This document shows positions 1-64,000 of a DNA stretch of 64,000 nt, in pieces. The DNA is taken from positions 531,166 to 595,165 of the forward strand of contig MU008190.1 in assembly GCA_010909165.1 (NCBI GenBank), written 5' to 3'. A model generated the notes under the pieces. It did not search any database. It worked only from the letters and a program-made list of their open reading frames with translations, and had not been told where the DNA came from. This DNA is from Anthoceros angustus (taxonomy: Eukaryota; Plantae; Anthocerotophyta). Every line of letters starts with the position of its first letter. The first letter of the stretch is position 1. A program made the position numbers and the translations under genes.

Positions 1-119
1 CTCCACTTGCAGCCCTCCACTGCTCACCCTTGAGGAGCATTCCAGCCTCCTCCTCGCCCCCTGGCGCCCTTTTATCCCTCGGATTTCCAGTTGTCCTGCT
101 GCGCCTTTCACAACGCTCC

Positions 120-3100
120 CTTCTTGCTCATTTGACCTCTGCTGGCAGCAAGGCTTGCTGATCAATCCTTAGGCCGTCTACAACATGCTCACGTCCTCCC
201 CTTGACCCAGCCGTGGCAACCAACTCCTCGTCGGAAATCGGTCATCTGTGGCCTCAAGTCGCTCTCCGGTTTCTGAAAATGAAACCATTCTCATGCTCTT
301 CTGCACCTTCTTAAACTCTACCATCTCCTCTACACTTAGAAATCTTCACCACCTTACCACATTCTAGCTCTAATTTTTCTATGACACATGGATCTACATG
401 TGTTCCTCTAACTCCTTCCTTTGTTTCCCAACTTTTATCAAGAAAGGTCATACCATAGGCCTTGCTTTTGCGAAGGCTACATCCTTGGTGGCCGTGGTGG
501 TACTCTCTCCTCTATGTAATCATACAAAGACTCCCTCCTCTTCCTTCTGAGTCCTCAACGGACCAACGCGTGTGATGTGCATAGCTTAAGCCACAAAACC
601 GGTTCAAAGATACAGCTCTCAAATCATCCCAATCCAATGGTGATGCAGCTCCATCGTGTGACTATACCACTGCTGGCATGACCTCAAGTACTCTAGGAAA
701 ATTTGAGACAATCCACGAGACTTCCAAATTCGCATGAGTCACATGTTCAAAGTTTGCACAAAAGCCTCACATCTTCACCTTGTTTCTTCTCCCAAATCTC
801 CCATATTGGCGGGGTGACCGACTTCCACCACCTCCACTTCCTCCACTCATGGTTGAGGCGTCCACAAAAGCTGGGCACACCTCCCAAGAATTCCCTGCAC
901 ATCTGGCGTAACAAATGCTGCAAGCGGGATGTACTATACAGACTTGGGCACACAAGCGCCTCAGTCCTCTTAACAAGCAAGGTTGAAAGGGCAGCAAGAT
1001 GGGCTAATTGATCAAGACCTTGCGGCTCGGCCATTAGATCTCGTACCCCAACTTCTCCGCCAAATCTCACCCTCTTGCCTTCCTCCTCTTGACGACCAAC
1101 TCGAGCTAGAAGAGCTCAACAATCCACGAAAAAAGTCCTCCTCTTGCAAGAGCGGAAGATGTACCTTGGAAATTATTAACGTGGCTCGGTTCTTGACCCT
1201 CACCCTTGATCGCAACTCCTCGGCAACAACCTCCTTCCTCTCGCTGTCCGTGAGCACAACCTCCTCTTGCTCTTAGACAACTACCTCTTCTTCCTCAACG
1301 GAACCCTTGAAGATGTTAGCACATGTAGCTTCCTCAGAGCTCTCTCCTCCACTTCTTCCTTTGCACATCAGCAACTAAGCTTTCTTCACACATGATTTCT
1401 CCATTCAGTTCACAAATCCCTTGCAGACAAAGGCGGGGTGATCTCCTCTCAACTCCTACACGAAATTACTTCCTCCCTCCCGACTAGACTTGCAAGCAAG
1501 CACGCTCACACCCCTCAACACACAACTATCCAAAACAGCAAATCCCCTCCTACTCCTGTTCCACTCATGTTGCTTGGTCCGGATGAGCTAGGCGAACTCA
1601 CACTCCCTTCCTCTCCTGCAGTAAATTCTCCAACCAAAGTTCTCTGCAGAAGGGTGTCTGCACAAAGATTGGGGCGGTTGTGGGATGGTGTCTCCCTAGG
1701 TGTGCGTCCCAAGGCGTGAGCTGGCGGTGATTCTATCAAGGCGCTCAAGATCTTGAGACCATGCACAAATTCTCACGCTCACCCTCCTTCTTCACTCTTT
1801 TGCTTGGAGTTGAGCTAGATCCACCACTCAAGGTCCAGCGTTGAGAAGGCCCGTGCTGGTAGCTGAACTTGAATCGTGCTCGAAGCGGTGCTTCCTCCTC
1901 GCTTTCCTCTTCACATACCAACTCCTCTTCAACCACCTCCTTTGTTTGTCGGTGATTTTGGCGTCCCCTTCTCGAGCGTTTTCTGGATCACTTGGCTCCC
2001 CTTGTAGGCAAGGGCAAAACGGCCTCCTCCTCAAGCGCCCTTAGCTCTTCCTCCTCCCGGAGCGTGCAACCACTGCGTTTTCCTCCCTCCATTGATTTCT
2101 TCTTGCTCATTTGACCTCTCTGCTGGCAGCAAGGCTGATCAATCCTTAGGCCGTCTACAACATGCTCACGTCCTCCTCCTTCCCCCAGGCCGTGGCAACC
2201 AACTCCTCGTCGGAAATCGGTCATCTGTGGCCTCAAGTCGCTCTCCGGTTTTCTCGAAAAATGAAACGCATTCTCATGCTCTTCCTGCACCTTCTTAAAC
2301 TCTACCATCTCCTCTACACTTAGAAATCTTCACCACCTTACCACATTCTAGCTCTAATTTTTCTATGGCACATGGATCTACATGTGTTCCTCTAACTCCT
2401 TCCTACCTTGTTTCTTCTCCCAACTTTTATCAAGAAAGGTCATACCATAGGCCTTGCTTTTGCGCTACATCCTTGGTGGCCGTGGTGGTACTCTCTCCTC
2501 TATGTAATCATACAAAGACTCCCTCCTCTTCCTTCTGAGTCCTCAACGGACCAACGTGTGATGTGCATAGCTTAAGCCACAAAACCGGTTCAAAGATACA
2601 GCTCTCAAATCATCCCAATCCAATGGTGATGCAGCTCCATCGTGTGACTATACCACTGCTGGCATGACCTCGAAGTACTCTAGGAAAATTTGGAGACAAT
2701 CCACATGAGACTTCCAAATTCATGAGTCACATGTTCAAAGTTTGCACAAAAGCCTCACATCTTCACCTTGTTTCTTCTCCCAAATCTCCCATATTGCTGG
2801 CGGTGGGGTGACTTCCACCACCTCCTTCCTCCACTCATGGTTGAGGCGTCCACAAAAGCTGGGCACACCTCCCAGCAATTCCACACCTGCTAACAAATGC
2901 TGCAAGCGGGATGTACTATACAGACTTGGGCACACAAGCGCCTCAGTCCTCTTAACAAGCAAGGTTGAAAGGGCAGCAAGATGGGCTAATTGATCAAGAC
3001 CTTGCGGCTCGGCCATTAGATCTCGTACCCCAACTTCTCCACGCCAAATCTCACCCTCTTGCCTTCCTCCTCTTACGACGACCAACTCGAGCTAGAAGAG

Positions 3101-4090
3101 CTCAACAATCCACGAAAATCCTCCTCTTGCAAACGGAAGATGTACCTTGGAAATTATTCGGCGGCTCAGTTCTTGACCCTCACCCTTGATCAGCAACTCC
3201 TCGGCAACAACCTCCTTCCTCTCGCTGTCCGTGAGCACAACCTCCTCTTGCTCTTAGACAACTACCTCTTCTTCCTCAACGGAACCCTTGAAGATGTTAG
3301 CACATGTAGCTTCCTCCAAGAGCTCTCTCCTCCACTTCTTCCTTTGCACATCAGCAACTAAGCTTTCTTCACACATGATTTCTCCATTCAGTTCACAAAT
3401 CCCTTGCGAGACAAAGGCGGGGTGATCTCCTCTCAACTCCTACAGTACTTCCTCCCTCCCAGGCTAGACTTCCAAGCACGCTCACCCCTCAACACACAAC
3501 TATCCAAAACAGCAAATCCCCTCCTACTCCTGTTCCACTCATGTTGCTTGGTCCGGATGAGCTAGGCGAACTCACACTCCCTTCCTCTCCTGCAGTAAAT
3601 TCTCCAACCAAAGTTCTCTGCAGAAGGGTGTCTGCACAAAGATTGGGGCGGTTGTGGGATGGTGTCTCCCTAGGTGTGCGTCCCAAGCAAGGTGAGCGGT
3701 GATTCTATCAAGGCGCTCCATAAGATCTTGAGACCATGCGAAATTCTCCACTCACCCCTCCTCCTCCTTCACTTTCTTTCGCTTGAGTTGAGCTAGATCC
3801 ACCACTCGAAGGTCCAGCGTTGAGAAGGCCCGTGCTGGTAGCTGAACTTGAATCGTGCTCGAAGCGGTGCTTCCTCCTCGCTTTCCTCTTCACATACCAA
3901 CTCTTCTTCAACCACCTCCTTTGTTTCGCTGTCGGTGATTTCGACGTCCCCTTCTCGAGCGTTTTCTGGATCACTTGGCTCCCCTTGTAGGCAAGGGCAA
4001 AACGGCCTCCTCCTCAAGCGCCCTTAGCTCTTCCTCCTCCACAGGAGCGTGCAACCACTGCGTTTTCCTCCCTCCATTGATTTCTTCTTG
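120..4090 (-). repeat. ~2 kb direct duplication of the deleted internal region (~120-2105 vs ~2100-4090)
   Basis: Near-identical blocks joined at ~2100 over the microhomology TTCTTGC. May be an assembly artefact. Confidence 0.75.
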
Positions 4091-4399
4091 CAGCTCTTAG
4101 ATCTCTTGCGATGTGGGGTGACCTCCTATGGTTTTCTCCTCTCCCTCCTCGCTAGACATCTGCAAGCATCCTCATAGCCTCCAAAACACGGTTGTTAAAG
4201 AAAAATCAGCCAACCGCCATCGCCATTCTTGCTGCGGGAACACAAAATCACATCATTCGGAGGCGTGGAGCTCCTCCTTCACAACGCACAGGTTCCAGGA
4301 CGTGTAGGCTTCTTCCTAGACCCCGCTCCACCTCCTTACAAGATCTTCTCAGCTCATCGCAAGCTAGCAAAATCTCAAAATTTCAATGTCACCCACAAG

Positions 4400-4413
4400 T
4401 CCCGACAGCGCCA
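4400..4413 (-). other. Primer-binding site (tRNA-Asp type, degenerate)
   Basis: Minus strand TTTT-TGGCGCTGTCGGGA directly after the LTR end, matching the intact PBS at 38630. Confidence 0.75.
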
Positions 4414-5546
4414 AAAATGTGGGAGGAAAACCCGGGGCACTCCGAGATTCCCCTCTAGCGGCCACACTTATCCCACCGTCGACGTTGGGTTTCGTCCCAT
4501 GAGACTTGGGGAACGGTCAATCTTGAGAAATCCGTCACTACTGCAGCTACACACTACCTCAGCCTTCTAAACAAGCAAGGCGCCCTCTCACGCTCCCTCT
4601 ACAGTCGCCCGTCGCCGTAAACTCACCAAACCTCAACCTACAACGACACCACACAATTGCAGTTCGTCTTAACAGGTGTCTATCACGGGCGCCAGGACCC
4701 CGACCCACACCGCAACCGTCCCTACTCCTAAGACACTCTTCTCCAGAGGCGCCCTCTTACTTGCAGTTGGGATTCGTCCCTTAGGCTCTGTGGCCTTAGT
4801 TTTCCTACACTCTAATCCTCCTCACAACTCTCTCAATCAACAACGCCCTCTTCTTCTCTACTCATCTACCCTTCCTTCCTCCACAATCTCCTACTCTAAC
4901 ACCAATTCTTGGCTCATTAATTCCAACTCGCCCTTACGGCTGGCTGCACAGGGTCCGTCCAGGAAATTGAGTTCTTCCTTGGGCGGTTGCTATGTGGTTT
5001 GCAGACAGCGAGAACCTCCGAGTCTTCCCAGTCTACCCTCAAGCCGAGAGTTCCTTGAGCATCGCCACACACTCAAAGCAAAACAATTCACACAACCATT
5101 CACAAGGGAGGCGTGGAGCTCCTCCTCTAAAGAAAAAGAGCAAGCCCTCCACCCGGCACTCCGACCGCGTTCTCCTCTCTACCGGACCTGCGTTGGCTTG
5201 CGGCCACGAAATTCTGCACAAAGTGAAGGACTCGGGAGGATGGGAGCGCAAGACACGATAATTTTACTTCACAAGCTCCTCCTTTTATAGGGAGGTCCTC
5301 ACATACAGCCTCCACAGCGCCCTCCTGGCCGCCTTACTCCTTATTTTAGTGTATCCTCTCGGACTTTAAGTTCGACATCCAAGCATCTTGGGTAAAATTC
5401 TATTCTAGCAAATTCACCTATGTGAGCCTTAATGGCTCTGTCAACATTCCTATCTAGCTAGTCAACACACTCTCGGGTGACAAGCATTAATGCTCCTCCT
5501 CTAAAGAAAAGTCTTCCCAAGTGGCATCTTGCCCCATGTCTTCAAG

Positions 5547-8500
5547 CTAATTTAAGGACTTCTTATGAATCCCTTCCTTATCTTGATGCCTATCTTGAGT
5601 TCCTTCCTCCAATAAAATAGCCGGGCTCTCTTAGCCTTGGCTCATCCTCGACTTCTCCTCTTCCTCTCACTTGTGGAGCAAGTGAGCTCCTTCTGCACCC
5701 ATGTTAGGAGGTTGGTCTTCTCCTTGTGATTCTTGCTCCATTCTGCAAGATCAACCCCTCTTCCTTCTTTCTGCAAGGGCCAAGGTACTCGCCTCCCTTG
5801 CCGTCAAATCCATGCTAGCAACCTTGAATCTGCCTTCCGGCCCTCCTACCATGGTAGGACCTTCTCCTACCACGGTAGGAACTCCTCCTACTAGGGTAGG
5901 AGTTCCTACAGTCGTTTCTTCTTCCTTACCCCTTCACAGGGTGATTCTCTCCACTGAAGCTTCTCCCGCTTCACTGCTTCTCCAGTGCGAGTTCTTCACC
6001 CTGCTTGGGACACTCTCCAAGTCCAAGGCTTCCGGTTGGACTTGCATGAGGGCCTCCCTATCATCATCATGAGGTCCCAACATCCTCCTCTCAGCAAGTC
6101 GCAACAACTCGCTAGTTGCCTTGAGCACCTTGTTGTGAAGATGGGCTGCAAATCGTTGTTGTGCCATCTCCAATTCTTCGTAATCCTCAAGCCATACTCC
6201 ATGCTCATACTTGCTTTTGTAAGCATCTCGCTCCAGGACATGGAGAGCCACATTCTCCGTCCTTTCATTCTGCAGTTGGCGGATCAATCTCTCCTGTAGG
6301 GCATAATCAGCCCGAAATCTCTGCTCCCTCACCGCCAACATATGCTGCACCACCGCCTCATGACCTTCTCCTTTGCCATTTCTTCCTCCAACTCCCCTAT
6401 CCTCCTAGGGAGTTGTGCATTCTCCGTTCTTTGGACTTCTCGTTCCATTTCCAATCTTTGGACAAAATGTGTCCGTTCTTCCAGCTCTTCTTCCTTCAAT
6501 TCCAGCCTCGGATTTCTCCCAGCTCCTTTTCCATGTCACTAATCTTCACACTGTGTGGCTATGACCCGCTCATGTGCGCCTACTTGCCTTTGTCTGCCCT
6601 CATTCTGCGAGATTGCTCTCGTCTTGACCTTTCCTCCATTAGCAGCACTTGCTTGTCTTCCGCCTTCTTTTCCCATGCGCACCATGTGAGCAAGTTGCTC
6701 CACCTTCTCCTCTCGAGCTGCCAATTGCTTGGTAAGAGCCTTGTTCTCCGAATATGATTGTTTGCCTCAGCGCCTTGTTTCAAGACTCTTTTCCAAGTGC
6801 TCCACTTGAGCTTCCATCCTCATAACATCCTCCTTTGGGTTTCCGCTCGCCTACCGCAATTTCCCTTGCTTGGTAGGTCCTTGTCTTCCGCCTCCGTCTT
6901 CAAGAATTCAACTCTCCTCTTGGCGGCTCCTATCTACCTTGAACATCTCCCCTATGCGCAGCATCTCCTCCAACATGTCCAAGTCTCCTTTCTTACCTCC
7001 GGAGACTCAAGGCCTTTGCCTTGCTCATGGGATCTTACATCCCTTGCTTCCCTATGATGAGCTCCCGCTCATCACTTGGTGGGCAACTCCTCCCACCGTG
7101 ACTCCATCCGCTCGCCCACCTAGCAGGGGCCGGTTGCCTTCTTATCTCCTCTTGGGAGCTTCCAAACCGTGACTTCCTTTTCCCTCCTACCGTGGTAGGA
7201 GGTGCTCCAGTAGGACTACTTCCTACCGTGGTAGGACTACCCCGCCAGTAGGCCTTGTCATGAGAGGACGAAGGGGTCCCAAACCACTGGGAACACCTCC
7301 CACCCTCGCAGCGGGATTGCCATGGTAGGATCTATCCTACCTTCCATCTCCGCATCCTCCGCGGTCCAAACTTCAAATCCCCTACAACTTCTCCTTGCAA
7401 GTCCTCCTGCACCCATGTTAGGAGGTTGGTCTTCTCCTTGTGATTCTTGCTCCATTCTGCAAGATCAACCCCTCTTCCTTCTTTCTGCAAGGGCCAAGGT
7501 ACTCGCCTCCCTTGCCGTCAAATCCATGCTAGCAACCTTGAATCCGCTTCTTCTCCCTACCATGGTAGGACCTTCTCCTACCACGGTAGGAGTTCCTACC
7601 GTAGGAACTCCTCCTACCACGGTAGGAGTTCCTACCGTGGTAGGAGTTTCTTCTTCCTTACCCCTTCACAGGGTGATTCTCTCCACTGCGCTTCTCCTCT
7701 TCCTCTCACTTGCTCCACCTTCTCCTACCACGGTAGGAGTTTCTTCACCCCATTGCTTGGGACACTCTCCAAGTCTAAGGCTTCCGGTTGGACTTGCATG
7801 AGGGCCTCCCTATCATCGTCATGAGGTCCCAACATCCTCCTCTCAGCAAGTCGCAACAACTCGTTAGTGGCCTTGAGCACCTTGTTGTGAAGATGGGCTG
7901 CAAATCGTTGTTGTGCCATCTCCAATTCTTCGTAATCCTCAAGCCATACTCCATGCTCACACTTGCTTTTGTAAGCATCTCGCTCAAGGCCAGCTCACCG
8001 GTCTTGACATGGAGAGCCACATTCTCTCCTCTCATTCTGCGGTTGGCGGATCAATCTCTCTTGTAGGGCATAATCAGCCCGAAATCTCCTCCCTCACCGC
8101 CAACATATCTTGCACCGCCTCATGACGGCCTTTCTCCTTTGCCATTTCTTCCTCCAACTCCCTATCCTCCTAGGGAGTTGTGCACTCTCCGTTCTTTGGA
8201 CTTCGTTCCATTTCCAATCTTTGGACAAAATGTGTCCGTTCTTCCAGCTCTTCTTCCTTCAATTCCAGCCTCCGGGGATTTCTCCCAGCTCCTTTTCCAT
8301 GTCACTAATCTTCACTGTGTGGCTATGACCGCTCATGCGCCTACTTGCCTTTGTCTGCCCTCATTTGCTGAGATTGCTCTCGTCTTGACCTTTCCTCCAT
8401 TAGCAGCACTTGCCTTCTTTTCCATGTGCGCACCATGTGAGCAAGTTGCTCCACCTTCTCCTCTCGAGCTGCCAATTGCTTGGTAAGAGCCTTGTTCTCC

Positions 8501-10087
8501 GAATATGATGGTTTGTTTCTGTTGCCTGTCTCAAGACTCTTTTCCAAGTGCTCCACTTGAGCTTCCATCCTCATAACATCCTCCTGGGTTTCCGCTCGCC
8601 TACCGCAATTTCCCTTGCTTGGTAGGTCCTTGTCTTCCGCCTCCGTCTTCAAGAATTCAACTCTCCTCTTGGCGGCTCCTATCTACCTTGCTGAACATCT
8701 CCCCTATGCAGCATCTCCTCCAACATGTCTAAGTCTCCTTTCTTACCTCCGGAGACTCAAGGCCTTTGCCTTGCTCATGGGATCTTACATCCCTTGCTTC
8801 CCTATGATGAGCTCCCGCTCATCACTTGGTGGGCAACTCCTCCCACCGTGACTCCATCCGCTCGCCCACCTAGCAGGGGCCGGTTGCCTTCTTATCTCCT
8901 CTTGGGAGCTTCCAAACCGTGACTTCCTTTTCCCTCCTACCGTGGTAGGAGGTGCTCCAGTAGGACTACTTCCTACCGTGGTAGGACTACCCCGCCAGTA
9001 GGCCTTGTCATGAGAGGGCGAAGGGGTCCCAAACCACTGGGAACACCTCCCACCCTCGCAGCGGGATTGCCATGGTAGGATCTATCCTACCTTCCATCTC
9101 CGCATCCTCCGCGGTCCAAACTTCAAATCCCCTACAACTTCTCCTTGCAAGTCCTCCTGCATCCTCGGCCTATCTTTGGAGGATTCCTTCCGCAATAATG
9201 TCCGGTGGTGCTGGCACCTCCTTTAGCGCAAAGCACCAAGCACTCCTGTCCCTCTCACGTAAGTAAGTACACAATGTTAAAGGGATGCTTGGAATCATCC
9301 AACTCCTTACTTGTGAGTAGCCCTCTACTTCCCACAAATGCACTAGATAAGTGCTAAGATAGCATGGCCTTGTGTCTTCATCCGACGCGTTGGGTTTGAC
9401 AACTTTTCCGGTGGTAGGTGTATGCTTCATACATGATGAGCCCCAATCCGGCTTCGCTCCTTGAGTGATCTTCCATAGAAAATGGAGGAAGGTAGTGCTG
9501 AAATATGACACCCTTGGATTGCTCACCAAGCCCAAAACAATTCTTGTGAACAATCTCCACTTGGGCTCCAAGATTTGGTCCGTCGCCAACCGTTCTTGGA
9601 CTTAGCCTTCATGCCCCTTGCATAAGTGTAAGGGCTCCTTGGGAAGATCCGCCGTTGATGCACGCTTGCCTCCTCGTTCCTTCCATCAACGTGATTCCGC
9701 TATCCTCGCTCACGCCATATACAGCGTATGCTCCTTACAATCCAACACCGTGGATCCGTCCGTCGTTTCTATCCGGTAAGGCGGCCAATTCCTCTTCCGT
9801 CTGCTGCAAATTAGCAAAACACTCTCTATCAATTCAAGGTTGGTGTAAGACCAATGTCGCCCATACACCCACTCTAGCTGAATATTCTCCTCTGCTGCCC
9901 AAGGTCGAAAGTCGAAAGGTCTCTAGAGGATAGCTGGCTGCATAGCACGTAAATAAGGGCATGTCAAATTTCCACCCTCGGTCGATCCTCCCGCCTTAGA
10001 CCTCTTGCGCTCCTGCGCCACCTCCTTGGTGGACGCTCCTTCCTTAGCTACTACCTCCTTGCCCTTGGTCATGGTAGGCTTGGTCAT
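5547..10087 (-). pseudogene. Copy of the LTR (U3) ORF, frameshifted and partly duplicated
   Basis: MTKPTMTKGKEVV start at 10087; ORF fragments 9170..9589 and 5934..6353 match the 34653-37504 copy. Confidence 0.7.
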
Positions 10088-11262
10088 GGCCTCCTTGGTT
10101 AGTACTTGCACGAAATTGAAGAAAAGTGATGCCTCTCCGCAATTCCTGCTCCACCGACTTCTTATCCTTGCAAACGTTTCTCCTCCTCGTGATTTGCTCT
10201 TGCTCACAGCTCAAAGGTCCTTGCCCTTGCTCTCCTCCTGCAGTCCTTACACCTTGGTCCTCAAAACCCCGATTTCTCCTGCAGAAAGCTCACCAAAATT
10301 CTCCCGGACTCTTACACCGCCACTTTAGGAGCCCTTCCTGCACGGTTTCCTAGCAATCTTGCCACGCTCCACCCTCCTAGGCACCCTCACGAGCTTGGCA
10401 AGTGTTGGGTTCGCCCCAACCTTCTTCTCCTTCTCTTCTTCCTCAATTCCTCCTTCTTCCTCTCTTGGGCGCTGGCGGACTTCCACCTCCTTGCCCTTGC
10501 TCTCCTCCTTCTTCTCCTTGCAAGTCCTCCTGCAGTCCTTACACCTTGGTCCTACAACTTCTCCTTGCAAACGTTTCTCCTACGGTGGTAGGAGTTTCTC
10601 CTACCATGGTAGGATCTCTCCTACCATGGTAGGAGTTTCTCCTCCTGCAGTCCTTACACCTTGGTCCTTGCCCTTGGATTGCTCACCAAACCATTTCTAG
10701 CAATCTTGCCACGCTCCACCCTCCTAGGCACCCTCACGAGCTTGGCAAGTGTTGGGTTCGCCCCAACCTTCTTCTCCTTCTCTTTCTCTTTTCCTCCTTC
10801 TTCCTCTCTTGGGCGCTGGCGGACTTCCACCTCCTTGCCCTTGCTCTCCTCCTCCTCCTCCTCAACATGGCGTGTAGCGCGTTGCTGTATGGGGCCTTGG
10901 GCAGCTTGAGGTGTGGCGGCGCCTTCTGCTGTGGTAGGAGTTTCTCCTCCTCAAGTTTACGAGTTGTGGCCTCCTGCGGGCACTGCGACCACTTTTATAA
11001 GTCACCCAAGGGTTAGAAAAGTAACTACCATTCTATCCTGCCCTTGGATGTGTGCCACGTGGCCCTTTCTCACCGTTGATGTTAGTTTCCTAATTCCTTA
11101 TACTAAAATACCATTTCCCTATTTTCTAATTTCTAATTACTGAAAATTAGCCTCTAATTTCTTAATTACCTATTTTGGCCTATTTATCTAGTCCACTAAA
11201 AGACTCTATATATAGCAAGCCTATCCTGCCTAAAACATAAGCTACTTTCCTTAGAAACCTAT

Positions 11263-11515
11263 CTCCTACCGTGGTAGGACATCCTCCTACCATGGTAGGC
11301 GTTTTCCCTTTCTCCTACCACGGTAGGAGTTACTCCTACGGCGGTAGGATACCTTCCTACCCTCTCCTACCATGGTAGGAGCTATTCCTACACTGGTAGG
11401 TGATCAAAACACTAGCAGGGTCATTCTCCTACGGTGGTAGGATCTCTCCTACCCTCGTCTACCATGGTAGGAGTTTCTCCTACGGTGGTAGGACACCTCC
11501 TACCACTCATGTAGG
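11263..11515. repeat. Array of CCTACC(AT/AC/GT)GGTAGG palindromes near the LTR 5' end
   Basis: About 10 perfect or degenerate palindromic units visible directly. Confidence 0.85.
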
Positions 11516-11726
11516 TTACCTTTTCTCCTCACCAAGGTCGTTTTGACCCGTTTCTTTTTCCCTGCATATCCTCTCTGCCTTCCCGACATGGTCCTACAAC
11601 TCCCGCTCAAAAAGGAGCAAAAATTTCCTTGCATGTCTTCACCAAACCATTTCTAGCAAAAGAGTGTGGGCCTGTTTCAAAACAAACTCATTTAAGCTTG
11701 TTGCCCAAACTTTTGCGTTCCACATA

Positions 11727-11737
11727 CTCCCCTCCTC
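11727..11737 (-). other. Polypurine tract GAGGAGGGGAG
   Basis: Lies 2 nt before the LTR start TGTGG on the minus strand; identical to the PPT at 46205. Confidence 0.9.
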
Positions 11738-14700
11738 ACCTGTTTGCGTCCTCGCAAACAACAGATACTTCGGGTTGAAGGTACTTCTTAACCTTCCACC
11801 CATTCACTCTAGTTGGCAAATCCCCATCCGACTTTCGTAATTGCGGATCCATTCTCATACACCGCCACCACCTCATAAGGTCCCATCCATCTCAACCTAA
11901 GCTTCCAGGAAGTCCATATAACGGCTATCATATAGAAGAACCAAATCCCGGCCATGATAGCTTCTTGCTTCCTCAACTTCCCATCATGCCTATCCTTTCT
12001 AAGCTCCAATTCACGAGTTTCTTCTAAAGCATCTTCCCTCGTTCCTCATGCTCTATGAAAGACTCTAGTCTAACTTCTACTATCCTGTCATGCTCATCCT
12101 CCATGATTCTATAGGTAGGTACTTCAAATTCCGCATCACGGAGACATGCCATATGTTAAATAATAAGAGGTCTTCTTGGTTGTCACCTTCTCGTCTCAGA
12201 AGCCCATAATGCCTGCATCTAAGATCTTCTTCACCGTGATTTACACTGAATAATGGCCTCCAACCTCTTACGCATGCAAAGCTTCTTTAAGAAGAAGCTT
12301 CCTTCCCTTCAAACAACGTCGGATCTTCTCATCCAAACCAAGCTTGTATAAGACCCCATCTCTTAGACAATAAGGCACAGCTCTAGGGAGAAAGACAGCA
12401 CGCCCTTCCCTAGACAAACTATCCAACATGATTCCGTGCTCCAAGAAATTTCATACCTCACCATTCAATAACATGGACATGGGAGTCCTTCACGTTCTAA
12501 TCTCCTCCTTCCACGCATACCACGTCGCCTCCTGCTAGCTCGCCCACCAGCAGCAGGGCGTTGTTCCATCCACAAATCCAGTTTCTCCCGCTTTGTCCAT
12601 CTGCAAGTTTTGAGCTGCGCCGTTGCATGCTCCTCCTCCAACAATGTTCGGATTTCTTCCATTCCTGCTGGTCTAGCCTCGTGTCCAGGTCCAGCTCGTG
12701 CTCCCATGGCGACCTCCTCTTGCCCCATGGCCACCTCATGAGTGATTTCCCATGAATCGCCATTTTCTTCTCTGTTTTTGCTCAAGCTTCTCATGGGATG
12801 CATCTCCTTCCTCGCCCTCTGCACCTACCTCCCTAGGGCCTTCTCCTCCTTGCGGCCCCATGGCGCTCCCATGGCGACCTCGCCAAGTGGGGCGCCTTTT
12901 CTTTTGGCACGCTCCCATATCCGCTTCTTTCTTTGCCAACGGCTGGCCTCCACTTGCAGCCTCCTGACTGCTCACCCTTGAGGAGCATTCCAGCCTCCTC
13001 CTCGCGCCCATACTGGCGCCCTTTTATCCTCTCGGTTTCCAGTTGTCCTGCTGCCCTTTCACAACGCTCCCTTCTTGCTCATTTGACCTCTCTGCTGGCA
13101 GCAAGGCTTGCTGATCAATCCTTAGGCCGTCTACAACATGCTCACGTCCTCCCCCTTCAACCCAGGCCGTGGCAACCAACTCCTCGTCAGAAAATCGGTC
13201 ATCTGTGGCCTCAAGTCGCTCTCCAGTTTTCAGTCGAAAAATGAAACCTGCATTCTCATGCTCTTCCCTGCACCTTCTTAAACTCTACCATCTCCTCTAC
13301 ACTTAGAAATCTTCACCACCTTACCACATTCTAGCTCTAATTTTTCTATGGCACATGGATCTACATGTGTTCCCTCTAACTCCTTCCTACTGTTTCCCAA
13401 CTTTATCAAGAAAGGTCATACCATAGGCCTTGCTTTTGCGAAGGCTACATCCTTGGTGGCGTGGTGGTACTCTCTCCTCTATGTAATCATACAAAGACTC
13501 CCTCCTCTTCCTTGAGTCCTCAACGGACCAACGTGTGATGTGCATAGCTTAAGCCACAAAACCGGTTCAAAGATACAGCTCTCAAATCATCCCAATCCAA
13601 TGGTGATGCAGCTCCATCGTGTGACTATACCTGCTGGGCATGACCTCAAGTACTCTAGGAAAATTTGGAGACAATCCACGAGACTTCCAAATTCGCATGA
13701 GTCACATGTTCAAAAGTTTGCACAAAAGCCTCATCATCTTCACCTTGTTCTTCTCCCCAAATCTCCCATATTGCGGGGTGGTGAGACTTCCACCACCTCC
13801 ACTTCCTCCACTCATGGTTGAGGCGTCCACAAAAGCGTGGGCACACCTCCCAAGCACACCGGGCGGAAACAAATGCTGCAAGCGGGATGTACTATACAGA
13901 CTTGGGCACACAAGCGCCTCGATCCTCTTAACAAGCAAGGTTGAAAGGGCAGCAAGATGGGCGATAATTGATCAAGACCTTGCAAACCTCACCATTAGAT
14001 CTCGTACCCCAACTTCTCCGCCAAATCTCACCCTCTTGCCTTCCTCCTCTTCGACGACCAACTCGAGCTAGAAGAGCTCAACAATCCACGCCAAAAATCC
14101 TCCTCTTGCAAGAGCGGAAGATGTACCTTGAAATTATTAACGGCTGATTCTTGACCCTCACCCTTGATCGGCAACTCCTCGGCAACAACCTCCTTCCTCT
14201 CGCTGTCCGTGAGCACAACCTCCTCTTGCTCTTAGACAACTACCTCTTCTTCCTCAACGGAACCCTTGAAGATGTTAGCACATGTAGCTTCCTCTGCAAG
14301 AGCTCTCTCCTCCGCTTCTTCCTTTGCACATTGTACAGCAGCAACTAAGCTTTCTTCACGCACATGATTTCTCCATTCAGCTCACAAATCCTTTGCAGAC
14401 AAAGGCAGGGGCGATCTCCTCTCAACTCCTGCACAAAAATTACTTCCTCCCCTCCCCCAACTAGACATTTGCAAGCACGCTCACACCCCTCAACACACAA
14501 CTATCCAAAACAGCAAATCCCCTCCTACTCCTGTTCCACTCATGTTGCTTGGTCCGGATGAGCTAGGCGAACTCACACTCCCTTCCTCTCCTGCAGTAAA
14601 TTCTCCAACCAAAGTTCTCTGCAGAAGGGTGTCTGCACAAAAGATTGGGGACGGTTGTGGGATGGTGTCTCCCTAGGTGTGCGTCCCAAGGCGAGCTGAG

Positions 14701-15203
14701 CGGTGATTCTATCAAGGCGCTCCAAGATCTTGAGACCATGCACGAAAATTACTTCCTCCACTTCCTCCTCTTCAACCACCTCCTTTGTTTCTTGGAGTTG
14801 AGCTAGATCCACCACTCCTGAAGGTCCAGCGTTGAGAAGGCCCAGTGCTGGTAGCTGAACTTGAATCGTGCTCCAGAAACGGTGCTTCCTCCTCGCTTTC
14901 CTCTTCACATACCAACTCTTCTTCAACCACCTCCTTTGTTTCGCTGTCGGTGATTTTGACGTCCCCTTCTCCAGAAGCGTTTTCTGCTGGATCACTTGGC
15001 TCCCCCTTGTAGGCAAGGGCAAAAACGGCCTCCTCCTCAAGCGCCCTTAGCTCTTCCTCCTCCTGGAGCCGGCGTGCAACCACCGCTGCGTTTTCCTCCC
15101 TCCATTGATTTCTTCTTGCAGCTCTTAGATCTCTTGCAGTAACAGGTGGGGGTGACCTCCTATGGTTTTCTCCTCTCCCCCTCCCTCTGCTAGACATCTG
15201 CAA
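11738..15203 (-). pseudogene. Deleted gag-pol remnant of the non-autonomous element: duplicated pre-Gag segment, Gag core fragment, RH-IN linker insert, IN N- and C-terminal stubs
   Basis: GEEQGEDDEAFVQTFEHVTHANLE (Gag core, ~13700); HENA..FISR-type junction at ~13260; KKILDAG stub at ~12220; RWMGPYEVV at ~11880. Confidence 0.8.
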
Positions 15204-15437
15204 GCATCCTCATAGCCTCCAAAACACGGTTGTTAAAGAAAAATCAGCCAACCGCCGCGCGCCATTCTTGCTGCGGAACACAAAATCACACCATTCGGAG
15301 GCGTGGGCTCCTCCTTCACAACGCACAGGTTCCAGGACGTGTAGGCTTCTTCCTAGACCCCGCTCCACCTCCTTACAAGATCTTCTCAGCTCATCTGCAA
15401 GCTAGCAACGAAAATCTCAAAATTTCATTTAGCCAAG

Positions 15438-15451
15438 TCCCGCAAGCGCCA
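15438..15451 (-). other. Primer-binding site (tRNA-Asp type, degenerate)
   Basis: TGGCGCTTGCGGGA after TTTT at the LTR end. Confidence 0.75.
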
Positions 15452-16582
15452 AAAATGTGGGAGGAAAACCCGGGGCACTCCGAGATTCCCCTCTAGCGGC
15501 CACACTTATCCCATCGTTTCGAGACGTTGGGTTTCGTCCCATGAGACTTGGGGAACGGAATCTTGAGAAATCCGTCACTACTGCAGCTACACACTACCTC
15601 AGCCTTCTAAACAAGCAAGGCGCCCTCTCACGCTCCCTCTACAGCAGCTCGCCCGTCGCTTAAACTCACCAAACCTCAACCTACAACGACACCACACACC
15701 GGTGTTACGTCTTAGAAGGTGTCTATCACGGGCGCCAGGACCCCGACCCACACCGCAACCGTCCCTACTCCTAAGACACTCTTCTCCACACGGGAGCGCC
15801 CTCTTACTTGCAGTTGGGATTCGTCCCTTAGGCTCACTGTGGCCTTAGTTTTCCTACACTCTAATCCTCCTCACAACTCTCTCAATCAACAACGCCCTCT
15901 TCTTCTCTACTCATCTACCCTTCCTTCCTCCACAATCTCCTACTCTAACACCAATTGCTGGCTCATTAATTCCAACTCGCCCTTACGGCACAGCCTGGGG
16001 TCCGTCAGGAATTGAGTTCTTCCTTGGGCGGTTGCTATGTGGTTTGCACGATGAGAACCTCCGAGTCTTTCCTGCAGTCTACCCTCAAGCCGAGAGTTCC
16101 TTGAGCATCGCCACACACTCAAAGCAAAACAATTCACAACCATTCACAAGGGAGCTAGCGGGCGCTGCAAAGAGCAAGCCCTCCACCCGGCACTCCGACG
16201 CGTTCTCCTCTCTACGGACAACTGCGTTGGCTTGCGGCGGCGAAATTCACACAAAGTGAAGGACTCGGGAGGATGGGGCGCAAGACACGATAATTTTACT
16301 TCACAAGCTCCTCCTTTTATAGGGAGGTCCTCACATACAGCCTCCTCCTCAAGCGCCCTTAGCTCTTCCTCCTCCTTATTTTAGTGTATCCTATTGTCGA
16401 CTTTAAGTTCGACATCCAAGCATCTTGGGTAAAATTCTATTCTAGCAAATTCACCTATGTGAGCCTTAATGGCTCCAACATTCCTATCTAGCTAGTCAAC
16501 ACACTCTCTGGTGACAAGCATTAATGCTGTCCTCCTCTAAAGAAAAGTCTTCCCAAGTGGCATCTTGCCCCATGTCTTCAAG

Positions 16583-19397
16583 CTAATTTAAGGACTTCTT
16601 ATGAATCCCTTCCTTATCTTGATGCCTATCTTGAGTTCCTTCCTCCAATAAAATAGCCGGGCTCTCTTAGCCAGGCTCATCCTCGACTTCTCCTCTTCCT
16701 CTCACTTGTGGAGCAAGTGAGCTCCTTGCTGCACCCATGTTAGGAGGTTGGTCTTCTCCTTGTGATTCTTGCTCCATTCTGCAAGATCAACCCCTCTTCC
16801 TTCTTTCTGCAAGGGCCAAGGTACTCGCCTCCCTTGCCGTCAAATCCATGCTAGCGACCTTGAATCCTGCTTCTTCCGGCCCTCCTACCATGGTAGGACC
16901 TTCTCCTACCACGGTAGGAACTCCTCCTACCAGTAGGAGTTCCTACCGGTCGTTTCTTCTTCCTTACCCCTTCACAGGGTGATTCTCTCCACACGGGAGC
17001 GCCCTCTTCTTCCTTACCCCTTCACAGGGTGATTCTCTCCACAGTGCGAGTTCTTCACCCTTGCTTGGGACACTCTCCAAGTCTAAGGCTTCCGGTTGGA
17101 CTTGCATGAGGGCCTCCCTATCATCGTCATGAGGTCCCAACATCCTCCTCTCGAAGTCGCAACAACTCGTTAGTGGCCTTGAGCACCTTGTTGTGAAGAT
17201 GGGCTGCAAATCGTTGTTGTGCCATCTCCAATTCTTCGTAATCCTCAAGCCATACTCCATGCTCACACTTGCTTTTGTAAGCATCTCGCTCAAGGCCAGC
17301 TCACGGTCTTGACATGGAGAGCCACATTCTCCGTCCTCTCATTGCGGTTGGCGGATCAATCTCTCTTGTAGGGCATAATCAGCCCGAAATCTCTCCTCAC
17401 CGCCAACATATGCACCACCGCCTCATGACGGCCTTTCTCCTTTGCCATTTCTTCCTCCAACTCCCTATCCTCCTAGGGAGTTGTGCATTCTCCGTTCTTT
17501 GGACTTCTCGTTCCATTTCCAATCTTTGGACAAAATGTGTCCGTTCTTCCAGCTCTTCTTCCTTCAATTCCAGCCTCCGTGATTTCTCCCAGCTCCTTTT
17601 CCATGTCACTAATCTTCACGGCTGTGTGGCTATGACCCGCTCATGTGCGCCTACTTGCCTTTGTCTGCCCTCATTTCTGGAGATTGCTCTCGTCTTGACC
17701 TTTCCTCCATTAGCAGCACTTGCTTGTCTTCCGCCTTCTTTTCCATGTGCGCACCATGTGAGCAAGTTGCTCCACCTTCTCCTCTCGAGCTGCCAATTGC
17801 TTGGTAAGAGCCTTGTTCTCCGAATATGATTGTTTGCCTCCTGCCTTGTTTCAAGACTCTTTCCAAGTGCTCCACTTGAGCTTCCATCCTCATAACATCC
17901 TCCGCCACTGGGTTTCCGCTCGCCTACCCAATTTCCCTTGCTTGGTAGGTCCTTGTCTTCTCGCCTCCGTCTTCAAGAATTCAACTCTCCTCTTGGCGGC
18001 TCCTATGTCTACCTTGCTGAACATCTCCCTATGCAGCATCTCCTCCAACATGTCTAAGTCTCCTTTCTTACCTCCGGAGACTCAAGGCCTTTGCCTTGCT
18101 CATGGGATCTTACATCCCTTGCTTCCCTATGATGAGCTCCCGCTCATCACTTGGTGGGGCAACTCCTCCACCGTGACTCCATCCGCTCGCCCACCTAGCA
18201 GGGCCGGTTGCCTTCTTATCTCCTCTTGGGAGCTTCCAAACCGTGACTTCCTTTCCCTCCTACCGTGGTAGGAGGTGCTCCAGTAGGACTACTTCCTACC
18301 GTGGTAGGACTAATTCTGCCACCGTAGGCCTTGTCATGAGAGGACGAAGGGGTCCCAAACCACTGGGAACACCTCCCACCCTCGCGGGATTCTGCCATGG
18401 TAGGATCTATCCTACCTTCCATCTCCGCATCCTCCGCGGTCCAAACTTCAAATCCCCTACAACTTCTCCTTGCAAGTCCTCCACGCATCCTCCGGCCTAT
18501 CTTTCGGAGGATTCCTTCCGGCAATAATGTCCCGGTGGTGCCGCACCTCCTTTAGCAAAGCACCAAGCACTCCTGTCCCTCTCACGGCGTAAGTACACAA
18601 TGTTAAAGGGATGCTTGGAATCATCCAACTCCTTACTTGTGAGTAGCCCTCTACTTCCCACAAATGCACTAGATAAGTGCTAAGATAGCATGGCCTGACC
18701 TGTTCTTCATCCGACGCGTTGGGTTTCGAACTTTTCCTGGTAGGTGTATGCTTCATACATGATGAGCCCCAATCCGGCTCTCTTGAGTGATCTTCCATAG
18801 AAAATGGAGGAAGGTAGTGCTGAAATATGACACCCTTGGATTGCTCACCAAGCCCAAAACAATTCTTGTGAACAATCTCCACTTGGGCTCCAAGATTTGG
18901 TCCGTCCGCCAACCGTTCTTGGACTTAGCCTTCATGCCCCTTGCATAAGTGTAAGGGCTCCCTTGGGAAGATCCGCCGTTGATGCACGCTTGCCTCCTCG
19001 TTCCTTCCATCAACGTGATTCCGCTATCCTCGCTATCCGGCTGCCATATACAGCGTATGCTCCTTACAATCCAACACCGTGGATCCGTCTGCGCGTTCCT
19101 ATCAAGGCAGCCAATTCCTCCGTCTCCGAAATTAGCAAAACACTCCTCTATCAATTCAAGGTTGGTGTAAGACCAATGCCATACACCCACTCTAGCTGAA
19201 TATTCTCCTCTGCTGCCCAAGGTCGAAAGTCGAAAGGTCTCTAGAGGATAGCTCATAGCACGTAAATAAGGCATGTCAAATTTCCTCCTCAGTCTGATCC
19301 TCCGCCTTAGACCTCTTGCTCCTCGCGCCACCTCCTTGGTGGACGCTCCTTCCTTAGCTACTACCTCCTTGCCCTTGGTCATGGTAGGCTTGGTCAT
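16583..19397 (-). pseudogene. Copy of the LTR (U3) ORF, frameshifted in this assembly
   Basis: ORF 18753..19676 gives the N-terminal part (MTKPTM...LVSNPRVSYFSTTFLHFLWKITQ); coiled-coil fragments lie at 16964-17908. Confidence 0.72.
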
Positions 19398-20194
19398 GGC
19401 CTCCTTGGTTAGTACTTGCACGAAATTGAAGAAAAGTGATGCCTCCTGCAATTCCTGCACTCCAGCCTTCCTATCCTTGCAAACGCGTTTCTCCTCCTTG
19501 ATTTGCTCTTGCTCACAGCTCAAAGGTCCTTGCCCTTGCTCTCCTCCTGCAGTCCTTACACCTTGGCGTCCCAAACCCCGATTTCTCCTGAGAGAAAGCT
19601 CACCAAAATTCCCCGGACTCTTACACCACAGCAATTTAGGAGCCCTTCCTGCACGGTTTCCTAGCAATCTTGCCACGCTCCACCCTCCTAGGCACCCTCA
19701 CGAGCTTGGCAAGTGTTGGGTTGCGCCCAACCTTCTTCTCCTTCTCTTCTTTCTCTCCTCCTTCTTCCTCTCTTGGGCTGGCGGATTTACGCCTCCTTGC
19801 CCTTGCTCTCCTCCTTCTCCTCCTTACAGGCGCGTGTACGGGGTGCTGTATGGGGGCCTTGGGCAGCTTGAGGTGTGGCGCCTTCTGTGAGGTCTCCTCA
19901 AGTTTCGAGTTGTGGCCTCTGCACTGCACCACTTTTATAAGTCACCCAAGGGTTAGAAAAGTAACTACCATTCTATCCTGCCCTTGGATGTGTGCCACGT
20001 GGCCCCTTTCTCACCGTTGATGTTAGTTTCCTAATTCCTTATACTAAAATACCATTTCCCTATTTTTCTAATTTCTAACTGAAAATTAGCCTCTAATTTC
20101 TTAATTACCTATTTTGGCCTATTTATCTAGTCCACTAAAAGACTATATAGCAAGCCTATCCTGCCTAAAACATAAGCTACTTTCCTTAGAACCT

Positions 20195-20435
20195 ATCTCC
20201 CACCGTGGTAGGACATCCTCCTACCATGGCTGCCTTTCTCCTACCACGGTAGGAGTTTCTCCTCGGTAGGATACCTTCCTACCCTCTCCTACCATGGTAG
20301 GAGCAATTCCCACACCGGTAGGTGATCAAAACACTAGGTGGTCATTCTCCTACGGTGGTAGGATCTCTCCTACCCTCGTCTACCATGGTAGGAGTTTCTC
20401 CTACCACGGTAGGACACCTCCTACCACTCATGTAG
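20195..20435. repeat. Array of CCTACCnnGGTAGG palindromes (LTR copy)
   Basis: Same array as 33600-33845. Confidence 0.8.
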
Positions 20436-20635
20436 GTTACCTTTTCTCCTCACCAAGGTCGTTTTGACCCGTTTCTTTTCCTGCATATCCTCTTTGCCTT
20501 CCCGACATGGTCCTACAACTCCCGCTCAAAAGGAGCAAAAATTTCCTTGCATGTCTTCACCAAACCATTTCTAGCAAAGAGTGTGGGCTGTTCAAACGAA
20601 CTCATTTAAGCTTGTTGCCCAAACTTTATGCTCCA

Positions 20636-21295
20636 TTCTGGTGAATTGTTTGCTTTGAGTGTGTGCGATGCTCAAGGAACTCTGGCTTGAGGGTAGACTA
20701 GGGAAAAGACCCCTGGAGGTTCTCACCTGCACAAACCACATAGCAACCGGCCCAAGGAAGAACTCATTGATTTTGACGGACTCAGTACCACCTTGAAGTT
20801 GGAATTAATGAGCCAAACGTGTTAGAGTAGGAGATCGTGGAAGGAAAAGATTAGATGAGTAGAGAAGAGGAGAGCGTATTGAGAAGGTTGTGAAGAAGAT
20901 TAGAGTGTAGGAAAAGTGGAAGGCCAAAGCGAGCTCACGGAAATCCCAAATCAGAGTAAGAGGCGCCCTTGTGGAGAAGTCGGTCTTAGGTGTGACAAAA
21001 TCGGTCAGGGGTCCCCAGGCGCCTTCACTGTGCTAAGGCATGACCCAATTGTGTTGTGTCGTGTAGGTGAATTAGGGAATTTCCTGAGCAGCGGTGGTGC
21101 AGATCTGGAAGAGTAGTGGGCGCCTTGCTTGTTGAGGAGGCTGAGGTAGTGTGTAGATGTAGGCAATAATTGATCTCCTAAGATTCGACCGTTCACACAA
21201 GTCTCATGGAACGAAACCCAACGTATGAAACGACAGTGGGATAAGTGTGGCCACTAGAGGGTGAATCTTGGAAGCCCTGGGATTTTCCTCCCACA
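20636..21295 (+). repeat. Diverged 3' part (R/U5) of an older LTR of the same Gypsy family, in opposite orientation
   Basis: Homologous to ~37940-38625 with many substitutions; ends CCTCCCACA at 21295 with no PBS after it. Confidence 0.85.
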
Positions 21296-22060
21296 AGCAT
21301 CTTGTAGCACAATAATAGGGACTCTTGCCTGGTTAGTACTCTCTTCCCCTCAGGATTCCTCCAGGGGATCAAAAGCATCATTCACGGTAGCCAATTGAAC
21401 ATGCACACTGGACAACAATTCACAAAAACTCGCAATTCCAACTCACATGGTTAGGCAATAACCAAATCATGAACACTAGGGAGCCTACATCTTTTTTACC
21501 TCAGCTACATGTGCCTCTATTTGATAATCCCTAGGCCGACGGCATGCACATGTCCTTTTTTCTACCAACTTGAGCATTGCCAAGAGGGGCTATTGTATGG
21601 CAAAAGTAATAGGAGCCATATTTTTATCCCATACAAGTGCCCTTGTTTGATAACACCTAGTGACTGCACATGCCCTTTCCTCACTTGAGCTCATTGCGAA
21701 AGAGGCTTTACAAGTGTGAGTTTCGCAACGGTAATGAGCGCACTAATCGCCGTAGTATGGGGTCTGGTTCCAAGGAATGACCCGCTTTTACTATTTTCCC
21801 ACTCGGATGCCTAACTTATGCTCCTACCATTGACGGAAACTCTTCACAATCCCATGCTCATGGGGGAGGAGGAGGGGACGGGGAGGGACGTGGGAGGATT
21901 CACAAGTCACAACCCCTCGCCGGATACTACTAGTGAGCGAATACCCAAGCGAGCACGAGCGACTCATTTCAATCACCCTTCCAACAAACCGGACCCACGT
22001 ACTACCTTCCACATCACCAAGATAACAATCCGAGCCAATGTACTGCCTGTGTGCCTACTT

Positions 22061-22336
22061 TGTTGGGAGAATCATAGCTGTGGTAGCAAAACACAGCAAA
22101 GATAGTAGAAAGCTTTGCACAAAGAGTTGTATGCATTGATTATAATAGAAAGTACAAAAGCCTTTATATAGGCTAGGGTTATAACCATAAGGTGGTTGTA
22201 ACCATAAGTAGTTCTAACCTCTAAGTGGTTGTAACAACTAACTACTCATTAAACTACCTAAAGCCCTAAGAACTAAATTAATTAATAGCCTTAGGTGCCC
22301 TAGTGAAGAGTGCCCTAAATAGGTCATATTTCATCA
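22061..22336 (-). repeat. Copia A family 3' LTR (~276 bp), with PPT (AGTGAGTGGGGAG) at 22337-22349
   Basis: TG...CA termini; near-identical to 61434-61715. Confidence 0.85.
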
Positions 22337-24925
22337 CTCCCCACTCACTATGAACTAGGTGTGAAGAATAGCTTCAAAATGAGACTAAAAGGCTAGTTAG
22401 CTCCCACTAACTTGAAAGCTATCCGCTAACTAAGAAAACAATTAAAAACTGGCTTACATTTAAGCAGAATTAATGTAATCAAAATTAATTACCAAAAACT
22501 TAATTAGGAAATGGTAAATTCCTAAACAAGGTAAAAGATAAAAGTAAAACTTAAACTAGGTTAATCTTAGTAAAAACCATAGGTAAAAGTTAAAAAACTT
22601 AAAGGGTAAAATGAAAACCCATTAATGTAATGCCGGGCCATATGATGCCGTCATGCCCATGGGGGTCATACTGCATGTACCCTCCCCATACGGTTTTATT
22701 CCTCCTCCTCGCCTCCCGCCTCGCGCCTCCCGCCTCCCGCTCATGAAGACAAAGGGAGTGCGCAAAACGGCGGGGGCGGCGCCGCGGAGGAGCGCGCCGC
22801 GCCCCCGCCCGCCCATGTACCTCGGATCACCGCGCGTGGTGCGCAAGTAATGGTGCCCGCAAGGAAGAAGGGTGGAGGGGCGGGAGGGACGCGCCTCCGA
22901 GAGCACGCCCCCGGGCAGGTGTGATCCTCCACCGCATCTAAATGGATTCCAACCTTTGTGAGAGCCCACCACGTTTCTGTGGGATGAAGTGGTGACCTGT
23001 GGTTGAAGAAGTCACCGGGAGAGGTGCAGGAGGTCGCCAATTGATGTGTGAGTGCCATATGCGGAGTGTCTCACCCAAGCCGGAGATTAGAAAGATGTCG
23101 CCCATGTCTTGTCTCAATGTCTCAAAAGTGCCTGCTAATCCCCAACATGCTCCAGCATATGTCACACCATGCGTGTGCGGAGAGATCGTCGAGGAAGATT
23201 CATAAAGCTCTGTGGAGGAAGAAATCGCAGATTGTTCTCTCTCGATACAAGTGCCTTGGAAGAATCTTCATTGAAGGGCTTCGCTCACTGATGAAGGAGG
23301 CTGAAATCTCAAGTAAGGCATGTGTAGCAAGGCATTCTCGTGAAGGGAGGCACCTTGAGCAGGATGCCCCCCCTTTGTCATGAGGAGACCTAGTTGTAAG
23401 CTGTGGGCATCTTCAAATGACCATTTTCCAGTTTCAAAAATATTAATTGTGATGAATTTTCTGATACTATTTTCGCAGATTTATGTATGGAAAATTATGG
23501 GAAAAAGGAAAATGAAATGAAAATGAAGAAAATGAGAAAAATGAAAAGGTAGACATGCTTTTGTGACTCTAAAAGGTGTTCTAACTTATTTTTCTCTTGC
23601 TAAAAACTTGCCATTTTAGGTTTCTTTTCCGCTCAAGAAGACATAGGATATAGGAAACATAGGGTTCTCGAAACCCGCATATATCCCAAGGGTGATGATG
23701 TGAAGCTCATCTATATAATCACTAATATGAAAGGGCGGGCCGACGCATACCATGCTCCTATGTTTGCCGTGAAACTAAGATACATGATACGGGTTATGTC
23801 TGAAGAATTTACATATGATCCATGTCTATCGTGAGTATTCCGAGGATGAAGAGAATATGAAAAGTTTTAATTAGCAAAATATTATTTAATATTTTAATAT
23901 TATTTTCTAGAGACCTCAACTATGTATGAAGGAGAGGAGAGGATACGAGGCCTATGTTAAGATTGAGGATGATTGTAAGACTTAGAATAGAATATTGGAT
24001 TACTAAGGTTATCTTAAGTAGACCAATTTAGCTAGGATGAACTATGGAGGCTTAGACAATGTGTCCAATATACCTAAACATTTCATATGTTTCTGCGTTC
24101 AATGCCTAGTGACTTTGTTAATAAATCACATTATCTAAAGTTTGAACATAACTAATATCTATAGTTTTATCCTCTATTTTCTCATGATATAATGATATTC
24201 GATGAATATGTTTAGTTCTAGAGTGGAAGAGGGTTCCTTGACAAGGCTATAGCTCCGACTATCACTCAACAACAAGGTGGGCTTTTCGCTTGTGATGAAG
24301 TTCACTCAAGGTTAGCCTAGTCCATACTATGTCTTTAGCAACCGAGGTTAGTACTCTACACTACCGGGACAAGGCTATGGTTGGTTGTTTCTTTGACCAG
24401 ATATTGGTGCTCCCACAGCGTAACTCGATACGGACCGCGGTGTGTCACATAGTGTCGTAATGTCAACGCCTTTATGCTCGGTGTATACTTGAATGTCAAT
24501 GTGCATGGTACCCTTGAGGTATCTCGAATATGCGCTTAGTTGACATCCGTTCACGCCTGTGGTTCTCGTGAATTGTGAACAGGAGCGACTTGAAAGATAT
24601 ATCCGGTCGAGTGAAGTTGGATAAATATATATGTGCCAACAAAGATGTCGATATGGGACGCGACATTTCCAACTTGTCAGTTGTCTTTGGACTCATATCC
24701 ATGGTAAGCGACCGCTAGCAAAGGTGTAGGTGTTTGCATCTTCAAGTCCAAACTTGGTTAAACTCTTTAATGTACTTGGTTTGAACAATACTCGAGTCTT
24801 GTTTGCTCGATCTCTAATAATGTTGACACCAAGTGCATATGTCATTTCTCCTAAATCGACATTTAAAAAGTCTTGAGCCGCCTTTTGATCTCGGCTAGGA
24901 GAGTAAGAGTGGCCATGAATACGTC
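22061..24925 (-). mobile_element. Ty1/Copia family A 3' fragment: 3' LTR, PPT, long 3' region, RNase H and RT C-terminus
   Basis: LTR matches 61434-61715; DLGEMTYALGVNI and LIYLSNFTRPDI-type RT/RH motifs; ~23715-24925 duplicates ~30037-31310. Confidence 0.85.
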
Positions 24926-25257
24926 GACACCGGTAGGTGATCAAAACACTAGCAGTGGTCATCCTCCCAGGTGGTAGGATCTCTCCTACCGCTCACCATG
25001 GTAGGAGTTTCTCCTACGTGGTAGGACACCTCCTACCACTCATGTAGGCTACCTTTCTCCTCACCAGGTCGCTTTGACCCGCTTTTCCCTGCATATCCTC
25101 TCTTCCCGACATGGTCCTACAACTCCCGCTCAAAAGGAGCAAAAAATTTCTTTGCATGTCTTCACACCAAACCATTCCTAGCAAAAAGAAAAGTATGGGT
25201 CTCGCTCCAGCAAACTCATTTAAGGTCATGTTCCGCCCAATCTTTTGCAGATTCCAT
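24926..25257 (-). repeat. Fragment of the Gypsy LTR 5' end with part of the palindrome array
   Basis: Matches ~33395-33720 in reverse complement; joined abruptly to Copia RT. Confidence 0.8.
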
Positions 25258-25559
25258 GTTTTGATTGGTGCACTTTGCATGGTAATCCATAATTAGTTGC
25301 TTCAACTTCTACTTGCGTTCAGATTGCGGAGGGGCAGATGGATTCTCATCATGACACTTACCAGCCAATCGCCTTCCTTGCCTCGTCTTCAAAGGAGATC
25401 TGGACAAGCCATGTTTTCCCTTCTTCTTCTTCCTCCCTTGTGCTACCGTGCAACAGCCTTCAGGCTGCCCCAAGGTCCTCTCTCTGGGACGAGGAGGGTG
25501 ATCTTCTTCCTCAAACTCCTCGTAGTCCGGAAGACTGCCGCGCCCACAAATGTATACAT

Positions 25560-28500
25560 ACAGCGTGCATGGGCACACACGCTATTCTACCAAGGTAATT
25601 GTCAAACAATTCAACCACTTGTTTATGCATGGACTTCCGCGGACCTACAACCCCTCGACTACATGAATCCATCATCACATCTCCGCATCAAAGGACGCGA
25701 TGTACCGAAATGGCAAAATCCACCTATTTCGAATGGTCACCCTCTCTTGCACATCATCGCCGGAATCACACACTAAGATGCATGAAAAGCGCTCGATCCG
25801 TATGGTTGTTCTCCTCGATCAGATATCAACAATCCGCAAATAATGACCTGATTGCCGCTAGTTTGCCTACAACGCTACCAAAGCTGATCTTAATCACTGC
25901 TCGACTCAAGAGTCGCTCCACAAGACGCCTACACACGCCGGAAGATCTTCCGCCACGAGCCTTTTAATTGCGCTTTGTCCGTGTTTCCTCCAGGTATATG
26001 GCTTTTGCAGGTCGCTATGATGTCCATCCCATCTCTACACACATGCTACCCATCATGCCATCACATTCCCATCACATGCATGCAGTCATGGTCCATGCAT
26101 CACCTCCCCTCACATACTCATACTGAACACCCACACACACCCCTTGCCACACATTGCCCCTGACCATCTCTATCACTTACATGCCATGACAGCCAGTGAA
26201 AGGCCACACAACAAGACAGCGTGCATGGGCACACACGCTACCCTACCAAGGTAATTGTCAAACAATTCAACCACTTGTTTGCGGACTTCCGTGACTCACA
26301 ACCCTGACTACATGAACTATCATCACATCCGCACCGTGACACCGCGAATGGCCCCCGCCAAAGTTTCTGGCCGCATAGGAACAAACCGTTCATTTTTTAA
26401 GCACCACTTTGGGACACTATATGTCAGAGAATCGCTTGGCTTGCGAAACCTCCTCCGTGAACATGCCATCCCCGAGTCAGTGGTTCGATGGTCTGCCGTG
26501 TCTGGCCCGTCCTCCCTGTACAACAAAGCTGCCACACGCCTTCGATCTCTTCCGGTCCAAATACTCATCCACTTGCGCTGGCCCAATCGCAGCACGCCTT
26601 TGCTCGATGTCGTCGCTACGAGCTCCTCTTTCATCACTATCGAGTTCGGGCCTTCACCTTGGTAATGGACCGCTCAAACCATTTCACATAATATTGTTTT
26701 CGGATGGCTAATCGAGCCTCGGTGCAAAATCTCCTCCACATTGTCATTGGGGAAAGCGATACCAAGATTCCAAAGTGGCCTCATCCCATTCCAACACTCC
26801 TGTGCGCAGACAAGAAAACACCCTGTAAAAGGCTCGTGGATAACCAATGGCAAAACGACCCGCTTTTTCTCTATGCAAATGACTGAGCCACACTTTCAAA
26901 CTCTGCAAATCAGCTGGTTTCTCCTTGTGTTTGTACACCAGAAACCCTTCTCTAGGCCAATGATCAAACACCTGATGCATAAACAAGTGATGCTCCAACT
27001 TCCGGAAGGCCCCTTCACAATAACTAGTTCACATGAAGCTTTGTCTGTTCATGCCCCTACCTGCCAACTGAAAAAGGTCTCGATGATCATAAGGAAAATT
27101 TTCAATGTTGCAGGTTTCATGATGCGATTCTACATACAGCAAAAATGCTTGTAACCTGTGAATGTCTTAGGCCGCTCGGGCTCGTCACAGTTGATATCTC
27201 CTCACCAAAGGTCTTCCATTTGTCCTCCCAAGGTCCGGTCCCGAAAACCGTGGAACACTAGTGTTCATCCCCGCGAAACATGATTTGCAGCATGGTCCGC
27301 TTCCATATCCATGTTAGCAATCTTGTGTTAGGGTCGACTTAACCCACTTCTTTGATACTCACACAAGAATTATCGATTGTGATTGTCGAACCACCAAGCG
27401 AATTCCACCGACTCTCTAGAGATGACCGGTAACGCCAATTGACTTCAAGGCGCAGTGTCAAGCGCTCACATCCAACGTGATCCTACCGATCTCTACCATC
27501 ATGGAGACGATTTCTTAGTCTCAATTTCGCTCAACCCACACATCATCCATTTGTGAGTGAGTTGCACTGCCCCAGACATGACACGCCTCATTCCACTCCT
27601 CGACTCTGCCTAGATGCCTCGGGCACCGCCGACCACTTTGGGAATTGTGCTTCACATCCCCGCCTCACGGAATCTTCGTCACCATCCGCGTCTTGTGATC
27701 GCTTAGGGTCTTCAATTGCAACCTATGCACCGCAAAGAACCATGATTAACACTTCAATGCGTTTAAGCTCCAGGCGCTTCCACGCTGTCGTCTCTCTTCT
27801 CGCAACCACAAAATCGCCAACCAACCTAATTAGCCGCCATGCTTTGTTTACCACCCACACACGGGTTGTGGCCGTGTCCGGCCCCTCCTCTCACATACAC
27901 TATGATGACTCACTGTAACTTATTCGCTTGCCTCCATGCACCACCACCTGATGGGTGATACAATCAACACCAAATACCTCAATTTCTCCATCAAATTGGT
28001 CAATCCTCTCGCTCCTGCAGTTCTTGGGTTCCTCGGCTCACCATCGCACTCCACTGCCTGCGGGCTCACTTATCAGACGCCCGTGGCGCGATTTCACGAC
28101 CGACGGCCAAATGCGCCAAGACAATCCCGCAAGGTCGCTGTAGCAAGGGGTCCGCTCCCAAGAGAACGATAGTCTGCTTGGCACGCCACCGATTTTAAAT
28201 TCCCACGCCGCTGACTGCTCTGGACCCTTGGACGCACGCCCCCAAGGCCTACAGGCTTTTTAACACTAACCACTCTTAACGCCATCGAACAGCTCTTGCA
28301 GGTAGGAGAAACGCTTAAGGACTCGCTTGCGCCCTGCATTCTGATCGGGCCCGTTCTTCTGCTCTGCTCGTCAGTCCGCTCTTCTCACCTCCTCAATACA
28401 CTCACTGCTGCTTGGGAAGAGTGGTGGGCCATGGAGCCTCCCGGACCTCCTCCGCATTGCCTGCCAGTTTCCTGGCCTCCGTCTTCAAGTTTCACGCCTC

Positions 28501-30036
28501 CCGGAGTTCTCCGTAATAGGAGGAACCGCCTAAGGTTGAGTGTAATTGTCCCTCCCTGTATACCCATTTGAGCTAGCGTGAACGCCCGTGAGCTAAGCGG
28601 CACCAACGGCCAGACGGGACCGAACGCTGAGCCGTATGAACTTGCTCCACCGACCTTGGTTGAGCTTCCAACGACACCAAGCCAAAACACATATGCTCTT
28701 CTCTCGCCCAAGGAATGATCCCATTCCATTCACCTTGCCCGCTGTGAGGCCGGACTTCGCCTGTGCTCGCAAGCCGCCCATCAAGACATCGCCTGGTGTT
28801 CCAAAGTCGGGTGAACCTCGCATAGTCTTGAAGTATGAGCGCTTGAGGGTCGAGCTGACTGTGACTTTGGGCCAAGCTCCAAAGCAGAGTATTCATGCAT
28901 GACTGAGGAGCTCCTATATGCCCCCCTACGGCGAATCAAACTACGATGCATACTGTGGGAGACTCGTTGTTGGGAAAACTCCTTCCATCTTTGGCTAGGA
29001 AGTGGAGAGGCTAGGCCCGCCATCATATGTCGCATCTTCTCGCCCATCATCCCATTTGATTGGGCTAGGGAAGAGAGGAGCTCCACCAATCCATTGGACG
29101 AGGTGGGGAGAGGGGCGATCAAGACCCGCCAGATGCTCATGTCAAGTCCCCACACAAGGCAACCAAATCGGCAGTGAGAGTAATAGCATCAAGCTCCGTG
29201 ATGGTAAAAGCGGTTTGACCCATCGCTACCTCTCCACCAAGGTGGAAAAGTCAAACCGCACCACCTCGGTCATGAGCAACAAAGAGGAGGAGCATGTCCA
29301 GCCTCTTTGAATGGTGATAGCGATACATGATGCGAGGGGTCGAGATAGGCAGCAGGGACCGGTTAGAAGGTCGCGCACCCGCCGACTCAAACCACACGAA
29401 AGTCTATGTCGGATCCCGAGTGGACCGAGAATTGTGAAAGGCGGGTGAGCAGGAAGAAGGTGCGTAAGGCTCGAGCGAGGATGGGGATGGGAGAAATGGT
29501 GAGGTACCTGAGGAGCAAGAATTCTCATGGAGCCCGCCCATGAAATAATAAGAAGGAGCTGCGGCCGATGTCAGGACCGTGAATGGCGAGGGTAGTTCGT
29601 GTGCCGATTGTCTCCATTATTATGATACAGCCCCATGTGAAATGCAAGGAGAGAGGTCCCTACTTGGCGACGAGCAAGGGTCCCCGATCGGCCCACCCCC
29701 GCACACACCACCACACGCTAGGTTGTCACTGTGACCTTGACCGGGCCTCCTCCGGAGTCGCTGCCCCTGCCTCAGCTCCAGAGACTCAGACTCACGCTAG
29801 CAAAAGACGCAGGCAAGGTTCTACAAGGAAACGCTGCATCCACCCCAAGAGAAAGATGTTTACCAGAGCAGCCCCGCCTTCTTATACCACGCCCAAGGTC
29901 AAGGCGCCTTTATTACACCCTATTTTGAGTCCGGTAGCCAAATTTTTAGTGTACCCTAATCACCCACCTACTATCTCCCTTCCGCCTATCTCCGCTAGGG
30001 CGGGGCCTGGAGTGCCCTCTGGCTTTCGCCTTGGCG
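25560..30036 (-). mobile_element. Degraded L1-like LINE remnant (ORF1 plus endonuclease/RT traces)
   Basis: Degenerate motifs in the expected order on the minus strand: GDFN-like (GNLKSV, ~28200), NWRPISL-like (~27430), GFR-like (~27245), FADD-like (IAFPND, ~26750). The 5' part is colinear with 62100-62400. Heavily frameshifted. Confidence 0.45.
25561..26345. repeat. ~140-bp imperfect direct repeat (25561-~25700 and ~26217-26345)
   Basis: cagcgtgcatgggcacacacgcta..ctaccaaggtaattgtcaaacaattcaaccacttgttt occurs twice; possibly duplicated LINE 3' ends. Confidence 0.75.
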
Positions 30037-30369
30037 CAATCACTAATATGAAAGGGGAATTCGGGCCGACCACCATGCTCCTATGTTTGCGAAACTAAGA
30101 TACACATGATACGGGTTATGTATCTGTGTGAAGAATTTCCGGACATATGATCCATGTCTATCGTGAGTATTCTTGAGGTTAAGAAAATATGGAAAAGTTT
30201 TAATTAGCAAAATATTATTTAATATTTTAATATTATTTTCAGAGCACCTCAACTATGTATGAAGAGAGGATGGGATACGCCTATGTTAAGATTGAGGATG
30301 ATTGTTCAAGACTTAGAATAGAATATTGGACTAGTTTTTAAGGTTATCTCAAGTAGACCAATTTAGGCT

Positions 30370-33300
30370 AGGATGAACTATTGGAGGCTTAGACAATGTG
30401 TCCAATATACCTAAACATTTCATATGTTTCTGTGCGATTCAATGCCTAGTGACTTTGTTAATAAAAATGCGTTATCTAAAGTTTGAACATAACTAATATC
30501 TATAGTTTTATCCTCTATTTTCTCTACGATATAATGATATTCGACAATATGTTTAGTTCTAGAGTGGAAGGCAGGGTTCCTTGACAAGGCTATAGCTCAC
30601 GACTATCACTCAACAACAAGGTGGGCTTTTCCGATGAAGTTCACTCAAGGTTAGCCTAGTCCATACTATGTCTTTAGCAACCGAGGTTAGTACTCTATAC
30701 TCGACTCGGTCTTGGACAAGGCTATGGTTGGTTGTTTCTTACTTGACCAGATATTGGTGCTCCCCAATAGCAGACGTCGATCACGGATCTGCGTGTGGTC
30801 ACCGAGTCGGCGTCGGTATTAATGTCAACGTCTTTATGCACGGTGTATACTTGAATGTCAATCCACGTGTGCATGGTACCCTTGAGGTATCGAATATGCG
30901 CTTAGTTGACATCCGGTGTTCACGCGTGGTTCTCCGAGAATTGTGAGCAGGCGACTTGAAAGATATATCGGTCGAGTGAAGTTGGATAAATATATAAGTG
31001 TGTAACAGACATGTCGATATGGGAATGACATTTCCAACTTATCTTGTCTTGTCTTTGGACTCATATCCATGGTAAGCTGACCGCTAGCAAAGGTGTAGGC
31101 GTTTCGCATCTTCAAGTCCAAACTTGGTTAAACTTTCTTTAATGTACTTGGTTTGAACAATACTCGAGTCTTGTTTGCTCGATCTCTAATAATGTTGACA
31201 CCAAGTGCATATGTCATTTCTCCTAAATCGGACATTTCATAAAAGTCTTGAGCCGACTTTTGATCTCGGCTAGGAGGTAAGAGAGTTTGTGGCCATGAAT
31301 ACGTCGTCGACGTGAGCAATAAGTAAAGGTATCATTGCACGATATTAGGATATACATGCATGCATCGGCATCACTTTGCGGAAGCCTCTTTGATGAGTTT
31401 CACATGTATGTCCATATTCCAATTTTACCGGTTGAGCCATACAAGCCTTTAATTAGTCACATACCCAATCTTCCTTGCCTTTAACTCATAACCTTGGGCT
31501 GTTTCATGTAGATTTCTTCTTGAAGACGACCATGAGATATCTTGTCTTCACATCCATCATATGGAGCTCAAGATCATGATGGGTTGTTTTAAGATTATTC
31601 TAAGGGAAGCAAACTTTGCTCTGGGCGAATGTGGCCCATGGGAGGTAATCTAAACCCGGTATGGGTGAATCCCACAGCCACAAGGCGTGCTTTGTATCTC
31701 TCAATGGAACCATCTCCTTTTCTCTTAATTTTGAATACCCATTTGCTGGTGACTATCTTCCTACCCTTAGGTGGCTTAACCAATTCCATGTAGAGTTACT
31801 AATGAGAGAGTTATATTCGAATCTCTGACTACCTTCCATAAGGCTTTTCGAGAAGAGAAAGCTTGTTTTAAGGTAAGAGGTTCTTGGATCTATGGTTGCC
31901 TTGTACACTTGTGAGTAAAGTGATACAGAATAGGATCATCAAAACAGCTAGATATCCTAAAGGAGGTTCCTTCCATCCCTTGGATTGCGGGACGGGTTCT
32001 TAAGTTGTACCTTTGTGTAGGTTCGGTGCATCTTCCAAGCGAACATCAATAGGATCATGGTGCTCCATGTCATTCAGGAGGGTCATCATGCTCTTCATAA
32101 AAGTGTCACTGGCTCCTCGACTTGAATGTTGTCGCCATCGTGGTGTTTCATGTGGAATAGATGCTAACTCCTCCTCCTCCTGCAAGAGGTTCAACCACGG
32201 GAACACGTAGGCGAGGCGGAAATTGAGTGATATAATCGGTATCATCAAATGAGGAGGTATCTCGAGGGCTCTTGACGTCCTCGGGGCGGATGTGGCTCCC
32301 TCTGGGGAAAGAGGTAAGACTCATGAAAAGTAACACTCGCATATATAAGCTTCCGTGTGGTGGGTTCAAATAACTTGTAACCTTTGATGCCTTCGGTGTA
32401 GCCAATAAATAGATATTTGGCAGCTTTTGGATCTAACTTCTTGCGTTGTACTTTAGGGATAAAGACATATGCAAGAGATCCAAAAATTTGAAGGTGATCT
32501 ATGGAAGGCTTGTTGCCAGTGAATGCTTCATATGGAGTCATACCTTGAACTGAGGAAGTCGGCAGGCGATTCATGAGATAGGTTGCTGTAAGGAGGGCCT
32601 CGCCCAATAAGCTTTGGATAAGTTAGCTTGTGTTAGCAGCAACTGTAATCTCTTAGGCGGAGATTCTTATCGCCATTTCTTTGAGGAGTGTATACTACAC
32701 TTAATTGTTGAGCTACGCCTTCTCGACAAATTCAGCAAATCTATGAGATGTAAACTCTCCACCGTTGTCGGAACGTAAGGTCTTGAGTTTGTGATCGTAA
32801 GCCTTTACGCCCATGCCATGTAATCCTTGAAAAGCGATAAGTTTCACTCTTTGGGTGAGGATGTAGGGCGAGGCAGAATAGTCGGTAAAGTTAAGAAGTA
32901 TCTACTACCACCTAAGGAGGGTGTAGAGAGGGGTCCACAAATGTCTGTGTACTATCTCTAAAGGTGACTTGGCCCTTTGAGGAGATGGATTTTGAAAGGT
33001 TCTGGTGACGTTTGTGAGGACACGGGTTTACCAATCTAAGTTGTGAACCTTGGAGAGGCAGGTGTTCTATAGAGGTTGTCTCTAGACATTTGGAGTAACT
33101 TCTGACTATTAGGATGACCTAATCTACAATGCCAGAGCATCGTGTGTGTTGGTTGTGCAGAATGTTGGGAGGCTACATTGACGGAATGTGTGGCTCCGAC
33201 TGTAATTGACAATCTATAGAGTCCATCTTCTAAGATGCCAGTGCAGATATTGTGTGTTTTATTCTTAAGGTAGGAAAGAGAACAGCTATCGGCATATAAA

Positions 33301-33394
33301 AGGACCTGCATGTTGTGTTCTTTGCAAAGACTAGCGGCAGACACTAGGTTTTTGCACATGGCAGGAACATGGAGGACTTGGTGAAGATGAAGAG
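30370..33394 (-). pseudogene. pol: Copia A pol (IN-RT-RH), frameshifted, interrupted at 33394 by the Gypsy insertion
   Basis: ORF fragments 33036.., 32245..32607, 31595..31789, 31128..31319, 30858..31121. Confidence 0.9.
33390..33394 (+). repeat. Left target-site duplication AAGAG of the Gypsy element
   Basis: Identical AAGAG at 59494-59498. Removing the element restores Copia sequence homologous to ~54672-54697. Confidence 0.92.
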
Positions 33395-33599
33395 TGTGGA
33401 ACGCAAAAGTTTGGGCAACTAGCTTAAATGAGTTCGTTTTGAAACAGGCCCACACTCTTTTGCTAGAAATGGTTTGGTGAAGACATGCAAGGAAATTTTT
33501 TGCTCCTTTTTGAGCGGGAGTTGTAGGACCATGTCGGGAAGGCAGAGAGGATATGGGGAAAAAGCGGGTCAAAACGACCTCGGTGAGGAGAAAAGGTAA

Positions 33600-33845
33600 C
33601 CTACATGAGTGGTAGGAGGTGTCCTACCACCGTAGGAGAAACTCCTACCATGGTGAGAGGGTAGGAGAGATCCTACCACCGTGGGAGGATGACCTGCTAG
33701 TGTTTTGATCACCTACCGGTGTAGGAATAGCTCCTACCATGGTAGGAGAGGGTAGGAAGGTATCCCACCGTGGGAGAAACTCCTACCGTGGTAGGAGAAA
33801 GGGAAAACGCCTACCATGGTAGGAGGATGTCCTACCACGGTGGGA
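33600..33845. repeat. Array of ~10 CCTACC(AT/AC/GT)GGTAGG palindromes in U3
   Basis: Perfect CCTACCATGGTAGG plus variants spaced ~20-30 bp apart. Confidence 0.88.
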
Positions 33846-34045
33846 TAGGTTTCTAAGGAAGTAGCTTATGTTTTAGGCAGGATAGGCTTGCTATATATAG
33901 AGTCTTTTAGTGGACTAGATAAATAGGCCAAAATAGGTAATTAAGAAATTAGAGGCTAATTTTCAGTAATTAGAAATTAGAAAAATAGGGAAATTGGTAT
34001 TTTAGTATAAGGAATTAGGAAACTAACATCAATGGTGGGAAAGGG

Positions 34046-34116
34046 GCCACGTGGCACACATCCAAGGGCAGGATAGAATGGTAGTTACTTTTCTAACCCT
34101 TGGGTGACTTATAAAA
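34046..34116 (+). promoter_or_regulatory. Putative promoter of the U3 ORF: G-box GCCACGTGGC (34046-34055) and TATAAAA (34110-34116)
   Basis: Both motifs are present in all four LTR copies, follow an AT-rich tract and lie ~540 bp before the ORF ATG. Confidence 0.55.
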
Positions 34117-34652
34117 GTGGTGCAGTGCTGCAGGAGGCCACAACTCGAAACTTGAAGGAGGCGGCCGCAGAAGGCGCCGCCACACCTCAAGCTGCCCAAG
34201 GCCCCCATACAGCACGCACGCCCCCTGTTGAGGAGGAGAAGGGCGCAAGCTCAGCAAGGAGGAAATCCAGCGCCCAAGAGAGGAAGAAGGAGGAAAAGAG
34301 AAGAAGAGAAGGGAGAAGAAGGTTGGGGCGCAACCCAACACTTGCCAAGCTCGTGAGGGTGCCTAGGAGGGTGGAGCGTGGCAAGATTGCTAGGAAACCG
34401 TGCGGGAAGGGCTCCTAAATTGCGTGGGTGTAAGAGTCCGTGGGGAATTTTGTTGAGCTTTCTCTTGCAGAAATCGGGGTTTGGGACGCCAAGGTGTAAG
34501 GCTGAGGAAGGAGAGCAAGGGCAAGGACCTTTGAGCTGTGAGCAAGAGCAAATCGAGGAGGAGGAGCGTTTGCAAGGATAAGAAGTCGGGGCTGGAATTG
34601 CGGAGAGGCATCACTTTTCTTCAATTTCGTGCAAGTACTAACCAAGGAGGCC

Positions 34653-37504
34653 ATGACCAAGCCTACCATGACCAAGGGCAAGGAGGTAGTAGCCAAGGAG
34701 CGTCCACCAAGGAGGTGGCGCAGCGGCAAGAGGTCTAAGGCGGAGGATCGACCGAGGGTGGAAATTTGACATGCCCTTATTTACGTGCTATGCAGGCCAG
34801 CTATCCTCTAGAGACCTTTCAGACTTTCGACCTTGGGCAGCAGAGAGAATATTCAGCTAGAGTGGGTGTATGGGCGACATTGGTCTTACACCAACCTTGA
34901 ATTGATAGAGAGTGTTTTGCTAATTTGCAGCAGACGGAAGAGGAATTGGCCGCCTTACCGGATAGAAACGCAGACGGATCCACGGTGTTGGACAAGGAGC
35001 ATACGCCCGTATATGGCAGCCGGATAGCGAGGATAGCGGAATCACGTTGATGGAAGGAACGAGCGAGGCAAGCGTGCATCAACGGCGGATCTTCCCAAGG
35101 GAGCCCTTACACTTATGCAAGGGGCATGAAGGCTAAGTCCAAGAACGGTTGGCGACGGACCAAATCTTGGAGCCCAAGTGGAGATTGTTCACAAGAATTG
35201 TTTTGGGCTTGGTGAGCAATCCAAGGGTGTCATATTTCAGCACTACCTTCCTCCATTTTCTATGGAAGATCACTCAAGGAGCGAAGCCGGATTGGGGCTC
35301 ATCATGTATGAAGCATACACCTACCACCGGAAAAGTTCGAAACCCAACGTCGGATGAAGATGGTCAATGCTATCTTAGCACTTATCTAGTGCATTTGTGG
35401 GAAGTAGAGGGCTACTCACAAGTAAGGAGTTGGATGATTCCAAGCATCCCTTTAACATTGTGTACTTACGGCCGGAGAGGGACAGGAGTGCTTGGTGCTT
35501 TGCGCTAAAGGAGGTGCCGCAGCACCACAGGACATTATTGGAAGGAATCCTCCGAAAGATAGGCCGAGGATGTGCAGGAGGACTTGCAAGGAGAAGTTGT
35601 AGGGGATTTGAAGTTTGGACCGCGGAGATGCGGAGATGGAAGGTAGGATAGATCCTACCATGGCGTGAATCCCGCCACGAGTGGTGGGAGGTGTTCCCAG
35701 TGGTTTGGGACCCCTTCGTCCTCTCATGACAAGGCCTACGGTGGGAATTAGTCCTACCACGGTAGGAAGTAGTCCTACTGGTAGGAGCACCTCCTACCAC
35801 GGTAGGAGGAAAGGAAGTCACGGTTTGGAAGCTCCCAAGAGGAGATAAGAAGGCAACCGGCCCGTTAGGTGGGCGAGCGGATGGAGTCACGGTGGGAGGA
35901 GTTGCCCCACCAAGTGATGAGCGGGAGCTCATCATAGGGAAGCAAGGGATGTAAGATCCCATGAGCAAGGCAAAGGCCTTGAGTCTCCGGAGGTAAGAAA
36001 GGAGACTTGGACATGTTGGAGGAGATGCTGCGCATAGGGGAGATGTTCAAGGTAGATGTAGGAGCCGCCAAGAGGAGAGTTGAATTCTTGAAGACGGAGG
36101 CGAGAAGACAAGGACCTACCAAGCAAGGGAAATTGCGGGTAGGCGAGCGGAAACCCAGCGGCAGGAGGATGTTATGAGGATGGAAGCTCAAGTGGAGCAC
36201 TTGGAAAAGAGTCTTGAAACAAGGCTACAGGAGGCAAACAATCATATTCGGAGAACAAGGCTCTTACCAAGCAATTGGCAGCTCGAGAGGAGAAGGTGGA
36301 GCAACTTGCTCACATGGTGCGCACATGGGAAAAGAAGGCAGAAGACAAGCAAGTGCTGCTAATGGAGGAGAGGTCAAGACGAGAGCAATCTCTGCAGCAA
36401 ATGAGGACAGCACAAAGGCAAGTAGGCGCACATGAGCGGGTCATAGCCACACAGGCTGTGAAGATTAGTGACATGGAAAAGGAGCTGGGAGAAATCCGCC
36501 GGAGGCTGGAATTGAAGGAAGAAGAGCTGGAAGAACGGACACATTTTGTCCAAAGATTGGAAATGGAACGAGAAGTCCAGAAGAGTGCACAACTCCCTAG
36601 GAGGATAGGGGAGTTGGAGGAAGAAATGGCAAAGGAGAAAGGCCGTCATGAGGCGGTGGTGCAGCATATGTTGGCGGTGAGGGAGCGATTTTGATTATGC
36701 CCTACAAGAGATTGATCCGCCAAGCAGAATGAGAGGACGGAGAATGTGGCTCTCCATGTCAAGACCGGTGAGCTGGCCTTGGAGCGAGATGCTTACAAAA
36801 GCAAGTGTGAGCATGGAGTATGGCTTGAGGATTACAAGAATTGGAGATGGCACAACAACGATTTGCAGCCCATCTTCACAACAAGGTGCTCAAGGCCACT
36901 AACGAGTTGTTGCGACTTGAGGAGATGATGGGACCTCATGACGATGATAGGGGAGGCCCTCATGCAAGTCCAACCGGAAGCCTTAGACTTGGAGAGTGTC
37001 CCAAGCAACAGGGTGGAGAAACTTCGCACTGGAGAAGCAAGTGAAGAGGCTGTGGAGAAGCGAGTGAAGCGGGAAGCTGCAGTGGAGAGAATCACCCGTG
37101 AAGGGGTAAGGAAGAAGAAACGACCCGGTAGGAACTCCTACCGTGGTAGGAGGAGTTCCTACCGTGGTAGAGGGACTCCTACCGTGGTAGAAGGTCCTAC
37201 CATGGTAGGAGGAAGAAGCGGATTCAAGGTCGCTAGCATGGATTTGACGGCAAGGGAGGCGAGTACCTTGGCCCTTGCAGAAAGAAGGAAGAGGGGTTGA
37301 TCTTGCAGAATGGAGCAAGAATCACAAGGAGAAGACCAACCTCCTAACATGGGTGCAGCAAGGAGCTCACTTGCTCCACAAGTGAGAGGAAGAGGAGAAG
37401 CGAGGATGAGCCGGTGGCTAAGAGAGCCGGCTATTTTATTGGAGGAAGGAACTCAAGATAGGCATCAAGATAAGGAAGGGATTCATAAGAAGTCCTTAAA
37501 TTAG
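34653..37504 (+). CDS. LTR-encoded (U3) protein of unknown function, ~950 aa if frameshifts are errors: globular N-domain, PTxVG repeats, long coiled coil
   Basis: Reading frame pieced together from four LTR copies whose indels often differ: MTKPTM..., QLEWVYGRHWSYTNLELIEECF, KWRLFTRIVLGLVSNPRVSYFSTTFLHFLWKITQGAKPDWG, CYLSTYLVHLW, and an E/K/R-rich heptad region at ~36170-36950. Whether it is one ORF is inferred. Confidence 0.65.
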
Positions 37505-37761
37505 CTTGAAGACATGGGGCAAGATGCCACTTGGGAAGACTTTTCTTTAGAGGAGGAGCATTAATGCTTGTCACCAGAGAGTGTGTTGACTAGCTAGATA
37601 GGAATGTTGACAGAGCCATTAAGGCTCACATAGGTGAATTTGCTAGAATAGAATTTTACCCAAGATGCTTGGATGTCGAACTTAAATTCGACAATAGGAT
37701 ACACTAAAATAAGGAGTAAGGCGGTGCAGGGCGCGCCAGGGAGGCTGTGTGAGGACCTCCC

Positions 37762-37768
37762 TATAAAA
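37762..37768 (+). promoter_or_regulatory. Putative canonical LTR TATA box (genomic RNA promoter)
   Basis: CCCTATAAAAGG ~860 bp before the LTR end, conserved in all copies. Confidence 0.6.
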
Positions 37769-38629
37769 GGAGGGAGCTTGTGAAGTAAAATTATCGTGTC
37801 TTGCGCTCCCATCCTCCCGAGTCCTTCACTTTGTGAATTTCGTGCCGCAAGCCAACGCAGGTCCGTAGAGAGGAGAACGCGGTCGGAGTGGGCGGAGGGC
37901 TTGCTCTTTGCAGCGCCCCTGCGCTCCCGTGAATGGTTCGTGTGAATTGTTTTGCTTTGAGTGTGTGGCGATGCTCAAGGAACTCTCGGCTTGAGGGTAG
38001 ACTGCAGGAAAGACTCGGAGGTTCTCGCTGTCCGGTACAAACCACATAGCAACCGCCCAAGGAAGAACTCGTTAATTTCGGACGGACCCAGCAGCCGTAA
38101 GGGCGAGTTGGAATTAATGAGCCAGCAATTGGTGTTAGAGTAGGAGATTGTGGAGGAAGGAAGGGTAGATGAGTAGAGAAGAAGAGGGCGTTGTTGATTG
38201 AGAGAGTTGTGAGGAGGATTAGAGTGTAGGAAAACTAAGGCCAGAGCCTAAGGGACGAATCCCAAATGCAAGTAAGAGGGCGCTCCTGTGGAGAAGAGTG
38301 TCTTAGGAGTAGGGACGGTTGCGGTGTGGGTCGGGGTCCCCGGCGCCCGTGATAGACACCTTTTGGCAGACGAACCTCAATTGTGTGGTGTCGTTGTAGG
38401 TTGAGGTTTGGTGAGTTTAGCGACGGGCGTAGCTGCTGTAGAGGGAGCGTGAGAGAGGCGCCTTGCTTGTTTAGAAGGCTGAGGTAGTGTGTAGCTGCAG
38501 TAGTGACGGATTCTCAAGATTCGACTGTTCCCAAGTCTCATGGGACGAAACCCAACGTCAAACGACTGGGATAAGTGTGGCCGCTAGAGGGTGCATCTCG
38601 GAGTGCCCTGGATCTGCCTCCCACATTTT

Positions 38630-38647
38630 TGGCGCCGTTGCCGGGGA
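38630..38647 (+). other. Primer-binding site complementary to the tRNA-Asp 3' end
   Basis: TGGCGCCGTTGCCGGGGA, the typical Athila PBS, 4 nt after the LTR CA. Confidence 0.93.
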
Positions 38648-38898
38648 CTTGTGGCTGAACAGCTGAAATTTTGAGATTTTCGTTGCTAGCTTGCAGTATG
38701 AGCTGAGAGGATCTTGTAAGGAGGTGGAGCGGGGGTCTAGGAAGAGGCCTACACGTCCTGGAACCCGTGCGTTGTGAAGGAGGAGCTCCACGCCTCCTGA
38801 ATGGTGTGATTTTGTGTTCCCGCAGCAAGAATGGCGCATGGCGGTTGGCTGATTTTTCTTTAACAACCGTGTTTTGGAGGCTATGAGGATGCTTGCAG

Positions 38899-41560
38899 AT
38901 GTCTAGCAGAGGGAGGGGAGAGGAGAAAACCATAGGAGGTCACCCCACCATTCGCAAGAGATCTAAGAGCTGCAAGAAGAAATCAATGGAGGGAGGAAAA
39001 CGCAGGTGGTTGCACGGCTCCAGAGGAGGAAGAGCTAAGGGCGCTTGAGGAGGAGGCCGTTTTGCCCTTGCCTACAAGGGGAGCCAAGTGATCCAGCGAC
39101 GCTTCGGAGAAGGGACGCCGAAATCACCGACAGTGAAGTAAAGGAGGTGGTTGAAGAGGAGTTGGTTTGTGAAGAGGAAAGCGAGGAAGCACCATTTCGA
39201 GCGCGATTCAAGTTCAGCTACCAGCACTGGGCCTCCTCAACGCTGGACCTTCGAGTGATGGGTCTAGCTCAACCTCTAGCGAACAGTGAAGAAGGAAGGG
39301 TGAGCAGTGGAGAAATTCAGCTCGGTCGAGGATCTTGGAGCGCCTTGATAGGATCACGCCCAGCTCACCATCTTGGGACGAACGCCTAGGGAGACGCCAT
39401 CCCACAGCAGGCCCAAATTTTTGCAACACCCTCGCAGAGAACTTTGGTTGGATAACTTACCGCAGCAAGAATGGCGCATGGCGGTTGGCTGATTTTTCTT
39501 TAACAACCGTGTTTTGGAGGCTATGAGGATGCTTGCAGATGTCTAGCGGAGGGGAGAGGAGAAAACCATAGGAGGTCACCCCACACATTCGCAAGAGATC
39601 TAAGAGCAAGAAGAAATCAATGGAGGAAGCGCGTGGTTGCACGGCTCCGGAGGAGGAAGAGCTAAGGGCGCTTGAGGAGGAGGCCGTTTTGCCCTTGCCT
39701 ACAAGGGGAGCCAAGTGATCCAGCGACGCTTGGAGAAGGGACGTCGAAATCAAGCAAGTAAAGGAGGTGGTTGAAGAGGAGTTGTGTGAAGAGGAAAGCG
39801 AGGAAGCACCATTTCGAGCGATTCAAGTTCAGCTACCAGCACTGGGCCTCCTCAACGCTGGACCTTCGAGTGATGGGTCTAGCTCAACCTCTAGCGAACA
39901 GTGAAGAAGGAAGGGTGAGCGGTGGAGAAATTCAGGCCTTGTCTGAGGATCTTGCGGAGCGCCTTGATAGGATCACTGCCCAGCTCACCATCTTGGGACG
40001 AACGCCTAGGGAGACGCCATCCCACAGTGCCCAAATTTTTGCAACACCCTTTTCGCAGAGAACTTTGGTTGGATAACTTACCGCAGCAAGAGGGGCGCAC
40101 GTCGAGCTCATCCGGACTAGGGATCATGAGTGGAATCGGTGTAGGAGGGCTTGCCACAACCCCACGCCAGAGATGTCAAGTTTGGGGAAAAGAGGAAGGC
40201 GACGCAGGCGCTTTGTGCGCGCACTTTGAGCATGTTCTCATGCTAATCTGGAGGATACGGTCGCCGATCGACTGTGCATCTTTCCTGGGTTGCTGAGAGG
40301 GCATGCCCAGGTGGTACAGTCGAACTTACGGGGCAAGTGCGCCTGTAGATTGGGATTCTTTGGCTGCCTTCAATCGATTTCGGGTCTCGCCACGCCACCA
40401 CACCACGCAAAATTGAGAACTCTCCGTAGGAAGAAGAGGGAGTCCTTGTTTGATTATGTTGAGAGGTTCTATGGCTACCTCGATCGAGTGCAAGTGTCGC
40501 GTGATGCCCGGAAATCCACCCACATCAGGATACTCACAAGAGCAAGCGTTGGACTGGTTTGTGAGTGGACTATCTCGAAAGATGGAGGTACATTGCAGCG
40601 GGGACTAAGACATTGGCGGAGCAATCCGATTAGCGGAGTGGAATCGGTGAGCTAGGAAGGAGGAGGAAAAAGAGGCGGAGTCATAAGAAGAGGAAAGGGT
40701 CTCGGAGGTCTAGCTCTTCCTCTTCTTCTTTCACTTCCAGCTCGTCTTCATCTTCTTCTTTGGAAAGTGAGGAAAGTGGTACCCAGGAGAGCTCTACGTC
40801 GGATGAAGAATCCGAGAAGGCTTATGAACGACGCATGAGGAAGGACTTGGAGAAAGTGAAAAAAAGATAGGAGGAAGCTGAACGCGCGCTGGAGAAGGAG
40901 AGAAAAGGGAAGACGGTCCGACGGATGGAGAAAGGGGAAACGTCCCGCAGGAGGAGGGATTGCAGGGCAAGTGGAGGCTTTGACAAAAAGATTGACAGAA
41001 TTGGAGGTCAAGGCTGTGAAGAATCAAGCTCCACGGAGGTCACCCTCACCTGCAAGACAGTTGGTGTATTGCTCAATTTGTCATCAAACCGGACACACCA
41101 ACCGGGAATGTATCCGAGCACCGCGCATGCTGTGAATCACGTGGAATCTGTCATGCCTGGTGATTATTGGTACGTGGATGAGGCTTACCAAGTGCAGGCA
41201 GTCACTGGAAGTCGCCCGCCTCAATCGATGAGGGCGACTTACCAACTGCACCCCGTGAGGTATGGGTCACGCCTACCTCACCGGGACCATGGAGACCGGA
41301 GCCACAAAGGCCAATGGCAATTCCACCTGGTGCTGTTACAATTGGGACACCTGGTCATTATTCAATGAATGCCCGTAACCTAAACAAATGGGTTATGTAC
41401 CTTTTGTCAAGTATGCAAGGAGTTGGGGCACAAGGTTGGTGACCCAAGGTGTTCAGAGTAGCAAGGGTAGCCTCAGACGCCTGTGGGTGAGGTTCACAGC
41501 TCGCAGGAAGGAACGCCGTCAATTCAAACCGCAATCACGGTGACCACAACGCCGGCGGTT
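38899..41560 (+). pseudogene. gag: Gypsy gag (N-terminal extension, capsid-like core, three CCHC-like knuckles), frameshifted; 38820-39470 is duplicated
   Basis: MSSRG.. start; HFEHVL and ESLFDYVERF core; Ser-rich tract; CSICHQTGH, CYN..PGH and CQVCKELGH motifs at 41070-41450. Confidence 0.8.
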
Positions 41561-41802
41561 TGAAGCGAATTGATTTTCTTGATGAATCCAGCGTGTATTC
41601 AGGGATTGTAGAAGAAGGGTATGAAGGAGAGATGAGTGCAGACGAAGGGCTGTTGGTGGCCAAAGTTACCACCGATCGAGAGAGAAAGACCGAAAATCCG
41701 GAAAGCGCCGTGAACGAGAGGAACGGAAGAAAAGGAAGGTGAGGGACGACTCACCTTGGCCTCCAGACTCGTGGGGTCGGAATTTGGTAGAGGAGGAGGA
41801 AA

Positions 41803-44800
41803 ATGAAGAGGTCCATAAGACGCCTACCGTGGAGATGCTCCTACCATGGTAGGAGGAACGCCACTGGTAGGAGGCGAACCTACCATGGTAGGAGGGGAGG
41901 GAGTGACCCACCCACAAGCGGAAGAGGGGAAGGGTGTTTCCCGACATCGCAGAAGGAAGTGGCGGAAATGTTGGAGGATGAGCTAAGGAGGCTCACCCAA
42001 CATGCGAAGATGGAAGAAGAGGCAGCGGAGCCTGAAATTGACAATCCGCTGATCATGGAGTCCCAGCCAGCTGAAGGGACCAAGAGTGTGAGGAGTTTAC
42101 CAATAAGGTCGGAGCCGACCAGCATCAGGGCTGCAAACGGGGAGGAAACATTGCCAGACAAGATCTCCAGTTTCGCTGATGCATTGCTTGACCGAGAATT
42201 TGTGGTCAGCTTGAGACAATTGCTTGCGGTGAGTCCAAGATCCCGCAAAATTGTGAAGGAAGCGATTAGGGGGATCCCTGAACCCATGGGGACGAGAAGG
42301 AGGCCGGTGGAGGTAAATGTGGTTGAACTTGTTGATTTGGGAGCGCCAGAGATTGAAATTGAGATTGCAGGCTGCTTGGTGCCTAATGTGCCATTAGATT
42401 CGGGTTCTGGAGTCAACTTGATGACAGAGGAGACAGCCCATCGCCTTGGTTTCACCAAGTTTAACCCAATCCGAGTGTTCTTGAGGATGGCAGATCAAAC
42501 AAGGAGGAAACCTTTGGGGGTGCTGAGAAATGTGCCAACCGTGATTGGTGGTCTCACATTCCATCTTACCTACATTGTCATGAGGCCGGTCGATCTAGGC
42601 TACAAGGTTTTGATAGGCGGTTGGTTGTATGGTACCGCTTGTGTCTTTGATTTGTCGCATTACATTTAAGTCATGTAGGGTAGGGCCTGTGAGGGTGTCA
42701 TGGAGCAAGGCACCCTATGAAGGGGAGTCCGCGCTTCAGTCCGATGGGTACACCTCGGGTAGTACGGGGGTGAGCTCTTCGGGCGGTGACCGAGCTTACC
42801 GAGGACCCTCAGTTGAGGTGGCAGCAATAAAATCTGAGTTGGTGTACACCTGCCTACAAGTAGATGGTGTCGTAGAGGAGGAGTCAGAGGACGAGGCACA
42901 TAGAGAAGGAGTAGCCTTCTGGAAGGGTAGAGCCTATGATCGCGATTTCCCCGACGAAGGATCGGGGAATAGTGCAGCCGGAAGGGACTTATGTAGATCA
43001 GAGAGAGGACTTGGAGCTAGAACCCAAGGTGGTCAAGATCTCCGCATCTAGGAGTGGTAGAAAAGAAGAATTTCAGAGGGTCCTTAGAGAATATGTCGAT
43101 GTGTTTGCCTTCAAGATTCGACATGACTTCAAGAATTGGGGATACACCGAATCGATTTGAAGGAGGGCACTCAGGATCAAGCAATACAGGAATCCCAAGT
43201 ATTCTATGGTCGTCAAGGATCACCGACCAATACTTGACTTGTGATTTATCCGGTGCTTACCGAGTGGGTCGCCCCATTGTAATTGTACCTAAAGCAACAG
43301 GGAAGGTACGGGGTGTGTCGATTTCGTGAAGCTTAACGAAGAAGGACCACCACTTGCCTTTCATGGACAGTGCGACACTGGCACGGGCCATGAAATGCGC
43401 TTTCTAGATGGGTACTCGGGTTACAATATTTGAGGAGGGAGGACCAGACAAGACTACGTTCACAACCGATTGGGGCACTTACGCTTATTCCAAGCTACCT
43501 TCGCTTGTGCAACGCCCCGCCACTTTTCGTGGTGAATGCTATCTTCCGAGATTTTCGGAAGTTCATGGAGGTATTTCGGATGATTTTGCGTGTTTGGCGG
43601 AGGAAGGCACCTAGACATTAAGTGCGGCGGAGTCCAACATGAAGCTTCATCCAGGGAAGTGTTATTTTGGCATGACGGAAGGTATTTTGTTGGCACATCG
43701 AGTTTCGAAGAGGATTGCGGTAGATAAGGAGAAGGTGGCGGATGAGATGGACGCACCCGGTGAGGCGTGCCTTTGTAGGACCAGGATATTACAGGAGGTT
43801 CATCAAGGATTTTGCTAAGAAGGCAGCCTTGGCAATTGACCAAGAAGGATACACCTTTCGAATGGACAAGGCAGAGGCTTTTCAGGGTGAGACAGCTGGT
43901 GAGCGCACCCATTACAGCCGATTGGGAGAAACCGTTTCATGTATACGTGGATGTGTCCGCTTATGCCATTGGGACCATCTTAAGCCAGAAGGACGAGAAG
44001 AAACGGGACCATCCGATTTTCTATGCCGGTAGACAGCTCACGGATGCTGAGAAGAACTACTCAACCACAGAGCGAGAGGGTCTTGGTATCATTTACTCCT
44101 GTAAGAAGTTTAGGCACTATCTGCTTGCTTGCAAAGTGACGTTTCATGTTGACCATTTTGCGTTGAAGTACCTTGTGAACAAGCGGTTGTCGTGAAGGAT
44201 TGCCAGGTGGGTACTACTGCTGCAAGAGTTTGATTATGACGTAGAAACTAGGCCGAGCGGCAAATCGATTTCATTTCTCGTCAAACCGGAGAGCGACTTG
44301 AAGCCACAGATGACCGATTTCCTGACGAGGAGTTGGTTGCCACGGCCCGGGTCAAGGGGAGGACGTGAGCATGTTGTGGACGGCCTAAGCTTGATCAGCA
44401 AGCCTTGGCAGAGAGGTCAAATGAGCAAGAAGGAGGCGGAAAGGCGCGCAGGACAACTGGAATCCGAGAGGATAAAAGGGCGCCAGTATGGGCGCGAGGA
44501 GGAGGCTGGAATGCTCCTCAAGGGTGAGCAGTCAGGAGGGCTGCAAGTGGAGGCCAGCCGTTGGCAAAAGAAAGAAGCGGATATGGGAGCGTGGGCAAGC
44601 AAGAAAAGGCGCCCACTTGGCGAGGTCAAGCTGTGCGCCATGGGGCCGAGGAGGAGAAGGCCCTAGGGAGGTAGGTGCAGAGGGCGAGGAAGGAGATGCA
44701 TCCCATGAGAAGCTTGAGCAAAAGCAGGAGAAGAAAATGGCGATTCATGGGAAATCACTCATGAGGTGGCCATGGGGTGCAACAAAGGAGGAGGTCGCCA

Positions 44801-46170
44801 TGGGAGCACGAGCTGGACCTGGACACGAGGCTAGACCAGCAGGAATGGAAGAAATCCGAACGTTGTTGGAGGAGGAGCATGCAAACGGGCTGCAGGCTCA
44901 AAAACTTGCAGCATGGACAAAGCGGGGAGAAACTGGATTTGTGGATGGAACAACGCCGTCTGGGGCTGCTGGTGGGCGAGCTGGCAGGAGGCGACGTGGT
45001 ATGCGTGGAAGGAGGAGATTCGAACGTGAGGGGCGTTCATGCCCAAGATACTTGTTGAATGGTGAGGTACGAAATTTTCTAGAGCATGGAATCATGCCTG
45101 ATGGTTTGTCTAGGGAGGGGCGAGCTGTTTTTCTCCACAAGACAGCCCCTTATTGCCTACGGATGGGGTCTTGTACAAGCTTGGTCCAGACGAAGATTCG
45201 GCGATGTCTCCGGAAATTAGAGAAGGCTGGTCATAAGCTTTACATGCGTAAGAGGCTGGTGGTCATTATTCGACGCAAATCACGTGAAGAAGGTCTTGGA
45301 TGCAGGCTCGTGGGCTACAATGCGAGGGATGTGTGGGAATTTATTAGGAGGTGTGATGCGTGTCGAGGGTTGGAAGGCCCACTTTGTCAACACAAGGGCC
45401 TCTCACCTACATACTACCTTTGGCACCATTTGAGAAGTGGGTATAGATTTTGTAGGTCCAATCAAGCCACCCACACAATGGACAAGGAAGCAATATATCT
45501 TGGTGGCTACGGACTATTGTACAAAGATGGTGGAGGCTGAAGCAACAAGAAAGGACGACGACTGCGGTAAGTTTCTCTTTGAGAACATTATAACGAGGTA
45601 TGGATGTCCTTTGGAGTTGGTCAGTGATAGGGGAACTCATTTCCTCAAGCGAATGGTTTTCAGAAACAATCCCAAAGCGAATGTGATCTTGACCAAGGTA
45701 ATGTGACTCACATGTATGATTGGGACACTAAGCTACATTCGGTGCTATGGGCTGAGACAGCGAAGGTGACAACCAAGAAGACCCCTTATTATTTAACATA
45801 TGGCATGTCTCCGTGATGCCGTGAATTTGAAGTACCTACCTATAGAATCATGGAGGATGAGCATGACTAGAAGATAGCCGTAGCTAGACTAGAGTCTTTC
45901 ATAGAGCATGAGGAACGTGGGAAGATGCTTTAGAAGAAACTCAATTCGTGGAGCTTAGAAAGGATAGGCATGATGGGAAGTTGAGGAAGCAAGAAGCTAT
46001 CATGGCCGGGATTTGGTTCTTCTATATGATAGCCGTATATGGACTTCCTGGAAGCTTAGATTGAGATGGATGGGACCTTATGAGGTGGTGGCAGTATGAG
46101 AATGGATCCGCAACCGTGCCGGATGGGGATTTCGCCAACTAGAGTGAATGGGTGGAAGGTTAAGAAGTAC
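41803..46170 (+). pseudogene. pol: Gypsy pol: protease, RT, RNase H, linker insert, integrase; frameshifted
   Basis: PLDSGSGVN (PR, ~42397); DWGTYAY, CNAP and FMEVF (RT); FHVYVDVSAYAIG..AEKNYSTTEREGL (RH); GIDFVGP, VSDRGTHF and WMGPYEV (IN). Confidence 0.93.
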
Positions 46171-46204
46171 CTTCACCCGAGATCTATTTGCGAGGGCAAA
46201 CAGT

Positions 46205-46215
46205 GAGGAGGGGAG
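46205..46215 (+). other. Polypurine tract GAGGAGGGGAG
   Basis: Separated by TA from the 3' LTR start TGTGGAACGC at 46218. Confidence 0.9.
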
Positions 46216-46416
46216 TATGTGGAACGCAAAAGTTTGGGCAACAAGCTTAAATGAGTTGCTTTGAAACAGCCCACACTCTTTGCTAGAAATGGTTTGGTGA
46301 AGACATGCAAGGAAATTTTTGCTCCTTTTGAGCGGGAGTTGTAGGACCATGTCGGAAGGCAGAGGATATGGGGAAAAGAAACGGGTCAAAACGACCCGGG
46401 TGAGGAGAAAAGGTAA

Positions 46417-46652
46417 CCTACATGAGTGGTAGGAGGTGTCCTACCACCGTAGGAGAAACTCCTACCATGGTGACGGTAGGAGAGATCCTACCACCGTAGG
46501 AGGATGACCACCTAGTGTTTTGATCACCTACCTGTAGGAATAGCTCCTACCATGGTAGGAGAGGGTAGGAAGGTATCCTACCAGAGAAACTCCTACCGTG
46601 GTAGGAGAAAAGGAAACGCCTACCATGGTAGGAGGATGTCCTACCACGGTGG
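46417..46652. repeat. Palindrome array in the 3' LTR
   Basis: Same as 33600-33845. Confidence 0.85.
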
Positions 46653-49600
46653 GAGATAGGTTTCTAAGGAAAGTAGCTTATGTTTTAGGCAGGATAGGCT
46701 TGCTATATATAGAGTCTTTTAGTGGACTAGATAAATAGGCCAAAATAGGTAATTAAGAAATTAGAGGCTAATTTTCAGAATTAGAAATTAGAAAAATAGG
46801 GAAATGGTATTTTAGTATAAGGAATTAGGAAACTAACATCAATGGTGAGAAAGGGCCACGTGGCACACATCCAAGGGCAGGATAGAATGGTAGTTACTTT
46901 TCTAACCCTTGGGTGACTTATAAAAGTGGTGCGGTGCAGAGGCCACAACTCGAAACTTGAGGAGGCTCACGCGGCGCCGCCACACCTCAAGCTTCCCAAG
47001 GCCCCCATACAGCAGCACGCCGCCTGCTGAGGAGGAGAAGGAGGGCGCAAGCTCAGCAAGGAGGCGAAATCCGCCAGCGCCCAAGAGAGGAAGAAGGAGG
47101 AAAAGAGGAAGAAGAGAAGGGAGAAGAAGGTTGGGCAACCCAACACTTGCCAAGCTCGTGAGGGTGCCTAGGAGGGTGGAGCGTGGCAAGATTGCTAGGA
47201 AACCGTGAAGGGCTCCTAAATTGCGTGGCGGTGTAAGAGTCCGTGGGGAATTTTGTTGAGCTTTCTGCAGGAGAAATCGGGGTTTGGGGCGCCAAGGTGT
47301 AAGGACTGAGGAGGAGAGCAAGGGCAAGGACCTTTGAGCTGTGAGCAAGAGCAAATCACGAGGAGGAGGAGAAACGTTTGCAAGGATAAGAAGTCGGCGA
47401 GCTGCAGGAATTGCGAGAGGCATCACTTTTCTTCAATTTCGTGCAAGTACTAACCAAGGAGGCCATGACCAAGCCTACCATGACCAAGGGCAAGGAGGTA
47501 TCAGCCAAGGAAGGAGCGTCCACCAAGGGGGGTGGCGTAGGAGCAGGCAAGAAGTCTAAGGCGGGAGGATCAGACCTCGGAGGGTGGAAATTTGACATGC
47601 CATTATTTACGTGCTATGTAGGCCAGCTGTCCTCTAGAGACCTTTCAGACTTTCGACCTTGGGCAGCAGAGGAGAATATTCAGCTAGAGTGGGTGTATGG
47701 GCGACATTGGTCTTACACCAACCTTGAATTGATAGAGAGTGTTTTGCTAATTTGCAGCAGACGGAAGAGGAATTGGCCGCCTTACCGGATAAACGCCGGA
47801 CGGATCCACGGTGTTGGACGTGAGGAGCATACGCCGTATATGGCGGGCGGATAGGATAGCGGAATCACGTTGATGGAAGGAACGAGCGGAGGCAAGCGTG
47901 CATCAACGGCGGATCTTCCCAAGGGAGCCCTTACACTTATGCAAGGGGCATGAAGGCTAAGTCTAAGAACGGTTGGCGACGGACCAAATCTTGGAGCCCA
48001 AGTGGAGATTGTTCACAAGAATTGTTTTGGGCTTGGTGAGCAATCCAAGGGTGTCATATTTCAGCACTACCTTCCTCCATTTTCTATGGAAGATCACTCA
48101 AGGAGCGAAGCCGGATTGGGGCTCATCATGTATGAAGCATACACCTACCACCGGAGAAGTTCAAACCGCGTCGGATGAAGATGTCAGGCCATGCTATCTT
48201 AGCACTTATCTAGTGCATTTGTGGGAAGTAGAGGGCTACTCACAAGTAAGGAGTTGGATGATTCCAAGCATCCCTTTAACATTGTGTACTTACGCCGTGA
48301 GAGAGACAGGAGTGCTTGGTGCTTTGCTAAAGGAGGTGCAGCCACCGACATTATTCGGAAGGAATCCCTTCGAAAGATAGGCCAGAGGATGTGCAGGAGG
48401 ACTTGCAAGGAGAAGTTGTAGGGGATTTGAAGTTTGGACCGCGGAGGATGCGGAGATGGAAGGTAGGATAGATCCTACCATGGCAGGAATCCCGCCTACA
48501 AGGGTGGGAGGTGTTCCCACAGTGGTTTGGGACCCCTCTCGCCCTCTCATGACAAGGCCTACAGTGGCAGGAATTAGTCCTACCACGGTAGGAAGTAGTC
48601 CTACGGTGGTAGGAGCACCTCCTACCACGGTAGGAGGGAAAGGAAGTCACGGTTTGGAAGCTCCCAAGAGGGAGATAAGAAGGCAACCGGCCCGTTAGGT
48701 GGGCGAGCGGATGGAGTCACGGTGGGAGGAGTTGCCCCAAGTGATGAGCGGGAGCTCATCATAGGGAAGCAAGGGATGTAAGATCCCATGAGCAAGGCAA
48801 AGGCCTTGAGTCTCCCGGAGGTAAGAAAGGAGACTTAGACATGTTGGAGGAGATGCTGCGCATAGGGAGATGTTCAAGGTAGACGTAGGAGCCGCCAAGA
48901 GGAGAGTTGAATTCTTGAAGACGGAGGCGAGAAGACAAGGACCTACCAAGCAAGGGAAATTGCGGGTAGGCGGAAACCCAGTGGCAGGAGGATGTTATGA
49001 GGATGGAGCACTTGGAAAAGAGTCTTGAAACAAGGCTACAGGAGGCAAACAATCATATTCGGAGAACAAGGCTCTTACCAAGCAATTGGCAGCTCGAGAG
49101 GAGAAGGTGGAGCAACTTGCTCACATGGTGCGCACATGGGAAAAGAAGGCGAAGACAAGCAAGTGCTAATGGAGGAAAGGTCAAGACGAGCAATCTCTGC
49201 AGCAATGAGGACAGACAAAGGCAAGTAGGCGCACATGAGCGGGTCATAGCCACAGTGTGAAGATTAGTGACATGGAAAAGGAGCTGGGAGAAATCCGAGG
49301 CTGGAATTGAAGGAAGAAGAGCTGGAAGAACGGACACATTTTGTCCAAAGATTGGAAATGGAGCGAGAAGTCCAAAGAACGGAGAATGCACAACTCCCTA
49401 GGAGGATAGGGAGTTGGAGGAAGAAATGGCAAAGGAGAAAGGCCGTCATGAGGCGGTGGTGCAGCATATGTTGGCGGTGAGGAGGCGAGATTTGGCTGAT
49501 TATGCCCTACAAGAGAGATTGATCCGCCAACCGTAATGAGAGGACGGAGAATGTGGCTCTCCATGTCAAGGCGGTGAGCTGGCCTTGGAGCGAGATGCTT

Positions 49601-49760
49601 ACAAAAGCAAGTGTGAGCATGGAGTATGGCTTGAGGATTACGAAGAATTGGAGATGGCACAACAACGATTTGCAGCCCATCTTCACAACAAGGTACTCAA
49701 GGCCACTAACGAGTTGTTACGACTTGCTGAAAGGAGAATGCTGGGACCTCATGACGATGA

Positions 49761-49984
49761 TGATGAGAATCATACACAAGCTCTAGCAATATGTGTTGCA
49801 TTACATTCATAATAGAAAGTACATGCCTTTATGTAGGCAAGGTAGTTGTAACCAATAAGTGGTTGTAACAACTAACCAATTAAATAACTACTAAAAGAAA
49901 CTACCTAGAGCCCTAAGGACTAAATTAATTATTAAGTCCTAGGTGCCCTAGTGAAGAGTGCCCTAATAGTAAGCTATTTTATCA
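49761..49984 (-). repeat. Copia B 3' LTR (224 bp), with PPT AGTGAGTGGGAG at 49985-49996
   Basis: tgatgagaatc...tattttatca; matches 56644-56870. Confidence 0.93.
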
Positions 49985-51637
49985 CTCCCACTCACTATGA
50001 ACTAGGGGTGATTTTCGACCAAAAGAGGTCTAGGAAAAACTAGTCTAGTAAAACTAGTCCCTAACTAAACTTTACTTAAAGGCATAAAGTAAAACTTAAG
50101 GTAAAACTGAAAGTAATAATCACTATTAAAATAACTCCCACTTAAGGAGAACGAGATGAGAAACTAATAACCCAACTTAAATAGGTGGAATTAAAACTAA
50201 TTAAAAGTATTTAAGCGGATTTATATATAGAGGAAAATCCAGAAAATACCTAATTTCCGAAAAGGAAAATCAAAAGGATAATGGATAATACCCTTCTTCC
50301 TCAAACTTCACGAAACGATCCCGACAACTTGGTGGTTGGTACATGTGCGGTGATGGCGATGGCGGGAGGGTGGCCGACAAGGCGCTAATCCACCGCGGAG
50401 GAGGCGCCCGTGGCGCCATCGCGCCTGTCCGAGCCCCTCTCGCCCGCGCGGGCGCCGCCGTAGGCGGGCGCGCCTTCCAGCCATGGGCGTCCTTGCGAGC
50501 AAGGGCGCTCACGGGCGCGCTGGCGCCCAAACAAAAGGACGAGGCGCCCCTACACCGATGCATCGATCGTGTCCCTGCGGTGATGAAGAGTCTGCCTCCC
50601 CAGACCTCGTCCTTCCTGCGCCTTTCGTAAAGAAATCTCCGCATTTGTCATTGATCGACCTCATCCTCGGAGGATGAAGCCCGGGATGCCTAAGGATCCT
50701 CGGGGCGCTCCAGCAAGAGGAAAGCGAAGTCCAGTGTAAGATTGCGTCTTCATTTTCGCCATGTCTTCATTTCCGCCATGTCTTCATTTGTGAAGCAATT
50801 TGGATGTGCTCACCAAAAGGGGAGCGCAGCCTAGGTGAGGACGTGCCCTCCCCTCTCAATGAATGATGCTCCGCAAAAAGCCCACCACCTCCAAAAGTGT
50901 TTGTAGGAAAGATTGCTGCCCATCTTATGCTTCTAAGAAGAAGCTATGACACAAGTGGATTACAAGGATGCTAACTTGATGGATAAGAGGTCGACACTTG
51001 TGTGGCGTTTGCGAGATGGGTGGAGACGGCATGGGGAGGATATGACAAGGAAGGGCTGGAAAAGAAAGGTGCAATATATTAAATAAGGGTTATCCGATTT
51101 AAGCATCCTAATTTCTATATGAGTTTTAGGATCGAATAACCTAGCATAAATTTTCTGCAGTTGATGCGTGTAAACACATTTTGTTTCCCTAAGTGTATTA
51201 AAGACAAAAACATGGGCTATTATAAGCGAATTCTACCAAAAGGTGACCAGAAAAATAAAGTATACATACTCACCTTAGGTTTAAGTGAAAAGGAGATGTC
51301 CGGACTCCTATATATGTGAGGAAACTACCATCCACATGATAAAAATAGCAAGTCTCCCATGTGAGGAATTTCCAGGACATATCAAACATATTTTCCGTAG
51401 GTGCCTTTGGTGCTAAGGGAATTTATTGTTTTAATCACATAAATACTGCTTAAATATTATTTTTATTTTTAATATAAATATTCCAGGTTCTATGTTGGCC
51501 GTCTATGAGGAAGGCGGGGATGACCTAAGCTATTTTGAGATAGAAGAAGAAAATGTTCAGAAAAATAGTAAGACAATAATTTTTGGGCTAAGATTTTAAG
51601 GTTATCTTAAATCGGCCCTAAGGCGCTAGGGTGAGTA

Positions 51638-54600
51638 TTAGGTTAAAGGTTTGGACAGTGTGTCCATTATACCCAAACATTTCATGTGTTTCCTATGTAA
51701 CTCAATTCCCAATGACTTTGTTAATAAATCGTGACATTGTCTAAAGTTTGAACATAACTAATATTTATGGTTTGATCTTCTAACTTTTCCCTTATGTAGT
51801 GATACTCAACAGCTATATGTTTAGTTCTAGAATGAAAAACAGATTTCGTGCAAGTGCAATGGCACCACGGCTATCACTAAACAAAGATGTAGGCTTAAGT
51901 TGAGGATGGTGAAGTTCACTCAAAACTAACTGGACCACACTATGTCTTTAGAACCGAGGTTAGTACCACTGCTCGATTTGACAAAGCTATAGTAGGTTGT
52001 TTCTTACTTGACCAGATATTGGTGCTCCTCCTAAGAGTAATACATACACGATCTGATTTTTGGTGTATAGTGCATAGCATCGGATATGCCGTTAGAGTTA
52101 ATGTGTTGATAGCTGGTGTATGCTTGAACATCGATCCTGTACATAGTGCCTTTAAGGTATCGAATATACGCTTAACATCCAAAGGCTCACGTCGGGGTTC
52201 TCCAAGAATTGTGAGCGAGGCGACTTCAAAAGATATATCCGGTCTCGTAAAATTGCATAAATATATTAGAGTGCCAACATGGTATGGAACTGACATTTCT
52301 AGCTTTTCTTCATTGTTTTGGGACTCATATCGAGGTAAGCCTAACACCACTTGCAAAAGGTGTGGGTGCGCTTTGCATCCTCAAGTCCAAATTTAGCTAA
52401 ACTCTCCTTAATATACTTGGTTTGAACTATACTTAGAGTCTTATTACCTCTATTTAGTATAATATTAACACCAAGTGCATATGTCATTTCTCCTAGATCG
52501 GACATCTCAAATAGAGTCCTAAGCCATGCTTTAGTTTCGGCTAGGAGAGTGAGGGAGTTTGTTGCCATAAAAACATCATCAACATAAAGTAGAAGATAAA
52601 ATATATCATTGCGGATATTAGGATGTACATACAAGCATCACCGGCTTTGCTTAAATCCTCTCCCAATAAGTTGTACATGTATGGTTAAGTTCCAATTCTT
52701 GCTGCTTAAGGCCATACAAACCTTTGATGAGTCGGCATACCCAATCTTCTTTGCCTTTGACTTGAAACCCTCGGGTTGTCTCATGTATATTTCCTCTTGC
52801 GGCGCCCATATGTCTTGTCTTAACATCCATCATGTGGAGTTCAAGATCATGTTGGGCACATAAGGCAAATATCATTCAAGTGTGGCAAATTTGGCTAAGG
52901 GCATAAGTGGCCCAAGGTATGTAATCTAGACCAGAATTTGTGTAAACCTCGCTACTAGGCGTGCCTTATACCTTTCTATAGAACCATCTCCTTTTCTTTT
53001 AATTTTGAATACCCATTTGCTGGTTACTATCTTCCTACCCCTAGGTGGTTTGACCAATTCCATGTAGAGTTATTAACTAGGGAATTATATTCGAATCTCT
53101 ACCTTCCATAAGTCTTTTCGAGAAGAGAAAGCTTGTTTTAAGGTAAGAGGTTCTTCCGGGTCTATAGTTGCCTTGTAGACGCTTGAGAATAAAGTGATAT
53201 AGGGGTATAGGATCATCAAAAAGCTAGGTATCCTAAAGGAGGTTCCTTCCAACAACTGGGACTGAGATAGTAGGTCGGGATCTAAGGTTGTACCTTTGTG
53301 CAGTGCATCATCCACAGGCGGGATCGCGGATCTGGCTCCACAATGTCATCCTCCGAGGGTCATCAAACTCATCATCATGAGTGTCAATGGCGCCTCTGCT
53401 GGGATGTCAACATCATCGTTGAGTTGTACCAGTTGTGGAATAGATGCTAACTCCTCCTCCTCATAATAGGTTCAACTAAAGGAACACGAGAAGCGAGGAA
53501 TGGGAAATGGAGTGAAATAATCAAAATATCATCAAAATAAGAAGGGTCAATGGTCTCATCAAGAGGAGGACCAAGCCTATCGCTCCCACTGGGGAAAAGA
53601 GGTAAGACTCATGAAAAGTAACACTCGTATAAAAGTTGCCTTGTAGAAGGGTTGAACAATTTGTACCTTTGATACCTTGGTGTAGCCAATGAAAGTGTAC
53701 TTAGCTTTGGGATCCAACTTCTTACGCAATGCTTTGGGAATAAAAACATATGCGGGATCCAAAAATTGAAGGTGGTCAATAGAAGGCTTCTTGCCAATGA
53801 ATGCTTCATATGGAGTCATACCTTGAACGCGATGTAGGCAATCGATTCATGAGATAGGTTCGTTAGGAGGGCCTCGCCCAATAAGCCTTAGATAACTTAG
53901 CTTGTACCAATAAGCAACCTGTGATCTCTTGGGCGTAGATTCTTGTTCTCGGCTCGCCATTTTGTTGAGGAGTGTAGACAAGCGTAAGTTGTTGAGCTAT
54001 ACCTTCATCGACAAAATCCTCAAATTCGATGATGTAAACTCTCCACCATTGTCGGACGTAAGGTCTTGAGTTTGTGATCGTAAGTCTCTCACCCATTTCA
54101 TGTAGTCCTTGAAGAAGTGAAAGGCATCACTCTTGTTTTCGGGATGTAGGAAAAGACAAAGCAGAAATCATCGTGAAGGTCAAAAATATCTACTACCACT
54201 AAAGGAGGGTGTAGACAAGGGTCCACAAATGTCTGTGCACTATCTCTAAAGGTGACTTGGCCCTTTGTGGAGATTTATTTTTGAAAGGCTCTTGATGTCG
54301 TTTAGTGAGGACACAAGATTCGCACCAAGGTAGGTGTTCAACCTTTGCAAGGCAAGGGTTCTATATAAAGCTCCCTTAGACATTTGGATTAATTTTTGAC
54401 TATTAGGATGACCAAGGCGACAATGCCAAAGCATGGTTTGGGTAGGTGTCGCTGGGTTTGGAATGGCAACATTAGCAGAATGGGTGGCTCCCACTTGTCT
54501 TCGACAATCTATAGAGACCATCATCTAAAGTGCACATGCGATTGTATAGTTTCTATCACTTATGAAGAGAGAAGACAACTATCGCATAAAGGATCACTGC

Positions 54601-55780
54601 AGAGTGTGTTCTTGACAAAGACTTGCGGTGATACTAGATTCTTGCACATTGAAGGAACATGGAGGACGTGATGAAGATGAAGAACGACTGAATCACACTT
54701 GAATACAATCAACCGACACCCAATGGGTAGGTTGTGATCATCTCGGAGGACGGGCGTCCTGTGGTGGTGAGTAAGACTCAAAAGAGTTTCATTGTAACAA
54801 ATATGTGAAGTAGCTCCACTGTCTAAGTACCATGAGGTATTGGAGGGCTTGGAAGAAGCCAAGCACACAGTGAGCACTGCTGGAGTTGAGGAAGATTGTT
54901 TCTTCGCTGCAACGTTAGCTCCAGGTGGGGCCTCCTTCCGAGGTTCCCCATTCTTCTTCTTACGACAATCCTTTTCCATGTGATTTGGGATTCTGCACCA
55001 ATTACATATAATCCCAGTCTTCTTGTTACCTCTTGCAGGTGTTGAAGAAGATGCCTCTCCATCTTGGAAAGTATGTGCAGGATATGGGGGTCGTTGGAAA
55101 GTAGAACCTCGGCCTCTGCCTCGTCCTCTTCCTCTACCCCTTTGTGAATACATCACCTGCTGCTTGTTGGCTCTGGAGTGATGATGACGTCTGCCTCCTC
55201 CCTAGCAATGCTCCAATAAGTTCGGAAACACGATGTCCGGCTCTTCATTTGGATCTTCATCTGCGCTTTTCGACATTGCGAATCGCATTTTGAGTTGTAA
55301 TGAAAGCCCTATAAGAAGGTGGCAATGAAGATAAGAGAATGACGTAAGCCTCCATCTACGAGATAGGTACGCCATTGAAGATTCCAAATGGGATCGTGCC
55401 AATCGAAATGCATTAACATGATGTTCGATGGTGTCGGACTCCTTCATTGAGAGGTTGCGGAAGTTACGTGAAGAACAATACTCATTACATCTCGAGATGA
55501 ATATAATTGAGCAAGGTGAGTCCACATATCCTTGGAGGTCTTTGCGTGTGCGACATGTCTCACCATATGTTGAGAAAGTCCACTGACCAATAAATCTTGT
55601 GCCTTCTCGTCCTGGCGTCCGGAAGGTTGAAGTTCACGTTCAAATCGGGCGTGTGGCCTTGGAATTGATCCATCGACGATGCCCCAAAGGTCTCTTTGCC
55701 GCAAAGCTCCTCGCATTCTCAATGACCGGATGTCATAATCCCTTCCATTGAATCTATCTTTCTCTTTGAAAGCTCACCAT
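51638..55780 (-). pseudogene. pol: Copia B gag-pol, frameshifted in this assembly
   Basis: DLWGIVDGS (Gag), ICNWCRIPNHMEKDC (knuckle), WYLDSGATSHI (PR), LWHCRLGH, YTPQQNG (IN), LLLYVDDV (RT), WSSKKQPTIALS (RH). Confidence 0.93.
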
Positions 55781-56632
55781 AATGATAATGCAATGAAGTG
55801 TTAGCATTATCATTACCCAATGGGAATTAGGAGCAGTTTGTTCTTCATTATTGATCACTCCAGCCATTGTAGGTGATTTAGAGGACTAGGCCTCGCGGTA
55901 CACCTCTCATCTTCTTTATTGCACGAAACTCTTCTCTTGCATCATAGTCGATTCGGATGATGATAGCATGCTCTCAAATCTCGCATTATCAACCTTAGAG
56001 AGAATAGACAATTTTGTCCTTAATTCAGATAATTCTCCCTTAAGATCAAAGGATTGGATTCTAAGAGTTGCTAATTGACTATCAATTTCTTGAATCTAAG
56101 AGTTTCTATGCTATTTTGTCTTGCAGACTAGAAGATAAAGGAGTACTAATACCGATTCAAATTTGGGATATGTTGGAGCTAATTCTAATGCCTTGACGTG
56201 AATTGGACTAAAACTTCTAGCAAATCACGCCTAGCTAGCTTGATAAACTTCCCTTGATCCGGTTTAGAAATTAAAATAGATGCAATGAAGTTTGCTATAC
56301 AAGAGGAGGTTTCTACTATCTCTCCCTCTATAGCTTGTTGTCTTCTATTGCTTCTATGTGTTGGGCTCCTAATTTGTTCTTGTTGTCTTGCAGACTACTT
56401 CTCTTCTTAACTCTATGCCTTCTCCTTCTAAGGGAACACAAATCCATGGAGGAAGAACAAAGAATTAGTGCATAAAAGCATTGTTAGAAGAGAAATGTTA
56501 GCATAAAGAATGCATGCAAAGATAGCAATTCTAGGATAAACACAATCCATCTAGGCAAATGCTAGATTAGAAAGTGTCTCCTAGATAAGCTACTTAGATG
56601 CATGAGGATGCAAGCAAACAAAGAGCAAGTGT

Positions 56633-56643
56633 GCTCGATACCA
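56633..56643 (-). other. Copia B PBS (tRNA-iMet type, TGGTATC-GAGC)
   Basis: Adjacent to the 5' LTR; one base short of the TGGTATCAGAGC consensus. Confidence 0.85.
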
Positions 56644-56870
56644 TGATGAGAATCATACACAAGCTCTAGCAATATGTGTTGCATTACATTCATAATAGAA
56701 AGTACATGTGTGTGTGCTATGTGAGGAGTGGTTGTAACCAATAAGTGGTTGTAACAACTAACCAATTAAATAACTACTAAAAGAAACTACCTAGAGCCCT
56801 AAGGACTAAATTAATTATTAAGTCCTAGGTGCCCTAGTGAAGAGTGCCCTAATAGTAAGCTATTTTATCA
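56644..56870 (-). repeat. Copia B 5' LTR (227 bp)
   Basis: Matches 49761-49984. Confidence 0.93.
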
Positions 56871-59493
56871 GATGATAGGCAGGCCCTCATGCAAGTCCAA
56901 CCGGAAGCCTTAGACTTGGAGAGTGTCCCAAGCAACATGGGTGAAGAAACTTCAGAGGCAGTGAGCGGGGAAGCTGCAGGTGGAGAATCACCCCGGAAGG
57001 GGTAAGGAAGAAGAAACGACCCGGTAGGAACTCCTACCGTGGTAGGAGGAGTTCCTACCGTGGTAGGGAGGTCCTACCATGGTAGGAGAAGGTCCTACCA
57101 TGGTAGGAGGCGGAAGAAGCGGATTCAAGCTCGCTAGCATGGATTTGACGCAAGGGAGGCGAGTACCTTGGCCCTTGCGGAAAGAAGAAGAGGGGTTGAT
57201 CTTGCGGGAATGGAGCAAGAATCACAAGGAGAAGACCAACCTCCTAACATGGGTGCGGAGGAGCTCACTTGCTCCACAAGTGAGAGGAAGAGGAGAAGTC
57301 GAGGATGAGCCGGTGGCTAAGAGAGCCCGGCTATTTTATTGGAGGAAGGAACTCAAGATAGGCATCAAGATAAGGAAGGGATTCATAAGAAGTCCTTAAA
57401 TTAGCTTGAAGACATGGGGCAAGATGCCACTTGGGAAGACTTTTCTTTAGAGGAGGCGAGTACCTTGGCCCTTGCAGAAAGAAGAGGGGTTGATCTTGCA
57501 GAATGGAGCAAGAATCACAAGGAGAAGACCAACCTCCTAACATGGGTGCAGGAGTAAGGAGCTCACTTGCTCCACAAGTGAGAGGAAGAGGAGAAGTCGA
57601 GGATGAGCCAAGGCTAAGAGAGCCCGGCTATTTTATTGGAGGAAGGAACTCAAGATAGGCATCAAGATAAGGAAGGGATTCATAAGAAGTCCTTAAATTA
57701 GCTTGAAGACATGGGGCAAGATGCCACTTGGGAAGACTTTTCTTTAGAGGAGGACAGCATTAATGCTTGTCACCGAGAGTGTGTTGACTAGCTAGATAGG
57801 AATGTTGACAGAGCCATTAAGGCTCACATAGGTGGAATTTGCTAGAATAGAATTTTACCCAAGATGCTTGGATGTCGAACTTAAAGTCGATAGGATACAC
57901 TAAAATAAGGAGTAAGGTGCCGGAGGCGAGGCTGTATGTGAGGACCTCCCTATAAAAGGAGGAGCTTGTGAAGTAAAATTATCGTGTCTTGCGCTCCCAT
58001 CCTCCGAGTCCTTCACTTTGTGGGAATTTCGTGCGCAGCCAACGCAGTCTGTAGAGAGGGAGAACGCGGTCGAGTCTGGGCGGAGGGATTGCTCTTTGCA
58101 GGCACCCTGTGCTCCCTTGTGAATGGTTGCGTGAATTGTTTTGCTTTGAGTGTGTGGCGATGCTCAAGGAACTCTCGGCTTGAGGATGGTGCAGGAGTAA
58201 GGAGCTCACTTGCTCCACAAGTGAGAGGAAGAGGAGAAGTTGAGGATGAGCCAGTGGCTAAGAGAGCCCGGGCTATTTTATTGGAGGAAGGAACTCAAGA
58301 TAGGCATCAAGATAAGGAAGGGATTCATAAGAAGTCCTTAAATTAGCTTGAAGACATGGGGCAAGATGCCACTTGGGAAGACTTTTCTTTAGAGGAGGAC
58401 AGCATTAATGCTTGTCACCGAGAGTGTGTTGACTAGCTAGATAGGAATGTTGACAGAGCCATTAAGGCTCACATAGGTGGAATTTGCTAGAATAGAATTT
58501 TACCCAAGATGCTTGGATGTCGAACTTAAAGTCGACAATAGGATACACTAAAATAAGGAGGCAAAGGCTGGAGGGCGCCTGTGGGAGGTATGTGAGGACC
58601 TCCCTATAAAAGGAGGGAGCTTGTGAAGTAAAATTATCGTGTCTTGCGCTCCCATCCTCCGAGTCCTTCACTTTGTGCAGTGAATTTCGCGGCCGCAAGC
58701 CAACGCAAAGGTCCGGTAGAGAGGGAGAACGCGGTCGGAGGGGCGGAGGGCTTGCTCTGCACCTCGCTAGCGCTCCCTTGTGAATGGTTGTTGTGTGAGT
58801 TGTTTTGCTTTGAGTGTGTGGCGATGCTCAAGGAACTCTCGGCTTGAGGGTAGACTGCAGGGAAAGACTCCCTAGAGGTTCTCACTGTCTAGTACAAACC
58901 ACATAGCAACCGGCCCAAGGAAGAACTCGTTAATTTCCGGACGGACCCCAGGCAGTTGTGCCGTAAGGGCGAGTTGGAATTAATGAGCCAACAATCGGTG
59001 TTAGAGTAGGAGATTGTGGAAGGAGGAAGGTTAGATGAGTAGAGAAGAAGAGAGCGTTGTTGATTGAGAAGGTTGTGAGGAGAATTAGAGCGTAGGAAAA
59101 GCGGAGGCCATAGGCGAGCCTAAGGGACGAATCCCAACTGCAAGTAAGAGGGCGCCCCTGTGGAGAAGAGTGTCTTAGGAGTAGGGACGGTTGCGGTGTG
59201 GGTCGGGTCCCACAGGCGCCCGTGATAGCTGCCTTTTGTTAAGGCGTGACACCTGGTGTGTGGTGTCGTTGTAGGTTGAGGCTTGGTGAATTCTGAGCGC
59301 AGGCGTGGGCGCTGGCAGGGAGGCGTGAGGGCGCCTTGCTTGTTTAGAAGGCTGAGGTGGTGTGTAGGTGCGGTGTGTGGTTCTCAAGATTGATTGTTCC
59401 CCAAGTCTCATGGGACGAAACCCAGCGTCTGGCAGCGGGTGGGATAAGTGTGGCCGCTAGAGGGTGCATCTGGAGCCCCGGATGCCTCCCACA

Positions 59494-59498
59494 AAGAG
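59494..59498 (+). repeat. Right target-site duplication AAGAG of the Gypsy element
   Basis: Identical to 33390-33394. Confidence 0.92.
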
Positions 59499-60570
59499 TC
59501 GACTGAATCACATCGAGTGCAGTGAACCTAGGCGGCTATGGGAAGGTTGTGATCATCGCCCAGAGAACACTTTCGGATGTCCTGTGGCGGTGTATGACTC
59601 AAGGAGTCTTTGTTGAGCAGATATGTGATGTTGCTCCACTGTCCATATACCAATAAGCGGTGGCCGGCTTAGAGGATGCAAGACAAATAGTGAGCACACG
59701 TGTTGTTGATGAAGAGTGTTTCTTCGAAGCAACATGAGCGGCAGGCGGGGCCTCTGATCTAGGTTCCCCATTCTTCTTCTTTCTACAGTCCTTTTCCATG
59801 TGATTAGGAATTTTGCACCAATTACAAATAAGTCCAATCTTTTTGTTACCCCTGGAAGGCGTGGAAGAGCTGGATTCGCCATGAGATTTGTTTGGTGTGG
59901 AATAAGCAGGTCTATTGGAAGGAGAACTTTTGCCGCGTCCTTTCCTCTGCCTCTTCCAGCATACATCACATGTTGTCGGCTGGACTTGGGCTCATGGCGG
60001 TGACTGGACTCCTCCTGAATCATGGCTCCGATGAGTTCTGCGACATTGATGTCGAGGTCGTCGTCTGCATCGAAGCCGCCCGAATTCTTTTGGGCTTGTC
60101 GAACCACGCTCGTGTGGTGAGAAATGGTGGGAGGTGGGAGGGATATCAAGAGAACAAGGAATGCAACAAGTTCGGAGGCGGAGGTGTTGGTGGCGACTTC
60201 ATATTGAGATCTAGCTTGGCGAAAGTGTTCATATGGTGTTCGTGATTCCTTCATCTTGATTGAAGAGGTTGCGCATCGCGGTCATCATACTCATCACATC
60301 TCTTGAAGAATATAAGCGAGCAAGGTGATCCCACATCTGTTTAGAAGTTTTGCTTGGCATTGTCTTACCATGTTAAGTGCTAGTCCACCGATCGGAGGTC
60401 TTGAGCTTTTTCATCCAGCGTCCCGGTTTCTTTGCTCTCGGATCCCACATGTGCGGTGTGGACCCACTTACAACGTCCCATAGGTCTCGATTGCGGAAAA
60501 GTGCACGCGTCGCGCGTAAACGTCGTCCTTTGCCCATTGAATCATCCTTCTCCTTAAAAGCTGTCACCAT
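59499..60570 (-). pseudogene. gag: Copia A gag-protease
   Basis: ORFs 60373..60570, 59553..60254 and 59599..59799. Confidence 0.85.
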
Positions 60571-61421
60571 AGTTGTGATTCACCACGGAAGGTCGTACTT
60601 CATCTTTGGGTGGATCCTTCCTCTCCTCTCTCTCTCTCTTGTCGTCATGTTGTTGTTTCTCCTCTAGATTCGTCCGCGTCGGAACCGGCCATTGCGGTGG
60701 TCACTCGCAACTTAAGAGGCTAAGGGCCTACGCATTTCCTCATCATCATGCATGAAATACTGGGCGGAAGGAGCAAGGCAAGGAGGAATCTTTTCTCTAC
60801 TGGCGTGTTTGTCAGGATGACAAGCGATAAAGAGAAAGTTTGATGATGGTTTCGACAAGATGTTATGCTCAGGCGCTCATTGAGATCACGCACTTCTCTT
60901 GATAACTCCTCTATGCTTAATCTGCGTTGTTGTGAACCTGCATTGGAGAAGAAAGAGGACACCTTGTAGATTTGGGATATGATCAAGAGCGAGTTCTATT
61001 GCTTTCACTTGACTTAAACTAAAGATAGTAAGCAAGTTTCTTCTAGCAATTTCTATTTGCCTCCTTGATCTTCTACTTTGATTAGAATAGAGCCAATGAA
61101 GTTAGCAATAAGTATGGAATCTCCTACTATCGGCTATACTTCCTAGCAATTCTAATCTTTGCATTCCTGTATTCTATATCTTGTCTTGCAGCCTTAATCT
61201 TCTTCCAATAGCCTTGCGAGGATTAAAAGAATCCATCGCATTGGAGCAAGGATTGGATGCAGTGTGCATTATTGAAGATTAGGGAACACGCAAACATGAC
61301 AGCAATCTTTGGCATGCAATCTAAAGAATCTATACATCTTCTAAAAAGAAATGAAGAAGAAGATGAAGAAGAAGAGTAGATCAGCATGTCAAGTTGCCCA
61401 ATGCAAATAGAGAGCAGCGAT

Positions 61422-61433
61422 GCTCTGATACCA
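61422..61433 (-). other. Copia A PBS TGGTATCAGAGC (tRNA-iMet)
   Basis: Exact consensus next to the LTR. Confidence 0.93.
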
Positions 61434-61715
61434 TGATGAGAATCATAGCTGCTCTAGATAGCAAAACATAGCAAACAGATAGTAGAAAGCTTTGCACAAA
61501 AGAGTTGTATGCATTAATTATAATAGAAAGTACAAAGCCTTTATATAGGCTAGGTGGTTATAACCATAAGGTGGTTGTAACCATAAGTAGTTCTAACCTC
61601 TAGGTGGTTGTAACAACTAACTACTAAATAAACTACCTAAAGCCCTAAGAACTAAATTAATTAATAGTCTTAGGTGCCCTAGTGAAGAGTGCCCTAAATA
61701 GGTCATATTTCATCA
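61434..61715 (-). repeat. Copia A 5' LTR (282 bp)
   Basis: TG..CA termini; near-identical to 22061-22336 and related to the Copia B LTR. Confidence 0.9.
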
Positions 61716-62420
61716 GTATCCTCCGCTCACCTTCCCTCATGTTCCCCAGTTACACTACCGTACAACCGACGCACGCACAAGCACTGGATGAGGAATGGCG
61801 ATGGCAATTTCGACAGGGGGGAGGTGTACGTATTGACAAGCGGGGAGGACAGTGTGCAGTGGCTGGATGCAAATGGAGTGGTGTGTGAGGTGGACAATGA
61901 TGCATTGGTGACAGCCTTGATAACAATCCCGTTTGCACCTTACGGTGCTTGGTTTAGCGTTGTGTGTTCCGATGAGGCGGGTTGCGCTCCGTGTTCGTCA
62001 CGGTCCGTCCGGCCCCTCTACACCTCTCGATGGCCTTCCGCGCTCCGGCCTGGCGGCCGCCGATGTCCTGCCCTTGAAGAGCAAGTATCGCGGCTTCTCC
62101 ACACCTGCAATCACCACCCAATGTTAGGGGGTTCATCACCAGACCTTGGATAGTTCTCTACGGAGTAGTCCGCGCGCTCGTTGGCTCGAGACTCGCGCTA
62201 GCACTTGACTCTCAGGAGCCTGAATGTACAACGCGATATCAACCCCAAAAGAAAAATGATATTACTGGGACGGTAAACCCCCTCTCATATTGCTTCCCAA
62301 GGCAGTGCCTTTATTACATCCCTAAAATTGGCTTTTCCACCAGCTACCTCTACACATACAAGTGATGCCAGATCTCTGCGCGTGTCTACCTACGTCTCCT
62401 GCGGTGAGGCTATTGTTGAC
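61716..62420 (-). mobile_element. Probable L1-like LINE ORF1 remnant (target of Copia A)
   Basis: PPPCRNCHRHSSSSAC knuckle-like motif; colinear DNA similarity to ~29700-30000. Confidence 0.4.
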
Positions 62421-62749
62421 TGCGGCTGACTCCCAACTCTGGCAGCCCAATCCCTAACTCTGGTGCCTAAGGAGCGCCCAATCTGATTATTCTTGACCCC
62501 TGCACCCCCGCAGAAGCTCTACCCCTTCCTCGAATCTGGTCAGGCTATGCCACCGGGGGTGGGCTGACAACCGCTGTCACTATTAAATCTTCCTCCGGCT
62601 CAGCTGACAGCTACACTGGGATCTTCGCGCTGCCCCCTTGTGCTATGGTGGGTCCCCTACCCCCGGGTTCGTCCAAGGTCTGTCTGCCTTGGGCTTGTTG
62701 GGTCTGTTCCCCAACCAAGTCCCCCCCTTAACGTTGGAGGGCGGACTTC

Positions 62750-62935
62750 TGGGTCCGCCCCACCACAGGAGTCCAGACTTCCGGGTCCGTCCCCATATCA
62801 AGAGTACGGACTTAAAGGTCCGGCCTCACCTCAGGGGTCTAGAGCTCTTAGTCCCGACCCGCCTCAGGAGTCTGGACCTCTAAGTCCGGACCCGCCTCAG
62901 GAGTCTGGACCTCTAAGTCCGGACCCACCTCTTGA
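62750..62935. repeat. 33-bp tandem repeat, ~5-6 units
   Basis: agtcc(c/g)gacccgcctcaggagtctggacctcta twice, plus one partial and three degenerate units. Confidence 0.8.
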
Positions 62936-64000
62936 AGCTCGGCGCCTCCCTGCACCGGGCCATCTTCCCCTCCCGGCCTTCCTTCCTCCGGAGCATTTTC
63001 CCTTACACCCCATAAGAGCTGAAGAGGGAAGGCGCAAGTTGGGCAACGGAAAGAAAAATTGGAAGACATGTCTACTACGACATTATTCATGTACTTTTCT
63101 TTCACGCTCTTTCGCAAACAGGGTATAAGCTATTGAAGGTTCCTCGGTTTCAGCTTGACAGTGATTTCGTGAATTTTGGGATAGTACCAGACTATTAAAC
63201 ACCTATTTCAGCCCAAGAGCTTGAAGTGGAAACAAGGCAAGCCAAACCCTTTGTAGTCCACAAACCAAACTCCGAGGGCGTTTTCAGCAACCGAGAATGC
63301 AAAAGAAGCGAGTCACTCGAACGGAACCAATTGCATGGGGCGTTCGCCCAATTCGAATGGGTATCATAAAATTGCCCGCGTCAATCAAAAACTAAATCAA
63401 CGATCTTGTAAAATGAGCAGGAAATGTGACGTACTTTGATTACACAGCCCGTCCAAAAGCGTCAAAACAATATAAAAAAGGACACATACAACCTTGTGCA
63501 GTTACGCATTTACGAAGGAAAAGAATCCTTCGTCCAAAGACATTTGCCGAAATCGCGCCTTCCGAGCCCGTCGAGGGTGGTGTCCAAAAATGTCGGACGT
63601 CCGTGCCACATAGACGAATCCTCCACCGCTCATACTACGGCATGTGATTGATACAAAACGGAAGATTGTAAAGTGGACAATTCAACTATTCTTGTAAGGG
63701 TGGAGAAGTCATGACCAAACGTCCTTTCTCGAGGCACGTCTCGGATGTAAAATGGTGCGATTGGGAGTTGATTTGGTGCTTGCTACAACTACAGGAGGAT
63801 AATTGTCATCAATTGAAATCGAGGGAACCCATTAAGATGAATGAAGTACCTCATGATCTATGAATCTTGTCCTCTGAAACTTTGATCTGGGTTAACCCAG
63901 ATCACTATGGTTAAACCTCCACCAGCAAATAGTACAAACTATTTAGCCACGCTGCTTAGGAGGTGTAACCTAGATCTCAGGGTCGTTTGGCCCGAAGTTC

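Follow-up and report, generated by a model that had tools for sequence, protein, structure and literature searches.

The window, the whole 64,000-nucleotide stretch analysed here, holds an Athila-like Ty3/Gypsy element at 33395-59493 with 5.2-kb LTRs and the TSD AAGAG, as well as further LTR copies on the minus strand:

33390..33394, + strand: left TSD AAGAG, observed
33395..38625, + strand: 5' LTR (copy A), 5231 bp, TGTGG..CCACA
38630..38647, + strand: PBS, Athila-type (tRNA-Asp/Asn), motif as in the ATHILAfinder preprint
40200..46170, + strand: gag-PR-RT-RH-IN, frameshifted by assembly noise
46203..46217, + strand: PPT, immediately 3' of integrase
46218..59493, + strand: 3' LTR (copy B), interrupted by a Copia element; tandem duplications at 57452-58861
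59494..59498, + strand: right TSD AAGAG, observed
15456..20627, - strand: LTR copy C, ORF present, damaged at its 5' end; next come a PBS and an internal region cut down to 3.7 kb by deletion
4417..11724, - strand: LTR copy D, carrying internal duplications; PPT ahead and PBS behind

The LTR limits proposed in an earlier, sequence-only reading of this DNA were all located: the TSD, the TGTGG..CCACA ends, the PPT, and the PBS at 38630. PBS-like tracts follow both copies C and D, and copy D, with a PPT before it and a PBS after it, is common to tandem elements. A Copia element nested at 49761-56870 (TSD GATGA) interrupts copy B. It is very improbable that the long LTR is a recombination or assembly artefact made of a short true LTR and a duplicated internal segment, because, for all the tandem duplications and the noisy assembly of this region, the TSD lies directly at the long 5' end, the PPT adjoins that end in two copies (LTR starts at 46218 and, on the minus strand, 11724) and in an independent short-read contig of run X3, and contigs of run X1 span the whole 5.2 kb.

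Assignment to Ty3/Gypsy follows from LTRs with TG..CA ends, the TSD, the PBS, the PPT, and the domain order PR-RT-RH-IN. The 5-bp TSD and tRNA-Asp/Asn PBS are those of Athila in REXdb, as is the series gag-PR-RT-RH-IN; no aRH was detected in the frameshifted sequence, and Tat lineages bear aRH. About 0.7 kb of unexplained sequence separates RH from IN, and this insert, searched as two pieces of frameshifted sequence, gave no Pfam match to an additional RNase H or a chromodomain. The element departs from Athila in LTR length (5.2 kb versus a typical 1-2 kb in the ATHILAfinder preprint) and in its Pol, which clusters with sequences from liverworts, mosses, and ferns; in an RH tree of 101 columns, it falls among these (92/93) without resolution inside the group. 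Phygy (REXdb, Physcomitrium) is likewise a Gypsy clade outside the chromoviruses, comes from a seedless plant, and has a pol that reaches the PPT. Membership in that clade was rejected, as Phygy elements have a 4-bp NCGN TSD, a mostly tRNA-Trp PBS, and a length of 7.7-10 kb, versus the 5-bp AAGAG, Asp/Asn-type PBS, and ~18 kb found here.

Within the LTR lies a 2.9-kb coding region on the sense strand:

34653..37500, + strand: LTR-resident coding region, ~950 codons as assembled, broken by indels, 3' end uncertain
35120..35440, + strand: part of the N-domain matching the accessory-ORF family of the element's relatives (Transposase_32/ATHILA-like)
35990..36950, + strand: segment rich in Glu/Lys/Arg, interpreted as a coiled coil from its translation, weak coiled-coil Pfam matches, and a periodicity of z 2.2

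As the sequence-only reading had held, this sense coding region (34653 to ~37500) is present in all four LTR copies. The ~950 aa it gave to the product agree with the assembled copies (949 codons in A, ~937 in C), but the full product is probably closer to 990 aa, since the stretch tested below is short by 15 of 399 bases; the Pro/Thr/Gly repeats it described do exist but are a translated DNA palindrome that is found in gag-pol and in non-coding parts of the LTR as well. As assembled, every copy is interrupted; in copy A, the sense strand runs for at most 158 codons without a stop. The window is indel-noisy, with gag-pol as broken as the LTR coding region. At 35090-35473, contigs from two studies (runs X2 and X3) are each 15 letters longer than the window, and some of the extra letters fall at the three sites where all four window copies change frame. 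With the read-derived breaks masked by X, one frame of this 384-base test stretch had 0 stops in 132 codons, compared with 7, 3, and 1 stops in the frames of the unmasked window; when the same breaks were placed randomly, 522 of 5000 trials ended with an open frame. According to these two independent short-read contigs, which were compared over 384 of the ~2850 bases of the coding region, all breaks within the test stretch are assembly noise.

Other measures of coding character varied in strength. Three-base periodicity, a weak test given that the N-domain alone scores z 0.3 and integrase z 0.6, gave z 2.6 for the coding region and 4.2 for gag-pol, with the LTR flanks at 0.6 and -0.5. Stops shared by the copies could be avoided with 13 frame changes over 2245 columns (shuffle mean 24.9, 0 of 200 as low); the antisense strand likewise needs only 13, and the result for the 3' part of the ORF was not significant (17 of 200 shuffles). 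Substitutions common to copies occupied 8 of 1541 columns in the ORF versus 8 of 258 upstream (Fisher p 0.0007), and the test stretch had 6 scorable substitutions, 3 silent and 3 not. A decayed passenger, captured once and since fixed as an LTR pseudogene, would fit the lack of an open copy in the window and the real-looking insertion and duplications in copies B and D. It is made improbable by the similar break rate in gag-pol, by the agreement of the extra letters between contigs of two studies, and by the roughly sixfold lower frequency of shared substitutions in the ORF compared with the upstream sequence. We regard a real gene sitting inside the LTR as highly probable.

The gene had been expected twice per element, and the coding region does occur in both LTRs, but the 3' copy is split by the Copia insertion. 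The nonautonomous element formed by copies C and D, with an internal region of only 3.7 kb, keeps the LTR gene as anticipated; no solo LTR with a TSD was found within the 64-kb window. A gene carried by the LTR outlasts both gag-pol loss and solo-LTR formation. MMTV sag and the 3' part of HIV nef are U3-encoded retroviral proteins whose coding regions are similarly doubled in both LTRs, although the proteins are unrelated to the one described here, far shorter, and have immune functions in vertebrate retroviruses.

Plant LTRs are treated as non-coding. Extra ORFs are surveyed by their position on the upstream or the downstream side of the polyprotein in the available text of one such study (PMC6317226), and, because surveys sort them by place relative to the polyprotein, LTR-resident genes can be missed. 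As far as the accessible portions of the sources describe them (PMC6431247, PMC3485330, PMC6317226), Ogre/Retand and Retrosat2 combine LTRs of 3-6.5 kb with extra ORFs that, unlike the present one, are internal (upstream of gag or antisense after pol). Retrosat2, with its internal ORF, was the one plant case met in the literature searched for a precedent. No precedent for a plant LTR-resident ORF was found in a search outside which most subscription papers fell, so one may have been missed. An LTR-borne gene in a plant Gypsy element is supported, and the arrangement may be common to part of the lineage instead of peculiar to this family.

Five relatives (L001-L005) revealed an arrangement that is new here: a sense accessory ORF after pol behind a PPT-like tract, with a second PPT in two of them. 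The ORFs encode 190-742 aa and lie 0.3-0.8 kb after pol; the tract lies at most ~100 nt from the pol stop in 5/5 relatives and is followed by TGT in 4. In L001 and L005, a second PPT plus TGT stands behind the accessory ORF; in L001, whose LTR measures 1 kb, the related ORF is located after pol and ahead of that LTR's PPT. The literature searched, without most subscription papers, yielded nothing on a second polypurine tract in Athila. In L003, the first tract is followed by 9 bases whose reverse complement occurs near the element's PBS, a match with an E value of 0.71 alone that counts by position only, and in L004 a TATA-like box lies between the PPT-like tract and the ORF. The LTR starts of L002-L004 cannot be fixed, because the sequences of L002 and L003 stop inside the ORF and that of L004 stops 215 nt past it. 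An accessory profile built from the five relatives matched, among 80 loci, those five only; L008, of the same broad clade and with ~2.8 kb after pol, had no match to it, and L006 has <0.8 kb after pol.

Comparison of the masked window protein with this family gave an hhalign probability of 63% (E 6.9e-5, 99 columns, 20% identity), and frameshift-aware profile scores reached z 3.8-5.1, two of three profiles having 0/150 nulls as high. The profile of the L005 group was not significant against the masked window N-domain (z 0.7-1.6); with the read-derived masks left off, the profile score stayed at or below the best background bins of the window. Unmasked single-frame ORF pieces yielded 0 true relatives among 373 candidates, no locus among 537 pattern matches, no Atlas match, and no Pfam family; two candidates (P0068 and P0069) were rejected as repeat-driven matches. 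When 2980 six-frame pieces were scanned with HMMs, the correct piece came first or second, with E values of only 2-2.5. From these comparisons, the window protein is probably homologous to the accessory family. The suggested link to ATHILA/Transposase_32 holds for the relatives, in that the L005 ORF matches PF20167 at E 2.5e-4 (21 bits, below the Pfam cut-off of 45), the Atlas clusters nearest to the L001 domain are PF20167 and PF03078 (score 0.92), and two family members bear a precomputed PF20167 annotation; for the window protein, it is only moderately supported, through hhalign and the profiles. Athila likewise has a sense accessory ORF of this domain family (PF03078/PF20167), located between pol and the PPT, whereas here the ORF is inside the LTR. 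The idea that an accessory gene had moved into the LTR is supported in part, a post-pol origin fitting the layout of L001.

Two TATA-like boxes flank the coding region:

34109..34117, + strand: upstream TATA-like box TATAAAAG, candidate LTR-gene promoter (putative function)
37761..37769, + strand: downstream TATA-like box TATAAAAG, candidate genomic-RNA promoter (putative function)

Placement of the gene in U3 through a PPT shift is, by a modest balance, the likelier course of events. Plus-strand synthesis primed at a PPT upstream of the accessory gene would pull the gene into U3; with that upstream PPT in use, everything from the PPT to R would be copied as U3 into both LTRs in each round of reverse transcription. 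The two-PPT layout of the relatives would thereby offer a simple route for internal genes into LTRs. A search for a relic second PPT behind the window ORF returned a weak purine tract near 37550 only. The accessory mRNA would start from the TATA at 34109 and the genomic RNA from that at 37761. Were the genomic RNA to start at the upstream TATA instead, the ORF would be a leader gene in R/U5 of the LTR and not part of U3; the identical TATAAAAG reading of both boxes suits this, but it would make R plus U5 4.5 kb long, and the relatives have the ORF in the region next to U3, from pol to the 3' end. We consider it unlikely. Contigs of run X3 (RNA by guess; one study) reach from the PPT to 37796, and none extends past 37900; being contigs from a single study, they were not counted as evidence. 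A sigma-70 promoter scan was set aside as not applicable to a plant.

Domain models of the relatives are compact helical globules. For both AlphaFold models compared with 48,161 chains, VANC21 of VANDAL Mutator-like transposons (PDB 9LNK; chain 9lnk_A) ranked first: (i) model 1 with Z 9.2, rmsd 3.6, and 192/205 residues aligned (next-best chain Z 2.1), and (ii) model 2 with Z 6.4, rmsd 4.0, and 175/189 aligned (next-best chain Z 4.0). Z values of 6.4-9.2 are middling for a helical domain. Foldseek searches against PDB and BFVD returned nothing at E <= 0.001, and a profile search of PDB sequences returned coiled coils only. A VANC-like fold of the window protein is a prediction made via relatives at ~20% identity. 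Shared with VANC are the predicted fold of the relatives' domain, the combination of a globular domain with a coiled coil, and dense short-motif arrays in the cognate element; the retrotransposon host and the identity of 10-12% are not. VANC and the Athila domain have both been modelled as coiled-coil pentamers in the available text of PMC13547354. A published link between the ATHILA ORF and VANC may have been missed, the VANC21 structure paper lying outside the literature searched.

Arrays of a 14-bp palindrome, CCTACC-NN-GGTAGG, lie in the LTR and in gag-pol:

33600..33845, no strand: palindrome array, 8 matches (<=2 mismatches) with a spacing of 19-40 nt between half-sites; candidate binding sites (putative role)
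35753-35806 and 41840-41892: further palindrome arrays
37137..37210, no strand: palindrome array inside the ORF, 4 matches

The window holds 78 matches versus 2-4 expected, and each of five relatives has 0-1. VANC, as described in the accessible part of PMC5735166, binds a short motif that is specific to the family and densely arrayed. Taking the evidence together, we lean toward a post-pol accessory gene drawn into U3 whose product would be a VANC-like DNA-binding factor acting on its own arrays. Its globular VANC/ATHILA-type domain would bind DNA and its coiled coil would oligomerise, and joint binding of arrayed motifs would relieve silencing of the element. That the product binds the palindrome and counters silencing is, going by the models and motif counts, a tentative proposal. 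About as tentative is its extension, in which the LTR would be a self-contained anti-silencing cassette (a VANC-like DNA-binding gene with a promoter and a palindromic target array of its own) and Athila-type accessory ORFs across plants would be the retrotransposon counterpart of VANC.

The gene could also belong to the same family and serve another role, acting on chromatin, in integration targeting, or as a coiled-coil protein associated with the particle, with the palindromes being host transcription-factor sites or RNA hairpins. A common fold does not show function, none has been assigned to the ATHILA ORF (ATHILAfinder preprint), and the silencing factor MAIN is also structurally related to VANC in the available text of PMC13547354. 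Yet DNA-bound VANC21 is the sole clear structural match, and each relative has different repeated short words after pol (at low counts), like family-specific VANC targets; another role has perhaps one chance in a few. If the cassette reading is true, an anti-silencing gene is copied twice per element and kept in every solo LTR. Given the VANC-like fold predicted for relatives from seedless plants and the 14-bp candidate target that the LTR carries, ATHILA ORF function would be directly testable. The arrays differ from those of VANC in form, a 14-bp palindrome here versus same-orientation 9-mers, and some of the palindromes lie in coding sequence, unlike the VANC21 motifs, which are mostly non-coding in the accessible part of PMC5735166.

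The element (Athila-like Ty3/Gypsy, 33395-59493) carries a gene within its LTR. The LTR limits proposed in the sequence-only reading were borne out, with the TSD, the TGTGG..CCACA ends, the PPT, and the PBS all in agreement:

33395-38625, plus strand, LTR copy A (5'), TGTGG start and CCACA end
33390-33394 and 59494-59498, TSD AAGAG, bracketing the whole element
49761-56870, minus strand, nested Ty1/Copia element inside the ORF of the 3' LTR, with 226-bp LTRs (direct repeats) and TSD GATGA

A PPT lay directly before an LTR start at two sites (46218 and 11724), and copies A, C, and D were each followed by a PBS tract. The long-read assembly of the window is noisy: per kb, its LTR copies differ from one another by ~25 indel events plus 20-30 substitutions. 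Independently of this assembly, the PPT-to-LTR-start junction was the same in a contig of short-read run X3, and contigs of run X1 spanned the full 5.2 kb of the LTR. Copies C and D belonged to a deleted tandem array on the minus strand, its internal region measuring 3.7 kb. The first 15,454 nt of the window (1-15454) formed a tandem array of deleted elements, real or assembly-made, with repeated 2-kb internal blocks and an LTR in common; tandem elements sharing an LTR are described as frequent in plants in the available text of PMC11899658. Older, diverged LTR pieces of the same family lay beside copy C (20641-21295 and 24927-25248), matching the LTR 3' end at 75% and the 5' end at 87%, and pieces related to the nested Copia occurred at 22067-22364, 23717-24926, 30038-33393, 59500-59868, and 61438-61716.

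As assembled, the ORF (34653 to ~37500) was open in none of the window copies, and the frame breaks of gag-pol were as heavy as its own. Frame-free three-base periodicity was evident for the ORF (z 2.6) and gag-pol (z 4.2) versus near 0 for both LTR flanks, and reached only 0.3 for the globular N-domain alone. With breaks private to each copy set to X (2245 columns), 13 frame changes sufficed to avoid all common stops, versus 24.9 in shuffles; the antisense strand likewise required 13, and the count therefore does not fix the strand. Substitutions common to copies were six times rarer in the ORF (8/1541) than upstream (8/258; p 0.0007). The most direct coding test spanned only 13% of the gene (35090-35473), where contigs from two separate studies (runs X2 and X3) each carried 15 extra letters relative to the window, falling among other places at all three sites where the four window copies switch frame. 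With X at the breaks, one frame was stop-free across 132 codons. Since breaks put at random also opened a frame in 10% of trials, the weight lies on the agreement of places and on the match of that frame to the accessory-ORF family of related elements.

Searches with unmasked ORF pieces returned no relative. Once breaks were set to X, a 99-column alignment linked the N-domain to the relatives' family (hhalign 63%, E 6.9e-5). Two of three profiles matched the masked domain at hmmsearch P 3-4e-4 and the third at 0.025; in frameshift-aware profile alignment, two reached z 3.8-5.1 and the remaining one 0.7-1.6. The N-domain and the family share the motif order GW..P..Y..W..YL, and homology of the N-domain to this family is likely, if not certain. 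The family itself was linked to Transposase_32 and ATHILA ORF. Domain models of two relatives (L005, pLDDT 81; L001, pLDDT 89; from overlapping alignments) both had as top match the DNA-bound structure of VANC21, the anti-silencing protein of VANDAL DNA transposons (PDB 9LNK), at Z 9.2, rmsd 3.6, and 192 aligned for L005 and Z 6.4, rmsd 4.0, and 175 aligned for L001. Such Z values (6.4-9.2) are middling for helical domains, yet the match covered the whole domain and stood clear of all others. In its available text, PMC13547354 describes VANC as structurally akin to MAIN, and its models show VANC, like the Athila domain, as a coiled-coil pentamer; a fold in common between these two is not stated there.

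The palindrome CCTACC-NN-GGTAGG occurred 78 times in the window versus 2-4 times in Markov controls. Its arrays lay near the LTR 5' end, at two places inside the ORF, and at one in gag-pol. The Pro/Thr/Gly repeats previously read as a protein feature proved to be this palindrome in translation. VANC proteins, according to the available text of PMC5735166, bind to short motifs that are specific to the family and densely arrayed, and lift silencing; the element similarly bears dense arrays of a palindrome nearly absent from five relatives (0-1 each). By this parallel, the arrays may be a binding target of the LTR-gene protein.

A Pol alignment served to retrieve 80 loci, and the five best-ranked relatives (L001-L005) each had a sense ORF 0.3-0.8 kb downstream of pol. 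This ORF encodes a globular N-domain; where the contig reaches far enough, low-complexity sequence comes next, joined in L004 and L005 by coiled-coil-like sequence. The L005 protein had 93% identity to one from Physcomitrium patens. All five carried a PPT-like tract no more than ~100 nt from the pol stop, with TGT after it in L002-L005 and no TG in L001; a second tract with TGT followed the ORF in L001 and L005, giving these tract pairs around it:

3367-3410 and 5330-5370, L005
3750-3775 and 6555-6580, L001

L001 has the usual layout, with 1.0 kb from the second tract to the PBS and the ORF internal. Nine bases past the first tract of L003 mirror nine bases shortly upstream of its PBS, a hint that its LTR may also start upstream of its ORF. 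Short words of their own kind were repeated after pol in L002-L005 (a 9-mer, 3-6 copies), possibly a sign of family-specific targets.

The post-pol ORF of the relatives probably marks the origin of the LTR gene. The window element uses its upstream PPT tract, and no clear downstream PPT was found behind its ORF. Priming at the upstream tract would make the ORF part of U3 and duplicate it into both LTRs, because the standard reverse-transcription scheme copies it when that PPT primes. Of two TATA-like boxes, the one lying 545 nt ahead of the ATG would suit a promoter of the gene, and the other, 865 nt short of the LTR end, a promoter of the genomic RNA. Among the claims that are still predictions, the strongest are placement in U3, selection acting on the whole gene, and a VANC-like function.

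No plant precedent for a gene inside an LTR was found in the literature searched, most subscription journals being outside its reach. The element is a new form within the Athila-like group and does not make up a class of its own. Its RNase H relatives (48-70% identity) came from Marchantia, Riccia, Calypogeia, Physcomitrium, Adiantum, and metagenomes, and a short RNase H tree placed it among them at no fixed position. The 5-bp TSD and TGGCGCCGTTGCC-type PBS match Athila, not Phygy, by criteria in the available text of PMC6317226 and the ATHILAfinder preprint. A seedless plant is therefore the probable host. The leader before gag contained a ~650-bp tandem duplication (38817-40099). Between RNase H and integrase lay ~0.7 kb (44350-45050) absent from intact relatives; this insert had three-base periodicity (z 3.1), gave no match in a Pfam comparison, and was retained in deleted nonautonomous copies (1-272, 2099-2266, and 12201-13246).
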